64,000 bases of DNA, from the NCBI GenBank assembly GCA_001662655.1, contig KV460211.1; one strand, given 5' to 3'. The first letter of the stretch is position 1. Each line of letters starts with the position of its first letter. The notes under the pieces are model-generated. The model saw only the letters and a program-made list of their open reading frames with translations, searched no databases and had not been told where the DNA came from. Position numbers and translations under genes: made by a program. Source of the DNA: Pseudogymnoascus verrucosus (lineage: Eukaryota). This document shows positions 1-64,000 of this stretch, one piece after another.

Positions 1-1915
1 TCTCCAGCAGCTCCCCCTTAAGACTGCCAACACTGCCTATGAACGAAGTCAAAAACCCCAAATACTTCTCCTTGCACTCCTCAGTCTTCTCGTCCGCACC
101 AGCACCAGCAAACGACGAAACGGTGACAGAACCGATAGCAGCCTCCGTCATGGTGATGATGACATGCTCGAATTGGAGGATGTCGGAGATGGCTCTGGAG
201 CTGTTGTAGGGAGCGGCGTGTTGGAGGAGGCGGGCGCGGACGGAACGCTCGGCTTGGGGGTTGGGCTCGTCGGCGGCGCGGAGCATGGTGGAGGCGGTAC
301 GCTTTTTTGACGAGGTGGAGCGTTTGGTCCTGGTAGTTGTAGTAGTTAGGTCTATAACCTCGACCTCGTTGACTTGCTGGTCCTGCTAGATCAGATGTCA
401 GTGAAAACGTACGAGAATTTATGGGAAGGTATTGTATTATAGTTACTTACCGGAGTGTCTTCCATGATGCTTATGACGTTGCTGACTTCAGCTGGAGAAA
501 TGATGTTGTCGAGTTGAGGCTTCTTGAGCTTCTGGATACACATGTTAGAATCGGTGTTCTGAATTCCTGATTCGGAGTGAATAACGAGTCCGACCTCCTT
601 CTTCGTATCTCCAGGTTTCTGAATGCGCTGCTTGGGTGGTTCGAAAGTCGTGATCTTCTTGGGAGCAGTAGAGGTCATCAAGTTTGTGAAAGGCTTTTTG
701 GTCATGGCAGGTTTGTCGATGGTTGGTGGGTTGGAGGAAGTTTCACTCTGTTCAAGACGCATCTTGTTCTTGTTGCTGAAAGGGTGTCGTATATATCTGC
801 TTGGAACAACACTTAAGCCGGTCTAGGGGTCCATGAAATCAGTCCATCTTTCGCAAAAAAAAATAACCAAAAAAATAACAGGGAAATTACTCACCGTGTC
901 AAAAGAAGTCAATCGGCTTTCAGCAGGCTTCTCAGCTGCCTTTCCAGAGCCGTTATCTGCGGCTTTCACAGGTGATGTACTGCGGTTCAGCTGGCAGGGG
1001 AAACCAGGGATGATTAACGTGTCTTCAGGATCATACTCATCGGAATCTGAATCATGGCTATCAACATCGATCTTGGGGATCTCGAGAGGATTTGCTCTCG
1101 AACCAGCGGCCTGGGATCCTTCGGTGGACATGACAGCAACAGGCGTTGTGGCCACCTTGGTAGGGCTCTGGGAACCTTCGGTGGTCATGATGGCAACAGG
1201 AGCTGTGGTCGCCATCGTTGGTGTAGGGGCCTGTCCATGCTTCTCTTGATCGAGAGAGGCTCTATCTTCCTCCTCAGATTTTATTCTCGGAGTCATATCG
1301 ACAACAATAGAGTTTCCCTCGTCGTATTCTTCGGCGGCAGATTGCTTTGAAGCTTTTCCAATGGAGGCAAACAATTCTTGGCTGGGATTTTTGAATTGTG
1401 AATTGCTTAACTTTCAGTAGGATGATGGGATGATGGTGAAGCAGCAGGGGAATCAAATCTGGCAGGACTGTTTGGAGTGGCAGCACTCGGGGTAGCTCCT
1501 TCCTTCTTGGCAGACTGATTGTCACCTGCAGAAAGCAAGCTCTTCGCCTCCTTGAGTTGCTCCATGAGCGCCTTGCTCTGACTGAAGCTGAAAACTTTGT
1601 AGGTTCCATCAGGGTTCCTGCAGATCCTAAGCATCTCACTCTGAGCTTTCTTCAGATTGGGGCATAGGTTGGAGATGGTGCGGAGGTTAGTAAGTGTAGT
1701 GCTACCAAGCTGATCGGTGGGTCTGATCTCCCTCGGGAAAATGTCGATAAGCTCGGAGACTCCTCAAGCTTCTTTGATGCGGATGATGGTGTTGGCCCTT
1801 AATTTAGCACCTTGTTCGTTGAGCTCTCCCTTCTGTAAATTTATATTAGTTATTATTCCCAAAAAACTGGACATGAGTGTGTCTTACGATTCTCTGCCCT
1901 CCAACATTCTTGGGG
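1..1915 (-). CDS. Hypothetical multi-exon protein; 3' end runs off the window start
   Basis: Consecutive minus-strand coding-like segments (1407-1634, 823-1374, 391-762, and an open frame through 1-390), with splice-like signals between some. No recognisable domain and exon boundaries are uncertain. Confidence 0.35.
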
Positions 1916-1949
1916 GTATTGTTGGTACTCATCTTCACTGCACTGGGCT

Positions 1950-2127
1950 CCTGTATCTGCTATGAAGGTGAAAGATAAAGAGAAAAGTTTGGAGATACTG
2001 CACTGCTATCGTATCTGCCGTGAAGGAGAAAAGTTTGGAGATACTGCACAGCTATTGTATCTGCTGTGAAGGAGAAAAGTTTGGAGATACTGCACAGTTA
2101 TTGTATCTCCTATGAAGGAGAAAGTTA
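1950..2127. repeat. About 3.5 tandem copies of a 46-bp unit with an internal inverted repeat
   Basis: GAGAAA(A)G-starting units at 1980, 2026, 2072 and a partial one at 2118 (period 46). Each full unit contains AGATAC...GTATCT. Confidence 0.85.
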
Positions 2128-2465
2128 GAGAGCAAGTGTGGAAAAAGTTGGTAGCTTTATAGAAAATTGCTACCGGAGCAGGAGGTTGGAAGGTTTGTTG
2201 ATGGGGCCTAAAGAAGACGCGTACAAAGGAGGTCGCGCTACTTCCTCTAACCAAGCAGTTGTTGTAAACAACCCCTTTAAGTGAATTTAAGGTGAACTTC
2301 AAAATTGAAAGGGAATGTGAACATAGCAGCAGAGAGGCAGAAACTTCCAACCTCTAGATAAGGGTAATCAACGTCTTATATTGTACAACTCTTAGAATAA
2401 TTATATAATACACACCTGGTGTATGAAAACACTAGTAACCAGCCAACACAGCTTCTAATTACACA

Positions 2466-3590
2466 TCACCTAATCTTGCCAGTACGCTTCTTAGCAATCT
2501 CAAGCTTTCCCCCAACACGTGTGACATCCTCATCCACCCTAGTCAGCATCTCATTCTGGAGATCCAGCTCATCACTGATCGCAATCCCCATCTCCTTCTG
2601 CCTCCTCACAATCTTAGCCAGCTCATCCAGATCCATATCCTGTTCCTGCATCAACTGCTTCTGTAGCTGCGCCACTCCCTCATTATCCAGCTCCCTAGTC
2701 CTCTCAGTCTCTTGCGCCGGCGCACCCAACACCCTCCCCTTAGGCCTCGACGCCCCTCCCCCAAACAACTCCGTCCTATCTGCTGAGCTCGCTGCCACTG
2801 TGCTACTCCCCCCTGCCGAAGAACCTCCCGTATTCCCCTTCAACGCCAAACTCGCCGCCAACTTCTCCAACCCCTCTTTCTCCACCTTCGCACTATTAAC
2901 TAAATCCCTCCTCCTCCTCAACTCGCCCTCACCCAACCCCCTCGCCCCCGCAAGTGCCTTCAAACCCTCCTCTAGTGTCTGCACCAGAAGTCCCGCTTTG
3001 ACCAAACACTTCTTCGCACTCGCGCTTGCCTCATGCTGCGCCTGGCTCGTGGTCGCCCCATCCCTCTTCCCCAACCACAACCTCGCCTCATGCAACCTCG
3101 CCTTCATCTCCCTCAACACATCCAACCAAGCCGCTGGATCCAAATTCGCTCCTCCCCCCTTCAAGTCTGAAATCCCGGTGATATCCGCATGTGCCTCCGC
3201 AGAGCGACTGCTCGACTGGCTCGCCGCGGACGACGGCAAGTTCAAGAACGTGCGCCAGACGCTGGTGGCGCGCCACTGGGAATCGGGCGTCTCGGCGATG
3301 GCGCGGAGGTATGTTTCTAGCCCCGCGCGACGCTCTTCGACGAGGGTGGGGTTGGTGGAGGTGCGCATGAATGGTAAGGGCCATGATTTAGAGGGGAGCG
3401 GGATGGGTGGCGGGGTTGGGAGTTGGGTTTTGAGGGCGCTGTCAAGGGCGACGAATTCGGAGTAGCGTTTTTGGACGATGAAGGTGCGGAGGGGGAGGCG
3501 GAGAGTGATGTTGTAGAGGGCGTAGGGGGGGGAGGAGGTGGGGGTCGAGATGGTGGTTGTTGGGATGGAGATTTCGAGGGGAGGCGCCAT
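2466..3590 (-). CDS. VAM7: Vacuolar PX-domain Qc-SNARE (Vam7-like)
   Basis: N-terminal PX domain (VQKRYSEF...LPSK...EERRAGLETYL) and a C-terminal SNARE coil (EQDMDLDELAKIVRRQKEMGIAISDELDLQNEML). No transmembrane anchor. Confidence 0.9.
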   Translation of the reverse strand: MAPPLEISIPTTTISTPTSSPPYALYNITLRLPLRTFIVQKRYSEFVALDSALKTQLPTPPPIPLPSKSWPLPFMRTSTNPTLVEERRAGLETYLRAIAETPDSQWRATSVWRTFLNLPSSAASQSSSRSAEAHADITGISDLKGGGANLDPAAWLDVLREMKARLHEARLWLGKRDGATTSQAQHEASASAKKCLVKAGLLVQTLEEGLKALAGARGLGEGELRRRRDLVNSAKVEKEGLEKLAASLALKGNTGGSSAGGSSTVAASSADRTELFGGGASRPKGRVLGAPAQETERTRELDNEGVAQLQKQLMQEQDMDLDELAKIVRRQKEMGIAISDELDLQNEMLTRVDEDVTRVGGKLEIAKKRTGKIR

Positions 3591-4241
3591 GTTGGAGGGC
3601 GTGGTGGTAAGGGTGGTATGGCGGTTTGGTGGTTGATTGGGGGGGTGGAGGGAGAGTGTTTGGGCTTTGTTGCTCTCTGTTGTGTCTTGTATTGGTATTC
3701 GTGGTACTCTGTGGGGTATATATGCAGTAATGAAGAAGGAAACGCTGAAGATTGAAGTGGATAGTTGTATGAGTAGATGGAGTTCACGGGTAGATGCCTG
3801 GTGACGTTGTGATTGTCTTAGTGCCTGGGATCATGGGCTCTACTAGTACGGTACTGTGCTAACCCCGGATTTTAGCGAGTCCACACGGTCATTGGGGCGG
3901 GCGGCGTGAGGCGGACAAACCCCCAAAATTCGGGACGTTGAACCAAATGATCTAGACTATAGGCAACTACAGTAGTAATTGCACGTGCAAGCATAAGTGC
4001 AAGTTGAAGTTTAAGGTACCAAACACTCATTTAATCAAGTATGCGTCTGCGCAATCTATGATAGTAGTTGCCGTTCCTTTTATGCGCGCGAAAGCATTCA
4101 TGTCTGAATAGCCATGCCGCCTCCTCTTGATTCATGTACTTCGTACTTCGTGACCTCCTATTCCAGATATCTCCACCTCATTACCTCAAACATATATGTG
4201 GTATCGCTCCCCCTTCCCTCGAAGATAAGACAACCCCTCTT

Positions 4242-5202
4242 TTAAAAAGTCTCTTGATCATCCAACCCCTCTCCCTCCGCCGGGATCTCAAACCCGTCCT
4301 CCGTGCTGTACAGAATAGTCTGGATATGCTTGATAAGGCCATCCTCCTGCTTCTCGATCTCCGGGTCCTCCTCAACCGCCTGCTGGATCAACAACTCAAT
4401 ATCCCTCAGCTTCGAGAAGTAGAAATCCCTCTCCCTCTCCAACCCCTGCACGGTCTCCTTCAGCGTATTGTTCTCAGCCTGCAGCGCCGCTGATCCAGGG
4501 CCACCGCCAACCTTGCCAGCGCCGATACGGGCGCCTCCAGTCGTCGGCGTGGTGCCGCCACGACGGGCAGCTGCGGATCCGGCGGAGGTGCGTGAGGCGG
4601 GTGCGGCAGCGGGGGGAGCACCGGAGCCGCGACGGCGCGAGACGGCGTCGTAGTCACCGCCGGGGAAGTACTGGTCCCAGTAGCGCTTGGACCATTGCAG
4701 GAACTCGAGGTTGTCTTGCATTTTGCATTTGATCAGGGACTCGACGGGGATGATGCGGTCGACTTGGTGTTTGGTGAAGCAGTCTGTCGGAGGGGAGGGG
4801 ATTGTTAGTTGCTGTCATGGCTTGAGTTGGGAGAGGAGGGGAGAGGTAGTGATGACGAACTTTGCAAGATCTTGAAGTTTTGCAGGTAGGCATATTCGGT
4901 GTTGACGTTGAACTTGACGCGGGCCATTGGGATATCAAGATAGATGCTGTCGAAGATCTGGCACAGAGCTGCTCTGTTGGAGGGAGGGGTTGTTAGTTTA
5001 CCCTCTTCCAGCTCACCAACTCCGATTCATCGCCGACAGGAATGAAGCTTACCCAGTACCGCACTGTTCAACCTTGGTGACATTCAGCTGCAGCAGGCTG
5101 TTGAGCCATGCCACAAGTTCTTGCCTACAACCCAACTCAGTCAGCGTTGATGCTCGCGTTTTCCGTCCCTGAACGTGGGGTAACCTACCTAGATTCTCCC
5201 AT
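4242..5202 (-). CDS. BIM1: Microtubule plus-end binding protein EB1/Bim1/Mal3 (multi-exon)
   Basis: Exons read MGESR|QELVAWLNSLLQLNVTKVEQCGTG|...MQDNLEFLQW, followed by the EB1 C-terminal motif LERERDFYFSKLRDIE and an acidic ETF end. Confidence 0.95.
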
Positions 5203-6118
5203 CGTAGCAACAGCGACGCGACGTGTATCGTGTGTGTGATAATATGTCTTGAAGACGTGAAGCGATGATAAACAAAGAAGTGGGTAAAGAGGATCCTGAG
5301 GTAAAAGACCGCGATGGACCTTTTTGTCGCGCGTTTATTTGTGAGGAGGAGGAGGAGGGGTGTTGCGCGTAAAGCGGCGGTATATGGGTTACGAAGAATT
5401 ATGGAATTAATGTGTTGCTCCGTGCCTGGTGGTGTTTGTTGGGGGTCCCGCCAATCAACGTGCGGCCGTCCACTGGTCAACCAGGTTGGCGACGCTTGGG
5501 GATCCGCTATTAGGGGGGTTGCACGATGTCATCATGTTTACCAAGTAAACAAGACAAAAAAATCCCATTGGCGATAGTACGGCAGTTGCAAATACAGATT
5601 CGAGGGAACGAGAGAAATAGTTGGGGAATCTATCTTAAGTTCTATCATAAATATTAAGCTTTGTGGCACCAGCATCATCTTCAGGGTCCTGTACAGAAAT
5701 ACAGATGCAACGCGGCACAGTCCGCGGCACATAAACCGATCGATCATCTCTTGTACTGTACAACCATGCATCCAGCTGCCGATTAATACTAGTCCACGTG
5801 CTAATATTGGACGGGTTACATACAAGTTTACCCCTCATTATATTAGTGAGCTTTCCCTGCAATAGTGAGATAGTTCTATACATATGCCGCCATAATAGCT
5901 ACAAAAGTGAGTTATAATCGTTCTTTCTCAATTAGAGTAGCTTCTCCCCTATCTCCCCCTTCAGAAACTCCAGACCGTAGCCCAGAAAATAATATACAGC
6001 TCAAGCAAAGCGCCACTCCAGCACGGTCCAGCAAAAAAGCCTATCCATGCCCAGCGATAAACACCCTTAGAATACAAACCCCCCCCCAACAAAATAAACG
6101 CCCCGTGTCCATGATCCC

Positions 6119-9100
6119 TTAATACGCCCTCCTCCGCTTCTTAGCCTTCCCCTTCCTCGGCGTCGTCTTCTCAACCTTCTTCCCCGCCCCCATCTCCTCA
6201 CCCATACCTTCCTCCAAATCCCTCATCTCCTCATCATCAATCTCGCTCAACTCCTCATCGCTCGTCGCGCGCGCCACATCCTCCTCCACCACCTCCTTCT
6301 CCACCGTCTCCTTCTCCACCACCTCCTTCTCCACCACTTCTTCCTCTACTACCTCCTCCTCCACCACTTCCTCCTCCACCACTTCCTCCTCCACCTCCTC
6401 TTCCATAGGCGGCGGCGGCGGCGGCTCCACAAACGTCCCCGTCTTCGGGTCGTAGTTCTCGAGATACCACGGTTTCCCGCCGCCGGTGAGGAAGGAGCCA
6501 GGAGGGGCCACACTCGCTACGCCGGAAGTGGGTGCGAGGTCTTGGCTTATTATGCTCCCTGCGCCGGGGTTGGAGACTGGGGGTGTGGGGGGTTGTGGGA
6601 GGTTGTTTGACGTGGCCGAGAACTCGGCGGCAGCTGGGGGTGTTTCGGAGGATTGCGCGGCGGCGGGCTCCTCGGTAGTAGGCTTCGCGGCTGCGGCAGG
6701 TGTGATGGATGCGTAGGCTTCACCGTCGTCTGGCTCGCCTGGCGCGTCTTCGTCTTCGTCGAGCATGTCTACATCTGCGGATTCGGCTAGTGCGATGCTA
6801 TCAGCTGCTTCGGCTTCGACTGTGATCTGCTGGTTCACATCGACGTTGTCATCCGCTATATCAGCGCCTTCAATTGACTGAACTGCAACCGTTGGATCAG
6901 CAGTGCCATGTCTTGTAGGACCCAGCAAAGCCTCTGGAGAGATGTCAATGCATCCCTCTAGAACGAGTTCAAGATCCGCGACCATCTTATCCGGCGACTT
7001 TTGGAGCAGGTCTGCCTCTGCGCGGACGGCGATTTCGAGTTGTGGCTGGATGGCCTTGATGATTCGCTTGGCGAGCTTCTTCCTGTCCTTGACTTCGTGG
7101 ATTGCTATCTTCAGCTGGGAATTGTATTCGGCGCTACCCACAGCGGCCTCGCTGGGAAGGTGGGCCGCAACGGCTTCGATGCCTTTCTTGCAGATCATTG
7201 CGATGTCCTCGGCAAGCGTCGTGGCTTGGACGTAATATCGACGATGGAGCCTATTTTGTACTTGCCAGAGGCCAGCAGTAAACGTTCTCTTAATATCGAG
7301 GCTGTATCTCATGTTAGTAATGCAAACAGCGGAAAGGGATGCTAAGATTCAACTTACGCAAGCGCTTTATCGACAATCGGCGGCAGCAGCTTCGTAACGG
7401 GGAAGTACGTGGTATCCAACGTCTCCCTCTGTTTAATAGCATACTGCACCTTCTCCGTCTCCCTCATGACCACATGTGTGCTCAACTCCTTCAACCTCTC
7501 CACATCCTTCACCAGCATCTTCGCAAACTCAATACGCCTCTCCAGCCTCGCGCGTCCCACATCGCCCATACTCGCAAAATTGCGCCTCGTAAGCTCCATC
7601 GACGAAAACGTCTCCATCTGCAACTGCAACCTCTTCAGCAGCGCTGCCCCGCGCCTCGCCTCGCGCTTCAGCGTCCAGTACCGACACGCCGCCGCGACCC
7701 ACTCGCGACGCCGCAGGATCGTGAAGCGCTGGAGTGAGACGTCGACGATGTCGTACACTGCGGACGGAATGACTGGTGCACCCGAAGGGAGTTTCCACAC
7801 CGACTTTGGGTTCTGGAGCTCCCCCTTCTTCTTGGCGCTGCCGATGGTAATGGCCAGGTGCGCGCCGGTCTTCTGGGACTCGTCGGCGGGATGCTCGGTG
7901 GTTGCGTTTTGGTGAGTAGCTGCGAGAGCGAGGGCGGAGGCTTGGCTATCAGCCCAGAGACGGTCGCGCATGGTGCGTTTGTAGAAGCTGCGCGCTTCGC
8001 GTGTGGCTTTCGCGACATCGTTTTCTTTAGCGTAGTCGGTGGGGCAGTGCTTGTCGCAGAAGGCTTTGAGTTGGGTAGTGCCGTCGAGCTCGGCGAGGGT
8101 GCCGTGGTTGTTCTTCATTTTGAGGAAGAGATGGGCTCGGCGGGCGCAGGTGACGTGGAAGGCTTGGTAACAGAGTTTGTTACCGCATTGGATGCAGGCG
8201 CCCATTCGTTGCTGGCAGATATAGCATGTGAGTTTCCAACGTGTTTTGGGAACCTTTTCCACATCCATTACTGGTTCCATGAATGTATGATTGCCGAGTG
8301 AGACTTCTGGAATCCACATGGCACAGAGTAAGTGAGCCCAGCGCGACGAGTTGGTCTGCTTGAAACCACCCTCGGTGTTCGGGCAGAAGATGCAAGTCTA
8401 GATATATGTCAGCATATGCATAGCAATCAATCAACAGTGAAATAACATACCGGGACACCTCTCCCAATAAGCTGGCACTTTCTGCACAGCCACTGACCCT
8501 CCGGAATAAAGGGAACACCGTAACACTCCTGATGAACGGCCAAATCGCAGCCATCACAAAAGACAATCGCATTCGTATTCTCGCAATCCCCATCGTCGCA
8601 AATGGCACACTTGCTATCCAGCTCCTCACCTGCCTGTGGCTCTCCATTCACAGCAGCAGCTGAGCTGGATCGCGGCCTGTGAGTCTGCGGCGGCTTCGGG
8701 TTTGGCTTGGGAATCCGCTTTTCGAGCGCATGCCACTCCTTCTCGATCTTTGTAATAGTGATCTCAAACATCTCGCGGGAGATGGGCTCAATCCCAGCAG
8801 CTTTGCGTTGTGTGAGATTGAATGCCTCAAGCCACTTGTCGTCCTGCTCGTCCATATCATATTCCACCCTCCCCACAGAGCCACCCGTAATCGCCACCTC
8901 GCCGCCCTTGACAGGCAAATCCAAGTCTTCATCGAGGTAGGCATCATTATGTTTGATCATAATATGCTCTGAGCGAATAAATATATCCGTCTCCTGATAC
9001 CCCACATTCGCCATACTCTTCTCAACGTACTTCACCTGCCCTGACGCCTTGTCCTCAAACTTCGCCAGCGCATCGACCTTCCTATAGGATGGCTGCGGCA

Positions 9101-9965
9101 ACGTGAGTCTTTCTTTCGGGTTCTGGTTCTGCAAAGGCGCAATCATAGTCCCCATAGGTGAAGATGCAAACCCCACCGACTGTGCCGCAGCCCTGGCTGC
9201 ATAGAACGCCACAGGGTCTCGCGGCGGGCGTCCAGGCCTCCTCTTCGTCGGCGGCGACCCCTGCGTCATCAGTGCCCCATTCATCATCGCCCCCGGCGTA
9301 ATAGCTCCCATTGAAGTCGGCGTATGTGAACCCTCACCCTCCCTCTCCAGCTCCCCGTCCATCTCCTCAGGAACCCCATCAACCTCCTTGGCACTGTAGG
9401 TCCTCAGCCTAATGTCGATATCTAAATCCGGGTGAAACTCCTCCCATGACCGTTCTTCACGAGGCTTATACCCATCATTCTGGACCACCGCCGCCGCTGC
9501 TTGGGCACTGCTGTTGAACCTCATCTTTGGTTGTTGATTCCTTGGTAGCACCGTGCGCGTCCTATCGCTTCGTGCACTTCGCACACCTCTCTCGCCAGAC
9601 CGAGGATTCCTCCCCCCACCACTCCTATCACTCCTATCTCGCCTAGCGCTAGAGCTCGGATAAACAACCGGCAGAACCCCCTTTCGCGCATTCTCCTGCC
9701 CCACCCGTCCACGGGGCCCAACATAATTATACCCCCCAGGGCCCGTCCCTCCCACAGGCTCCTCATTCCCGTCCTCGTCCACGTATCGACCACCCCCTCC
9801 TGGACCGCCAGGCACATACCGCCGCTTCTTGTGGGGAGGCTCAGATTTCATGACCAGCGGGATGGGAGAGCCGCGTTTGTGAGGGCTGCTGGTGATGCTG
9901 TCGCCGCCGCTGCGCGGTCGGGTGGCTTTGCGCGAGCGGCGCGGGGTGTGTGGCATAGGCGCCAT
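6119..9965 (-). CDS. NTO1: NuA3 HAT complex PHD-finger subunit Nto1/BRPF-like (EPL1 + PHD-zf-PHD; 3 exons)
   Basis: EYDMDEQDDKWL (EPL1), CAICDDGDCENTNAIVFCDGCDLAVHQECYG (PHD) and GACIQC...AFHVTCA (ePHD). Introns near 8398-8450 and 7260-7357. Start placed at MAPMPH. Confidence 0.9.
6284..6400 (-). repeat. Coding 15-bp tandem repeat (EEEVV/EKEVV)n in the Nto1 C-terminus
   Basis: Translation EEEVEEEVVEEEVVEEEVVEEEVVEKEVVEKETVEKEVVEED. Confidence 0.85.
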
Positions 9966-10786
9966 GGTCGTGTTTGTGTGTGTGTGTTCGATGCGTTCAA
10001 TCTGTTCTGTTCGGTAGGGTGCAGATGCAGTTGCTGCCGCTGGGGCGCGTTCGTTTGGTTTGCGATTGTTGGAGGAGAGATGGATGGCGTCGCTGTTGTT
10101 TGAGGCTATGCGCAAGGAGCGGGTGCGCGCAGGGTGACCATGCCACACTCACTGCTTCAAGCGTCGCAGGTTCTGATCGCAGAAAAGAGAGTGTGAAAGA
10201 AGAAGTGTTTACGAGAGGGCAAGCTGTTGGGTTGCGCTTCGCATGAGGCCGAGTTGGGCTGTCGTCGTTGGTCTCGGATCTGGTGTACGCGACAGATCCA
10301 TCCTAGTCTCGACGGGGTGGACCGTGCGCGATCGTGCCAAGAGGGGTGATGGGGCTAACGCTTTTGGGATGATGGGCTTTTTTAAGGTTCGGGATGGATT
10401 TCTAGGGTGTGTTTGGGGGGTTTGAAGGGTTATTTTTGGTAATTGGAAGGAAGGACGGAATGTGATGGTCGGTATGGAAGGATGGAGTATATCTTTGTGC
10501 AGATGAGGGCCGTGTTGATATATCTATGGGCTGTTATTTTGAATTATGAAGTCGGTGTGATTTGGAAGTCCATCTACGATTGTGATTCTCAGTATGAGTG
10601 ACTTCCGTCTGACAAGAGATTTTGCGCCATATATAAGTTCCTACAACGAAGGCACATAATCCCCTATCGCGATAAGGTTGGCTACGTTTCGGAATAACCT
10701 CACCTTCTCACACGCGTGTCGACCGTCACTGACAAATTTTATCGTGAGCTTTATAGCCAGTGGCCAACTTCAATGCCTACTTCCTG

Positions 10787-11413
10787 CTACAGTCCATATA
10801 CTTCCAAGTCTTCATTCATCCCCGGAAAAGCCCACACTTCACTCTCAGCTCCACCAAAGCACCTCAGGTTCCTAACCCCACGGTCTTCAAATCCCAGCTT
10901 CTCAACCACGCGCCTCGACCTTGCATTCCCCTTCGCAAAGAAGCCAAACACAGCATCAACACCCAAGTCTTGCCGGGCATATTCAATCAGCGCCCCCGTG
11001 GCCTCCGTCGCATACCCCTTCCCATTCAGCTCAGGAATAATCGCGAATCCAACATCCGGCGCCTTATACGCATCATCGCCCAGCCCTCGCGTCAGCGACA
11101 CCGTGCCAATCGGCGTGCACCCCTTCAGCACCTCGGAAAACGAGGCGTTGCTGGATGTAGCGGGTGAGTCGGGCTGCAGGTTCACGAGGTATGTGCCATA
11201 TCCGTACTTGCTGTGCTCAGCTTGGAAACGGGTTTCTATGTATTTTCGTGCCCCCGCAGTGGTGGTGATGGAGGTCGGAGTGCCGCCGATAGAGGCGATG
11301 AACTCGGGTGTGTTGTAGAGATTCACGATGAAGTCGCAGTGGGCGTCGTTGGTTGCGATGAGGTGGGAGAGATATAGGCGTGGGGTTGTGATGTGGAAGT
11401 TTGGGTCTGTCAT
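10787..11413 (-). CDS. GNAT acetyltransferase (RimJ/RimL, Acetyltransf_3 family)
   Basis: ITTPRLYL N-terminus, PDVGFAI..ELNGKGYATEA acetyl-CoA loop, and N.RSRRVVEKLGF motif. Intronless, 208 aa. Confidence 0.88.
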   Translation of the reverse strand: MTDPNFHITTPRLYLSHLIATNDAHCDFIVNLYNTPEFIASIGGTPTSITTTAGARKYIETRFQAEHSKYGYGTYLVNLQPDSPATSSNASFSEVLKGCTPIGTVSLTRGLGDDAYKAPDVGFAIIPELNGKGYATEATGALIEYARQDLGVDAVFGFFAKGNARSRRVVEKLGFEDRGVRNLRCFGGAESEVWAFPGMNEDLEVYGL

Positions 11414-11890
11414 TTTGAGTGTGGGGTTGGCAGTGTGGGGTTGGTTTGGGTGCTGAAAATAGATGAGGTAGACAGACGGTATCGGCGATGGTTATGTTGA
11501 TATAACAGTGAGAAGTGGGCTATACAAATGTCTTAAAGGCTGATTCAATAACTGATCTGTAATTTGACTCATAGTTACAGCGGCTCATCTTTTAGTGACA
11601 AGTCGTTATCTCCGACTTCCTGGGTTAACCAGGGTGCGAAGGATCCAGACAATCCCGCCAGTAGTTTAAGCCTAGAATAGAAGCTGCTTATGAGACTTTA
11701 TGCACCTACAATTATAAGTAGAATCCACATTGCGATCGTTTGTAACTACAACTAAATTTAACATAGTGTATCTATTAAATGATTAAGGGGGTAGATAAAC
11801 AACATTAAATATCATTTAATGGTCAAAAACTAAATCTACAGTTCGTGACAATGATTAATTTATTCTACAGAACCACATACAAAAACCCAT

Positions 11891-12921
11891 TCAATGCCCA
11901 TGCTCACCCCCAATCCCCTCATCCCCAATGTCACTCCCGTGTGCAAGCACATGCGTAACAACTCCACCAGTATACCCCGACCCCCTCACTTTATACAAGC
12001 GACGTTCATACGCCCAGCTGAAAATGTGATCAAAATCGCGGCATTGGTGAACAGCTCCCATACCGTTAATACCGACTTTTGTCAGGGGCTCGAGTGTCAC
12101 ATCGCCCGCGCACATTATTGCCTGACGGATATAGTCTAAGCAGTGATCGCGGTGGAGGACGAATTCGTCGGGGGTCATTGTTGTGACGCCCCCAGGATAG
12201 TAGGCAAGTCGAAGAAAGTTCTGGAGATCATCAGCAAACTGTGTAGCTGGAGATGTAGAGAGTGAAGGCTACCAGGCAATGGAGTTGGTGGAACATAGAG
12301 ACTCCGTATACTTTTGCTGTGTCAGGGTTGTTGGGCGCAGGGAGTGAGGCAGGCAGGCTGCCGGTGTACTCTGTTGGAACTTCGATGATCCCTTTGCCGG
12401 CTGGTGTTGGCAAAAATTAGCATTGGTGTTGAACTTGCATCTCGTACGTTCAAAATGGAAGGACTCATCTACTTACGTGGGGATATTCTCTCCCACATCT
12501 CATCCGTAGCATTGGAAGGTGGTCCGCCATAAAACTTGTGAAGCTGGAATGTAACTCGATTCGAATAGAGCACTGATGCGTTAGTCCATGAAGATAGAAA
12601 CTGTGAATATCTTATATACTCACAGTCTGGCACAAAATGATCAGTTCCAGGCGTAGTATAACACCGAAAGCCTCCCAGCAAAATTATTACATTGGCCCAG
12701 ACTGAAAGACCAGCAATAAGAAACAGCAAGGTAATTATTAGAGACCAGTTTTGCCATTGTGTAAAACATCGTCGAGCGGAGCGGCGAGATCCTTTAAACT
12801 GGCCGCGACTATCAGCGTTAAAAGGTAGCCCTTCATCTCCCGCCATTAGAGATGTGCTTGAATCAGCGTGGTCTGAAGGATATCCAGAGACATGTTTATC
12901 ACTGGCGATAAATTTAGACAT
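11891..12921 (-). CDS. DUF3328 / UstYa-like oxidase (fungal RiPP tailoring enzyme), intact, 4 exons
   Basis: Exons 12921-12624, 12572-12477, 12400-12273 and 12220-11891 splice in frame through GT-AG introns. The protein has a single N-terminal TM helix, GPPS..TD..W, VSMFHQLHCL and HRDHCLDYIRQAIMCAGDVTLEP (two HxxHC motifs), and HQCRDF. Confidence 0.93.
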
Positions 12922-13502
12922 TGTTGTATGTTGATGGAGTGAGAATTAGAACTTGAAGATTTGACGAAGTTGAATAATTACACACGCCAACACACCACTG
13001 AAATCGGCTGTAACATTAAGTCTATGTGCAACGAGCCATATTTGGAGATCTACCCCGCTCTAAAAAGGAGAGTCAGCTTACAAGTTCACATTGGCTGTTC
13101 ACATTGACTTGTGTTCTACGTTCTTCATGTATAGTATCTGCACGATCTTCTCGATGAATGTTCATAAACGGCCCAAGGAAGCGACTAGTTCTGGGTGATG
13201 CCATAGATTTTATAACTAAGCTCATTTACCCCTCGTTTTCACATGTGCGATTAAATCGTTCTTCGATGTCCTGGGGAAAATATTATACCTTGACTTTCGA
13301 CTATATCTCATTTCATCATGATGTTGGTGCAGAAATGTAGCAACACTACCCCTTTCCTCAATGCCTTCAGCAGCCCCTAGCTCAACACTAGTATTTTTCT
13401 ATTTCCTTTTATTTCGTCTACATATTTCCGATAGCAATCCGAGGTGATAAGAACTTTGACCAATTTCCCTTCACTATTAACAAACGGCGAGGAAATATCA
13501 GA

Positions 13503-14038
13503 CTTTGGTCTACGGATCCTGAAACCGAGGATTTCGATACTGAGGCTTTCTGAGGCTCCTCTGAGTCTGCTGTCCTCCCTTACGACACAGTCATCTCCCG
13601 CATCGAGGCCCGACCCGCCGACCTCCAACGCTACCAGCCCGTCAGTCACCTTGAAGATATTTAAGTAACCAAATACGACATTAGCAACCACTTTCGGTCC
13701 TACTTTGACTGGTTTTCGGGTATGGCAAACCGGCGAATCTCGACGATCTTCGCCTGCCTTGAATGTGCTGACTGTGTCGGAGGTGCTACGCAGTTTCTTG
13801 AGCCTGTTGGTAGGTTCTCTGCCAAATGGTGTAAGTTCATCGACTGCAAAGATGACCCTGGACCTGGGGACGTTGCATTCCACGCCCTGGTGGAAAATGC
13901 GGTGTTCTGATCAGCTGGTCAAACTTGTTTCGAAATCGCACCAGACGCCCTTCAGGAATGTCGGTCAAGAAGGGAAGGAAGATTGCCTTGAATTTTTTTA
14001 CTGGGCACAACGTTGCATATCCCATTGAGGAAAAGTGA
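13503..14038 (+). pseudogene. Prolyl 4-hydroxylase-like 2OG-Fe(II) dioxygenase pseudogene
   Basis: Manual translation: F*GSSESAVLPYDTVISRIEARPADLQRYQPVSHLEDI*VTKYDISNHFRSYFDWF...NRRISTIFACLECADCVGGATQF...KWCKFIDC...VAFHALVENAVF*. After a frameshift near 13955 it continues GMSVKKGRKIALNFFT. Stops at 13551, 13662 and 13908. The HxD motif reads YxD. 5' exons not resolved. Confidence 0.75.
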
Positions 14039-14866
14039 CCGAAAGTAACCGAAGAATATATTTTGAATGCAGGATCATAAAATACAACCTCCTGAGAGCT
14101 GAAATATCTTGTCATGCAATTTCTGTTCTGTATGATGGCGGCTCAGAGCTAATAGGAAGGGTTTCACTACTGGGCAGGCGAGCTAGGTAATTATCGACCA
14201 CCTATTTCATGGGTTGCTCCGAGGTAAAACTGATGCAGAAAATGTCAAAGAATAAGACACATGCAAACCTTATGCCGAGTAAATAGACTGCAATGGTGCC
14301 TCATCTTTAAAATATAGCCTGATTAAGGATCCCGAGAAAGATGTAGCCATACATCCAACTTATAGCTCTTGATACATCTTATCCTTAATGGGAGTGGAGT
14401 GACGCCGTTGGAAGACGAGATAGGAAAGTATGTCAGATCGTGTAAGTCACAGTGTAGCTTGGGAAATGCCCGAGACAACAAATAGTGATCACGATGAAAA
14501 CTATAACCGCCTAGAACTCAGGTTCTTTTGCTCCGTTTATTAGCTACCTATCATAGCGATAGCCTCATTCCAAATCCATAACAACTGTGATGATGACTGC
14601 AGAATCACAAAATAGGAAGCTCAATACCTCGTAGCACAACCAAGGGTAATACGACCGACGATGCACCTCACATACCCGACTCTATTCGTATTACACGATC
14701 CGACGTTAAAGCCAAGCTCCTCTTTCTGTTTTTCAGAAAACGCTTTCTTCTCACGTCCAAACATTAGTTCTCAAAGTCTACGGTATGCTACTTTTCCTGA
14801 CGCTATTCTAATCACGCAAGATCGATTATTCAATAAACTAACATCACTAGATCTACACTATTCACC

Positions 14867-15205
14867 ATGAAATTCTCATCTTATTTCACTGCTGGAGTTC
14901 TTTTGTTCCCAGCTCTCATTTCTGCTGCACCCACCATTGATGGCGGAATACAGAATCGTGAGAAAGCAGCCGCGCCTGCGACGCCCGCCGTCTGGTCGGC
15001 GTCTGGCAAGAAGCGCAGTCCTGTTGAGGAGGCGGCGCCTGCCCCCTCAGCAGTCTGGTCGGCAGAGAAGCGAAATGTTGTTGAGGAGGCAGCTGAACCC
15101 CCGACGGCCTACGTCTGGACTGCCCCTAACAAAGAGAAGCGGAACGCTGCTGAAGAAGCAGACGTACCCGTCCCGGCGGCTGGTTGGACTGGCTCTAACA
15201 AGTAG
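14867..15205 (+). CDS. Secreted Kex2-processed repeat protein (KEP), putative dikaritin-type RiPP precursor
   Basis: Signal peptide MKFSSYFTAGVLLFPALISA, then four units: EKAAAPATPAVWSASGKKR / SPVEEAAPAPSAVWSAEKR / NVVEEAAEPPTAYVWTAPNKEKR / NAAEEADVPVPAAGWTGSNK. Lies about 2 kb from the DUF3328 gene. Confidence 0.85.
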   Translation: MKFSSYFTAGVLLFPALISAAPTIDGGIQNREKAAAPATPAVWSASGKKRSPVEEAAPAPSAVWSAEKRNVVEEAAEPPTAYVWTAPNKEKRNAAEEADVPVPAAGWTGSNK

Positions 15206-15579
15206 AAGCGTGACGACTAATGATGTCCCTGTCTACGTTGGGGCCTCAATGGGAGAGTAGAAATGCAAGAGTTAAGTTGTGAGCAGTTATATAGCTACCA
15301 TTCAAGCTTTTAGCAAAACATGAATAGTTTCACTGGCACTACCATTTATCCACCCATTTATAAAGTTCTCACACATAATATTCAAGCTGGCGCTTCTATT
15401 GCTGCCCTTTTTTGACATTGTAGCTCAATCATTATGCTGCGCAGTATTTCCAAATGTTTGATTCGCCTCTGTCCAATCTGGTTGAAATTCAAACTTGCTT
15501 CTATCGTAACTTAAATAGTGCGGCTAAAACGCACAAGTCAGACATACCAGAGGCAGGCTGAATGCCACATCGTACTTTT

Positions 15580-18031
15580 TCACAATGCATGGTGTGCTTG
15601 CAAAGAAAGCTTGGATTGTAGATCCGCATCATCAGAGCTCGAGCCAACCCAGAAAGTGTAAGTGTCTGCATCGACGTGCTTCTTTCCATTGACGTAGTAG
15701 CCCAGTTCTTCTACGGGAATCGTGAAGGAGACTTGCTGAGAGGCGCCTGGCTCAAGATTGATCTTCGTGAACCGAATGAGATTCTTGATAGGTCGTTCAA
15801 TTACCAGAAATGCCTGTCCAAAATAAACCTGTACGACTTCTTGTCCGGCAACGCTTCCAGTGTTTTTGACTGTGGTGCTGACGACGATATTGCCTGAGGT
15901 GCTTGTGTAATTCGACACCTGAACGTTTGAGTAGCTGAAGGTTGTGTAACTCAGTCCAAAGCCAAAGGGGTATCGTGCTGTGCTGTTGAGTACTGGCCAT
16001 TGCCAGTCAGTGGGCGTACATATTCCAGCCTTGCGATTTGTTGGCAAATAGTTGTAGTATATAGGCGTGGCCCCAGAATACTTTGGTATAGAGACAGTCA
16101 GCTTGCCACTTGGATTTGTCGCCCCAGTAATCAACGATGCCACTGCTTCGCCTCCTAAGTCGCCTTGCAAGAATGTGTGGATAATGACATTGGAGTTCGC
16201 AACAGCGTATTCCATTTCAACGGCCTGCCCTCCACTAATGATGACAATAATAGGCACACCAGTCGCTGCAATAGCTTTGTGCAGTTGAAGCTGAGGTCCA
16301 GGGAAACCAAGATCAGCATGGTCATAGAACTCCCCATCAGTACGAACGTCGCCAATATTATCGAGATTAGAAGATGATGATCTAAGGACTAGGACCACCA
16401 ACTCCGCAGCCTCGGCAGTTTTCACGGCATCTGCTATCATTGCATCGACATTCGTATCATTGTTGACAAAGCAGCCCCTTGAAAACGTAACTTCTTTTGC
16501 AATACCCTCAATTCCACGTAAAACAGCGCTGCCTATGAGATAGTCATCGGCTGCATATGACCCGGCGTTGATATATGTCGCAAGGGGGCCAATGACCGCA
16601 ACTTTGGACAAGAGGTTTCCAGTGGTTTTGATGGGCAGGATGCCATCATTTTTCAGGAGAACCATCGACTCTTTGGATATATTGAGGTTGAGTGGTAGAT
16701 GAGCTGGGGATCGTACTTTGCCGTTGATTTGCGCCAAGTCCGGAAGAGGGTTCTCAAACAGCCCGGTTTTGAACTTCAGAGTCAACATACGACGGGCAGC
16801 AGTCTTAACGAGGCTGGCAACTCTAGGATCATTTCCAAGCGTTGCTAGTGTTCCGAAGCTTGATGTCCCGCCAATCTCGTGGCCGATGCTCGCCTCCAAT
16901 GCCTGTATGCCGGCTGTTTGGATATCCTTGGCGGTTTTATGGAGATCATGGAGGAAAGACATTGCTGAGTCGTCTGAGGTGGCAACTCCATCCCATCCTA
17001 GCTCATCTCTCAAGAAAAGATTGGTGTATGCGACGTTTGATGTCATTGGGACGCCATCGTAAGATGAGTAGGATGGCATTAGAGCAGCTGGATTCGCCTC
17101 TTTAATAACAGCTTGGAAAGGTACTGAGTATATATTATAGAAGTCGTTGATACCACCAACCATAGGAGCGAGGTTGATACCTGCTGTGCTGCTTCCATAG
17201 ATAAAGTGTTTTATAGTGGTTGCAACACGGAGAGTTCCATTGGCATCTGGGGCTTGCATGTTTTTAACGTGCGCCACTCCAAACCGTGAAACCAAGTAAG
17301 GATCCTGAAAAATAGTGGTAGATTAGTTTATGTATACAAACAGACATGTATTGATCTCGATACTTACCTCGCCATACATCTCTCCCACACGCCCGAACTT
17401 TGGTTCCCGTGCTAGATCAAGCTCAGGACTATAGACCCATCGCACACCAAGCACGCGGTTTTCAAGTGAAATCGCATTGACGACCTCGGAGAATAGTGGA
17501 ATATTCCATGAAGAGGACATGCTTAGAGACGCCAGAAATAATGTAGTGTTCCAAAGTGTTGGTCCATTGACCGAATCTCCAACAGTGATCACTGGAATGT
17601 GAAATCGATTGAGTTTGGTTGTATTGGCAATGACGGCACTCATAACCTTTGCAGATAGATAGCAGTTTGTAGAATAAGTCCCGAATGCTAATCCCAACGT
17701 GTTAGTAATCATGAGGTCTTATCATGCGAGAAATAGTCTTACAAGCTGATGACCCCCCATAAGGTGCATTCAAAGTCTCCAAAAAAGTGTAGTTATATGA
17801 CGCCTCGTAGCCCAAGACTCCACCATAGCTTCTGGTCTGAGCGAGTTGTTCCAGATAGTTCATTCGAGACAGGAGATCTTTGACTCTTGCAGATACGGGC
17901 AGTTTCGGGTTGAGATATAGAGCATTTGATGTCACTTTGTCTACAGCTGACGCTGCTGCAGGCTCAGCATTGGCACCGAAAGAGCTTACTGACAACCACA
18001 AGAGAAGAAGCATCTTCAATGCAGAAAGCAT
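15580..18031 (-). CDS. Secreted GH3 beta-glucosidase/beta-xylosidase with Fn3-like C-terminal domain (3 exons)
   Basis: Signal peptide; SPELDLAREPKFGRVGEMYGEDP; ATTIKHF; nucleophile region ATSDD; NPSGKL; YPFGFGLSYTTF; GQEVVQVY. Introns 17742-17688 and ~17368-17305 keep the frame. Confidence 0.92.
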
Positions 18032-19203
18032 CTTGAAGCAGACTTCGGGATTGTACGATTCACGTCAAAATGTTGAGATCTATACCTCGCTCATCATGGA
18101 CGTGGCCTTTTCTTATATAGTCAAGGAAATACCTGCATGGCGCGACCAGGTCTATGATCGACGTCCAGGCTTTATTCGATTATACCCTGGGGGAACTGAT
18201 CACCCGCAATTATTCCTCGTCTGGACTGCATTCCAAGGAGGAATAGTTCAAGGGGATCAGAGCAGGAAAGACTCTTTGACAGCCGGGCCTCTCCTTCGGC
18301 ACAGTTGAAACCGAAGAGCGTTCAACAATTACAAGATAGGCAAACCATCGTCGACCATATCCTAACTCCAGCCGAGATTTGTCAGTCTCTACCTAGAGTG
18401 GCCCTATTCTAGTCAAGATGTAGCATCTGGCATTCCTTCAACTGTGGCGAGTGCACCTCAGCGACTCATGAGACATCTCTCGTAAAATCGGGTCAAAGAC
18501 GATCTTTCCACTGAAGGGTCTTTACCACCGACGACCCCGCATGGGCCCCCGCATGAGAGATTATCATGAAGTGATCTCGGCGTAATTCATGTAAACATAG
18601 CTTGAGAACTCTATTTTGACAGGTCAGGTCCGTGCTTTCCAGAGTTGTAGGTTTGATCGGAGCCAGCTCACCCCCTTTCGATGTTACTAGTGGCTCTCGT
18701 ACCGCGAGTGGGCCGGTACGAAGACCGGCGTACGTCAACTGTATATTGTGGGGTTGTTATTATAGTGCGACATGGATAAGGCTGGGGCCGGACATGTTCG
18801 CGGGGTATTTTTAGCTCTTTCAATCATTATTTATTTATATTTTTTGATATGCATATTGAACGTCCTAGGCTAGCTAAAACCTGTCAACAAATATTTAATT
18901 GCAAGGTCTTTTCCCCGGAATCAAACAATTATTATCAACTAACCTCCTCGTCTAATTATTTTTAAGTTGAAGCCAGAATGAAATTGTTCACATGGGACAA
19001 AGCAGAAATTTGAGAATAGAATAAAATAATATATTCGTACACATAAATCCCTATACAATGCAATATAAATACAAGCAGAAACACAAACAGAAACACAAAC
19101 AAGTACAATGAAAAACTATTCTCATCCGTCAACCATCCAATCCATCAGCCATCCAATCCATCGATCATCTCATCCACCGACCATCTCATCCATTGACCAC
19201 ATC

Positions 19204-19820
19204 TCACATAAGAAGATTGAACAACATCCCAATACAGACAATTTCTGCCAACACCGCAAGTATGTTGGTCCGATTCGACGCCGCTGCAGACAAAGACGGG
19301 ATTGGCGCCTGTGTCCTGACAGGCGTATAAGTCTGCCATGTCACTGATGAATTGACCACGATTGTTGGGCCCTGTGTAGTTCCAGTTGCAGGCGCTGTTG
19401 CAGTCGCCGTGTTGTCTATATTGCAGGAAAACATTATGATTAGCAACGGCTTCCCCACTGCCAAGGGTCGACACGAATAAACATACCAGCTGGCACTGAC
19501 AAGAGGTGACAGTAGTTGTCAAAGACAGAAAGGGCACTCGCGGCAGCCTCTTGAGGGCTATCAGTGCAGCGCGACGCCACGGCGGTGCCGATAACCCTGT
19601 CGAATTTTGCAGAACTGGAGACGCAGAAGCAGCCGTATGATGTTGTCTGGTGGTTGTCGCCACAGCCCGAAACCATATTCCGAACAATTGTGCTCAGGGG
19701 AACCTCAGCACACGCAGGTAGTTGGGAGTATTCGGGGACTTGATTGATGTAGACCTTTTGACAGAGCGCAACCTGCGCTACTGATGTCAAGTAGATGGCG
19801 ATGAAGAGAGAGGGCCTCAT
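19204..19820 (-). CDS. Small secreted Cys-rich, probably GPI-anchored protein (CFEM-like), 2 exons
   Basis: Signal peptide, six-Cys domain (LPACA...CG...CFC...RC...FDNYC), intron 19486-19416, Thr/Ala-rich stalk and hydrophobic C-terminus (ILAVLAEIVCIGMLFNLLM). Confidence 0.75.
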
Positions 19821-20247
19821 TTTAGCGTGCAAGGTAATATGGAGAGAATGGTGATGGAAACAGCCACGATGTGGATAAGTGTGTTTTGTTTATCACTTGC
19901 GAGAAGATCGGCAGGACTGGATCTATCGTTGCGTTTATACAATTCATCATCAGAAACTAAGCGCCAGCCTTGTGGTATTGCTTTCATAAAACTGCTGGTT
20001 GCTCGGTTCAATCCAGGATATACCTCGATCTGAGACATCGGGAAGGAAATAGAGCCGTACAAAATAATCGGAAAGGTCCACGCGCTGGTTCTACGGAATA
20101 AAATTAGACACAAACTTTCCCGATTCGACATGTTCCATCTTAGCTTTATGCAGGTTCCCGTCCGCATCCTTTTTGGTATCCATTAGGAGGCAGCACTCGC
20201 TACACAAAAACGCCTCTTAAGTAAAATGGTAAAACTGATTCGCAGAA

Positions 20248-20586
20248 ATGCTCACCGGTTCGGCCCAGCGGCGTACTTACCAGACATCTATCTAAGAAGC
20301 ACACCTACCAAACCAGCTGCAGCCGCCGGCGCTCCTCGGAATTTGGGATGTGGACGATGCTCACCGGTTTAGCCCATAAGAATACCCACCACGCGTCTGT
20401 CTACCAAACCAGACGTAGCCGCCAGCTGCCAGCAGCACGCCTCCTAATTTGAGATCTGGCCCTTCAACGATACTCACCGGTTCAGCCCAGCGGACAATCC
20501 ACCAGACATCAGTCGAGCAAGCACACCTACCAAATTAACCGTAGACGTTAGCTGCCCTCGGAGTTGGGAATCTGAATTTTCAACGA
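20248..20586. repeat. Three diverged tandem repeats of about 110 bp
   Basis: Units begin AT(G/A)CTCACCGGTT(C/T)(G/A)GCCCA at ~20248, 20357 and 20471, and share CTACCAAA and (A/G)(A/G)TT(T)GGGA/GAGATCTG blocks. Confidence 0.75.
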
Positions 20587-20746
20587 AGTTGATTTAGTCT
20601 CTATAGACACGCACATCTCGAATATACAAACAAGGTGATCTCACTCACCCTTTGGATGGTAGATTTTGCAGCTCTCTTAATCTCACATGCCCACTTTATA
20701 AATCAGTTCTGTGGCCTCGTTCAGTCATTTTGTTTTTTTATAAAAA

Positions 20747-22175
20747 ATGCCTATCTACCAGCTAGGACCGCTGTCACAGTCTTCTCCATGGACGCAGTTA
20801 TATTCTTCTCCATCAGCGCCGTCACATACAGCGCCGGTAATATTTCCCCCGCCTAGGGGCGTTCTGTGGTTGACTTTGAGTTGGGTCGCATGGATAGTGC
20901 CTACTGTGGTATTATTCAATTGGGCAACCCCTGTTACTCGGACTGCCATTGTATGCATCTGGGTGCCGTTCTTTCTCGTTCTCGTCCTGTTATTATTTGG
21001 CTTTGGTAACTCTCATCAACCCGCCAGTTTCTAGACACGCGCACGCTAACTATTGACAAATATCACAGACAAAAACATCCCATGTGCCGACAGAATTGCC
21101 AAATTACCCAAAAAGTTTCTGAGGGGACATCAGTATAACTATAATCTTGGTAACACCGTCCTTACATTGACCATCTCCGCACTGGTTCTCCCGTGGCTCT
21201 ACTATAAGCTTTGGTATCCGAACCGCACCAAAAGCGTCATAATCTCAGACCAGGACACTGTTGTACGTGTATCCCCATACTACAGTTTAATCTACGGCCA
21301 GTCACACTCACATCTTATCAGGAAAGCGTGTACTTCCCTTCCCTCACCCTCTTCCAGCGCGCGGACTGGACTTCCCAAGCAAACCTCGATGTATCCGTGC
21401 CAGGGAAATGCTTTCTGGGCTGGTACGACGAAAGTGCGCCCGATTGCAGTGATGTGGAGCCAGGAGTAACACCCTGCCAATGTGCCGGGAGCTGGGACGA
21501 GAAAGTCACGGATTTTCAATGGCACAATACAAGCTATCGCGCCCTGACACTGACGTCGAATTCGTCTATGATGTCCAAAGTCCCAACAACACAGATGATA
21601 GCGCAGGCTTTTTTCAATTGCAAGTCGTACCAAAACCCCCGTCATATCAAACGATTACGGCTAACCGTAACGAAACAGATGACTCCTCAAAAGCCCTCAG
21701 CGACTCATCGATGCTCTTGTCGCCAAGCTTATGGATCGCCATCTACGATCCAACATTAGACCTGGCATCTGCTCTCGAAAACGGATACACCCGCATGGTC
21801 CTAATCAACGCCAACGGCTTGACAGCCATCAACCTCGGTCTCAACCGCAGACAGGCACCAAATACATCGCCCGCATATGATTATAAGCTTTCCGTATCGA
21901 CCATCCCAGCTGCTGGAGTCAACTGTGGCGCCACATCAACAGGGAGTACAGCGCCGTGTCATATTAGTCTCTTTCTCCAGTTCCCGAGTTTCGATAGACA
22001 GAACTCTCGGCTGGGCGTGGAGATGAAGTGGGAGGTGAATTGCACTCTGTCTTCTTGCTTTTGTGGAGAATGTTTTGCTAACACGGCGTTTAGGAAGTAA
22101 TAGCCGCGGCTGGCTCGTGGTTTTCTCTCTTCCAGATTGCGGGTTGGATTTTCTCGGGTTTGGCTTTTCATACTG
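20747..22175 (+). CDS. Hypothetical multi-exon membrane protein
   Basis: Coding-like segments (20747-21034, 21053-21265, ~21320-21620, ~21680-22035) with TM helices, a Cys-containing lumenal region and GT/CTAAC/AG signals. No family recognised. Confidence 0.5.
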
Positions 22176-22319
22176 GTTAGAAGGGTGGAGTTATGTGAGG
22201 GGCGTTGGTCTGTTTGGAGACTGTTGATGATGTATAGAATGAATTGTAACAATACCGCATATAACGTGCTTTTATGTAAAATATATTTCATTCAAATTAC
22301 GATAACTAAAATGTCATAA

Positions 22320-23328
22320 TTGCCCCCAAGAGTTTCCAAATGTCTGCTCTGCGACCTAGTATACTCCTCATCGGGGGTTCGCAAATCTTCCCCTCCCTCA
22401 ATCTCGCAACTAATCCATCCATATCCCACAACCTTTAGCTCGAGATATTTAATAGCCGCTCTGAACCATGTGGTTGACCACACTCTCAACAGCGTAATTT
22501 GCATCTACAGGTTTGACCCCATCGCCGTAATGGCCAATCACAATTCCCTGTTTAGTCTTGACGATGACTATTCCCTCCTTGTCCTATATTGCAACCCCAG
22601 TCAGCTCTTGCATATCCCCGAACTATTCGACCACAAAGATTTCAATTTCAAAAACAGAATAAAGATAGTTGATGGAGGGCAAATCCTACTTTTCGTCCAT
22701 AAAAACGTCCATCGGCCTTGGAAACATCGAATCGCTCGCCGGCGACGTAAATTCCCTCAGCGCACGCCTTGTCTGCTGCCTCGCCGCCTCAAAGGGCTGC
22801 GGCAATCTTCTGCAGCTCGGCTTGTTGGATCTATTAAAATGAATATTAGTAACGCGCTCATGACGCTCATGATATATCTCTTCTTGGTTGTATATCAATA
22901 TGAAGCATTGTAGTTGTTTTTGAGTCTCTTTGGGAGGGGGAAGAGGTGCCTTGCCACCATCTCCATATGAATGGATACAACAAAACATTCCATAGTTCGT
23001 GATGGCGACGAGCGAACGAGATACAAGAAGCAGGACGGGGCAAGCAGATATACAGCAAACCCGGGTGTGATAGCCCAAATGGCTTCACCAGATGCGTTGG
23101 TGATGGCGGCTTTATCTAAGTGGCTAGATCCAACAAGGCTTACATATCGTCAGTAACATGTTCTCCTCGTCTCCAAATCGTTAGATCGCAAACCTGGTAT
23201 CGACGTAACCTATAAGACGTCTGGTTAGCCTCTAGTTGCGGGAGGGAGCCCTTTAGCTTCGGGAACCAACGCCACGGGAAGAGTGGGGGGGGAGGAGGGG
23301 GGGATGCCGTACTTTGAAATGCCGACAT
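22320..23328 (-). CDS. Hypothetical protein, possibly multi-exon or decayed
   Basis: Several partial minus-strand ORFs of coding-like composition. A continuous frame could not be established. Confidence 0.25.
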
Positions 23329-24011
23329 TTTTGGAAATTGTAGTAGAGGTGCGAATAATATGAATGTTTGCCCGTAGATGATAAAAGGTATTGAGAGCGT
23401 GGAATGAGCTCGAAGTAAAATAGAGTAATATAATCAATTGAATTGCTAACTAATCTACGAGCATACGTATGCTATTTGTAGAGGGGAAACCTCAGAACCC
23501 CGAAGAATCGGGCGTTTATAGACCAAGCTGAAAGCGAGACATAGGGCTGACGCCATGAGTCGATCAACTCGTGGACCAACCGGGGAGCTTGACAATCCCT
23601 CAGGGAAAACTTGTCATTTTGAGCATAAAAGCGCAGCGTATCATATGGGATTGCCGGTTTCCCCCAACAGGTTTATAGACAAAACAACAACATCGAAACA
23701 ACATACCGCGTTAGACTACTGCACCAGTGAGGCAAGATAATAGGCGAAGACATTTAATTTATATCCCACCAATCCCATCGGCCAAATTTAATAATACAGC
23801 TCTATGGAGTAGAAACCGGAAAGGCATCTGATTACTACGTTGCTCTCTGAATATGCACGCTCTCCCACAAGCATAGAAGAACATCACCTTTTCCCCCAAA
23901 ATAAAAAACAACTATTATCAACCAGCCTACCCATCTAATTATCTAATTCTACCCCCCCCACCGCCCCTTCCCCAATCCCTTTCCCCTTCCCCCTCCCCGT
24001 CACCCCCCCAA

Positions 24012-25635
24012 CTAACCCTCCTCTTCCCCCCCCAACCGATCCCACATCTTCCTACAAGTAGCATTCCCAAACCGATAACTCCCCCCATTCCCCTCAATAA
24101 ACTCCGCCACCCTCTTCCACGGCGTCTTCCCCCTCCCCCTCCCTCTCCCCTTCCCGCAGCTAAACCTCTCCACCCCCTCCCTCAACAATCTCACATCCCC
24201 CTCCGTCCACTCCGGCTTCCTGACCCTCTCCTCCTTCTGCTTCGTCAGCGTGCGGTAGCGACCGCGAAGGGTGGATTCGGCTTCGCTGAAGTTACCGGCT
24301 TGGCGGATTGCGCGGTAGGACATCCCGGCTCGTTTGGAGGTGATGAGGAAGGCGTCTTTGGTGCTCCGGGTTTGGGGGTGTGGGGTCGGGGCGGGGGGGT
24401 TGAGGGGGGGTGCGGGGGAGGGGCGGGAGGCCTGGGGGGGGAGTGAGTTGGTGGTGGTGGTGGGGAAGAGGGGGGAGGAGGGGCATACCTTGGTCTCCTT
24501 GGAAGTAGTCGCCCTCGTCGAAACTACCTGTCTGGTTCGTTCGAGGCTGGGAGCGATGGTGACGTACTGCCTCAGGGGCCTTGTGGGTAATTTATGCCTC
24601 ACTGTCACCTCTTGGTTTGCCTCCTGTTTTAAGACCTCTTGAATGCTTTGGATCTCGGTGGTGGAGTGGAAGGGTCCGTCGTGCGTTGATACCGAGTCTA
24701 GGGATCCACAGTCTGAGCTCGAGGATCCGGAGAAGGAAATGGATGATGAGCTTAGTGTGAGGGCCTTGGGTGCTATGGTGTCTAAGCCCGGTGTATCCGT
24801 CCAAGGCGGGAAGGCGCCAGCGGAGGGAATATTCGCGGTGCTGCTGTCGTCGAAAAACGTATACGGTAGTCCGTGGTGCGAAGGTAAGTTCTGCCCATGA
24901 CATTTCAGTGCATCCCCCCAGATTTTCTCACCGTATCCTCCCTGTCCCTCATCGTTTGGGCTGAAATGCAGCGTCTCAGGTGACTGACCATCCTCGCCCA
25001 GTCCGAAAGAAGATGGCCTCCCTACCCCCGTCTGCAGAGGTAGAGGGATGAACTCGTCATACGTGCATTGGCGACCAAAATCTGATAAGCCGTTATTGCT
25101 GTTATTATAATCCATTTTCCAGTTATTAATAATTTGATCCCCCCCTGTCGTCGTCGTGATGGCAGACATTGAAGTCCAGTACTCGTTCCCCTGCGCCTGG
25201 GAAAGTTGAAATCCCGACGCCGACGACAGTGATGGTGGCGGCGGTGGTGGTGCGGGCTTCGAAACGAATTTTCCCGCCGCCGTCGTGTTGTATGAAAGCA
25301 TTTGCGTGCTAAACCGCTGCTGCTGCGGTTGTGTTTCAAACCCCCGCGCCGCAGCGTTTGCCGCGCTGTTCTCGGTAAGGAAGGGAGTATACGCCGCGGT
25401 GAGAAATGGATGAGGGTGATTCTGGAAACGTCAGTATGCGGCTATCATTTCGTATAGAGTAAGCATAATCACATACCGAATACCCAACACCACCACCACC
25501 ACCGTCCTGAAAAGGTCCCTCAAGCCCTGTGGAAGTGGTATCCCAATCACTGTTATCCACAACCAAACCAGTCGGCACAGAGTGCGCACCTCCTCCCCCA
25601 GACCCAGACAAAGAATTAAACTCACTCCCCGTCAT
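24012..25635 (-). CDS. Fungal Myb/SANT-like DNA-binding protein
   Basis: C-terminal conserved block KDAFLITSKRAGMSYRAIR..GNFSEAESTLRGRYRTLTK..EERVRKPEW...PWKRVAEFI..NGGSYRFGNATCRKMW. The start (MTGSEF, with an intron near 25410-25480) is tentative. Confidence 0.75.
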
Positions 25636-27954
25636 CTCAACAAGGCCACCACGCTGTTGTTGTCGCGGCACGATTCTGTAGGGGGCCCCGCGAAGAGACA
25701 AAGGACAGGGCGGATGGGGGTGTAGGTTGATATGCATTGTGGTTGTGCTTCACCGCCCGTTCCTGTCTTAGGATGTTGCGGAAGGAAGGTAGGAGGGAGG
25801 GTGAGAAGGGCGGTGGAGAAGGTAGGGCGATGCGGTGCAGATGCGAGGGAGGATGAGGGCATCGAAGTTTCTGCGGTTTTCCAGGGGGAGTGATTGATGC
25901 ACCATCCAATCTTCCGCGGCGGTGGAGGTGTATGCCGTCGCGACGATGCTAGATCTGTATTATGGAATCCTGCCTCTTCTTGCATACATAGCTCCTCAGA
26001 TGATTCAAGATCCCCCTCACTCAAACAGCTATCCGCACCTACACACACAACCGCGTCAGACACGCTCTCAGACCGCCAAAAGGCCCCATGTCACAGCCCG
26101 TCAAGGTGAGATGGATGCGTTCACTTACCATGGATTCAACATCTGCGGATTATGAGGTGGTGGCTGAGAATAGTCCGCAGGAGTGGAGACGCGCGTAGAG
26201 GCAGAAGGAAGGGGAACGGTTCCGGTAACGGGGTGGATATGGATATGGATGAGAGATTCTGGGACGGCGGGAAGTGCGTGCATATGAAGATAAATATTCT
26301 TAGGGTATATGAAGAATCATATATTTCTATTCCAGAGTAGTACGGCAGGAGTAAATGAGAGAAAAAAAAAATTCCACCTCGGCCTTGTATCCCCAAAACG
26401 GGATGAAAATGAAAAAAAGGTTGAGAGTCATCACACCCTTACCTACCCCATCAGATGTCTCATAACGGGAATATCTTCAGGGAAAAAGACCCTCCCCCAT
26501 CCCACCCCCCCTTTGCATAGCTAACCAACCCGGATTCGCCCTTGTAAACTTCCAAGAAAGGGTCTACACATACCACCCCTATCCCCGCCAACTGCAGCGG
26601 GTCGAGGAGCCTCAACGGTCGTTCGGGGGGAAGATCGACTAACCCCCCTCCCTCTACTTCTCCTCCTCCGCAGCGGCGGCGGCGGCGGTGGTGGGGCAGT
26701 TATTGAAGACGGGAAGAGAAACGGATACAGGCCTAGCCATCCTCTGTTCAATATCTCTCCTGGCACTAGCGCTCAGACCAAGTCCTCAAGCAAGGCTCGA
26801 TTAATCCAGTATCGACCACCTCCAGCTTAGCCCGTGCAAGGCATCATATTGGTGAGTAGCCCGCTTGGCGGACTGGGCTGGGGCCAGCTTATGGTCCAAC
26901 TGCCCTTTCCGTGCGGCTACGGGGAGCGGCTCCGATGGGAAGGGGGGGAGCCGTACCAAGGTTGATATTGATATAGCAAACGTGTCGACGGGAAGATGCA
27001 GCGTGGAGTGGGGAAGGTTGCTTGCTGCGAGCGTGCGTGCCTTGCCTTGCATGCAAACGATGGGTATGGTATGACTTGCATATTCTGCACGGGTAAATTC
27101 TTCGCGGATAAGCGGCTGTTGGGGGGTGTGTGTGTGTTGGTAGGGAGTGGGAGGAGTAGACGCCGGGGAGATGAAGTAAGGGAGGGAGGGGTTTTTTTTT
27201 TTTTTTTTTGAAAAGATTGAAGGGAGATGGGAGATGGGAAAGATGGAAGGAGAAAGTTGGTAGAGAATAGATTAGGGATACTGTAAAAAATGACGAAAAC
27301 TCCCAAACTGTATTTTTCAACACAGCAAAAGATAAATCACCTACATAACCAAGAGCCTCAATATCCGGCTACCAACTCCCCACCTTGTAACCCCCGACGC
27401 ATCAACCGCATCACCCGTTCCCCCTCTCTTCCCCCCTCCTGTCCCGCGAACACAGGAACAGACAAATAACATATCACCCCTCCCCTCCAACCGTGCGCCG
27501 TGCACCCATCCGCCTCGCCCCATCAAAAGGACCGCGGCTCCGCTTAACGGCACCACGGAGAACCATATATCGCCTCTCCACAGCAAATATACATCCACAG
27601 CAAATATAACGACCGCAGCTCGCATCATCTCGCCATGGTATGGTTCCCGTCGCGTGGTTCCCGTCGCGCATCGTGTAACGACTGACTAGCTCGGATCGGA
27701 CATGCCCGGAGTGAGATCGGCGGGGGGGGGAGGAGAGCAAACGAAACGAACTCATGTCCCTACCCATCTTGCAGCGAACAGCGCGGCGGCGGACGGCGGC
27801 GGATGGGATCGGTGGTAACGAGTTCCCTTCGGAGTTGCTGTATCTTGTATCACTCCCAACGCTCGCTGCGGGAATAACGACGACGGCGGTGGGGGGGTTT
27901 ACATTCCACCAACACCGTCTGTTATGATGGGGCTGTGCGCCGTTGTTGGTTGTC

Positions 27955-27975
27955 GAGATGAGATGAGATGAGATG
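27955..27975. repeat. (GAGAT)n microsatellite
   Basis: gagatgagatgagatgagatg read directly. Confidence 0.8.
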
Positions 27976-30037
27976 GTTGTAGCACAAGATTACGAGAAAT
28001 CGAGCAGTGCGGCTGCAGAAATACTCCAGATTCGGGAGTATCGTGGAATGCGGATTGTAGAGCTTCTAGAACGCCATTTTTGACTTACATGATAGATAGA
28101 TCACCCTGAGCGATTCAATGGGTCGCTGGGTGGGTTGGGTGGGCGGGATATGCATGTCGCTCGTTTGATGACGCTCATATTCGTAATCATCGTCTCTGTC
28201 TGGTCTTAGACATACTTGATGTAGGTTCCCACCCTGAAGAAAATACCGTCATAGAGATCCATGGTAAACCCCATGTTGTCTCTGGGAATCTCTCATGGGG
28301 GTTGCAGAAGAGGTCGCAGAGGGGGTCGCAGAATGGCGGTGTCAGCTGCTTTGCTTGCTTGCTTGCCTTCCCGCATTTCTCAAGATCAGATGTGGGAAAT
28401 GATGTCTTGTATGACAAAAAGGCCCGTAGATGTGAGTGTGAGAGGGCTGCTGTGAGGGAGTGTCCGGGTGACCAGTTCCTAGCCACGCAGTTACACATGG
28501 ACACGTGACAACTTGGATGAGAGATGCTTTAACCGATGATGAAGTCAAATCTATAAGCTTGTTAATTGTATGAATGAAGCATTGCATTTTCCCCAGTCCT
28601 CTACTTTCCCTCATACATATTTTTGGGTGCGACAAAAATAGATATCACGTGGTGAAACGCATGGATATACACGCTGTATCAAGAACGAAGCTCTCAGCTC
28701 AGTCCTTTCGCCGCCGCGGTCTCACATCAGTGGATTTTCAAGGGCTTAACAGCAAGTCCTTTCTAATCAGACGAACACCTCTGAACAAACGAACGTGTGT
28801 CTGACGAAGGCAACAAGTTTGGCGCCAACACGGCGCCAACTATGCACAACTACGTAGGCGCTTTGAAACGCGTGATGTTTCGTGAAACGGTGTTTCGGTG
28901 CGTGCGGAGCGAGTCGGCGCCTGATCGCGCGAATCGATGAAACGTAGTCTACTCGCGCATAGTTCCTCGAGTAGAGTAGGGTAAGGAAGTCGAGTAAGTA
29001 AAGTAAAGTGTAAGTACGGTAAACGAGCCGTTCACTCGTCAGCATCAGCATCAGCGTCATCGTCACCGACCACACCCTTGCCATGCAATGCAGAACATGC
29101 AATGCACTACGCAACCCACCCCAGAAAAAGAAGAAACGACACGTTCTTCCCAGAAACAAAGTTTTGGGGACACACACAAATAAACTCAATCAACTCCACT
29201 GCGGATTCTCGGCACACGCACGCTGTTCTATTCTGCTGTGACTGACTGACTGACCTGCCCTCTGGGTAGCGTGTGGGCGGACAAGACATCGTTGGGGTCG
29301 CCGCCGTCGTCGTGGTCAACACATGTGAAAAGGGCCGATGACCTTCACGCTGTGCAGCCCATCTGATCGTGAACTCCCCTCACCTGCGCCTTTTGCCCAC
29401 CCTCACCTGTCCTCTGCTCTGCACACGCTCGCGCGGCACCCTTGGCGGCCCGCTATTCCCCGCGTTCGGGCGGTGTTCCCGCGATGCAGGTGAAGGCAGG
29501 TAGGGTTCTTCGATGGGAATTTGCAAGTTGGTAATGGAGTCCGCGAGTCCGCGAGTCTCTTGCTCGGCTCGGACTCACCTCGGACGCGGAGGAGGAGAGG
29601 GAAAGCAATCTGGTGATGTTATGCATATTTTCTGGCAGATATTAAGATATGCGCGCCGGCGACGGCGACGGCGATATTGTGGAGTGAGGGTTCTGGGGAT
29701 TTTGGGTAGTTTGGCGGCGGTGGGGAGTGTAGATGGGTTATTAGCTTGTTAAAGCGGACCGAATGAGTTGCTGGTATGCATTCCTTCTCGGTGGCATTTG
29801 TGAACAAGAACAAGGTTTCAAGGTTGCGGGAGAAGGATGAGGGGGATGGACGGGGGTAGAGGGGTGGGAAGTATGACAGGAGGGATGTTCAATGCGGGGA
29901 GGGGTGATGATGGTGGGTAGTGTGTGGGAGTGGGATGGATGGATGGATGTGGGAGGGGGGGGGGGGAAGGAGGGAGTTGGATAGGATGGGGAGGGATGTG
30001 GGATAGGATGGGGACGCGATGGATGCGATAAACGATG

Positions 30038-30063
30038 AGAGTAGAGTAGAGTAGAGTAGAGTA
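30038..30063. repeat. (AGAGT)n microsatellite
   Basis: agagtagagtagagtagagtagagta read directly. Confidence 0.8.
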
Positions 30064-31828
30064 AAGTTGCATGTATGCACGGTTCATCGGCAGTGAGACG
30101 TGGTACTGTAGAGTAGCACTCGCCTAAACCAATCAGATCGCCAATAAACGGTTCTGTGCCTGACCTAGGATCCATTACGTTAATCCACTAACAGTCCACT
30201 AACAGTCCACTACAATCCACTAAACTCCACTACAAAGAGGAAAGCGCGTCGGCTCGCTCATTCTCCACCAACCACTCCCACTGGCACTTGACACATTGAC
30301 ACTCACTCACACCACTCACATTAATACCATCACCACCACACTAATGCTAGTCAGGTCTCACTGGTATCCGTTGTAAATCTACCAGTAGCACCCTAATGAC
30401 CCGAGCCACGCGCCTTTCTTTTTGTGTGTGTACACTCCAGTAGACTCAGCACTACAGCAAAGTACACTCCCCTACAGTTTCACCTCATCGCCCTTTGTTG
30501 TGGTTGTTGGTAGTGGTCGTCTTGTTGGCCCCCGACAATAAGGTTACGGGTGATGGCAGGGCGGTTGTGCTGTTGTTGTGATGCTGCTGTGCTGCTGTGC
30601 CGCTGTGCTGCGTAAATACGCGCGTGTGTTCATGGCTGAGTGGCTCTGGCTGGGCTATACCGGTATTCCGCTTCTAATACCGCTCCTATCACCCTAACAA
30701 AAGAAAGTTCGGCGCCGAAGAAATGTATACTGATGCACTGCACTGCCGCTGGAAAAAAAGGTCCCTTGACACTAACAGAAAGTACCTCCACCTCCACAAA
30801 GTCTCTTTTCAAGCCTCCTCCGATCCCCCCCCGTCCCCCCCAGTCCCCACCCCCCGGCTCTTCATCACTGGGGTTCCCAGGTTGGTCCAGGTTGGTCCAG
30901 GTAGCTCCTATTTCTGAAGCATGAGAGCGCCTCCTTAATCTCGACCGCCTTGACCGGGGAACAGAGAAGCCAACCCCCAATCGAACCAACTCCTCCGATG
31001 GGATTTGTTTCTGTTTCGTTTGTTTCCGACTTTCCATCCACAACTGTCCGCCACTACTCACCACTACTCCTCACCCCGTGCTGTACTTCCAAGCCGCCAC
31101 TACCTCATCTACCTCATCCCGTGCGACAGGGTGGAACTTCAGGGTGGCCTGCATGGCTCAAAATGTCTTGAACAATGCGTCCGGTGCCAAGTGCTCTTAT
31201 CCTCCGAAGCTACGGATCGCCGCCGAAGTGTGCTGCTGATGGCCCTCGTCCTGCCATTCGCGCCTTCCTAGATCACGGTAGCGTCTACTCCCATGCCACT
31301 CTATGCCAGCCCTTGCTCCCTTTGCTCCTCCACCGCACTCTATTCAAGTCCGAACCCAAGACATCCACAGCACCTGGTCTGGCCCAGAGTGGTCAAGTGT
31401 CGGCCATTCATAGATCTGTGGCGGTTCGGCGTCAATACGCGTGAATGGGTGGGTCCACCTCCCCCCCCCCATGGTCTCAATATGGTGTGAATGGGTGTGA
31501 ATGCCTGACAATGGGCTACCTGGCGCGGAAAGGTGGGTAGGTTGTGAGCAGGCACCTCACCTTCATCCCTCCTTCTCTATATAAGTACCTGAGTATATCC
31601 GCTTCTTTTTTCACAATGTAAGCAAGCGCTGGTCTCTCGCCCATTGTTCACTTCCTTAGACCCTCAGGTCTGCTGCTGCCCTTCCTAGAAGAGTCTACTG
31701 TAAGATCCTTTTGTTTGCGCCCCTATCGGAATTTGTTATATATCCAGCATCATACTTACAATTCTCTCAGAAAACATACGCTTTACCCCACATTGCTACT
31801 TACATATTTACTTCCCCCAACGCCCATA

Positions 31829-34498
31829 ATGGCGTTAACCATGCATCGCCTGCTGGCGGTCATGAGCTTGCTATTGCTCATGGTCACAGCATTCCCAGCT
31901 ACCTCCGCCGCTCCTTCCAAACGAGCTACCTCATACTGGCAGTCAGATATCAAGCGCCAAGGCACTGTCGCATACGGCGATTCCTCTTTCAAGATCTTCC
32001 GCAATGTCAAGGACTTCGGCGCCAAGGGAGATGGAACCACCGATGACACCGCTGCTATCAACGCTGCTATCTCTACTGGCAACCGCTGCGGCCAGGGCTG
32101 TGACTCCTCGACTGTCACCCCAGCTCTCATCTACTTCCCCCCTGGAACCTACATGGTCAGCAAGCCATTGAACCAGTACTACTACACCCAAATGATTGGT
32201 GATCTTTCTGCACCACCAACCTTGAAGGCCACCGCTGGCTTCGTCGGCATGGCCGTCATTGACGCAGACCCATATGCTGATGGAGGCATCAACTGGTTCA
32301 CCAACCAGAACAACTTCTTCCGTCAGATCCGCAACTTCGTCATCGACCTGACCGCGATGCCCGTCAACGTCGGTGCTGGTATCCACTGGCAGGTCGCCCA
32401 GGCCACCAGTCTCCAGAACATCGTTTTCAACATGAGAACCGATGGCGGCGCTGCCCTTGCCCAGGTCGGAATCTTCATGGACAACGGCTCCGGTGGTTTC
32501 ATGACCGACCTCACCTTCAACGGTGGAAAGTACGGTGCTTTCCTCGGATCCCAGCAGTTCACCAGCCGCAACCTCAAGTTCAACAACTGCCAGACCGCCA
32601 TCTTCATGAACTGGAACTGGGCATGGACCTTCCACGGACTCGATATCAACAACTGCCAGATCGGTCTTGACATGGCCAACGGCGGTGCTTCTTCCCAGAC
32701 CGTTGGCTCCGTCGTGGTCATGGACTCCAAGATCAGCAACACCCCTGTCGGAATTACAACCGTCTACCACACTTCTGAGGGCGCCACCAACGGCACCCTG
32801 ATCATTGAGAACGTCGATATGACTACCAACGTCCCAGTTGCCGTTAAGAACGCTGGCACCCAGGCCACCCTCCTTGCCGGAAACGCAAAGATCGATTCCT
32901 GGGTCCAGGGCCGCGAGTACAAGGCCGTCAACGCCGGAAAGGATGTCCAGGGTTCCACCCACTCCACCTCCAAGCCCGCTGGCCTTGTCGGTGCTGATGG
33001 CAGAGTCTTCGTCAAGTCCAAGCCTCAATACGCCGATGTCCCAACCTCTTCGTTCATCTCCGTCAAGGACAGGGGAGCCAAGGGTGATGGTGTCACTGAT
33101 GATACTGCTGCTATCCAGGCTATTTTCAACTCCGCTACCGCAGGCCAGGTCGTCTACTTCGACCACGGTGCCTATGTCATCACCAAGACTGTCAACGTAC
33201 CAAACAACATCCGCATCACTGGTGAAATCTGGCCCCTCATCATGGCTGGTGGCGACTCGTTCTTCAAGGACCAAGCCAACCCCAAGCCAGTTTTCAAGGT
33301 TGGAAACGCCGGTGAATCCGGCGCCGTCGAGATCTCCGACCTCATCTTCCAGACCCTCGGCCCCCAGCCCGGCGCGATCCTGATGGAGTGGAACCTCGGC
33401 CAGACCTCCCAAGGCTCCTCCGGTCTGTGGGACGTGCACTTCCGCATCGGCGGCTCCGCCGGGACCAAGCTCCAGTCCAACACCTGCTCCAAGACCCCCC
33501 AGCAGACCACCCCCGCCAAGCCCGAGTGCGTCGCCGCATTCCTCCTCCTCCACGTCACCGCCAAGGGCGCCGTGTACGTCGAGAACTGCTGGTTCTGGGT
33601 CGCGGATCACGAGCTCGACCTCGCGGACCATAACCAGATCAACCTCTACAACGGCCGCGGCGTGCTCATCGAGTCCAACCCCGGCCCAGTCTGGCTGTGG
33701 GGCACAAGCAGCGAGCACAACGTCCTATACAACTACCAGGTCAACGCCGCCGCCAACGTCTTCATGGGTCTGATCCAGACCGAGACACCCTACTACCAAT
33801 CCAACCCCGACGCCTCCGTCCCGTTCACCGTCAACCCAGCCTTCAGCGACCCAGACCTCACCCAGGGCTCCTCCAGGACCAAGAAGGCATGGGGTGTTCG
33901 CGTCCGCAACTCAAACAACGTCTACATCTACGGCGCGGGCCTGTACTCCTTCTTCGACAACTACGACCAGGTCTGCCTCGACACCGCCAGCTGCCAGGAT
34001 AACATGGTCTCCATCGAGTCCTCGAGCAATATCCAGATGCTCGCTCTCAGCACTAAGGCTGCTACCAACATGGTCACCGTCAATGGCCAGTCCGCTGCGC
34101 TCGACAAGGATAATCGCAATAACTTCTGCGCCGCGATCGCCGTCTTCGCTCTGGCCGTAAGCTCTCCTCTACCTACTACCACGACGCGATCAACGTCTCC
34201 CCCGTCCTCCTCCTCAAGCACTACTCCTCCAAGTCCGCTGTCTTCGCACACGACGACTACTCCTACCTTCCCTCTCACCACCCTCACTACTTCTACAGTC
34301 CCCGGTCATCCGCTAACCACTACCACTACAGTAATCACTGCTGTAGACACTACGCGCTCAGTTTCTACCGCTTCCACCAACACTGCTACGGCAACGTTGC
34401 CGTCTGTCCCTGGTGTCGTTCCGGGGTTTACACCTGGTGTTGTGCCTGGCTTCACTCCTGGTGTTGTCCCGGGGTTCACGCCGGGTGTTAGTCCTTGA
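31829..34498 (+). CDS. Secreted GH55 exo-beta-1,3-glucanase with Ser/Thr-rich and (PGVVPGFT)n tail
   Basis: Signal peptide plus KR; two beta-helix repeats (FRNVKDFGAKGDGTTDDTAAI and SVKDRGAKGDGVTDDTAAI); TNQNNFFRQIRN; WFWVADHELD; IQTETPYYQ. Confidence 0.95.
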   Translation: MALTMHRLLAVMSLLLLMVTAFPATSAAPSKRATSYWQSDIKRQGTVAYGDSSFKIFRNVKDFGAKGDGTTDDTAAINAAISTGNRCGQGCDSSTVTPALIYFPPGTYMVSKPLNQYYYTQMIGDLSAPPTLKATAGFVGMAVIDADPYADGGINWFTNQNNFFRQIRNFVIDLTAMPVNVGAGIHWQVAQATSLQNIVFNMRTDGGAALAQVGIFMDNGSGGFMTDLTFNGGKYGAFLGSQQFTSRNLKFNNCQTAIFMNWNWAWTFHGLDINNCQIGLDMANGGASSQTVGSVVVMDSKISNTPVGITTVYHTSEGATNGTLIIENVDMTTNVPVAVKNAGTQATLLAGNAKIDSWVQGREYKAVNAGKDVQGSTHSTSKPAGLVGADGRVFVKSKPQYADVPTSSFISVKDRGAKGDGVTDDTAAIQAIFNSATAGQVVYFDHGAYVITKTVNVPNNIRITGEIWPLIMAGGDSFFKDQANPKPVFKVGNAGESGAVEISDLIFQTLGPQPGAILMEWNLGQTSQGSSGLWDVHFRIGGSAGTKLQSNTCSKTPQQTTPAKPECVAAFLLLHVTAKGAVYVENCWFWVADHELDLADHNQINLYNGRGVLIESNPGPVWLWGTSSEHNVLYNYQVNAAANVFMGLIQTETPYYQSNPDASVPFTVNPAFSDPDLTQGSSRTKKAWGVRVRNSNNVYIYGAGLYSFFDNYDQVCLDTASCQDNMVSIESSSNIQMLALSTKAATNMVTVNGQSAALDKDNRNNFCAAIAVFALAVSSPLPTTTTRSTSPPSSSSSTTPPSPLSSHTTTTPTFPLTTLTTSTVPGHPLTTTTTVITAVDTTRSVSTASTNTATATLPSVPGVVPGFTPGVVPGFTPGVVPGFTPGVSP

Positions 34499-35050
34499 TT
34501 TGCATATGCCGCGTGTGCGTGTGTGTTGGACCTTGTTTTTGATGCGGTTTGCTGCTGAGTGTGAAGGCGATGATTTAGTTGGTACCCGACTGACGATATG
34601 ACCTTTTTTCTTTCTGTTAACTTACACTTCTTTGTACCTTCTTTTTTTTGCACATAGCTTTAGATTGTGGTTGTGGTTGGATGTTGTTGAGGTGGAGGGG
34701 ACCGTGCGGGATCATGGGATTGATTGATTGATAGGGGTGGGGATGGAGGTGCGGGGAAGGCACTTTTTTGGATGCGATGGAGTGGGAGTGGAAGTGGGAG
34801 CGATGGCAGTGGGGGAATCTGGCTGTAGATTCGGAAAAGTATATATGTGACCTAGCAGCGGATGCGAGGTCGGCAAATGGCAATATGTGTTGACTTACCA
34901 ATTTTTTGACGATGATTGTTAAAGGGGAAGTGTGGTGAATGTGTGAGGTTGTGGATGTGATCTATAAGCCGTGGCCTACGCATTTGTTCTAGGACTATGA
35001 GTCCAATCAGTCTAGCTACACCTTTCATATTATCAATTCACGCCCCCCAC

Positions 35051-35548
35051 CTACCCCTCCCTACCGCAGACATCCGACAAAAAGCACGAAGCGCCCACCA
35101 CAACATCCGCAGACGCCAAACCAATATCCCTCGAAGCATGGATAAACAGCGCCCCCCTCACATCTTCCTCGCGCTCAAGGCATTCATATAACACCCACAC
35201 AGCCCCCACCATACATTTCCCCATCCTCGCCCTCCGCCGAGAATAGTCCTGGGCAGACCCAAGACCCTGTATAAACAGCCTCTCCGCCTCCCCAACACAA
35301 TTCTGCTCTAGCAGCAATTGCACCGGCTGCATCCAGGGTGGGAGGGTCAGAGCATAGCATCGGCGTTGGCGTGGTGGAGGGGGCTTAGATCGTTGGGGAT
35401 GTTAGGAATAGTATGTGAGAAGCGAGCGGTGAGTGCGTTGATCAAGGCTTGTTCGACTGGTGGTACCACCGCGAGCTTGGATGCTCGGGCGCGGACGTCG
35501 TTGGCTTTTTTGATAGACGCATGGCAATCTTTGGGGTCGGGGTGGGAA
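35051..35548 (-). pseudogene. Internally deleted remnant of a fungal TPR-domain protein
   Basis: An N-terminal-type block (DPKDCHASIKKANDVRARASKLAVVPPVEQALINALTARF...NDLSPLHHANADAML*) abuts a C-terminal-type block (WMQPV..LLLEQNCVGEAE...LYECLER...RDIGLASADVVVGASCF). Family recognised from memory. Confidence 0.6.
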
Positions 35549-36418
35549 CTGGACGGGTGTTAGGGTAGAGGTGGGTTTTATGGGTGGTCTTACTGCATGT
35601 TGAGGGAACACAGGTGGTGAGGTTAGGCTTGGGTTTAAGGTTGAGATGTATGGGATTAATTCTGAAAACGAGGAACACTCATCTATGTATATTGCTACGT
35701 ATGTTTGCCATTCATCTATAAAAAAAATCTGCCCAGCCTAAGTGGTAGCAAGGAAGAGAGCAGACAGGTGTGTCGAGTAATCGCATTACATCGACCCAAG
35801 AAGCCGGACAGGAAAAGTCTCAAAAAGCATGTTATTAAGCTGCTTGTAAATTGATTAACAATCAAGTAGAAATCTCGGGCGTTTTTCGCCCGTTTCGCAA
35901 AGCTGCTTCTTTCCTCACTATATCACCCTCAAGCCTGACAAGGAGGGGGTAGCAAGCGGGAGGCATGTCTTGGCGGGTTTTGTAGACAATTTGGGAGAAA
36001 ACCTACGGCAAAGTGGCGAATGGCGCTGTCCGTCTTCAGAGTTCCGAGAATCACTTTGCAAAAATATAGACTCACAAGCTGGGATGTCGATAATGCTGAT
36101 ATAATTGTTCAATGCGCTCAAAGCTTGTCTAATATGCCTAGTCTATGTCTATAGAATGCCTACCCATTAACCAAGGTTTCTCATGGCCCAGAAAGCGAAA
36201 GCAGAATTGAAGCAGGAGAAATGAGGAGAAGAGGGCATGAAAGATAGTGCTAGTTCATTCAACAGATCTCTATCTCCATGAAGGCAACTTCGGGCAATAA
36301 AATTGTGCGCGCTGTTATAATGGCTTGGGTTTGCGAGACGGGAACACCAGTTGCACGCAGATAGCTCTACTGTTATTTTTAAAAACGATCTTGAAAGATT
36401 TGAAGTCTAAATCTAAGT

Positions 36419-37273
36419 CTAATACACAGTCTTAGGAACACCCGGGGTGGTCCAGCAGACTCTATCCATGATACCCGCCTCCTCAAAGACCTTAACCAGA
36501 TCCTCGCCATGCTCAGTAAAATGTCCCCATTCCTCAAAATGCATAGGGACCATGACATCCGCGCCAATGTCCCGAACCAACTGCACTGCCTGCTTACCAT
36601 CCATGGTGATCTGAATCGGGCCAATGGGGAATTCAACCATAGCATTACCCAGGTTGAGAATGGCGGCCATAACGTGCACGCGATCCTTGATCTTCTTCAA
36701 TTCATCGATGTACACTGTATCTCCAGAGAAGTAGATGGCGTTCGGCTTGCCGCTTGCCTCGTGTATACCGAAAGAATCCGTCTCGAGTATGAATCCGGTG
36801 ACCTCTCCAAATGGGAAGTGTTTGCAAGGAGTGCCGGTGATGCGGAATTCTTTGCCACCAATGATAGAGGTCACCGTCTCCCAGGGCTTTAGGCCTACAA
36901 CAGCTGGTCGCGGCTGGAGGTTCTTTGCCCCGTCCATGGTCGTGAATACACGGCGTCCATCGAGGAGCCTTCGGCCTTCGGGATCGAGGTTGTCATAGTG
37001 GTCTTCGTGACTGAGAAGGACAGCGTCGATCGGAGGCAGATCATGGAGCTTCATGGCTGGGGCCTTGGAAATCGAGAGCTGGACGGGTGGAGGAGCCTCG
37101 TCTAGTCCAAAGTCTTCCTTCAGTCGTACTTTGGACCAATCAATCTCTTGTTCGAAAGTACCGGCATCTCCAAAGTAGGGATCGGTGAGGAAGTTGATGC
37201 CGTCGATTTTCAAGATAGCCGTGGCCGTTGTGACGTGGGTGAAGATGAGACTGGTTTTCGGTGACGAAGGCAT
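36419..37273 (-). CDS. Metallo-beta-lactamase-fold Zn-dependent hydrolase
   Basis: HVTTAT...FLTDP, SHEDHYDNLD (HxxHxD-type metal motif), PCKH, YFSGDT, PMHFEEWGHF. Confidence 0.9.
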   Translation of the reverse strand: MPSSPKTSLIFTHVTTATAILKIDGINFLTDPYFGDAGTFEQEIDWSKVRLKEDFGLDEAPPPVQLSISKAPAMKLHDLPPIDAVLLSHEDHYDNLDPEGRRLLDGRRVFTTMDGAKNLQPRPAVVGLKPWETVTSIIGGKEFRITGTPCKHFPFGEVTGFILETDSFGIHEASGKPNAIYFSGDTVYIDELKKIKDRVHVMAAILNLGNAMVEFPIGPIQITMDGKQAVQLVRDIGADVMVPMHFEEWGHFTEHGEDLVKVFEEAGIMDRVCWTTPGVPKTVY

Positions 37274-38030
37274 GATTGCAAACGAGGGAAGAAGAAGTGA
37301 AGACTAGATGGACTTATTTTGACGCACAAACACCACCGGGGCCGTTCTCATATTTAAGGACGGACAGAACCCTTCCCTCCCGTTTGGATCTGCTTACACA
37401 AGACCTAGAGAGTGCTTCGTTAGTCACTGTAGCTTAGTTAGTCAAGATTATCTAAGAGCCTGGGTTATGAAGAATCTCTAAGAATCCATAACTACAGCTA
37501 CTCGGATCTTTAAGATTCTGTGGTCGACAATACGTCGTACACTACTCGGGAAGCTCAAGTTCAACGTAGAATACAGAACCAAAGGCCGTCAGCAGACCCG
37601 CTGTAGTCTATCATTATAAAGCCAAAAAAGCCTATGATTAAAAACCATAGGAACAAGATACGCAGTACGTTCGACCCTGAAAAGCAACTGCTTCCTAACA
37701 TTCTCGAGGGTTTTGGCGGATTAAGATACCCGATTGAGTTAACGCCACCATAATCGAGAGATTTCGTCTTAGAATTAGCGGGGTAAGTTCATCGACAGTC
37801 TTGGCGGGTAATGCAACCACAAAAGGTTTAGTCTTAGAATTGGCGTTTCCCCACCAGTAACTACTTTGTAATTCATTCATACCTCCCACTTGGAGGCGAT
37901 TCCCTATATATACGTTCGACCATCTTCCTGTTGAGGGAGCATTCTTGATTTTACAACAAGCCTACCAACTGTTCTTCAATTTATACACCAGCTTCTCTTT
38001 TCCACACGTACTACAGAGACAACCACAACT

Positions 38031-38633
38031 ATGGCCGCCTCAGTAAAGTCGTTCCGCGAGCTTATCGGAGTCGCCCCTTCGACAGTATCAGTCAACGACT
38101 CCACACTTATCATTATCGACGCTCAAAATGAGTATGCCAACGGCCATCTAAAGACAGTCAACGTTGCCGAATCACGCAAAGCCATATCCACCGTTCTTGA
38201 GAAGTACCGCAAGTCCACACACGGCGGCAAGAACATCGTGCACGTTCTGCACGTCACACCACCCGGAGCACCCGTCTTCACAAGTGGCACCGAGCTATCC
38301 CAGGAGTTTGAGGAGCTCAGTCCCAAGGCGAACGAGAAGATCGTCGAGAAGAATTATCCAAGTTCTTTCGCAAAGACGGATCTTGCTGCTTACTTGGAAG
38401 GCTTGGGTGACGTTGGCAAGAAGATCGTCCTTGTGGGGTACATGGCCCATGTTTGTGTGAGCACGACAGCGCGGGCTGGTGCTGAGTTGGGATATGATGT
38501 CGTTGTTGTTAAAGACGCCATTGGTGATAGGGATATCCCTGGTGTTGCGGCTAGCCAGCTTGTTGATGTGGTTATTAAGGAGTTAGCTGATGCTTTTGCG
38601 ACATCCATTAGTAGCGATGAGATCCAGGCTTAA
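38031..38633 (+). CDS. Isochorismatase-family cysteine hydrolase
   Basis: [18 protein letters not shown], and [13 protein letters not shown] (D-K-C triad). Confidence 0.92.
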
Positions 38634-38966
38634 GCGTGGCGAGTTAATGCTATATTTATCGTCAATGAATATCAATGAATACATTTGTAGTCTTGTAAGA
38701 TGTTTACATGTCCAAGTATTCGCATGTTCCATTCCGAGGTACATTATCAACGCGCTAAATGAGACTAACGTCTAACAAAGCTAACTATTTTCGGTATCAT
38801 AAGCCGCCAAGCTTTTTGCTCGAAATTGCTGGCTGTGATTGGCTTTTAAGTCTCTTGGTCCCCACATCACGATAGAATCAAGTCCGATTAGTCAACATAC
38901 TCCGATTCAATCTTCTCAGGTGAGTTTGGGGGTTACATAGTTGCATTCAATGCCTGTAAACGCAGA

Positions 38967-40697
38967 ATGAAGGTCAAACAGAGATCTACCTGTCAGACAT
39001 GTAGAACACGCAAACTAGGGGTGAGATGGCTTCTTTTTTCTCGCTCGATGCGGTGATCAAGCAACTAATAGCGTAGTGCGATGGAAAGCGCCCAGGATGC
39101 AGCCAGTGCATTCTGACCGGACGGGAATGCGACGGTTATGCATCTGAGTGGACGTTTGTGCCACAGAACACTCGTTTCGAAAAGGCTTCCAGCCGGGAGT
39201 TGCAGAGAGTCGCGGCGACATCGACTCCAAATGATTATGAAAGGAGATTGCCTGCCACTCATCCTCCTGAAGCTCATCAATCTACTATTGATGCCGTCCA
39301 GCATGGAGATTTACTATCCCCGAGCCACGTCCCGCTTCCTGCGTTAGCTCTTGATCAGTCAAACTGGGACAATCTGATCGGATTGGTCATAACGAGCTAT
39401 ATTCCGGAGAATGAATTGCCTTTCATCTGTGACAATTCCGACAATAGTCGATATCGCATATGTGGCTCTTGGATGGAAGTCCTACCTGAGCTAACCGCCC
39501 AAACACATCAGGACTGTATCTTGCGGCCGGCCATGAAGGCTTTGGCTACTTCTATTCTAGCTTCGACTTCCCATGAGAATCCTTCCCACCTCGACCCAAC
39601 TCAACACTATTACGCGGCAATTCGCGCTCTACGGATTGGAATCGTTGCAAGGGACTCCGCTTCTCATGCCGAGTTCGCTGCCTCTATTATGTGTCTCAGT
39701 CTAACAGAGGTATTTCCGTTAATCACATACAGTAACTTATCTCCCGTACGCCTGCTCACAAACTATAGGTCATGTTTCGGGATTCTGCGGCTGGCCTGAG
39801 TACCCATATCAAAGGCGTATCACAACTACTCCAGACCCGAGGCCCGGAACAATATAAAACTGGCGTCCTCCACAAACTGTTCGTGGGATTTAGACCTTTG
39901 CTGGTGCGTCTTCATGGCCCCTTTTTTACGGGTTGTTGGGCTGAGCTGACTCTCTAAACTACTAGATAACTGAAGCTTTTCGAAGTCGCCAACCGACCAT
40001 TCTTGCTTCAGAGGAATGGATCCAATTACCATTTTCGATCTACAGCCCTTCCCTCATGCATACTCTCCTCAATAAAGTGGCCATCGTTCCGACTTATCTG
40101 CACCAGATCGATCAAATGTCGGAAAATCCAAGTCAAACTGATCCTTCTACGATAACTACTTTGTTTAGCTCTCTCGCCGACATACTCGTTGGCCTTGAAA
40201 ATTGGGAAATATCTCTACCGCGCCAAACTGGTGGACCTTGCTACTGGCCGCATGTCACGGCTTCACAACCGAAGGAGAGACCTCCACAACCCCAAGCCAC
40301 CGCTCTCTGGTTCCCCAACGTTACCATGGCGAATGTCTTCACCCACATGTGGACCTTTAGGATCATCTGTATGACCGAGCTCGAGAAATTGGCATTATTG
40401 TTTCCCTGGTTGATTCTCGGAGAAATGTCATTGACAAACCAGTGCCACCTCCACCATATCCAGGACCACACCTTAGCACTTTCGGACCAGATCTGTTCAA
40501 GCATGGAGTATCTATTGCAGGATGAGATGAAGCTTTTTGGGCCTGCATCTACGTTTGTCCCTCTGAAAACCGTGTATCACAAGTTTAAGATGGATGGGTC
40601 ACGGCAGATGAATATTGTCGCTCGCTGCGAGGCGATTGTAAAGCGGTTGGTTGATAAGGGGTTGTTGTCAGCTCCGATCATTGTGTTCGGAGGGTAG
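38967..40697 (+). CDS. Zn(II)2Cys6 transcription factor (multi-exon)
   Basis: MKVKQRSTCQTCRTRKLG|intron|CDGKRPGCSQCILTGRECDGY, followed by a fungal TF helical region (HIKGVSQLLQTRGPE; DQICSSMEYLL). Confidence 0.88.
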
Positions 40698-40809
40698 GGG
40701 TTATGCGGATGGCGTAGACAAACAATTTTTGAAAATTCGCCTATAAATATATACACCCAGCATCTCAGCACAACGTTGGAGTATGAGTAAGTCTCTCTCT
40801 CTATCCTGG

Positions 40810-42289
40810 TTATACTACACAGTTCCTTTGTTCAGCATCATCCACGCTTTTCTGCCAGTTGAGATTCATAAGTGCAACGCCCTCTATTCCCGTAACCAGG
40901 ATCAACGCCACCGTAACACCAGTCGAGAGGCCATCCAGATCCCAATGCAGATGAAACGCGGTCCATAGAGAGAGCGGTATCGCAACAGTATAGTAGCACC
41001 CTAGATTCACCCAGCCGCCAATGGCTTGTCTACCAACCCCCCGGAGAGCGCCATTACAGTACGCCGCTAGGCCATCGAAGAGCTGCATCACGGCGACGAG
41101 TGGCAGCGTATGGGCGACAAGCGCAATGACTTCTCGATCCTTCGTGAAGATGTGAGGCAGGTGATCACGCAGCGAGAAGAAAATAGTTGCGTTTATTGTT
41201 GCTACGACGAATGTGCCAATGAACGCTACCAATCCTGACATTTTCGCGGCCTGGACATGTCCACCACCGATACACTGTGCCACTCTGGTGGAGGCTGCAA
41301 TGCTGATGGAGAAGGGGATCTGCCACAGAGTACCGTTTAGTGTGGCAAGAATCGTCTGTGCTGCTAGATGGGCGGGAGACAAATACGCTGCGGCGAGGAC
41401 TAGGATCTCGAACGCGAGGTACTCCGCTTCAACCATGAGGAGCCCTGGTAGGGCGAGGCGTAACATAGAACCCCAGTTTTGTAGGACCGCGGATGTGGTG
41501 CCGCTCCAGCACTCGCGACCTCGGGAAAGCATGACATAGGCTGTGAGAGAGAGTGGAAGCAGGGTTTGGGTTGTAGCAACAGCAATTGGTGCTCCTATAA
41601 ATCCCCAGTCGAAGACCTTTTTATCATCGGATTAGCTGGCAGTTCCTCCCAGGCAGAAACGGTCGATTACTTACCCAGACGAATAGCCAACTTGCGAGTA
41701 CATTCACAGAAGCCCCAATGAAGAGGATGCATGTTATGGGAAAGAAGATTCCTTGAGCTGTTAAAAGCCTCTTCCCCGCCTCGAAGGCTCCAAATCCGGG
41801 GATACCACATATTAGAACTCGAAGATATAAGCCAGCAAGTGCAGCTGTCTGTGGGTCTGGCAGAAGTATGGTTAAGAGGCGAGGCGCGTTATACCAAAGC
41901 ACCGCGATAGGAATACCAATGCACCACAGAAGTAGGACCATCCTCTGGACATGTAATCCTACGAGCTTCGTGTTTCCGGACCCCCAAGCTTGGGCGCACA
42001 GTGTATCGAGACTTGTGGCGAGACCTTGGAAAACGACAAAGCCGGTAATATTTGCGGTCATACTCGCAACGCTCACGGCGCCCAGCTCGATCTTGCCACG
42101 ACCGCCAACGACGATAATACTGGTCAGATTGAGAGAGAACTGCAATAGGTTGGCGACGACGAGCGAGCCGGAGTACCTTGACAAAATTTTAAATTCATCT
42201 TTCCAGACCGATTTCTCGATGGCTTGGGGATTCACCAAAAGAGGCGTTGTTTCCGAGGTTCCTTCCGGGACTTCCTGGTAGTTTGTCAT
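40810..42289 (-). CDS. MATE family efflux transporter (multi-exon)
   Basis: GLATSLDTLCAQAWG, LRLALPGLLMVEAEYLAFE, IAASTRV, QLFDG...GALRGVGRQ. Confidence 0.92.
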
Positions 42290-42826
42290 GCTTCTTGAAA
42301 TGTGATTGTGAGCTTGAGCCAACCGCCGTGGCTGCTATCTGTTGTGCTTCTAAAACCATATCTTACCTTCTTCGACAAAATATTCGTTTGAGTCACAATT
42401 TTTTTCTCTGCTCGGTGAGGATTCCCCCGAGCACAGTCACCGAATAAACCGATAACAGAATATTAAGAGGTGGTAAACTGTAAATTCTCTAGAAGACGTT
42501 AGTTTGAAACAGGTTCACGATTCTGGTATGTCATTAGCGCTTATATCAAGACGTTAGTCTGGAATAGGTCAAGATTTCAGTCTGCTCGCTCCACTTACTT
42601 CCACCCCTTCCTGAAAGACGTTGACAGGGATTAAATGTTATCGATAACCCGCGACTTAGAATGCGTTCGAAGATAATCGCATCCCACCATCTTATCCGCA
42701 TTCGAACATGTGCCATTATAGAAGATAGACATAAAAACCAAGGCTGGTCCTAGAATATGAGGATACTACTCCCTCTGGATCAATTAATTCTATTAGAATC
42801 TCTCAAAGTAAAATAAATCTATTACT

Positions 42827-44542
42827 ATGGCGGAGAAGAGCATAGCTGCTACAGTGCCGGGGAGTGGGCGCCTCCAGGATGAGGAACAAGGCTCGGTTCA
42901 TGTATGCGAATACGTCAGCCCCGCACATGGTCTTGGTGAGCTGGAGGTTATGGCCATGCGTGAACGAATTCCAATCCTGCGGAAGCTCAGAGCTATCGAG
43001 GCATGGCTCGATAAAAAGTTCGGCATCGAGACAACAGGCGCGGACCGTATTCCCGAAAATGAACGTCAACCTCCGAGCATCTTTAATGTATGTTTATCAC
43101 TTGAGAGACCTGAAAATACACTAACGGCTAAGATGATGTTCTTCTGGTTCTCCATGCTGATATCGCCTGGTACTATAACAATGGGCTTGTTGGGTCCCAT
43201 TTATAGTCTCTCTGTGAATGAATCAATCATTATCACTATATTCGGATCGGCTATAGGCTCCATCATACCCGCTTTCACTGCATCATTATGCGCTCCGACT
43301 GGCCTTCGTCAAATCGCTACGTCTCGATACGCCTTTGGAATTTGGGGCTCTAAAATATGCGGTCTCCTCAATATTTTAGTCAACCTTGGCTTCGGTACAA
43401 TATCCTGCATTGTCGCAGGTGAACTCATCAGCGCCGTAAGCGGAGGCAAAGTCACAATCGTTGTTGGTATTGTAATTCTTAGCGTTACAGCTTATATCAT
43501 CTCATTTTTTGGTTTCCGCATCATTCACCGATACGAACAGGTGGCCTGGGTCGTAATACTGATCTTTATCTGCGTTGAGTATGGACAAGCAGCCAAATAC
43601 TACTCGCCCACACCAGGTCTCTCATACTCTTCTGGACAAGATAAGACCGGTGCTGCATTGAGCTACTTTGCTCTTATTTTTGGCACATCAGCTGGATGGT
43701 GTTCTATGTCGGGTGATTACTACGTTCACTATCCTGCGGATATTAGCAGATGGTTCGTTTTCTGGATGACTTGGATTGGTTTGACGGTTCCCTCGTGTTT
43801 CATGATCATTCTTGGTAACCTTTACGGAGGCATCTTGCTTACTAACAAGGCAATGGCGGACATCTATGACAATGGAGGTATAGGGGCGCTCATTCTGGCT
43901 ACTATGTCGCCTGATGGATGGAGCAAGTTTGTCTGCGTCATGTTTACAATGTCAATGGGTAAGTTATCAACCTTCAAGATGGCTATGCTAACTTTATTGC
44001 AGTGGCTAGTTTAACTGCCATTTACTACTCTTCATCCTTATCAATCCAACTATGGGGAAAGCACTTCATGGCAGTTCCACGTTTTATATGGAACAGTCTT
44101 CTCGCTGCCATCAGTCTGGCGTTAGCTTGGGGAGGGAGGGAAAATCTGATAGGTGTTATTAGCAATTTCCTGTCCTTACTTGGGTACTGGACAACCTGCT
44201 TTGGCGTTATTCTCGCCATCGAAACTTTTTGGTTTCGCCCTCGCAATGGTGGCTACGATCTCGAAGGTTGGCAGGACCAGGACCGGATGCCCTTGGGTAT
44301 CGCAGCATGCGTGAGTCTAGCTCTAGGTCTTGGTGTTAGTTTTCTGGGTATGAATCAGACTTGGGTAAGTGTTTAATCTCCTGGCCTTTCCTACGTTGAC
44401 CAGACAAAAACAGTTCGTCGGACCAGCAGCTAAGGCAATTGGACAATATGGGGGCGATCTTGGGAACTATTTCACATTAGTTGCTGTTTGTTTCTCCTAC
44501 CCTGTTCTCCGACACCATGAAATCAAGCTCACAGGACGATAA
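42827..44542 (+). CDS. NCS1 purine-cytosine permease (Fcy2/Tpn1-like), multi-exon
   Basis: GIETTGADRIPE, TGLRQ..SRYAFG, SGDYYVHYP, VPRFIW, NFLSLLGYW, LGMNQTW and multiple TM helices. Confidence 0.9.
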
Positions 44543-44889
44543 ATGCCTATGACTCGGGTTTTATTGTTCGAGTGTGCAAGTAGGGTGCAGCTAGCCATGA
44601 TCCCGAAATATGTACTTGTGCTACATGGAACTATATATCCCAGGGTCCCAGGGACGGTAGTCACAAAGTGTGCTGGACAGGCCAAACAATAAATGTCTCT
44701 TCGCCCTAGCTAAACTTGTCCAGAGCAACAGCATACTGAAGCTCAAGATAACAGCAAGGATAGAATTTAGTCGCCTTTTGGTGACAAAAGTATAGGCACA
44801 TTTCGGACAGTGTCGACACTAAACTACATTTCTAACTTTCATACCAGTCCCCTAGCGTCATGTATACAAACCTCCATCCCTATACCCCA

Positions 44890-46614
44890 CTATGGTCCAT
44901 AACCAGCCTGATGAAGTCAGCGTTATATCGTCAGAAACTTGTAAGTCAACATACCCAATCGTTTTCAAGTCCAACTTCGAGGAACGGTTGTTTGCATGAA
45001 GCGAGCCATACACAGCGAAGGGAGTCGATGAGGCGATTCCATCCCGACTATTCGTTTTAGGATGGTTTCATTTATCAATGTAGAGTACAACTTACACCTC
45101 GAGTCCCAACAAACACATCGCATTCAATCGCCATGACAAGCTGAAGAAGCCATTTGATTGTCAAGTCTGTTCTATTCCCAAATTCCCTCAGTTGAATTTC
45201 AGGGCTGGTGTTTAGTCCTGAGATTTCAGTCAGCTGTGTTTGCAATAAACGCACAATCAACATACTCGGAATTTCCGACCAGTACCACGTCCATCTTGCA
45301 TTGCTACCACTGTACGAGAATGGGGTCACCCGTGCCATGCTTTTCATCTGCTCGATGACGTTTGGGTCCTCTGTCGACAAGAATGCCCGCTTCCACGAGC
45401 CAAGAGGGTTTTCCGCTGTAAACTTTTCTGCTCGAACAACGTAATCATTGAATGGCACAAGGCGCATTTCGGATCTGTAGCGGGTTAATAAACGTCGGGC
45501 GACAGTAGTATCTGCTTACCCTTTGTCGCCGTGGCGCACGTGCATGCTTATGGTACCTTCTGGCATGGGAAATGGAAAGTCCACGTCTTGAGGTTGGCCA
45601 TTCACATCCCATTGTATCCCCAGCTGTTTAGTGTCTGTACCGAGCCGAAATCCCTTCATCCTAGCCGAAGCCTTTTTATTAAGCCTCATGATGTACGCTG
45701 CGGCTTGGGCCCTCCACCAGTACTTTAGCATTTCGCTAGTAATGTCAGGCTGTATCGACCTCAACGCGGCCTCGAAGACGGGCGGAATTTGGGTTCCGTG
45801 TTTTTGAAGGTACGCTTCTGCGTCAATAACTGTTGCGGTGTCATGACCTGGCATGTCAAAGACGCTCTGGACTTTGCTTTCCATTCCTTTTTGGGATTTG
45901 CTCTTGCATTTGCTCAGTTTTTGGAAGATGCAATCCAATGACCTCCCACAAGACTCGTCTCCCCCTTCTGCAGGTTCTTGGATAAAATGCTCCCCAGGAG
46001 ATGAGTCCTCGGAATACAGAAGAATGCTGTTGGTCTGAATGGCAACTGAGAGGTAGTCAGAGATGCGCTGCACTATTGCCCCAAGACCAAAAGCATCGTC
46101 CCCAGGGAACTTGTTTAAAATCAGAAATTTCTGTCCATCGCATCCAGATGGATTTTGCTTTTGGTAGATGTAACGCTGCGTGACTTTTGTCAAAGCCATC
46201 AAGCCCTATCAAGGTGTTAGTTACCATCAAACCCGGCGAACAAAGACATACATGGTCATCGTGACCCTCTACTAAATCTAGCCAGTCATTAGGGCTTTTA
46301 CTGTCATATATCAGCTTTATTGACTCGTCACGAGACCGTTTTGGAGGTTTCGGCGGCTCTCTAATTAGCTTCTGGAAGGATTCTTCAAGGGGCCCAAAAT
46401 TCTGCTCAATGTCGTCGTTTATAACGAATTCCTCTAAAATCTCAATAGGAATGTCGTCTTGTACGACAATGTCTGAAGTCGGGTCTGGAATCGTGTCTGG
46501 TGGAGCAGAAGCAGAGCGTATCTCGATAACTATTTTCCATGGCGAGAAAAGCCCGTAGATTGTGGCGAAGAGAAGCCCAAACACGCATAATTTCACCAAC
46601 CGTCTGATAAACAT
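44890..46614 (-). CDS. Type II membrane glycosyltransferase, GT23/alpha-1,6-fucosyltransferase-like (multi-exon)
   Basis: N-terminal TM anchor, YIYQKQNPSGC..., GLGA, MHVRHGDKG (compare the FUT8 HVRRTDK motif), FLSTEDP, ECDVFVGTRGSGWNRLIDSLR. Confidence 0.7.
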
Positions 46615-47061
46615 TATTTTACGTTATCCAGAGGCAGGACAAACTTACGATTGGCGTAGTCGGAACATTTTCAATGACTACATCGACATTTTTTCAAATC
46701 CAAACTGTCTTGCGATGGTCTATCGGCGGCAATGTAACACGTTGCGGATTAGGACACACGGTCCGCTTCCCGGATAAAGTCAAAATAAATGACTGAAGTG
46801 GTAGTACCATACTCTCAGCTTCTATACGCTAAGGCTGGTGTCTAACGCGCTTAGCAGTGTCTGCTATGCTAGATTTATTATAATAAAAGCTGTTAATAAC
46901 ATCTCTCTAGATAATCAAATGGCCAGCTTAGTAAGTAAGTCGGAATAGAATCTCCGCGCATTATTTCACAGAAAATCTCACAGCAAGTAATACTCATCAA
47001 CAACATGTGAAAGAACCGATAATGCTATTTTAACACCATTGATTTTCCACAATATGTTAAC

Positions 47062-48177
47062 TCACTCCTCTGTGTATACGCTACCGTATGTCGCGCGCAA
47101 TCTAGAACTCAAGTGTTGACCAGCCGTCAAAGATGACAGGGCCTCAGCATCCACCACGCCACCACCATGGCCCACGATCTTTCCCTTGAAATCTGCTGCT
47201 CTCTCCTCTATGAGTGGCGATGGTATTGGCATTAACACGGTATCATCCGACGGCTGTACGAAAATCGCTATTGAGAACCGATCCGAATCGCTCTTGCCAT
47301 CATTGTCCGAAGGTGGTGCGACGACAACGCGATGGACGGTCGATTTGAGCAGTCCATTGGTCCAATAACTCAAGAGGTCCCCAATATTCACAACTATCGG
47401 CGGGAAGGTCTTGGAATGGTAGTTTTCAGGGAATACAGGTACGCTCGCCCACGTTTTTCCATCTGGGGTTAGGATCTCGAGGCCTGGTTGATCGGGCCGA
47501 GTGAAAAGGAGAGTAATACTTCCATAATCCGAATGCGCCCCTGCTCGGATATCAGCCTCGGGGTCATAGTCAGAGTCCGATTGAAGCGATGGGTAGTAAA
47601 GGAAGCGTGCGGAGTGGGAAGCATTCTCGTGAGATCGAACCAGCCAGTCGACATCGTCGATTGAAAGGCCGAGTGCGATGAGCCGAAGGATACGGGTGGC
47701 TATTCTGCGACATCTGGCGTGGAAGTCGCGGAGTGCTGCATCGTTCTTTTTGAATGTCGTCGGAATTGGTTGACGCCATTGGCCAGTGGCGGGGTCCGGA
47801 TCAGCCAAGTTGAAGGCTTGCTTGAAGTCGCCTCGTTTATGTTTTGTCGGATCGAGATTCTCAACGTGCATTCCGACGAAGCCACGGTTGTTTTTGATTC
47901 TGCACTCTTCTTTCTCGGAAACAGGGGAATCTTTGAAAAAAGATCGCGATATATCAAATACATGATCAACAGTTTCTTCATTGAGGTCGTATAATCCACC
48001 ATCACCTCCACTTTCAGATGCTGGGGACCCGGTAATCCACAAGAAACCCCATTTGGCTGCTGATTTCACAATTGCTCTCCCCAACTCGGGTGTTTCTTGA
48101 GAGATGTTAAACAGAGGCAGATCAATCGACTCTTCGGAGGCAGCGTCCGCACCGTTGGATAACGTGACTGGAGGCAT
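47062..48177 (-). CDS. 2OG-Fe(II) oxygenase (DIOX_N + IPNS-like)
   Basis: WGFLW, RAGAHSDYGSITLLF (HxD), VNIGDLLSYWTNGLLKSTVHRV (distal His), RFS (2OG-binding RxS). Confidence 0.93.
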   Translation of the reverse strand: MPPVTLSNGADAASEESIDLPLFNISQETPELGRAIVKSAAKWGFLWITGSPASESGGDGGLYDLNEETVDHVFDISRSFFKDSPVSEKEECRIKNNRGFVGMHVENLDPTKHKRGDFKQAFNLADPDPATGQWRQPIPTTFKKNDAALRDFHARCRRIATRILRLIALGLSIDDVDWLVRSHENASHSARFLYYPSLQSDSDYDPEADIRAGAHSDYGSITLLFTRPDQPGLEILTPDGKTWASVPVFPENYHSKTFPPIVVNIGDLLSYWTNGLLKSTVHRVVVAPPSDNDGKSDSDRFSIAIFVQPSDDTVLMPIPSPLIEERAADFKGKIVGHGGGVVDAEALSSLTAGQHLSSRLRATYGSVYTEE

Positions 48178-48740
48178 TACTGAATAATTGGAAGATTGAA
48201 AACGGTTGCTGGCTCTTAATCGGAATCCTGATTTACGTTATATGGTGATTCTGGCACTGGTCCGTCAAGAACTAACCAGGGGAGACACCCGCGGTCGGAG
48301 GCGCCCGATTGGGGACAGCTTCCACAGTTGAGATATAAGCGGGGTTTGAGCCCTCGGTGTATTGGGTAGCGACCGTGAATTGAGAGAGAAGCCCCTCTAA
48401 CGGCGAGTACTATAGCTGTTAGATCCAACAAGAACGTGGAGTCAGTATTCGATCGGATTTTGGAATATGACTCTACTCTTATCTATCCCCACAAAGTCTG
48501 ATTGGCCCATTTACCCCGCTGTTGATCCCTCGGATTTTCCGGTAGCTCCATTCAGGGGACTGAAATTTTGACCTATTTAGGACTAGATTCGGCTTGCGTC
48601 TACCCCACCTCATGCAATCCGTGTCTATCATAACAGTAGAACTAAATTGCCAAAGATCGCAGGTGAAGTATATTTAAGGTAGGTTCTTTCCCCGTTAACT
48701 TCAGGAGTTTTTTAAATCTACACGCGCAGTCTTTCAAACC

Positions 48741-49948
48741 ATGGGTATCGAAGAAGCACTTTCATCTGACCTTCGAGAGAAGCTCAGAGACAATTTGTTG
48801 GCTGCCAACGACAAATATGTCCTCGAAATTCCCAAGGTGGAGCTTCACGTCCATCTCGAAGGGATTCTAACTGCGAAACTGAGATGGAAATTGACTCAGA
48901 GAAATGGAACCAAGCTGAGGATAGCCAAAAATGGGCGAGAGCTCAAAAGTCTGGAGGAACTTGAGGCCGCCATGGACTTACTTCGGCCAGATTCCAGTCG
49001 CGTCAACAATGACGAAGAAAGATTTCAATTTTTTGAGGCATATTATGAAGGATTCGAGTGTCTTAAGACGAAAGAAGACTTCTTTGATCTGGCCATGTAT
49101 TACCTTGAGCGCGCCGCTAAGATGAATGTTCGCTACTGCGAGCTTTTCTTTGATCCTCAAGGCCACACAAACTGTGGAACACCCTGGACTGTCATGATGG
49201 ATGGGTTCAGAGAAGCCCAGCAAAAGGCGGAAAAGGAACTAAATGTGTGTATTGTCGTCGACTAGTGGTCATGATCAGATAACTTACAATTCCGTAATAG
49301 GTGAAATCCGCATGGATCATGTGCTTTCTCCGTGATCTCTCTCCAGAGTCGGCTATGGAACATTACAAGGCTGCACTACCTTATCGCGATATGATTGTAG
49401 GAATTGGGCTTGACTCAAACGAGGAGGATCGACCACCGGCACTTTTCGACGAGGTCTTTTCCCTTGCACGACGTGATGGCTTTAAGCTCACGATGCATTG
49501 CGATGCTGACTCAAAGAATACACACGAACATATAAGACAGGCTGCATCTGTCGTTGCTGGCCATGGGCTTGACCGTATTGACCATGGAATCAACGCTGCA
49601 GAAAATCGGGACTTGATCAACTTGATTTTAAAGCGTGATTTGGGTATGACGATCTGCCCTTGGTCGTACTTACGGCATACAACGTATTCGGAGCTTGGGC
49701 CAAAGATCCGTGCTCTATACGATGCAGGTATCAAAATCAGCATTAATAGTGACGACCCTGCATACATGGAGGATTGCTGGATCTTAGAAAACTTATTACT
49801 GTCAAAACACTTGTGCGGCTTCGACAACAAAGACATTGCTGTTCTGGCAAGGAACGCTGCCAACATCTGTTGGGCAGATCCAGCAGTTAAGGAGAATATC
49901 CTACAGGAGATTGACTTAGTTTATGCCAAATTTCACCCAGCTTCATAG
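48741..49948 (+). CDS. Adenine/adenosine deaminase family protein (2 exons)
   Basis: PKVELHVHLEG, NVRYCELFFDPQ, GLDSNE, TMHCD, RIDHG, SINSDDPAYM. Intron ~49245-49300. Confidence 0.93.
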
Positions 49949-50025
49949 GCATCAAATAAAGTTTCGGTCATATCTTTCTTCTAGTAGTTTAAATAACGGC
50001 TTTTGGACGTGAATTACTAGTGACG

Positions 50026-51437
50026 CTATAATATAAGTTTGCGCTGTGGAAAATCAACACTGGATAGATCATACTGGCGATCCTTTCCTGACCGCCAGGT
50101 CTGTTCCAATGCTTCAATGGCAAGCTTTTGGTGGAAACAGCCAAGCGCGCAAAAGTTTTTGTATAGTTCGTTCCGTAGCCAGGCTTTTATTTGGCTATTC
50201 TCAGGGGATAGAAGTAGGCCAGCCTGGAACAAGGGCCAAGATATCGAGTAACTCCAGCTTGTTTTTGAAGGAATCGCACGTGCATGATGAAATATGCAGG
50301 TGGTTGTATTTGCCGTGTTGAAAATACCACTTGGCAGTCGAAAAAGTCGAATCAAATATAGCAAGGTTCCCAATCTCCACACCTCAACCATGTGGCGGCG
50401 GGGATCAGAGTCGCAGATGCATACCCATCTTTTGATAGCATTGCCGAGTAGTATAGCTTTCTGGATGGCATCAGGCTCTAATTTATACAAGACCGTAATA
50501 TCTGCAATATATTCGAAGAGATCAATCGGGCAATAGAACACATCAAATCCCCATTCTCTTTTCCCTGATGGCGTCCAAAACTTATTTAGGGTAGCCGCAA
50601 GATCTTCGGGGGACCAATGCGGCATTCTTGAACTTGTAGTTGCACCCATGACGTCAAGCCTGGTCTTCTGTGAGTTTTTGAAGCCAAATAGGTACGGAAA
50701 AGATAATTACCATGCTATACGCTGTTCAATGAAACCGCGCTCTGTTCCGTCAGAGCCACGTTGCTTTATAAATGTGCTCGCAGCTTTGAGATGTGTTTCG
50801 AATTCGACACAGTCGCCAGAGCAGACGTCAAGCTGCGCAAGTAGCAACATACACACGAGGCACGTCAGGTCTGGACCCTCAGGGTAGCCTTTTAGCTCCT
50901 CCCTTAAAAGTTCCGTGGCTTTGAGACGTAAATGAAGGCTTTGTCTTTTCATTTGGTCATCTTCCAGCCGATTTGCTATGTGGCATGCCGCCGTGGCCGC
51001 CACTGCGCACCTTACTGAGGGGACGCTTCTGATCATGGGCAGAACATGGCGGGTGTAAGGCGTTTCAACAGGGCCGTGGCCGAGATAAAAGGCTTCACTG
51101 ATCTCGCGAGCGTCTAGGACATGGTTAGTATGCAAATGACTGGGGTTTGGGTGTCTGTACAGTAGTTTACGAATCCTCCAAGATCATCGCTTGTTGTCCC
51201 TAGGTTCATGAGAATACTCAACTTTTGCTGTCTTATTATAGCTCGAGATTTGGTATCTGTATGTTCTTTCGACGATTTTCCCTTACTTGGAGCGGCATCG
51301 ACCCAACGTAAGGCATATCCCTCGCATTCCGTACCTCGTAAGCTGCAGTTGTTACATTTCGGCAGGCTCCGATCGCATTTTCTTCCACGACGGCGGCATG
51401 TCTTGCATGCAATTCCAAATAGATTGTTTTGACTCAT
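50026..51437 (-). CDS. Zn(II)2Cys6 transcription factor with Fungal_trans_2-type domain (multi-exon)
   Basis: ACKTCRRRGRKCDRSLPKCNNCSLRGTECEGY; downstream FETHLKAA, WLDVMGATT and WPLFQAG motifs. Confidence 0.9.
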
Positions 51438-51810
51438 TCTTAAATTGTTCAATTGGTAGCTTACCAGGCCTACTCGCAAGTTGGGGTCACCGAAAGCCGT
51501 TGGAGAATCCCAAGCCTACATTACATATACGGGGCCTACCGAGTCGATGAGGTTCCATTATCACCGCGTGCCCTTGTACCTTCAGGGCATTGAGTCACCC
51601 CATGACAGAGCGCACGTCCATCCCCCATCAACACATATGTTGTGCACTTTAGAAAAGAGTATTAAACCACGAACCACCTCTACGATATCGTCAAAGTATA
51701 TCAGAAACTAGAAATTGTTTGCTAATGCTAAGCTGTCCTTTCAACGCTTCTAGATCCCACTAGAGACCCAACTACTAATATAAAGTCGGCTCAAGAGCCA
51801 ACTGGAGTAT

Positions 51811-53585
51811 TTATAGTCTGTACCTCGTAGCAGGCTCGACGTTCACAATCTTTCCATCCTCATCATAAGTAATCTTATCCAAACTCTTGAGAACAGGGTT
51901 CTTCGCATCAAAGATGTCCGTCATCTCCTCCAATGTCTTGCCCGCCGTCTCGACAAACAAAAAGAAGACAACAAACAACTCAACAATCTGCCAGCCAATG
52001 AACACGAGGTAGAGCTTCCAGCCAATTGTTCCAATGCCCACCGAGATTCCAAAGGTATTGGTCATGGATGCGATATTAAGGAAGATATACTTTAGTCCAG
52101 CACCTTTCGCGCGTGTCCGGTTTTCCAAACACTCCACAGGGTACAAAACCTGTAGTGGCGTCCACCCCCATGCGAAGGAGATACCGAAAAGATAAATGAA
52201 GACGATAACACCGTAAACCAAATTCGGGTTGCTAGAACTCTCGGCTGTAAGTGCGGTGAGCGCGACGTATGACAGCATGGCTCCGAAGAGGCCATAAAAG
52301 AGCATCTTGCGACGACCGAGCTTGTCGAGCAGCGTAGCACCATAGATAGCACCACCGAGGGAGAAGAAGGGGTTAATAGCATTGAGAAGCAGCCGCGTAG
52401 AGGAGCTTTGGATGCCGGCGGTCTTGAGCATGGCGGGCAGGAAAGAGGTGACGACGTTGTTGCCGCTCCACTGACCAAAGAAGGCCATACAGATTACCAT
52501 GAGAGTTCTGTACCGGGAGGCGCGCGAGTCGAAAAGCTCACGGAAGTCCCAGCCGGGATTTTCTACACGGTGCAGCGCCATCTGTTCGCGGATCTCGTCA
52601 ACTTGAAGAGAGACAAGTGGGTGGTTGGTGTCACCGTCGCAATGGTACTTGGCGAAGATCGCAGCAGCTTCTTCCTCACGGTCATGGGTAATCAGCCAAC
52701 GAGGTGACTCAGGAAAGAAATATACGCAGCCCATGACGATGATGGGTAGGAAGCACTGAACTAATACAGGTGTACGCCATGCCCAGCTGTTCTTAAGGGT
52801 CTGGTTGCAGCCGTAGGTGGTCCATCCAGCAATAACTATTGTCGGTCAGTATTGATTGCAGATGTAGAGAGCGAGCAGCTCAGATTCGACTTACTGTTTC
52901 CAACCCACCAAAAATTGTTGTACATGCCACCCTGAATGCCACGGTATGAAGGATGAGCAATCTCAATGATGTAGACCGGAGCAGCTGCCTGGGCCAATGC
53001 GGCGCCGAAACCCAGAATGAACCGACCGGCAATAAACATTGGCTGGTGGTTTGCTGCCGTCTGAATTCCGGTACCCAGGAGGATAATCGTGCATCCAACA
53101 AAGATAGTAAGACGCCGCCCCCAAGTATCGGAAAGAAAACCAGAGAATGGGAGTGCGGCAAGGGAACCGAGACTGTAGATAATGAAGATGAGCCCAGTGG
53201 ATGGACCGGCACCATCGAGCCCGAATGTCTTCTGATACTCGTCCATAGCATTAAGACTGCCCATAAGGGATCCATCGTAGCCATTGATAGTGGCACATAG
53301 GTAGCAAAAGGCGCACTGGGTAACATATTAGCTTCAATGATTGCCCCGTAATAGGTGAGTTACAGGAAAGTCACATACAATAACCCATAGCCGGAGCATT
53401 CCCTTGGAGAACAGCTTAGGCTTGTGCGTTACCGTTATGGTCGCAAGCGTAACCTCGATGTCCTTGAGATCACGGACAGCAATGTCGTCGGCATCATTCT
53501 CAGCATGTTTCTGAGCTGAGATACCATCCTCGCGTGGCGGTTGAATGTCCTCGACAAATTCGACAGACGACTTGTCGACGACCAT
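51811..53585 (-). CDS. MFS sugar porter, lactose permease/cellodextrin transporter-like (multi-exon)
   Basis: NGYDGSLMG, DTWGRR, GRFILGFG, EIAHPSYRG, PESPRWL, GQWSGNNV, YPVECL, VETAGKTLEE. Confidence 0.93.
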
Positions 53586-53640
53586 GTTTGACGTATGCTC
53601 TCTAGGGAGCGAGGCCTGCCACAGCAGATAAAGCCTGGAA

Positions 53641-53674
53641 TGCGGGGTGTGCGGGGTGCGGGGTGCGGGGTGTG
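53641..53674. promoter_or_regulatory. Tandem SYGGRG (CreA/Cre1-type) sites upstream of the sugar porter
   Basis: Four GCGGGG copies within about 32 bp, 55-90 bp upstream of the ATG. Confidence 0.55.
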
Positions 53675-54472
53675 AAATCAATGTTGGCAAGAGTGTGGGG
53701 TAGCATGATAGGAAAAGAAAGGTGCAGATGTCGGAACTTTATATTCGCAGCTAATGCTAGAGTATCAAAGCCCACACGGCGCTGTTGTTACTTCAGAACA
53801 ATAGTAATAACGTCTGGATTTCGTTGCGCGTTCAAAGCACACGGGGAAGAACCATGCGAATCCACTAATATTTTTGTTATACCGAGATACTGGCCACCCA
53901 CCACCAGAGACTGGCCTAGGCCGTGTTTAATTAGTTTATCCGCACGCTATTCTCAACCGCGGATAATTAGGTCCACCCCGCGGACAAATCGCGATTGGAT
54001 AGACGCGCGCTCATAGAGTGCAATTCTCCGATCATGCGATAGCAATATTGAAAAATGGCGCGGGATCAGGGGAGCTCGAGTGGAGTAACTCTCACATTCG
54101 CCTGTACGGGGTAAGTCTAAACCGAATCTTCGGTTATTGAGTTCCCCATACGTCCGATTTTTCTGTATTATATTCAGCTATAATTCGAAAGCAGCACGAG
54201 CGCATCATTCGGAGTCTAGTGGCTTCCCAGCCAGGCGAGGAACTGTGGGAAAGCGAAGGATCCCCTGGCATGGGGAAAGTGGACGTATTGGCTGAAGCCT
54301 CAATTCATGACCTCGACGGACTGCAAATGTAACTGTCCTATTAATCGAATTAGATCACATGAAGCCCGTAGCAGATGATTACTTCGTCATAACCCGTTTT
54401 TCGTCTCTATATTCACACAAAGAAGGTCCTGTCAAGTACATTTTAGAGCCAGTCTTTATTATATCTAAATCT

Positions 54473-57400
54473 CTACTCTAAATCGATATCAAATGCAAAT
54501 TCTCTTGGCTTCAATGCGTATTGTGCCAGCGTCTTTGGCCCGCATGCGCCCGTGCCTAATCCATTGTGGTCTTCATCGAGCCTTAGCACGACATAGTCTT
54601 TTTTCGTTCGCCGCAAGTCAAAGGGGTGCGCTGCCTCTTCTAGGTCCTTCGAGGTATAATGGCTTGCCATGAAGCTAAATCCGTCTTGTGCCCCAAACTT
54701 TGCTGTCAGTGATACCTTTCCATCGTTCGATCCAAGCTTCACCCAGCGTACGTCAGTCCGATTCGAGGTCTCTTGGGGATGATCATAGTCAAAGAACAGC
54801 TCATCTACACTTGCGGACCAATTTCCAAATAGCTGCGACATCTTTTTATCTTTGTAGCTCTCCCCTGGGCCACGACCAAACCATTGAACGGCATCCAGCA
54901 TCGGTACCAATCCTAGTGTAAAGCCCAGGCGCGGCATCGTTAATGGGAGATTTAGTCCATCATCTGGTTTACCCGCACAGTTTATATGCAGTGTGCCATC
55001 GCCACGAAAGGTGTACGTTGTAGTCGTCGAGAAGGACCATGATAGAACCGGCGGAGCGAGGCGTGCATGAACAACAACTTCGATAGAGGAAGTTTGATCA
55101 TTGGTTTCCCAGGATACAGAACGAGTATGCGGCTGACTGAGAAAGACGAACTTATCGTTCCAGTCTACGCCATCAATCTTGACGTCGTTGTCAGTCATGG
55201 CGCGGCTGATTCCGAGTTCGGGCCCGAGGCCGTCCTGAATTAGCTCGATATTCGCTTTCTTCCATGAAATGAGCTTGCCGGCAGTGACCGAAAAGGTCCA
55301 GTCTGATGTTGTGGTAGAGATGTTTAGCGTACTATGCGTGGTGACGAGGGTAGGGGCCGCTGTTACGGGTGTTGGTGTTGCAAGGACGGGAAAGCTTCGG
55401 AGTAGCAGCTGCGACGATGCTACCAGGTGACCGCAATCGGCCCAGATAGTCGCGCTCTTCAGGCAAAAGTCGAGTTGAAGGTAGCTTTCACCATCAAATT
55501 CAGGGATTTCGAGATTCGGGAGGAGCAGACTTTCTTCTGTATGGGGAGGAATATCCATCGGGATAGCAATCTCGCCAAGAGACTTTTTGAATCCATCGCC
55601 CACGATAAAAGCAGTGCACTTAAGATGGTTCAAAGAAATTAAGTCATATCGATTGATGATGGTTACCTTCTGTCCCTCGTAGCTCTTTACTTGTACAGGT
55701 TCGATTGCCTTCCTGTACTCGAGTAATCCTGGAGTCGCGGTGTGGTCGGAGGAGACTAGCCCATCTAGAATAAAGGTAGGATTGTTTGGCACATCGCCAA
55801 AGTCCCCTCCATATGCGTAGAAATTCTCTCCGGTCGAAGGATCTTTTGTTTGAAGTCCCTGATTTGACCACTCCCAAACGTGCCCACCCTGGAGACGTGG
55901 GTGGGCATAGAATGCGTCCATATATTCCTTGAGGTTGCCAGGCCCGTTACCCATAGCATGTGCAAACTCACAGAGAATAAGTGATTTGTTGTGCTTTGGG
56001 TTTTTTATCTCCTCGACCAAGTCATCTGGATGAACGTACATTTGTGACCATATATCTGCTGACTTTGTTTCTCGATCTCCTTCGTAGTGGATTGGTCGAC
56101 TTTCATCAATGGCCTTGATTTCATCGTACATAGACTGAAAATTACAGCCGTAAAACGCTTCATTGCCTAATGACCACATGACGACTGAGGGGGAGTTCTT
56201 GTCTCGCGCGCAGAGTTGTACTGCACGATCAACGTACTGCGCTTTCCATTCAGGATTATCCGATGTCCAGCGAGCGGAGGTACCATAAACAAGCTCGATC
56301 CTCTCGTGAAATGATTTCTTCTTTTCCTCTTCAGTTAATGCAGCTCTGTCAATGGTTGCAAAGCCATGGCACTCGACGTCAGCTTCATCGATAATCCAAA
56401 ATCCAAGTTCGTCGGCCAAGTCGTATAATCGTGGGTCGGAGGGTTGATGGCATGTACGGATGGAATTGATGTTGCACCTCTTCATGGTGAGCAAGTCGTT
56501 CTTCATGAACTCGTATGGAACGGAGCGGCCATGGACCGGATGGTGCTCGTGACGATTGACGCCGCGGAAGACGATTCGCTTGCCGTTGATGGTATAAATT
56601 CCTTCCTTCATTTCGACCTTGCGGAAGCCGACATTTTTGGCAAGAAAGCGACCACCAAATTCTAAGATGAGTTTGTAGAGCTGGGGGTCTTCTGCACTCC
56701 ATTTACGAGGTTCGATGATTGCGGCTTCGAACTTCACGCTGGCACCATCACTGGCTTGCTTTGACAGAGTGACAACCGTCTGGCCATCATGGTCAATTAA
56801 TGTCAAGTTGATAGGTCCGTCACCATCAACATCAACAGTGACATTGAGATCTGCATCCTTGTAGTCGGCGTCCAGGAGAGTCTGGACATGGAAGTCTCTG
56901 ATGTGTGGTTTTGGGAACGCCAGGAGGAAGACATCTCTAAAGATACCACTAAGTCGCCATTGGTCTTGGTCTTCCAAGTAGCTGCCGTCGCAGTATTGAT
57001 AAACAATCACCGCAAGCGTATTCTCGCCTCCGGGGACGACAGCAGATGTAATATCAAACTCGGAGGGATTGCGCGCTCCTTGTGAGTATCCGATGGCATG
57101 GCCGTTGACATAGACATGGAACGCTGAGTCTACTCCCTCAAATCGAAGACGCAGCTGGTCACCTGCAAACCCTTCCGGTACAGTGAACTTCCGGACATAG
57201 CTACCAGTTTGGTTGCCTTGATAAGGAACATTTGGGGGGTCCACGGGGATGATGTAGTTGACGTTGGAGTAGTGAGGATTAGCCCAGCCTTGCAATTGCC
57301 AGAGCCCAGGGACTTGGATATCAGCCAACTGAGAAATATCGAAAGAGGGCTGTTCGATCCCAGGAGGAGCATCAAACGGATTGTAGCAATGGTGGAACTT

Positions 57401-57565
57401 CCATGTACCACTGAGTTTCACAGAACATGAAAAGTTCGTATCTTGGGAGATTGCGTGTGCGTAGCTGTCGTATACGAAGAATGATGATCGAGGAGGAAGA
57501 GTACCACGGTGAATTATTTCAATGTTATCCCAGTCCGGCTTTGAAGCTGGAAAGATGCCAGCCAT
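54473..57565 (-). CDS. Intracellular GH2 beta-galactosidase (LacZ/Lac4-like), intronless
   Basis: RFEGVDSAF, EDQDQWRLSGIFRDV, RGVNRHEHHP, WSLGNE (acid/base), LCEFAHAMGNGPG (nucleophile), YGGDFGD, GRGPGESY. No signal peptide. Start at MAGIFP. Confidence 0.95.
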   Translation of the reverse strand: MAGIFPASKPDWDNIEIIHRGTLPPRSSFFVYDSYAHAISQDTNFSCSVKLSGTWKFHHCYNPFDAPPGIEQPSFDISQLADIQVPGLWQLQGWANPHYSNVNYIIPVDPPNVPYQGNQTGSYVRKFTVPEGFAGDQLRLRFEGVDSAFHVYVNGHAIGYSQGARNPSEFDITSAVVPGGENTLAVIVYQYCDGSYLEDQDQWRLSGIFRDVFLLAFPKPHIRDFHVQTLLDADYKDADLNVTVDVDGDGPINLTLIDHDGQTVVTLSKQASDGASVKFEAAIIEPRKWSAEDPQLYKLILEFGGRFLAKNVGFRKVEMKEGIYTINGKRIVFRGVNRHEHHPVHGRSVPYEFMKNDLLTMKRCNINSIRTCHQPSDPRLYDLADELGFWIIDEADVECHGFATIDRAALTEEEKKKSFHERIELVYGTSARWTSDNPEWKAQYVDRAVQLCARDKNSPSVVMWSLGNEAFYGCNFQSMYDEIKAIDESRPIHYEGDRETKSADIWSQMYVHPDDLVEEIKNPKHNKSLILCEFAHAMGNGPGNLKEYMDAFYAHPRLQGGHVWEWSNQGLQTKDPSTGENFYAYGGDFGDVPNNPTFILDGLVSSDHTATPGLLEYRKAIEPVQVKSYEGQKVTIINRYDLISLNHLKCTAFIVGDGFKKSLGEIAIPMDIPPHTEESLLLPNLEIPEFDGESYLQLDFCLKSATIWADCGHLVASSQLLLRSFPVLATPTPVTAAPTLVTTHSTLNISTTTSDWTFSVTAGKLISWKKANIELIQDGLGPELGISRAMTDNDVKIDGVDWNDKFVFLSQPHTRSVSWETNDQTSSIEVVVHARLAPPVLSWSFSTTTTYTFRGDGTLHINCAGKPDDGLNLPLTMPRLGFTLGLVPMLDAVQWFGRGPGESYKDKKMSQLFGNWSASVDELFFDYDHPQETSNRTDVRWVKLGSNDGKVSLTAKFGAQDGFSFMASHYTSKDLEEAAHPFDLRRTKKDYVVLRLDEDHNGLGTGACGPKTLAQYALKPREFAFDIDLE

Positions 57566-57577
57566 GGTGGGAGATGG

Positions 57578-57607
57578 TGCGGGGTGTGGGGTGTGGGGTG
57601 CGGGGTA
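57578..57607. promoter_or_regulatory. Tandem SYGGRG (CreA/Cre1-type) sites upstream of GH2
   Basis: GCGGGG-GTGGGG-GTGGGG-GCGGGG at a 7-bp period, immediately upstream of the ATG. Confidence 0.55.
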
Positions 57608-58337
57608 GAGTGTCGAGAATTGTTTGTGATGAATCAAGTAGGTACTACTTGAAACTCGAGCTCGAATCTTTTAGGTCGTTTTATCTTAAGAACTTCTCGA
57701 GGGATTCGAAGGGTGAGGATTGAGTATGTCCACTTCAGTATCACAAAAAGGTACTCTCTGCTGTTCAACTCATGTGCCTTTTATGTTACACCTTGTGTTG
57801 ATCCTAAGAAGTTTGGAGATCCGCGATTCATGGTAGGTGCCATGGAGTAAATGCAAGCTAGGATAAGTCAGCAAAGCTCAACTGAATTCGTTCACTAAAG
57901 GCTAGTTCGGATGATGGTGTATTGCGGAGACACCGACAGCCGCGGATAAATCATTATGAAAAACACTAGTTCCCTTAGCTATGAGCTACATCTAATAGTG
58001 CGACTGCGGTCCCACAAGAACCTCCCCCGCACTATAGACTTAACCTATACAGAAGTGAATCGTCGGTCTCCACGATCAAAATTGCTTACAATTTCCATTA
58101 AAAAATGCTCAACCTACGGGCTTTTGCTCTGTGTCATAGCCGTAGCTGTGGTGTTATGCTGTCCCTGGTTATTAGATAAGTGACGTTTCTGCTGATTGAT
58201 GAGATGGCATTCTTAGTCTCATCTAGGCTTTGTCTGTAAACAAAGCTCACAGTCCACTTACTATTTTTTATTATATCTGAGGTCGCACCCTGCACTTCCC
58301 CTCATTCCTCCCTCTATTCGTCTTTCCGCCATCTGCC

Positions 58338-60045
<1,708 letters not shown>

Positions 60046-60154
60046 TAACTAGGAGACTAGATAGAACTTCACAATAGATAGACTCATTGCACAAACACGA
60101 AGACGTTGTATATTCACAGGATCAGTCGGGGGTAGATTTTCCAAAATAAATATA

Positions 60155-62349
60155 TTATGTGTTTTCTGATAGCGAGTCTGAAGCTTTTGACTCCATGTGC
60201 GCAAGTATGTGGGGATATAAATCTCCAAATTCTCTCGCAATATTCGCAAGCGGCGAATCAGCATGGTGGTCAATGAGTTCTAGCATCGAGGCGCCAACTA
60301 GTCTAATCTTCTCCACGCATGACTCCCCGTTCAAGCGTAAATTCTCGAGGCTACTGGTGTGCAGAATGTAGAGCATCTCTTCTGCAATCTTAACCTTCTG
60401 TAGAAGCATCGTGGACATCCCGCTGCTGTTTGTTTGAAATTCGGATACGTCATTGTTAACTACAGGATCCAGCTGTGCGCTTTGAATTAAGCGGAGATAT
60501 GGATCAAAATCTCTTTCGGAGGGAGACACATTCGTAGGCAGAAATTTCGGCCAGAGTGGCGACGCGAGGTGCCAGAGTGGAATGCCAGCGTCTAATAATC
60601 CTGACAAGGCCTGCAAGATAACTAGGCGCAAGCATTGGTACGAGACATGTAGGTTTATTCTTTGGAGAGCAAATGGGCGTGAAAGTTGTAGGCTGCTGCT
60701 CTCTTGACTGAAGTGAAAGTTCTCTCTATGTAAAGAGAGCGTTGGGTGTGCCCGTAAACACCTCGGCACGTTGCTAAGGGATGTCTCAAATGCAATATAG
60801 AGGCCTCCTAGACGCGCGAGCTCTGTTGGAGTTGGCATTGCGCTTGGTTGTTCTTCCCCTGCTTCGCGGGCGGAGTATCGCTCCCGCAATGCGTCGATCG
60901 CGAGTAGAACCGAATATGCAGCACGCCATAAGTCCTGGTTGAAATTGAATCCAGTGATGAGGGCCGGTGAAGACCCAGTCGAGCACTGCGGTAAATTTTG
61001 GTCCTCGTCCTCTAGGCTCTTGGAGTACTGGACAGTAATTCCACCCTCTAGCAGATACCTTCCTAGTGTGATGTGATGTTTTCCGAGGATCCCTGCTGAT
61101 TTATCGCCAGTGAAAAGAACCCAAAAGAGACGTCGACACAATTGGTTTTCCACCTCGTCCATGTGAGTGTAAGCCGCCTCATCGTGTAGCTGCATGCCTT
61201 GCGCAATCGCAATAGCGGCTTCCAACTCATCCCATGACGTTCGTGGTCTTCCCACGGAATGAGTATATCCTGATTGAAAGTAGCGGGTCGCAATTGAAGC
61301 TGATGTGGGTTGTCCCAACTCCGTAGCACGGCACAGATCCAAGCTGCGCTTTGAGGCGCGGTAGAACTTGTCTGCTACCAAAGAGCCTTCGCTGAAAATG
61401 GTGTTTGGGATGATTGCTGCAGCTATCGCGCACACAGACATAGTAAGTGCAAACACTTGGATATCGACTTCTCGTCTTTCGATGCCAGGCTGAAGAAGGC
61501 ACAACCCAAGCTCAATCTTTGGTCGATAGACGATTGGCATGATAGGATAAAGGCAGTCGAAAAAGTGGGCCACACATCTTCTGGCAAGCGCCGGCATGGA
61601 TAGATCTAGCCCGAGATTGCCCACTGATGCGTCGAGGTCATGGTAAATAGAAGCAAACAGTATTGGCGGCGTAGAATGCGGATTTTGGATGTTGTTGGGA
61701 CTTTGGGCCAGAGCAGGATCTTGTCTCGGGGGACCGACTTCGGCGCAAACGGCGGGACTCTGAGTGACATGACTGGAATCAGGGGGTGATGGTAAAGGCG
61801 ACGTCGAATCTGAGATAAAGGATGAGGGCGAGTAAGGGGACAAGAAGTGTCCATGGCTCAGTCCCGGTGAGATCACGTCTGGGAGGAGAGCCTCAACATG
61901 CTGGGCTCTCAGGTTACGGTCATCGGGGGGTTGGTCAGCGCCATCGCCAGGCAGATCGTTTGATGCGCTCTCCTCGGTGGATGCTGGGCGAGGCCCTCGT
62001 TTGCGCTGCTGGGTAGAGAAGCGACAAGCCAACGACCTGTTCTCACAATTGGCGCAGCTCGGGCGTCGGAGATCACACTGTGTTGCGATTTAGACAGGGC
62101 AGACAAGGTCGAAAATGGCAACACAAGGGCGGCAAATGAAAAACAAACCAAATGCAACGACCGACACGAAGCTAACGAACCCGAGGCATCTAAGGACGGC
62201 GCACATGATATTTTTCCGCTAGCACAGAAGGAAACGACTTGATGGCACTGTGGAGCAAGAGCCAGGGAAGTTCTACTCACTTTCGTCTTTCGCGCGCGGC
62301 AGTGGTCACAGGCCTGTGTCAAGCGGTGCAAGGGACGGCTGCCACGCAT
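60155..62349 (-). CDS. Zn(II)2Cys6 transcription factor with fungal-specific TF domain (AmyR/MalR/XlnR-like architecture)
   Basis: ACDHCRARKTK|intron|CDLRRPSCANCENRSLACRF...RKRGPR; FFDCLYPIMPIV; CRRLFWVLFTGDKS; NGESCVEKIRLVGA. Confidence 0.88.
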
Positions 62350-62985
62350 GATGCAGGGATCATGGTCATCCGAGAGATAGAGGTGGTTATGGAACACAGA
62401 CACGTGGAGTGTGGGGAAAGGCGGGGGAAGGGGAGGAGGGGGATGGTAATTGCGGTGATGGTGGTGGTTATAATAGTGATAATGGTGATAATGTAGGCGT
62501 TGGGTGGGGCTCTACATTGCTTGTAGTCTGGGGAAGTGGTCCGCGGTAGAAGGATGTGGGTGAACTGGGCGATCATCCGCTATTTATCCACGGCGACTCC
62601 TGACTACCATGCAGACTTTTATTGCCGTAGTGGTGCTACTAACGTCTCCATTGAATCTACCCCGCACGTCCAAAGTGACTTCCTACTTCAACCTACTTTT
62701 ACCTCGAGCTTGTCTTAGCTAGCGGCCTTGGCACATTTCGATCTTCCGCGTATAGCTTTCCACTTCCATCTTCGGACGGAGACAACATGAAATAAAATTA
62801 TCGCTAGGTATTGGAGGGGGAAGTACGCCGAGAGGTTTGCACATGCAGGTAGGCAGGCGGGCAGGCAGGCTAACTATGATATGCCATGATATAAAGGTCG
62901 ACTCTAGGTCCAAGATGCAATTTCTCATCCGTGGCCAGCACCTTCACCTGATCGATCAAGCCTTTCTCCTTCCTCTTTGCAGAAG

Positions 62986-64000
62986 ATGCACTTCATTCGC
63001 CTCGTTCTTGTCGCCGTCGGCGCAGCACGCCTGTCGTTGGCGGTGGCCACTTCTCGTTCGGGGCTGCTCCAACGGGCCGACACACAGCAATCCATCTACA
63101 GCGCCAGCCCACCCGCCCCCCCTGCGCCCGAAGATATCACCGTTATTGAGCTGCCGCTGCCCCCCGTAGCTCCCAACAATGTCATTGGCTCTTGCACCAA
63201 AGTCATAAACTCTCGCGGCACCGGCTGCATCGGCAAGGTTACAGGACTCGGCTCTGGCAACTTCCTGCCCGACAACAAACATGTCGTCGCATCCGTCATC
63301 TTTACCGGCGCACCAGCGGCCCCTGATCCTCGAAGTATCTACACGGGCCTACAGCTGATCATTGTCAAGGCCGACAAGACCACCTTTCCAAATGGCGATC
63401 CCTGGAAATGCATCACGTGTGGCATGCCTCCCGCGAACCAACTGGGTCGTGTGGATCTCATGGACTATCCCCAGGCATTCAGCGATGGCAAGCGTGTTTT
63501 GGCGGGTCCACAGGTTATCGACTGCAGCCCCTTTCAGCTGTCTAGCAAGAAGTGCACTCCCGATGTGACGCACATCTACCCAATCCGCTGGAATACATCC
63601 CCAACTGGCGACGGCGCTGGCGGGTCCATACGTGAGCTACGCTTGCATCCCGAGGACAACCACTTGGGCTTCAACTCTCTGGCCATCGGCAGCGATGGCA
63701 GCGTTTCGCAGGCGGCATACATTGGCCGCTTTGTGTTCAACAAGGCGCCTACCATTGGAACTCCACTCTCAGCCCGCTACGATCTTAGCAATGTCACGGC
63801 CCTTATAGACCCTCAGGAACGAGCCCAGATTTATGTTGAGGGTAACGAACTCAAGATCAATCAGAGTGCTATTGGCATTGGGGAGCTAAGGGGCTTTAGT
63901 GGAAGTGGTCAAGAGGTTACATACATAGGAGCACCAACCGAGTCGTGCAACATCGACGTCTATGCCATACACCTGATCACGGGAAAGATCCGCCGCCTAA
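62986..64000 (+). CDS. Secreted saponin hydrolase-like protein (partial, runs off the window)
   Basis: Open frame from the ATG at 62986 to the window end, absent from the ORF track: signal peptide, PPAPEDITVIELPLPP, NSRGTGCI, FTGAPAAPDPRSIYTG, TFPNGDPWKCITCG, DYPQAFSDGKR, RELRLHP, GELRGFSGSG. Matches my recollection of the fungal soyasaponin hydrolase (Sdn1-like) family. Confidence 0.75.
   Translation, partial: MHFIRLVLVAVGAARLSLAVATSRSGLLQRADTQQSIYSASPPAPPAPEDITVIELPLPPVAPNNVIGSCTKVINSRGTGCIGKVTGLGSGNFLPDNKHVVASVIFTGAPAAPDPRSIYTGLQLIIVKADKTTFPNGDPWKCITCGMPPANQLGRVDLMDYPQAFSDGKRVLAGPQVIDCSPFQLSSKKCTPDVTHIYPIRWNTSPTGDGAGGSIRELRLHPEDNHLGFNSLAIGSDGSVSQAAYIGRFVFNKAPTIGTPLSARYDLSNVTALIDPQERAQIYVEGNELKINQSAIGIGELRGFSGSGQEVTYIGAPTESCNIDVYAIHLITGKIRRL

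Follow-up and report, generated by a model that had tools for sequence, protein, structure and literature searches.

The locus at positions 10787-15205 of the window (the whole 64,000-nucleotide stretch of Pseudogymnoascus verrucosus DNA analysed here) is probably one copy of a conserved, uncharacterised fungal KEP-precursor/UstYa (dikaritin-like) RiPP cluster, the product of which would be built on an x-Val-Trp-x core. It holds an intact GNAT N-acetyltransferase gene, an intact four-exon UstYa/DUF3328 oxidase gene, an oxygenase pseudogene and a gene for a 112-aa secreted-type precursor, with 1946 bp between the precursor start and the UstYa start. An earlier sequence-only reading had proposed a KEP-precursor and UstYa cluster of dikaritin type here, with about 2 kb between precursor and DUF3328 gene. 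The distance was right, and the proposal is borne out by dibasic-delimited repeats, by a PF11807 domain with both HxxHC motifs and by the pairing of the two genes elsewhere. The cluster is genuine, recurring beyond chance in independent lineages with rearranged gene order and flanks, and is one among many uncharacterised KEP/DUF3328 clusters; the window copy is a reduced and possibly decaying variant of it. Neither the Val-Trp motif nor a combination of UstYa with a prolyl hydroxylase was described in the literature searched, which agrees with the earlier view that the cores differ from those of characterised dikaritins.

The precursor gene (14867-15205, plus strand) was identified from its open reading frame and from the homologues P0002, P0003 and P0042. 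Judging from hydropathy, its product begins with an ER signal peptide-like segment (residues 6-24, mean hydropathy 1.59), and four repeats follow, delimited by KKR, EKR, EKR and the stop codon, so that repeated Trp-centred cores (PAVWSA, SAVWSA, AYVWTA and AAGWTG) are flanked by Kex2 (KR) sites. Core 1 (A-V-W-S-A, 14987..15001, plus strand) is preceded by Pro, where relatives have Tyr ahead of Val and the alignment shows a one-residue gap. Core 2 (A-V-W-S-A, 15050..15064, plus strand) has an identical Tyr-less counterpart in the relative P0002. Core 3 (Y-V-W-T-A, 15110..15124, plus strand) alone has the canonical Tyr-Val-Trp and does not differ in any of the three aligned homologues, and core 4 (A-G-W-T-G, 15179..15193, plus strand) has lost both Tyr and Val relative to the relatives' AYVWTG or AYVWSG. 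Tyr is therefore present in one of the four cores, just as first read. At the DNA level the repeats form two families, each with three direct copies of 28-32 nt spaced 57-69 nt apart and 68-82% identical to the reference copy; these copies are too diverged for Tandem Repeats Finder, which reported no tandem repeats for the precursor. The precursor matches no Pfam family. Further precursors proved scarce, a point against the cluster reading: of 751 candidates in a sequence search three reached E ≤ 0.01, and a profile search returned five at E ≤ 0.001, two of them WD40 noise and one unclear.

The adjoining oxidase gene, which we call type A (11891-12921, minus strand), encodes 283 aa in exons 12921-12624, 12572-12477, 12400-12273 and 12220-11894, with the stop codon at 11893-11891 and GT..AG introns of 51, 76 and 52 nt. 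The spliced model carries both HxxHC motifs (HQLHC and HRDHC), and a profile search, as the earlier reading had advised, placed the C-terminal exon in PF11807 (6e-16; 59.4 bits against a cut-off of 25). The protein is 94.0% identical over 283/283 residues to the annotated Pseudogymnoascus protein P0004, agrees with 28 homologues at 50 of the 51 columns in which these are conserved to at least 90%, and has one N-terminal membrane segment (residues 62-80, hydropathy 2.43). The family is described as one of membrane-associated, binuclear-copper enzymes with an HxxHC...HxxHC motif and activity on C(sp3)-H bonds (PMC12435403). An alignment of the six Pseudogymnoascus type-A proteins that we identified shows both HxxHC motifs in four; in P0006 the first motif is unreadable, and P0030 is without the second. 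Type-A proteins share 52-62% full-length identity with this one in Dothideomycetes, Sordariomycetes, Eurotiomycetes and Pezizomycetes, a conservation that is unusually strong for a tailoring enzyme and in that respect speaks against the cluster interpretation.

Synteny of precursor and DUF3328 gene in other genomes had been named as a test, and we found it on independent contigs. A metagenome scan with the UstYa alignment gave 29 loci, ten of them with a type-A orthologue at 47-64% best-segment identity. With L002 contained in L001, and L005, L006 and L007 overlapping one another at 99.9-100%, these ten represent at most seven lineages. A secreted, dibasic-delimited Val-Trp precursor lies less than 5 kb from the type-A gene in three of the seven (11 × PAYVWAS in L001, 3 × IAGVWGLKK in L010 and 1 × GCGVWGLKKEKR in L007), the other four being on contigs of 1.1-2.2 kb. 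A prolyl-4-hydroxylase (P4H)-like gene is found beside the type-A orthologue in four of the seven (L001/2, L005/6, L008 and L010), and the three without it have contigs of just 1.1-1.7 kb. A GNAT gene accompanies the cluster in one lineage (L001/L002, 69% identity); none was found in L010 or in the L005-7 composite, both of which have enough contig to show one. Gene order differs among the window, L001 and L010, and the genes flanking the cluster in the window (PHD/EPL1 and GH3) occur in none of the 29 loci. Reciprocal best hits sorted the UstYa genes into three orthogroups: A (55-75% identity between loci), B (L001, L007 and L010, 47-67%) and C (L001 and L007, 50%). Only type A is present in the window, types B and C being absent from all 64 kb. 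In the clade to which the window belongs, colinearity with 10400-15192 was seen in one contig of run X5; depth-17 contigs of X3 are likewise colinear and have one extra 69-nt precursor repeat.

This recurrence bears on whether the precursor might be an ordinary unmodified secreted KEP, signalling or pheromone-like, that lies near a UstYa gene by coincidence. In a kingdom-wide survey, 78% of KEPs had no DUF3328 gene nearby (PMC7329392), and a protein-language-model search placed the precursor near alpha-factor-type and unnamed secreted repeat proteins, with scores of 0.81-0.87 that are below the level that counts. Against this, the precursor-UstYa pairing persists in three further lineages despite rearranged order and different flanks, and a pheromone-type KEP distinct from this one is already known from Pseudogymnoascus genomes (type 2 in Table S2 of the same survey, PMC7329392). 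We consider such a coincidence highly improbable.

Comparison of the precursors shows that the core peptides are under purifying selection. In L001, P-A-Y-V-W-A-S is invariant in 11/11 repeats while all six synonymously variable core codons do vary and the flanking positions change amino acid; the L010 core is likewise invariant in 3/3 repeats with synonymous codon changes. Val-Trp is the sole stretch conserved across 26 cores of seven precursors, core 4 of the window excepted. The sequence-only reading had put Trp in place of Tyr at the centre of the core, and the first half of this stands, no aromatic residue other than Trp being invariant in the precursor family as a whole. Tyr, however, is not a minor feature: A-Y-V-W occurs in 3/3, Y-V-W in 4/4 and A-Y-V-W in 11/11 cores of the nearest relatives, which makes the Tyr-poor precursor of the window a local departure. 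Since Y-V-W is conserved in these relatives, a ustiloxin-like link from Tyr(i) to residue i+2 is possible, as far as the sequences suggest, for most family members. Tyr is nonetheless not required for the family, because the GVWGL cores of two lineages are under purifying selection and have no Tyr at all, and the SAVWSA core common to the window and P0002 indicates that a Tyr-less core predates the window genome.

The two remaining genes were both where the earlier reading had placed them, as homologue searches and tblastn showed for the oxygenase and PF13302 for the GNAT. The oxygenase is a pseudogene of the PF13640 family, a prolyl-4-hydroxylase-like 2OG-Fe(II) enzyme (13482-14035, plus strand), which tblastn with homologous proteins recovered at E 6e-56 in frame +3 for 13482-13907 and +2 for 13901-14035. 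It contains two in-frame stops (about 13551 and at 13662-13664) and a frameshift near 13901-13910. Tyr replaces the first His of the HxD motif (RSYFDW against RPHFDW) and the distal His is lost to a 4-residue gap, so that both iron-binding His are gone and no intact frame with a His-x-Asp...His iron triad is present; a search with the N-terminal exon of the L001 gene, which has one hydrophobic segment, found no match in the window. Pfam and PDB sequence searches with the relic pieces found nothing, yet homology is evident from an 81-aa piece: of 21 candidate proteins, seven match it at E ≤ 0.01, and five of these seven carry PF13640. Among the orthologues in other lineages, L001 (32.6 bits) and L005 (29.1) pass the PF13640 cut-off of 27 bits while L008 (23.2) and L010 (22.2) fall short, and P0039 of the same family matches Chlamydomonas, Bacillus and human P4H structures at about 1.5e-11 to 3.6e-11. 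Loss of the metal ligands and of the reading frame rules out the proposed Pro hydroxylation by the neighbouring gene in the window genome. Which residue the enzyme modifies in other lineages is a guess, because the position of Pro is not fixed among them.

The GNAT gene (10787-11413, minus strand) is a single intact exon encoding 208 aa. It matches PF13302 (Acetyltransf_3, RimJ/RimL-like) at 1.9e-21 (77.6 bits against a cut-off of 25.4, profile positions 2-138/138) and PF00583 at 2.2e-8, with weak similarity to YdaF, the bleomycin N-acetyltransferase BlmB and RimJ-type enzymes. With the GNAT beside the L001 UstYa orthologue it shares 69% identity over 210 aa. We found no signal peptide or membrane segment in it (highest 19-residue hydropathy 0.72), so it would not encounter the peptide in the secretory pathway. 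The earlier suggestion of N-acetylation keeps in its favour an intact gene that also lies beside UstYa in L001, but with a protein that appears cytosolic and is a partner in just one other lineage it is one of two readings of this gene.

These results also weigh on a chemistry at the window locus itself that would be centred on Trp, unlike the Tyr ethers of known dikaritins, and combined with Pro hydroxylation and N-acetylation. The conserved Val-Trp, the GVWGL cores and the conserved partnership with a gene for a P4H-like enzyme, joined in the closest lineage by a GNAT, point in this direction. Against it, Pro hydroxylation by the dead oxygenase is excluded here, the nearest relatives have an invariant Tyr, and the GNAT is both cytosolic by sequence and missing from L010 and the L005-7 composite, and we regard the full combination as unlikely.

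A different question is whether the window copy makes anything at all. Besides the oxygenase pseudogene, it retains only type-A UstYa, the GNAT and a precursor with four cores, three of which are without Tyr and one of these also without Val; UstYa types B and C are missing. It might thus be a non-producing remnant in which the precursor drifts and yields no defined modified peptide, UstYa-A and the GNAT persisting for other reasons or not yet having decayed. Independent lesions in relatives' oxygenase genes are consistent with this: P0042, a read-through open reading frame of another relative, joins a P4H relic frameshifted after HFDW to a precursor with 4 × YVWATPR, and three relatives have in common one inserted base at 13809 and a substituted segment at 13923-13987. 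Such a remnant would nevertheless have a full-length oxidase with nearly every conserved column in place, both HxxHC motifs in most of its Pseudogymnoascus counterparts, and an intact GNAT. The precursor reading frame, signal peptide and dibasic sites are moreover retained in four relatives, with differing repeat numbers, the Tyr-less SAVWSA core is older than the window genome, and in two other lineages Tyr-less GVWGL cores are under purifying selection. A remnant is a possible though not a favoured outcome, and on the preferred reading of a conserved KEP-precursor/UstYa cluster any product made in the window genome would be a simplified one, if made at all.

From these features we infer a pathway, including its cellular location, the order of its steps, the modified residue and the role of the GNAT. 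The precursor would enter the ER via its signal peptide, and the membrane-anchored, lumenal, copper-dependent UstYa-A would oxidise a C-H bond at the Val-Trp unit with the cores still within the repeat protein. In Y-V-W cores this would most likely join Tyr(i) to residue i+2 in a ustiloxin-like manner, and cores without Tyr may instead undergo hydroxylation, desaturation or an indole-based link. Kex2 would then cleave after the dibasic sites, exopeptidases would trim the ends and the peptides would be secreted. In fuller relatives, UstYa B and C and a membrane-anchored prolyl-4-hydroxylase-like oxygenase may add further modifications, the oxygenase probably targeting the Pro that is conserved in P-A-Y-V-W-A-S cores. 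The cytosolic GNAT might either N-acetylate the freed peptide or protect the producer.

Among known systems, those of ustiloxin and phomopsin (UstA and PhomA) are described as having the same signal peptide, Kex2-delimited repeated cores and at least one adjoining UstYa/DUF3328 gene, and a triad that starts Tyr-Val, Y-V-I there and Y-V-W in most members here (PMC7329392). Their cores (YVIG, YAIG and YVIP) are cyclised from Tyr to Ile at i and i+2, and a tyrosinase is required in both (PMC7329392). The present family has Trp where Ile receives the Tyr ether, some lineages are without any Tyr, and a prolyl-4-hydroxylase-like oxygenase and a GNAT stand in place of tyrosinase, methyltransferase, P450 and peptidase. 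None of these four genes was seen among the 69 large window ORFs or the related contigs scanned, and no tyrosinase domain was found in those 69 ORFs or in 46 ORFs of related loci. With x-V-W cores, the window locus is distinct from the subgroup marked by a Y-x-I core and a tyrosinase (UstQ/PhomQ). Asperipin-2a (AprA, with the single DUF3328 protein AprY) shows the same economy of one UstYa-type oxidase, a repeat precursor and no tyrosinase in its description (PMC7329392), and differs in a Tyr-rich core, a reductase and a transporter (PMC12048977), compared with the Val-Trp core, GNAT and dead oxygenase here.

The 'Clan R2' RiPP clusters of Parmeliaceae lichens, an architecture that its authors termed unprecedented for fungi, resemble the window locus in having a single UstY-type gene with GNATs as neighbours and in lacking the customary dikaritin accessory genes (PMC12048977). 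Unlike the window, they are reported without a repeat precursor and, in the description on which we base the comparison, without mention of an oxygenase (PMC12048977). Bacterial cyptides made by the P450 MpoB on a Y-P-W motif differ in organism, enzyme class (cytochrome P450 against copper DUF3328) and precursor type, and offer an analogy, not a relationship (PMC12288599). In them a Tyr-x-Trp triad of a ribosomal precursor is oxidatively cross-linked, which shows that a Tyr-Trp spacing of i/i+2 suits the chemistry of a cyclophane link (PMC12288599).

A GNAT, a UstYa gene, a P4H-like relic and a repeat precursor had been proposed to lie side by side in the sequence-only reading, and each of these features was confirmed at 10787-15205. 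The best protein hits place the organism close to Pseudogymnoascus, in the Leotiomycetes. The GNAT gene (10787-11413, minus strand) encodes a protein of 208 aa that matches PF13302 at 1.9e-21 (77.6 bits, against a cut-off of 25.4), and hydropathy analysis detected no hydrophobic segment in it. Its named remote relatives, YdaF, the bleomycin N-acetyltransferase BlmB and RimJ, are all alpha-amine acetyltransferases, the match to BlmB (5.6e-5) lying far under that family's cut-off. The UstYa/DUF3328 gene (11891-12921, minus strand), whose last exon matches PF11807 at 6e-16, is spliced at three GT..AG introns (51, 76 and 52 nt) in our model to give a 283-aa protein, which is 94.0% identical to an annotated Pseudogymnoascus protein of 283 aa, end to end over 283 of 283 residues. 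Both HQLHC and HRDHC are present in this protein, together with a single N-terminal membrane segment (residues 62-80), and 50 of the 51 columns conserved at ≥90% in an alignment of 28 homologues are retained.

The oxygenase relic lies between the UstYa gene and the precursor (13482-14035, plus strand) and was located through homologues and tblastn. Pfam searches of the ORF fragments of 13000-14700 gave no match, nor did a PDB sequence search with the relic's 81-aa piece (13665-13910, plus strand), so that the relic is identifiable through its homologues alone. This piece matched 7 proteins among 21 candidates at E ≤ 0.01 (best 1e-29), five of which carry PF13640 and two of which bear the source annotation prolyl 4-hydroxylase alpha subunit. 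In tblastn the oxygenase homologues aligned in two frames, +3 over 13482-13907 and +2 over 13901-14035, with E-values down to 6e-56. A full-length family member also matched the catalytic domains of Chlamydomonas, Bacillus anthracis and human collagen P4Hs at 1.5e-11 to 3.6e-11, which shows a genuine relationship of the family to prolyl 4-hydroxylases. The earlier designation of a P4H-like relic thus proved correct, both in its homology to PF13640/P4H proteins and in its broken coding sequence. The alignment holds two in-frame stop codons and one frameshift, Tyr replaces the first iron-binding His (RSYFDW, against RPHFDW in the family), a four-residue gap removes the distal His, and the N-terminal exon of the relatives' oxygenase found no match in the window. 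Given these lesions, the oxygenase gene is dead in the window.

Contigs of four public DNA runs were then aligned to 10400-15600. One run represents a near-identical genome over this interval; one relative yielded a single contig colinear with 10400-15192, and another (run X3) yielded colinear contigs with one additional 69-nt precursor repeat (at window 15126-15194). In the oxygenase region of the relatives, a 1-base insertion at 13809 (three runs) and a replacement of 13923-13987 (two runs) differ from the window's lesions, and for this reason the oxygenase seems to be decaying across the whole window clade, with the other three genes persisting. Run X3 contains the locus in two forms, of depth 17 and 23.1; in the second, the UstYa gene and the oxygenase relic are 990 letters apart, compared to 695.

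The precursor ORF (14867-15205, plus strand; 112 aa) has a hydrophobic N-terminus and four repeats, which end in KKR, EKR, EKR and the stop codon, and whose cores around Trp read PAVWSA, SAVWSA, AYVWTA and AAGWTG. The repeats are visible at the DNA level too; Tandem Repeats Finder reported no array in the precursor, the copies being too diverged. A P. destructans protein of 93 aa with three AYVW cores and a second protein, P0002 (120 aa), are homologues of the precursor. At 15200-15220 the TAG stop of the window's precursor is followed by an in-frame K-R-D-D and a second stop, P0002 reads ...SNKEKRDN at the matching position, and the P. destructans precursor likewise terminates at ...SNK. Because P0002 continues through this point, the window's stop sits at the Glu of P0002 and leaves the last core without a terminal KR. 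A profile search with the precursor alignment returned 5 proteins at E ≤ 0.001, including the window's own protein. P0042 was the sole true new relative among them, a read-through ORF in which a frameshifted P4H relic reads straight into a precursor bearing four YVWATPR cores. P0044 and P0045 were rejected as WD40 proteins. Protein P0043 (745 aa) has many KVWTAPT-like units and KRRR runs and matched the profile at 5e-8 in 7 stretches; it was also set aside, as it resembles an odd-frame or GC-rich repeat instead of a precursor relative. An ESM Atlas search for look-alikes of the precursor gave scores of 0.81-0.87, below the useful level.

Metagenome contigs were scanned with the alignment of 28 UstYa homologues, and this returned 29 loci, of which ten carry a close orthologue of the window's UstYa (type A). 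These ten represent at most seven lineages: L002 lies inside L001, and L005, L006 and L007 overlap at 99.9-100%. The fullest gene order was seen in L001 (13.2 kb), which reads second UstYa, P4H-like gene, type-A UstYa, GNAT, third UstYa and precursor. Its P4H-like gene is intact, with two exons and a PF13640 score of 32.6 bits against a cut-off of 27; its type-A UstYa and GNAT are 63% and 69% identical to those of the window; and its precursor is a secreted protein of 260 aa in which a ...PAYVWAS... repeat that ends in KR occurs 11 times. In L010 (5.6 kb) the type-A UstYa is accompanied by one extra UstYa, a P4H-like gene and a precursor of 95 aa whose core, IAGVWGLKK, occurs three times; in the L005-L007 composite it is accompanied by a further two UstYa genes, a P4H-like gene and a precursor of 72 aa that has GCGVWGLKKEKR as its only core. 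In L008 (2.2 kb) the type-A UstYa adjoins a P4H-like gene, and the contigs of the other three type-A lineages (1.1-1.7 kb) are too short for neighbours. Conserved synteny, which the sequence-only reading had put forward as a check, was therefore found for UstYa-A, the P4H-like gene and the Val-Trp precursor, which occur together in L001, L010 and the L005-L007 composite; GNAT is among the cluster partners in the window's clade and L001 only. The window, L001 and L010 differ in the order of these genes, and none of the 29 loci has the genes that flank the window's cluster, PHD/EPL1 to its left and GH3 to its right. The repeated association is thus not inherited chromosome-segment synteny; the type-A UstYa, the P4H-like oxygenase and the Val-Trp precursor are a travelling unit. 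The GH3 glucosidase and PHD/EPL1 genes were rejected as cluster members, neither being present in any of the 29 related loci.

Two further groups of loci came from the same scan. L016 holds a 137-aa secreted repeat precursor with five ...EPAIQYVGSKR copies (7656-8069, minus strand) beside UstYa-family genes at 9486-9956 (plus) and 10717-11154 (minus), and is a Tyr-type dikaritin-like cluster that is unrelated to the Val-Trp family. In the overlapping contigs L023, L024 and L025, four to five UstYa paralogues are packed into about 6 kb (about 7590-13025), and a repeat-precursor screen of these contigs flagged none.

The cores bear the mark of selection. In L001, all 11 repeats carry the same P-A-Y-V-W-A-S, and all six of its synonymously variable codons do vary (four variants for Pro, two for Ala, two for Tyr, three for Val, two for Ala and three for Ser), while the positions flanking the heptapeptide change amino acid (A/V/M, A/S and A/T/S). 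Likewise, the three repeats of L010 all read I-A-G-V-W-G-L-K-K, and five of the codons differ synonymously between them. Such invariance of residues, set against varying synonymous codons in both loci and varying flanks in L001, is the mark of selection for the peptide and not of a recent duplication. We also tallied 26 cores over seven precursors (the window, L001, L007, L010, P0002, P0003 and P0042). Trp is invariant across the counted cores, and the preceding Val is found in all except core 4 of the window. The earlier observation that Trp is the sole invariant aromatic residue can thus be extended from the window to the family. Tyr stands two residues before Trp in all cores of L001 (11/11), P0042 (4/4) and P. 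destructans (P0003; 3/3), in 2 of the 3 Trp-containing cores of P0002 (its fourth repeat has no Trp), in 1 of 4 in the window, and in none in L010 (0/3) or L007 (0/1). On this count the Tyr-poor precursor of the window is unusual within its own clade.

Comparison of the C-terminal exons by reciprocal best hits resolved three UstYa orthogroups: type A (window, L001, L005, L008 and L010; 55-75% identity between loci), type B (L001, L007 and L010; 47-67%) and type C (L001 and L007; 50%), with 30-41% identity across types. Type A is strikingly conserved, at 52-62% full-length identity, in Botryosphaeriaceae, Sordariales, Xylariales, Aspergillus, Penicillium and Pyronema. Lasiodiplodia, Macrophomina, Neofusicoccum, Aspergillus clavatus and Talaromyces are among the taxa with UstYa-A orthologues. 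At its C-terminus (window 11894-11960), a conserved ...GSGYTGG.VTHTPGHRNDF... in many fungal classes leads into an acidic run that ends, at the terminus, in His-x-His, a stretch that is a possible extra metal-binding tail. Type A is the sole UstYa type in the window, no relic of B or C being matched anywhere within the 64 kb. The lack of these two types, the dead oxygenase and the heterogeneous cores, one of them without Val, would fit a window copy that is a non-producing remnant; we consider this unlikely, given that UstYa-A and GNAT are both intact, as are the precursor ORF, its signal peptide and its cleavage sites, that intact features persist in relatives (six Pseudogymnoascus type-A proteins were found, and 4 of the 6 keep both HxxHC motifs), and that a Tyr-less core is common to the window and a relative. 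We instead regard the window locus as a reduced form of a conserved cluster with one dead tailoring gene.

At the sequence level the locus has what defines a dikaritin-type cluster, namely a KEP (Kex2-processed repeat) precursor, an adjoining UstYa in which both HxxHC motifs are present, and conservation of the two as a pair. It differs from the ustiloxin/phomopsin subgroup in having no Y-x-I core, and no tyrosinase, a feature of that subgroup, was found among 69 window ORFs and 46 ORFs of related loci; the reduced form in the window resembles asperipin-2a in its single oxidase. To our knowledge, products are known for just a handful of KEP/UstYa clusters. Neither a Val-Trp core nor a combination of UstYa with a prolyl 4-hydroxylase was found described among the matches listed from the non-subscription literature or in dikaritin papers since 2021. 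The locus represents a real, conserved and apparently undescribed variant of KEP/UstYa RiPP clusters. A kingdom-wide survey placed DUF3328 genes near 22% of 7878 KEPs (1758 KEP genes), noted one W-with-P type and, in its Table S2, gives Pseudogymnoascus KEPs by accession and type only (PMC7329392). Val-Trp motif strings are absent from the available supplement text of that survey and of PMC6339444, and the family may already be counted, without description, in the former. In the described architecture of "Clan R2" of Parmeliaceae lichens, UstY and GNAT occur together as in our locus, a combination called unprecedented and reported with no precursor identified (PMC12048977); the likeness is one of described architecture only, and the Val-Trp family may provide the missing precursor type.

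Recent work on the cyclochlorotine hydroxylase CctR showed DUF3328 proteins to be membrane-associated, dioxygen-dependent binuclear-copper enzymes with a metal site formed by two HxxHC motifs, and the family is implicated in C(sp3)-H hydroxylation, halogenation and macrocyclisation (PMC12435403). From this biochemistry and from the gene identities, topology signals and conserved residues observed in the locus, we propose that UstYa-A would modify the precursor at the Val-Trp unit in the ER/Golgi lumen. In fuller clusters, UstYa-B, UstYa-C and a membrane-anchored oxygenase (the L001 gene has a hydrophobic segment in its N-terminal exon) would supply additional modifications, the oxygenase probably targeting the conserved Pro of P-A-Y-V-W-A-S. 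The modified precursor would then undergo Kex2 cleavage behind the dibasic sites, trimming and secretion, and GNAT may acetylate the peptide at its free N-terminus, for tailoring or self-protection.

Ustiloxin and phomopsin carry a Tyr-Ile ether within YVIG, YAIG and YVIP cores (PMC7329392), and by analogy a Tyr-to-(i+2) link is a good candidate for the Y-V-W cores. The sequence-only reading had taken the scarcity of Tyr to suggest a different chemistry; its emphasis on Trp stands, whereas the Tyr-poor state turned out to be atypical of the window's clade and the Tyr link is still to be reckoned with. The lineages with Tyr-less cores speak for one or more enzymes that need no Tyr to act on Val-Trp, and the simplest candidate is the type-A UstYa, which is universally present. 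That such Tyr-independent type-A chemistry at the invariant Val-Trp defines a new fungal RiPP subclass is a tentative idea, conceivable rather than probable. If true, the product would be a Trp-based crosslink or a beta-functionalised Val or Trp, of a kind not so far known from DUF3328 enzymes, and the separate subclass would extend across several classes of Ascomycota and be the first such to recruit a prolyl-4-hydroxylase-type oxygenase of the secretory pathway together with a GNAT; the Pseudogymnoascus copy would then be a minimal system of natural origin, made up of one oxidase and one precursor, in which to study the reaction. The family gives a core motif, x-Val-Trp, that is demonstrably selected, and natural comparisons between three orthologous UstYa types varying by lineage, between lineages with and without Tyr, and between lineages with and without a working oxygenase, a set suited to resolving the role of each DUF3328 copper enzyme and its possible action on Trp.

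Elsewhere in the window, a run of genes at 36400-51500 encodes a metallo-beta-lactamase-fold protein, an isochorismatase, a MatE transporter, a cytosine/purine permease, a 2OG-FeII_Oxy/DIOX_N oxygenase (47062-48237, minus strand), an adenosine deaminase and a Zn2Cys6 transcription factor. This is possibly a nucleobase-catabolism or secondary-metabolite cluster, separate from the RiPP locus.

What the first reader, a model, noticed from the sequence alone, without database searches (positions are those of the whole stretch)
13503..14038. Hidden prolyl-4-hydroxylase-like pseudogene inside the RiPP locus
The ORF track shows only a 62-aa fragment, but reading through three stops (TGA 13551, TAA 13662, TGA 13908) and a frameshift near 13955 recovers the fungal P4H-like motif order: IE.R; LEDI[Q]VTKY; [H]FDWF; NRRISTIF; GGATQF; WCKFIDC; NAVF[W]; [HA]GM.VKKGRK. 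Both metal-binding His residues appear lost (TAC at 13701, and the deletion). It is divergent from the DUF3328 gene and next to a Pro-rich precursor. Inference: the ancestral cluster hydroxylated core prolines and this lineage lost that step while keeping DUF3328.
Basis: partly seen in the sequence, partly recalled or inferred. Interest (0 to 1): 0.75.

Follow-up and report, generated by a model that had tools for sequence, protein, structure and literature searches.

The report
Dead prolyl-hydroxylase gene in fungal peptide cluster
Between an intact peptide-cyclising enzyme gene and its repeat-peptide precursor gene in a Pseudogymnoascus fungus lies the wreck of a prolyl-4-hydroxylase-like gene, which is a real but ordinary case of gene decay and only hints that these peptides were once hydroxylated.

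Summary
Window 13318-14038 (+) is a decayed prolyl-4-hydroxylase-like 2OG/Fe(II) oxygenase gene. Read through with X at the stops, it hits PF13640 proteins at E=1.4e-49.

- five stops lie on the reading path;
- there are two frameshifts;
- about 64 codons are deleted;
- the first iron-binding His is now Tyr, and a 12-bp deletion removed the second;
- 15 of 52 family-invariant positions are changed.

The TGA at 13908 belongs to an 8-bp insertion at 13908-13915, and that insertion is the frameshift. There is no frameshift near 13955.

The neighbours are intact. The UstYa/DUF3328 gene has 300 codons and both HxxHC motifs. The Kex2-type precursor is also whole.

The locus comes from a Pseudogymnoascus species. 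Public gene models from two other strains leave the P4H frame at different points. Intact orthologues are scattered across four fungal classes.

The precursor family appears only in Pseudogymnoascus. The idea that the enzyme once hydroxylated the peptides therefore rests on gene position alone. I rate it plausible but unproven, at about 0.3. No RIP signature was found.

The parts
13318..14038 (+). Whole relic of the P4H-like 2OG/Fe(II) oxygenase gene (pseudogene), from the ancestral start codon to the ancestral stop at TGA 14036-14038
   Evidence: tblastn of P0013, P0005, P0002 and P0012 against the window. Read-through search at E=1.4e-49.
13318..13497 (+). N-terminal remnant (cytosolic tail and membrane-anchor region) with stops TAG 13378-13380 and TAG 13432-13434. 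A frameshift lies somewhere between about 13435 and 13494.
   Evidence: Aligns with P0013 residues 1-58 (30% identity, E=7e-6). Both TAG codons stand opposite Trp in P0013. Sequence read.
13494..13556 (+). Lineage-specific linker segment (13494-13544), followed by the junction of a deletion of about 64 codons that contains TGA 13551-13553
   Evidence: 10 of 17 residues are identical to P0013 residues 60-76. P0013 residues ~77-143 have no counterpart in the window. MAFFT placed this short fragment differently. I prefer the collinear tblastn placement.
13557..13664 (+). Fragment A of the catalytic domain, ending at TAA 13662-13664 where homologues have Gln
   Evidence: 27 of 35 residues identical to P0002. 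Alignment.
13665..13907 (+). Fragment B, the core of the double-stranded beta-helix domain. TAC 13701-13703 (Tyr) replaces the first iron-binding His, and the Asp of HxD is kept.
   Evidence: 57 of 80 residues identical to P0002. 8 of 29 family-invariant columns are changed. The PDB alignment to Bacillus anthracis P4H puts Tyr opposite His.
13908..13915 (+). 8-bp insertion (placement ambiguous by 3 bp) that shifts the frame and creates the TGA at 13908
   Evidence: Homologues have Phe-Trp adjacent. In the window Phe ends at 13907 and Trp is at 13916-13918 in another frame.
13916..14038 (+). Fragment C, the C-terminal strands. An in-frame 4-codon deletion between 13951 and 13952 removed the second iron-binding His. 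The Lys ten residues further on is kept. The stop is TGA 14036-14038.
   Evidence: 24 of 40 residues identical to P0002. 6 of 14 invariant columns are changed or gapped.
12922..13317 (.). 396-bp divergent intergenic region shared by the UstYa gene and the P4H relic. It contains a tandem 13-nt repeat at 13084-13109.
   Evidence: Start codons read. Repeat D6.
11891..12921 (-). Intact UstYa/DUF3328 gene. Exons are 12921-12477, 12400-12273 and 12220-11894, with the stop at 11893-11891. Introns are 76 and 52 nt. It has 300 codons and both HxxHC motifs.
   Evidence: Pfam PF11807 UstYa: exon 3 at 9.3e-17, exon 2 at 4.4e-4. Splice sites read by eye. The exon junction restores ..HQLHCL|NFLR..
14867..15205 (+). 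Kex2-processed repeat precursor (112 aa). It has an N-terminal hydrophobic signal-like segment and four Pro-rich repeats ending in KR or the C-terminus. Only one repeat keeps the A-Y-V-W motif.
   Evidence: Most hydrophobic 19-residue window at residues 6-24. Orthologue GMDG_07757 of P. destructans 20631-21 is 67% identical.
10787..11413 (-). GNAT (Acetyltransf_3) gene next to the UstYa gene. It is a possible but unproven cluster member.
   Evidence: Pfam PF13302 at 2.7e-21.

Best explanation
The feature is a dead gene. It is the relic of a type-II-membrane prolyl-4-hydroxylase-like 2-oxoglutarate/Fe(II) dioxygenase in a Pseudogymnoascus genome. It lies between an intact UstYa (DUF3328) gene and the Kex2-processed repeat precursor gene of a minimal ustiloxin-type (dikaritin-like) RiPP locus.

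It cannot make an enzyme. The reading path has five stops, two frameshifts and a deletion of about 64 codons. Neither iron-binding His remains.

The decay came from ordinary point mutations and small indels under relaxed selection, not from RIP. It began before this lineage split from at least one relative, because a Pro-to-Leu change at an invariant site is shared with P0004. It then proceeded independently in congeners.

Shown: homology, the lesions, the intactness of both neighbours, and the gene order.
Inferred: the ancestral protein hydroxylated peptidyl-proline in the secretory pathway.
Unresolved: whether its substrate was the neighbouring precursor. I put that at about 0.3.
For: Homology:
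- 12 hits among 39 candidates, best E=1.4e-49.
- the closest intact protein, P0002, finds 41 proteins at E<=1e-10 among 74 candidates.
- P0002 and P0005 pass the Pfam PF13640 cut-off (29.6 and 35.2 bits against 27).
- the intact homologue P0005 matches Chlamydomonas P4H-1 (2jig, 6.6e-15), Bacillus anthracis P4H (1.1e-10) and the human collagen P4H alpha-2 catalytic domain (3.6e-9).

Lesions. In one search, 15 of 52 columns that are invariant in 18 intact homologues are changed or gapped.

No RIP: the composite index is -0.44, against -0.51 for the whole window.

Neighbours and order:
- The UstYa gene is intact and the precursor is intact.
- P0012 (V492_01135) joins the P4H N-terminal part to the precursor in one model, so the gene order holds in another strain.

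Independent decay:
- P0012 keeps the first His and the segment deleted in the window, but leaves the frame just after HFDW.
- P0013 leaves the frame after LEDIQ.
- Both then follow the window's +1 frame (27 of 46 and 28 of 42 identical residues).
- P0004 is changed at 8 invariant columns and shares the Pro-to-Leu change with the window.

Membrane anchor: in 7 of 7 full-length orthologues the most hydrophobic 19-residue window lies within residues 12-57.
Against: Pfam finds no family in any of the 4 translations of the relic itself. The direct PDB match of the relic is marginal (E=1.1e-3). The assignment therefore rests on the homologue search.

The N-terminal remnant is weakly supported: 30% identity, with an E-value valid only for a 3.5-kb target. 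MAFFT placed the short linker fragment differently.

I cannot see the DNA of the other strains. Their frame changes are read from automatic gene models and could partly be annotation artefacts.

Only 64 kb of this genome is visible. An intact paralogue elsewhere cannot be excluded, although there is none in the window.

Raw reads were not available. However, more than seven separate lesions and 15 changed invariant sites are too many to be assembly error.
Confidence: 0.93

Rival explanations
1. The P4H-like enzyme was a tailoring enzyme of this RiPP locus. It would have hydroxylated prolines in or beside the A-Y-V-W repeats of the precursor in the Golgi/ER, alongside Kex2 and UstYa. The step was later lost while cyclisation was kept.
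For: - The relic lies directly between the two core genes. It is divergent from UstYa across a 396-bp shared intergenic region.
- The flanks beyond the GNAT and GH3 genes are housekeeping or carbohydrate genes. The locus is therefore tiny and the relic sits at its centre.
- The order is conserved in VKM F-4246.
- The orthologues are patchy across classes yet 63-73% identical, as cluster genes often are.
- Orthologues have an N-terminal hydrophobic anchor (7 of 7). This suggests a luminal enzyme in the compartment where Kex2-type precursors are processed (established knowledge).
- Each repeat carries 2-3 prolines next to the conserved motif.
- From recall, with only the search listing of review PMC11253845 seen: plant Golgi P4Hs hydroxylate secreted peptide precursors.
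Against: - The precursor family was found only in Pseudogymnoascus. The P4H subfamily occurs in Dothideomycetes, Sordariomycetes, Eurotiomycetes and a lichen fungus. The enzyme family is therefore not tied to this precursor.
- VKM F-4246 keeps four near-perfect repeats beside a frame-broken P4H. P. destructans keeps three A-Y-V-W repeats, and no P4H protein from it was retrieved. The peptide is thus maintained without the enzyme.
- Proline positions are not conserved between repeats.
- No paper in the searchable library links UstYa or DUF3328 with a prolyl 4-hydroxylase or a 2OG enzyme. The DUF3328 + 'prolyl' hit I checked (1 of 9 papers) concerns prolyl oligopeptidase.
- Synteny within one genus is expected anyway.
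Confidence: 0.3
2. The P4H-like gene was an unrelated accessory gene of the secretory pathway that merely neighbours a young, genus-specific UstYa/precursor pair. Its decay has nothing to do with the RiPP.
For: - The precursor family is genus-restricted and the enzyme subfamily is widespread.
- The enzyme is broken or degenerate in 4 of the 4 relatives that I judge closest: the window, P0004, P0012 and P0013. The precursor persists in the three strains for which a precursor is seen: the window, P0012 and P. destructans P0016.
- There is no precedent in the literature searched.
Against: Its position exactly between the two core genes, with a shared divergent promoter, would be a coincidence. 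The patchy distribution resembles that of secondary-metabolism genes more than housekeeping genes.
Confidence: 0.6
3. The reading frame is really intact, and the breaks are assembly errors, introns or recoding. Alternatively, the real gene is the 177-codon antisense ORF at 13377-13910.
For: The antisense ORF is the longest open frame over the region. Some orthologues have an intron just after HFD (read-through ..HFDVS.. in P0043-P0045).
Against: - The lesions include multi-codon deletions, an 8-bp insertion without splice signals, and 15 changed invariant residues.
- Both catalytic His residues are gone whatever the frame.
- The antisense ORF has no Pfam match at E<=1 and mirrors the sense homology.
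Confidence: 0.03

Closest known systems
Algal/plant-type prolyl 4-hydroxylases (Chlamydomonas reinhardtii P4H-1, PDB 2jig/2jij/3gze)
   Same: This is the best solved relative of the intact orthologue P0005 (E=6.6e-15 over residues 88-283). It has the same HxD...H...K motif order, and the N-terminal anchor is followed by the catalytic domain. From recall, these enzymes hydroxylate proline in secreted Pro-rich proteins and peptides.
   Different: The window copy lacks both His residues and about 64 codons, and it is not translatable. The fungal subfamily carries an extra Cys-rich insert (..EC..C.. and WC..IDC). No substrate is known for it.
Bacillus anthracis P4H (3itq, 5hv0) and the human collagen P4H alpha-2 catalytic domain (7zsc)
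   Same: They share the 2OG/Fe(II) double-stranded beta-helix family. The relic itself still matches 3itq/5hv0 at E=1.1e-3. P0005 matches them at 1.1e-10 to 4.6e-10, and 7zsc at 3.6e-9.
   Different: They are much more distant. There is no peptide-substrate-binding domain or PDI subunit partner as in animal collagen P4H (recalled).
Ustiloxin-type RiPP loci (dikaritins: ustiloxin, phomopsin, asperipin-2a)
   Same: The locus has a signal-peptide precursor with KR-delimited repeats next to a UstYa/DUF3328 gene. The conserved repeat has an aromatic Tyr. Passages read in PMC7329392 and PMC9233826 describe these as the defining parts.
   Different: The locus is minimal. It has one UstYa gene, and no tyrosinase, methyltransferase or transporter was seen among the ORFs of at least 110 codons scanned up to 40.7 kb. 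The core motif is A-Y-V-W, not Y-x-I. In my searches no described dikaritin locus carries a P4H-like gene. No product is known.
Public gene models V492_01135 (Pseudogymnoascus sp. VKM F-4246) and V490_05223 (VKM F-3557)
   Same: They are orthologous loci. Their N-terminal P4H parts are 83% and 93% identical to P0002. The same gene order is implied by V492_01135.
   Different: They are annotated as hypothetical proteins. One is a chimera of the P4H fragment, an out-of-frame stretch and the precursor. Their breaks lie at other positions than those of the window.

Membership tests
Prolyl 4-hydroxylase-like 2OG/Fe(II) oxygenase (Pfam PF13640 2OG-FeII_Oxy_3) | Significant sequence match to the family domain | tested here: met
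   Met indirectly. Pfam gives 0 families for 4 of 4 translations of the relic. The relic nevertheless hits 12 proteins, 9 of them with PF13640, best E=1.4e-49. Intact homologues P0002 and P0005 pass the curated cut-off.
Prolyl 4-hydroxylase-like 2OG/Fe(II) oxygenase (Pfam PF13640 2OG-FeII_Oxy_3) | Iron-binding facial triad His-x-Asp...His | tested here: not met
   The first His is Tyr (TAC 13701-13703) and the Asp is kept. The second His is removed by a 4-codon deletion. The triad is present in 18 of 18 intact homologues aligned. The window copy is a relic of a member, not a working member.
Prolyl 4-hydroxylase-like 2OG/Fe(II) oxygenase (Pfam PF13640 2OG-FeII_Oxy_3) | Basic residue binding the 2-oxoglutarate C5 carboxylate, about 10 residues after the distal His | tested here: met
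   The Lys of ..KKGRK.. is kept in the window and is invariant in the family. Its role is recalled from Chlamydomonas and B. anthracis P4H structures and was not tested.
Prolyl 4-hydroxylase-like 2OG/Fe(II) oxygenase (Pfam PF13640 2OG-FeII_Oxy_3) | Uninterrupted reading frame | tested here: not met
   Five stops, two frameshifts and a deletion of about 64 codons.
Prolyl 4-hydroxylase-like 2OG/Fe(II) oxygenase (Pfam PF13640 2OG-FeII_Oxy_3) | Peptidyl-proline 4-hydroxylation activity of the (ancestral) protein | not testable with these tools
   No member of this fungal subfamily has a demonstrated substrate in anything I retrieved. Names such as 'prolyl 4-hydroxylase' are automatic annotations.
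Ustiloxin-type (dikaritin) RiPP locus | Precursor with a signal peptide and repeats delimited by Kex2 (KR) sites | tested here: met
   The 112-aa protein has a hydrophobic N-terminus (residues 6-24) and repeats ending KKR, EKR and EKR. No signal-peptide predictor was available.
Ustiloxin-type (dikaritin) RiPP locus | UstYa/DUF3328 gene in the vicinity of the precursor gene | tested here: met
   PF11807 at 9.3e-17. The gene is intact and lies 1.9 kb from the precursor gene.
Ustiloxin-type (dikaritin) RiPP locus | Aromatic (Tyr) residue in each core for the ether cross-link | tested here: inconclusive
   Tyr is present in 1 of 4 window repeats, 3 of 3 repeats of P. destructans P0016, 3 of 4 repeats of P0015, and 4 of 4 in P0012. 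Trp is present in all four window repeats.
Ustiloxin-type (dikaritin) RiPP locus | A P4H-like gene as a recognised component | tested here: not met
   0 papers for UstYa + 'prolyl 4-hydroxylase'. 0 papers for UstYa + 2OG + RiPP. 0 occurrences of 'dioxygenase' or 'hydroxyproline' in the review PMC9233826.

The most novel reading that the evidence does not exclude
A P4H-like luminal dioxygenase was once a dedicated tailoring enzyme of a UstYa-type fungal RiPP. It gave a hydroxyproline-bearing, Tyr/Trp-cross-linked peptide. Pseudogymnoascus lineages have shed this step repeatedly and independently while keeping the cyclase and precursor. That would be the first 2OG prolyl hydroxylase in a dikaritin-type pathway, and a natural series of pathway-simplification intermediates.
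Probability: 0.25. Interest if true: 0.6.

Novelty: new member of a known kind. Interest (0 to 1): 0.35.

Why it matters
Taken alone, this is an unannotated pseudogene of a well-known enzyme family, which is ordinary gene decay.

It has three modest uses:
1. It explains and corrects public gene models. V492_01135 is a chimera of the P4H relic and the RiPP precursor.
2. It marks a very small UstYa + precursor locus with an A-Y-V-W core that seems confined to Pseudogymnoascus, the genus that includes the bat white-nose fungus. No product is known for it.
3. If intact orthologues elsewhere prove to sit beside UstYa/KEP genes, prolyl hydroxylation would join the list of fungal RiPP modifications. 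The differently broken copies would then date its loss.

None of the evidence here demonstrates that third point.

Tried and rejected
- **Pfam on the relic.** Four translations at E<=10 gave nothing. The domain model is too weak for the damaged sequence.
- **RIP as the cause of decay.** Rejected. TpA/ApT is 0.71, (CpA+TpG)/(ApC+GpT) is 1.16, and the composite is -0.44, like the window mean of -0.51. The four clearest point lesions are all CpA/TpG transitions, but that is also what any transition-made stop looks like.
- **Second copy in the window.** There is none for P4H, precursor or UstYa.
- **Antisense ORF 13377-13910 and the open +1 frame 13669-14025 as real genes.** No Pfam family.
- **Shared promoter motifs or repeats explaining the deletion.** Nothing convincing among 7 direct and 9 inverted short repeats.
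- **Accession numbers and neighbours through the listing of cluster members.** The database was switched off. Positional accession numbers could not be compared.
- **Umemura 2020 supplements.** They hold no sequences and no 2OG-FeII_Oxy_3 entry. The 16 Pseudogymnoascus KEP rows I saw, of 164 term occurrences, could not be tied to this precursor.
- **ESM Atlas with P0005.** It only returned generic P4H/2OG clusters from plants and Ascomycota.
- **Profile search with the three precursors against 1.84 billion representatives.** Five hits. Two are real (the query's own cluster and P0012). P0046 and P0048 are unrelated repeat proteins. P0047 was not inspected.
- **Reading the 8-bp insertion as a transposon excision footprint.** It is partly palindromic. 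I considered this and left it as speculation.
- **Not used.** Structure prediction and complex prediction, because neither would change the verdict.

Full report
**What is there**

The frame starting at 13856 gives the C-terminal motifs.

Pfam finds nothing in any of four translations of the region, even at E<=10. The PDB sequence search gives only a marginal match to Bacillus anthracis prolyl 4-hydroxylase (3itq/5hv0, E=1.1e-3). In that alignment a Tyr stands opposite the His of the HxD motif.

The homologue search settles the question. It found 12 proteins at E<=1e-3 among 39 candidates. The best was 1.4e-49 at 62% identity, and 9 of the 12 carry PF13640, 2OG-FeII_Oxy_3. The intact homologues P0002 and P0005 pass the Pfam cut-off (29.6 and 35.2 bits against 27).

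P0005 matches solved prolyl 4-hydroxylases:
- Chlamydomonas P4H-1 (2jig, 6.6e-15)
- B. anthracis P4H (1.1e-10)
- human collagen P4H alpha-2 catalytic domain (3.6e-9)

The relic is therefore a P4H-like 2OG/Fe(II) oxygenase gene, far beyond chance.

**Lesion map**

I ran tblastn of P0013, P0005, P0002 and P0012 against 12001-15500. I also made a MAFFT alignment of 12 full-length and 7 partial homologues with the in-frame fragments added. Together they give this map.

- **N-terminal remnant.** The relic begins at ATG 13318. Bases 13318-13497 align with residues 1-58 of P0013 (30% identity, E=7e-6 in the 3.5-kb target). They contain TAG 13378 and TAG 13432, both opposite Trp.
- **First frameshift.** It lies somewhere between about 13435 and 13494.
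- **Linker.** Bases 13494-13544 match the lineage-specific linker of P0013 (10 of 17 residues).
- **Large deletion.** P0013 residues ~77-143 have no counterpart. TGA 13551 sits in that junction. MAFFT placed this short fragment elsewhere. I prefer the collinear tblastn placement.
- **Stop and first His.** TAA 13662 replaces an invariant Gln. TAC 13701 replaces the first iron-binding His.
- **Second frameshift.** Phe ends at 13907 and the next family residue, Trp, is TGG 13916-13918 in another frame. An 8-bp insertion (13908-13915, placement ambiguous by 3 bp) makes both this frameshift and the TGA at 13908.
- **Second His.** That deletion removed the second iron-binding His. The Lys ten residues further on is kept.
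- **Stop.** The ancestral stop is TGA 14036-14038.

For invariant columns I used 18 homologues that I judged intact. Short or truncated hits were left out, as were P0004, P0012 and P0013. Of 52 columns invariant in those 18 and covered by the fragments, the relic differs at 15. It is 108/155 identical to P0002.

**Cause of decay**

RIP indices over the relic are like those of the whole window (composite -0.44 against -0.51). RIP is therefore rejected. Ordinary mutation under relaxed selection is the simplest cause.

**Surroundings**

*UstYa gene.* On the minus strand, 396 bp from the relic's start codon, lies a UstYa/DUF3328 gene. Pfam PF11807 scores 9.3e-17 for the last exon and 4.4e-4 for the middle exon. 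I read its structure from the sequence:
- exons 12921-12477, 12400-12273 and 12220-11894;
- introns of 76 and 52 nt;
- 300 codons, with both HxxHC motifs;
- an exon junction that restores ..HQLHCL|NFLR...

It looks intact.

*Precursor gene.* Downstream, at 14867-15205, is a 112-residue precursor with a hydrophobic N-terminus and four Pro-rich repeats ending in KR.

*Wider flanks.* Beyond these lie a GNAT gene and a GH3 beta-glucosidase gene. Further out are housekeeping or carbohydrate-active genes: PX, EB1, EPL1/PHD and a rhamnogalacturonase-like gene. The RiPP locus is thus minimal, and the relic sits at its centre.

The window holds no second P4H, precursor or UstYa copy.

**Taxon and relatives**

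The precursor has only three relatives among 751 candidates:
- itself;
- an unnamed protein (75% identity);
- GMDG_07757 of Pseudogymnoascus destructans 20631-21 (67% identity).

A profile of these three was searched against 1.84 billion representatives. It found only the query's own cluster and P0012 as real hits. The precursor family therefore seems confined to Pseudogymnoascus. The window comes from a member of that genus other than strain 20631-21.

The conserved repeat motif is A-Y-V-W. The window keeps it in only one of four repeats.

P0012 (V492_01135 of Pseudogymnoascus sp. VKM F-4246) is a chimeric model. It has three parts:
- residues 1-83 are P4H, and keep the first His and the segment deleted in the window;
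- the model then follows the +1 frame (27 of 46 residues identical to the window's +1 frame);
- it then jumps to the precursor, which has four near-perfect A-Y-V-W-A-T-P repeats.

P0013 (V490_05223, VKM F-3557) keeps residues 1-180. It then also runs in the +1 frame.

P0004, from an unnamed source, is open but changed at 8 invariant columns, including the Lys. It shares one Pro-to-Leu change with the window.

So the gene order is conserved. The enzyme gene looks broken or degenerate in four relatives, and at different places. I could not see the DNA of the other strains, so part of this may be annotation artefact.

**Distribution of intact orthologues**

With P0002 as the query, 41 proteins at E<=1e-10 were found among 74 candidates. 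Named ones come from Neofusicoccum, Lasiodiplodia, Pseudopithomyces, Podospora, Apodospora, Rhypophila, Microdochium, Aspergillus clavatus, Penicillium cf. griseofulvum and Xylographa.

The named full-length hits are 51-73% identical, most of them 63-73% (Xylographa is 51%). The set is small and patchy. Seven of seven full-length orthologues examined have an N-terminal hydrophobic segment.

**Interpretation**

That this is a pseudogene is close to certain. What it once did is inference.

By homology, the ancestor was a luminal peptidyl-prolyl hydroxylase. Its position between UstYa and a Pro-rich precursor makes a tailoring role attractive.

Several points weigh against that role:
- The enzyme family is far wider than the precursor family.
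- The precursor is maintained beside broken enzyme genes.
- The prolines are not at fixed positions in the repeats.

The literature searched offers no precedent:
- 0 papers for UstYa + 'prolyl 4-hydroxylase'.
- 0 papers for UstYa + 2OG + RiPP.
- The DUF3328 + 'prolyl' paper I checked (1 of 9) concerns prolyl oligopeptidase.
- The fungal RiPP review PMC9233826 has no occurrence of 'dioxygenase' or 'hydroxyproline' (passages only).
- Of Umemura 2020 (PMC7329392) I read passages and searched the supplements. It lists Pseudogymnoascus KEPs but no 2OG domain.

I give the tailoring hypothesis about 0.3 and the unrelated-neighbour reading about 0.6.

**What stayed unchecked**

- Genomic neighbourhoods of any fungal orthologue.
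- The raw reads.
- The rest of this genome.
- The P. destructans locus itself.

**Verdict**

It is an ordinary pseudogene of a known family. The evolutionary story attached to it is possible but not demonstrated.

Noticed in passing
window 14867-15205: The window's precursor has lost the Tyr of the conserved A-Y-V-W motif in 3 of 4 repeats (they read A-V-W, A-V-W and A-G-W). By contrast, P. destructans P0016 keeps it in 3 of 3 repeats and the VKM F-4246 model keeps it in 4 of 4. The precursor itself may be drifting or diversifying in this lineage. One A-V-W-S-A variant is shared with the unnamed relative P0015.
   Followed up: partly
window 13476-15217, compared with P0012: The public gene model V492_01135 (Pseudogymnoascus sp. 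VKM F-4246) is a chimera. It joins a P4H fragment, an out-of-frame stretch and the RiPP precursor. V490_05223 (VKM F-3557) also runs out of frame. Both are annotated as hypothetical proteins.
   Followed up: yes
window 13908-13915: The 8-bp insertion that breaks the frame is partly palindromic (it overlaps CTGATCAG and CAGCTG). It resembles the following 8 bases at 5-6 of 8 positions. It could be an imperfect tandem duplication or a transposon excision footprint. This is pure speculation.
   Followed up: no
window 13084-13109: There is a tandem 13-nt direct repeat (12 of 13 identical) in the divergent intergenic region between the UstYa gene and the P4H relic. It may be a regulator binding site.
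   Followed up: no
window 10787-11413 (-): A GNAT (Acetyltransf_3, 2.7e-21) gene lies directly beside the UstYa gene. It might belong to the locus, for example by acetylating the peptide, or it might be unrelated.
   Followed up: no
P0043, P0044, P0045 (unnamed sources): Three orthologue models read ..HFDVS.. and then nonsense. This suggests a conserved intron just after the HFD codons in other fungi. The window and P0002 have no intron there.
   Followed up: no
window 34001-34500; also 2001-2500, 6251-6750, 30001-30500, 37251-37750: These 500-bp windows have a RIP-like composite index above 0.3 (up to 0.78 at 34001-34500, at the end of the rhamnogalacturonase-like ORF 31622-34495). The P4H relic shows none.
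   Followed up: no
window 13377-13910 (-) and 13669-14028 (+): Long open frames overlap the relic: 177 codons antisense and 119 codons in the +1 frame. Neither has a Pfam family. Automatic annotators of related genomes followed the +1 frame.
   Followed up: partly
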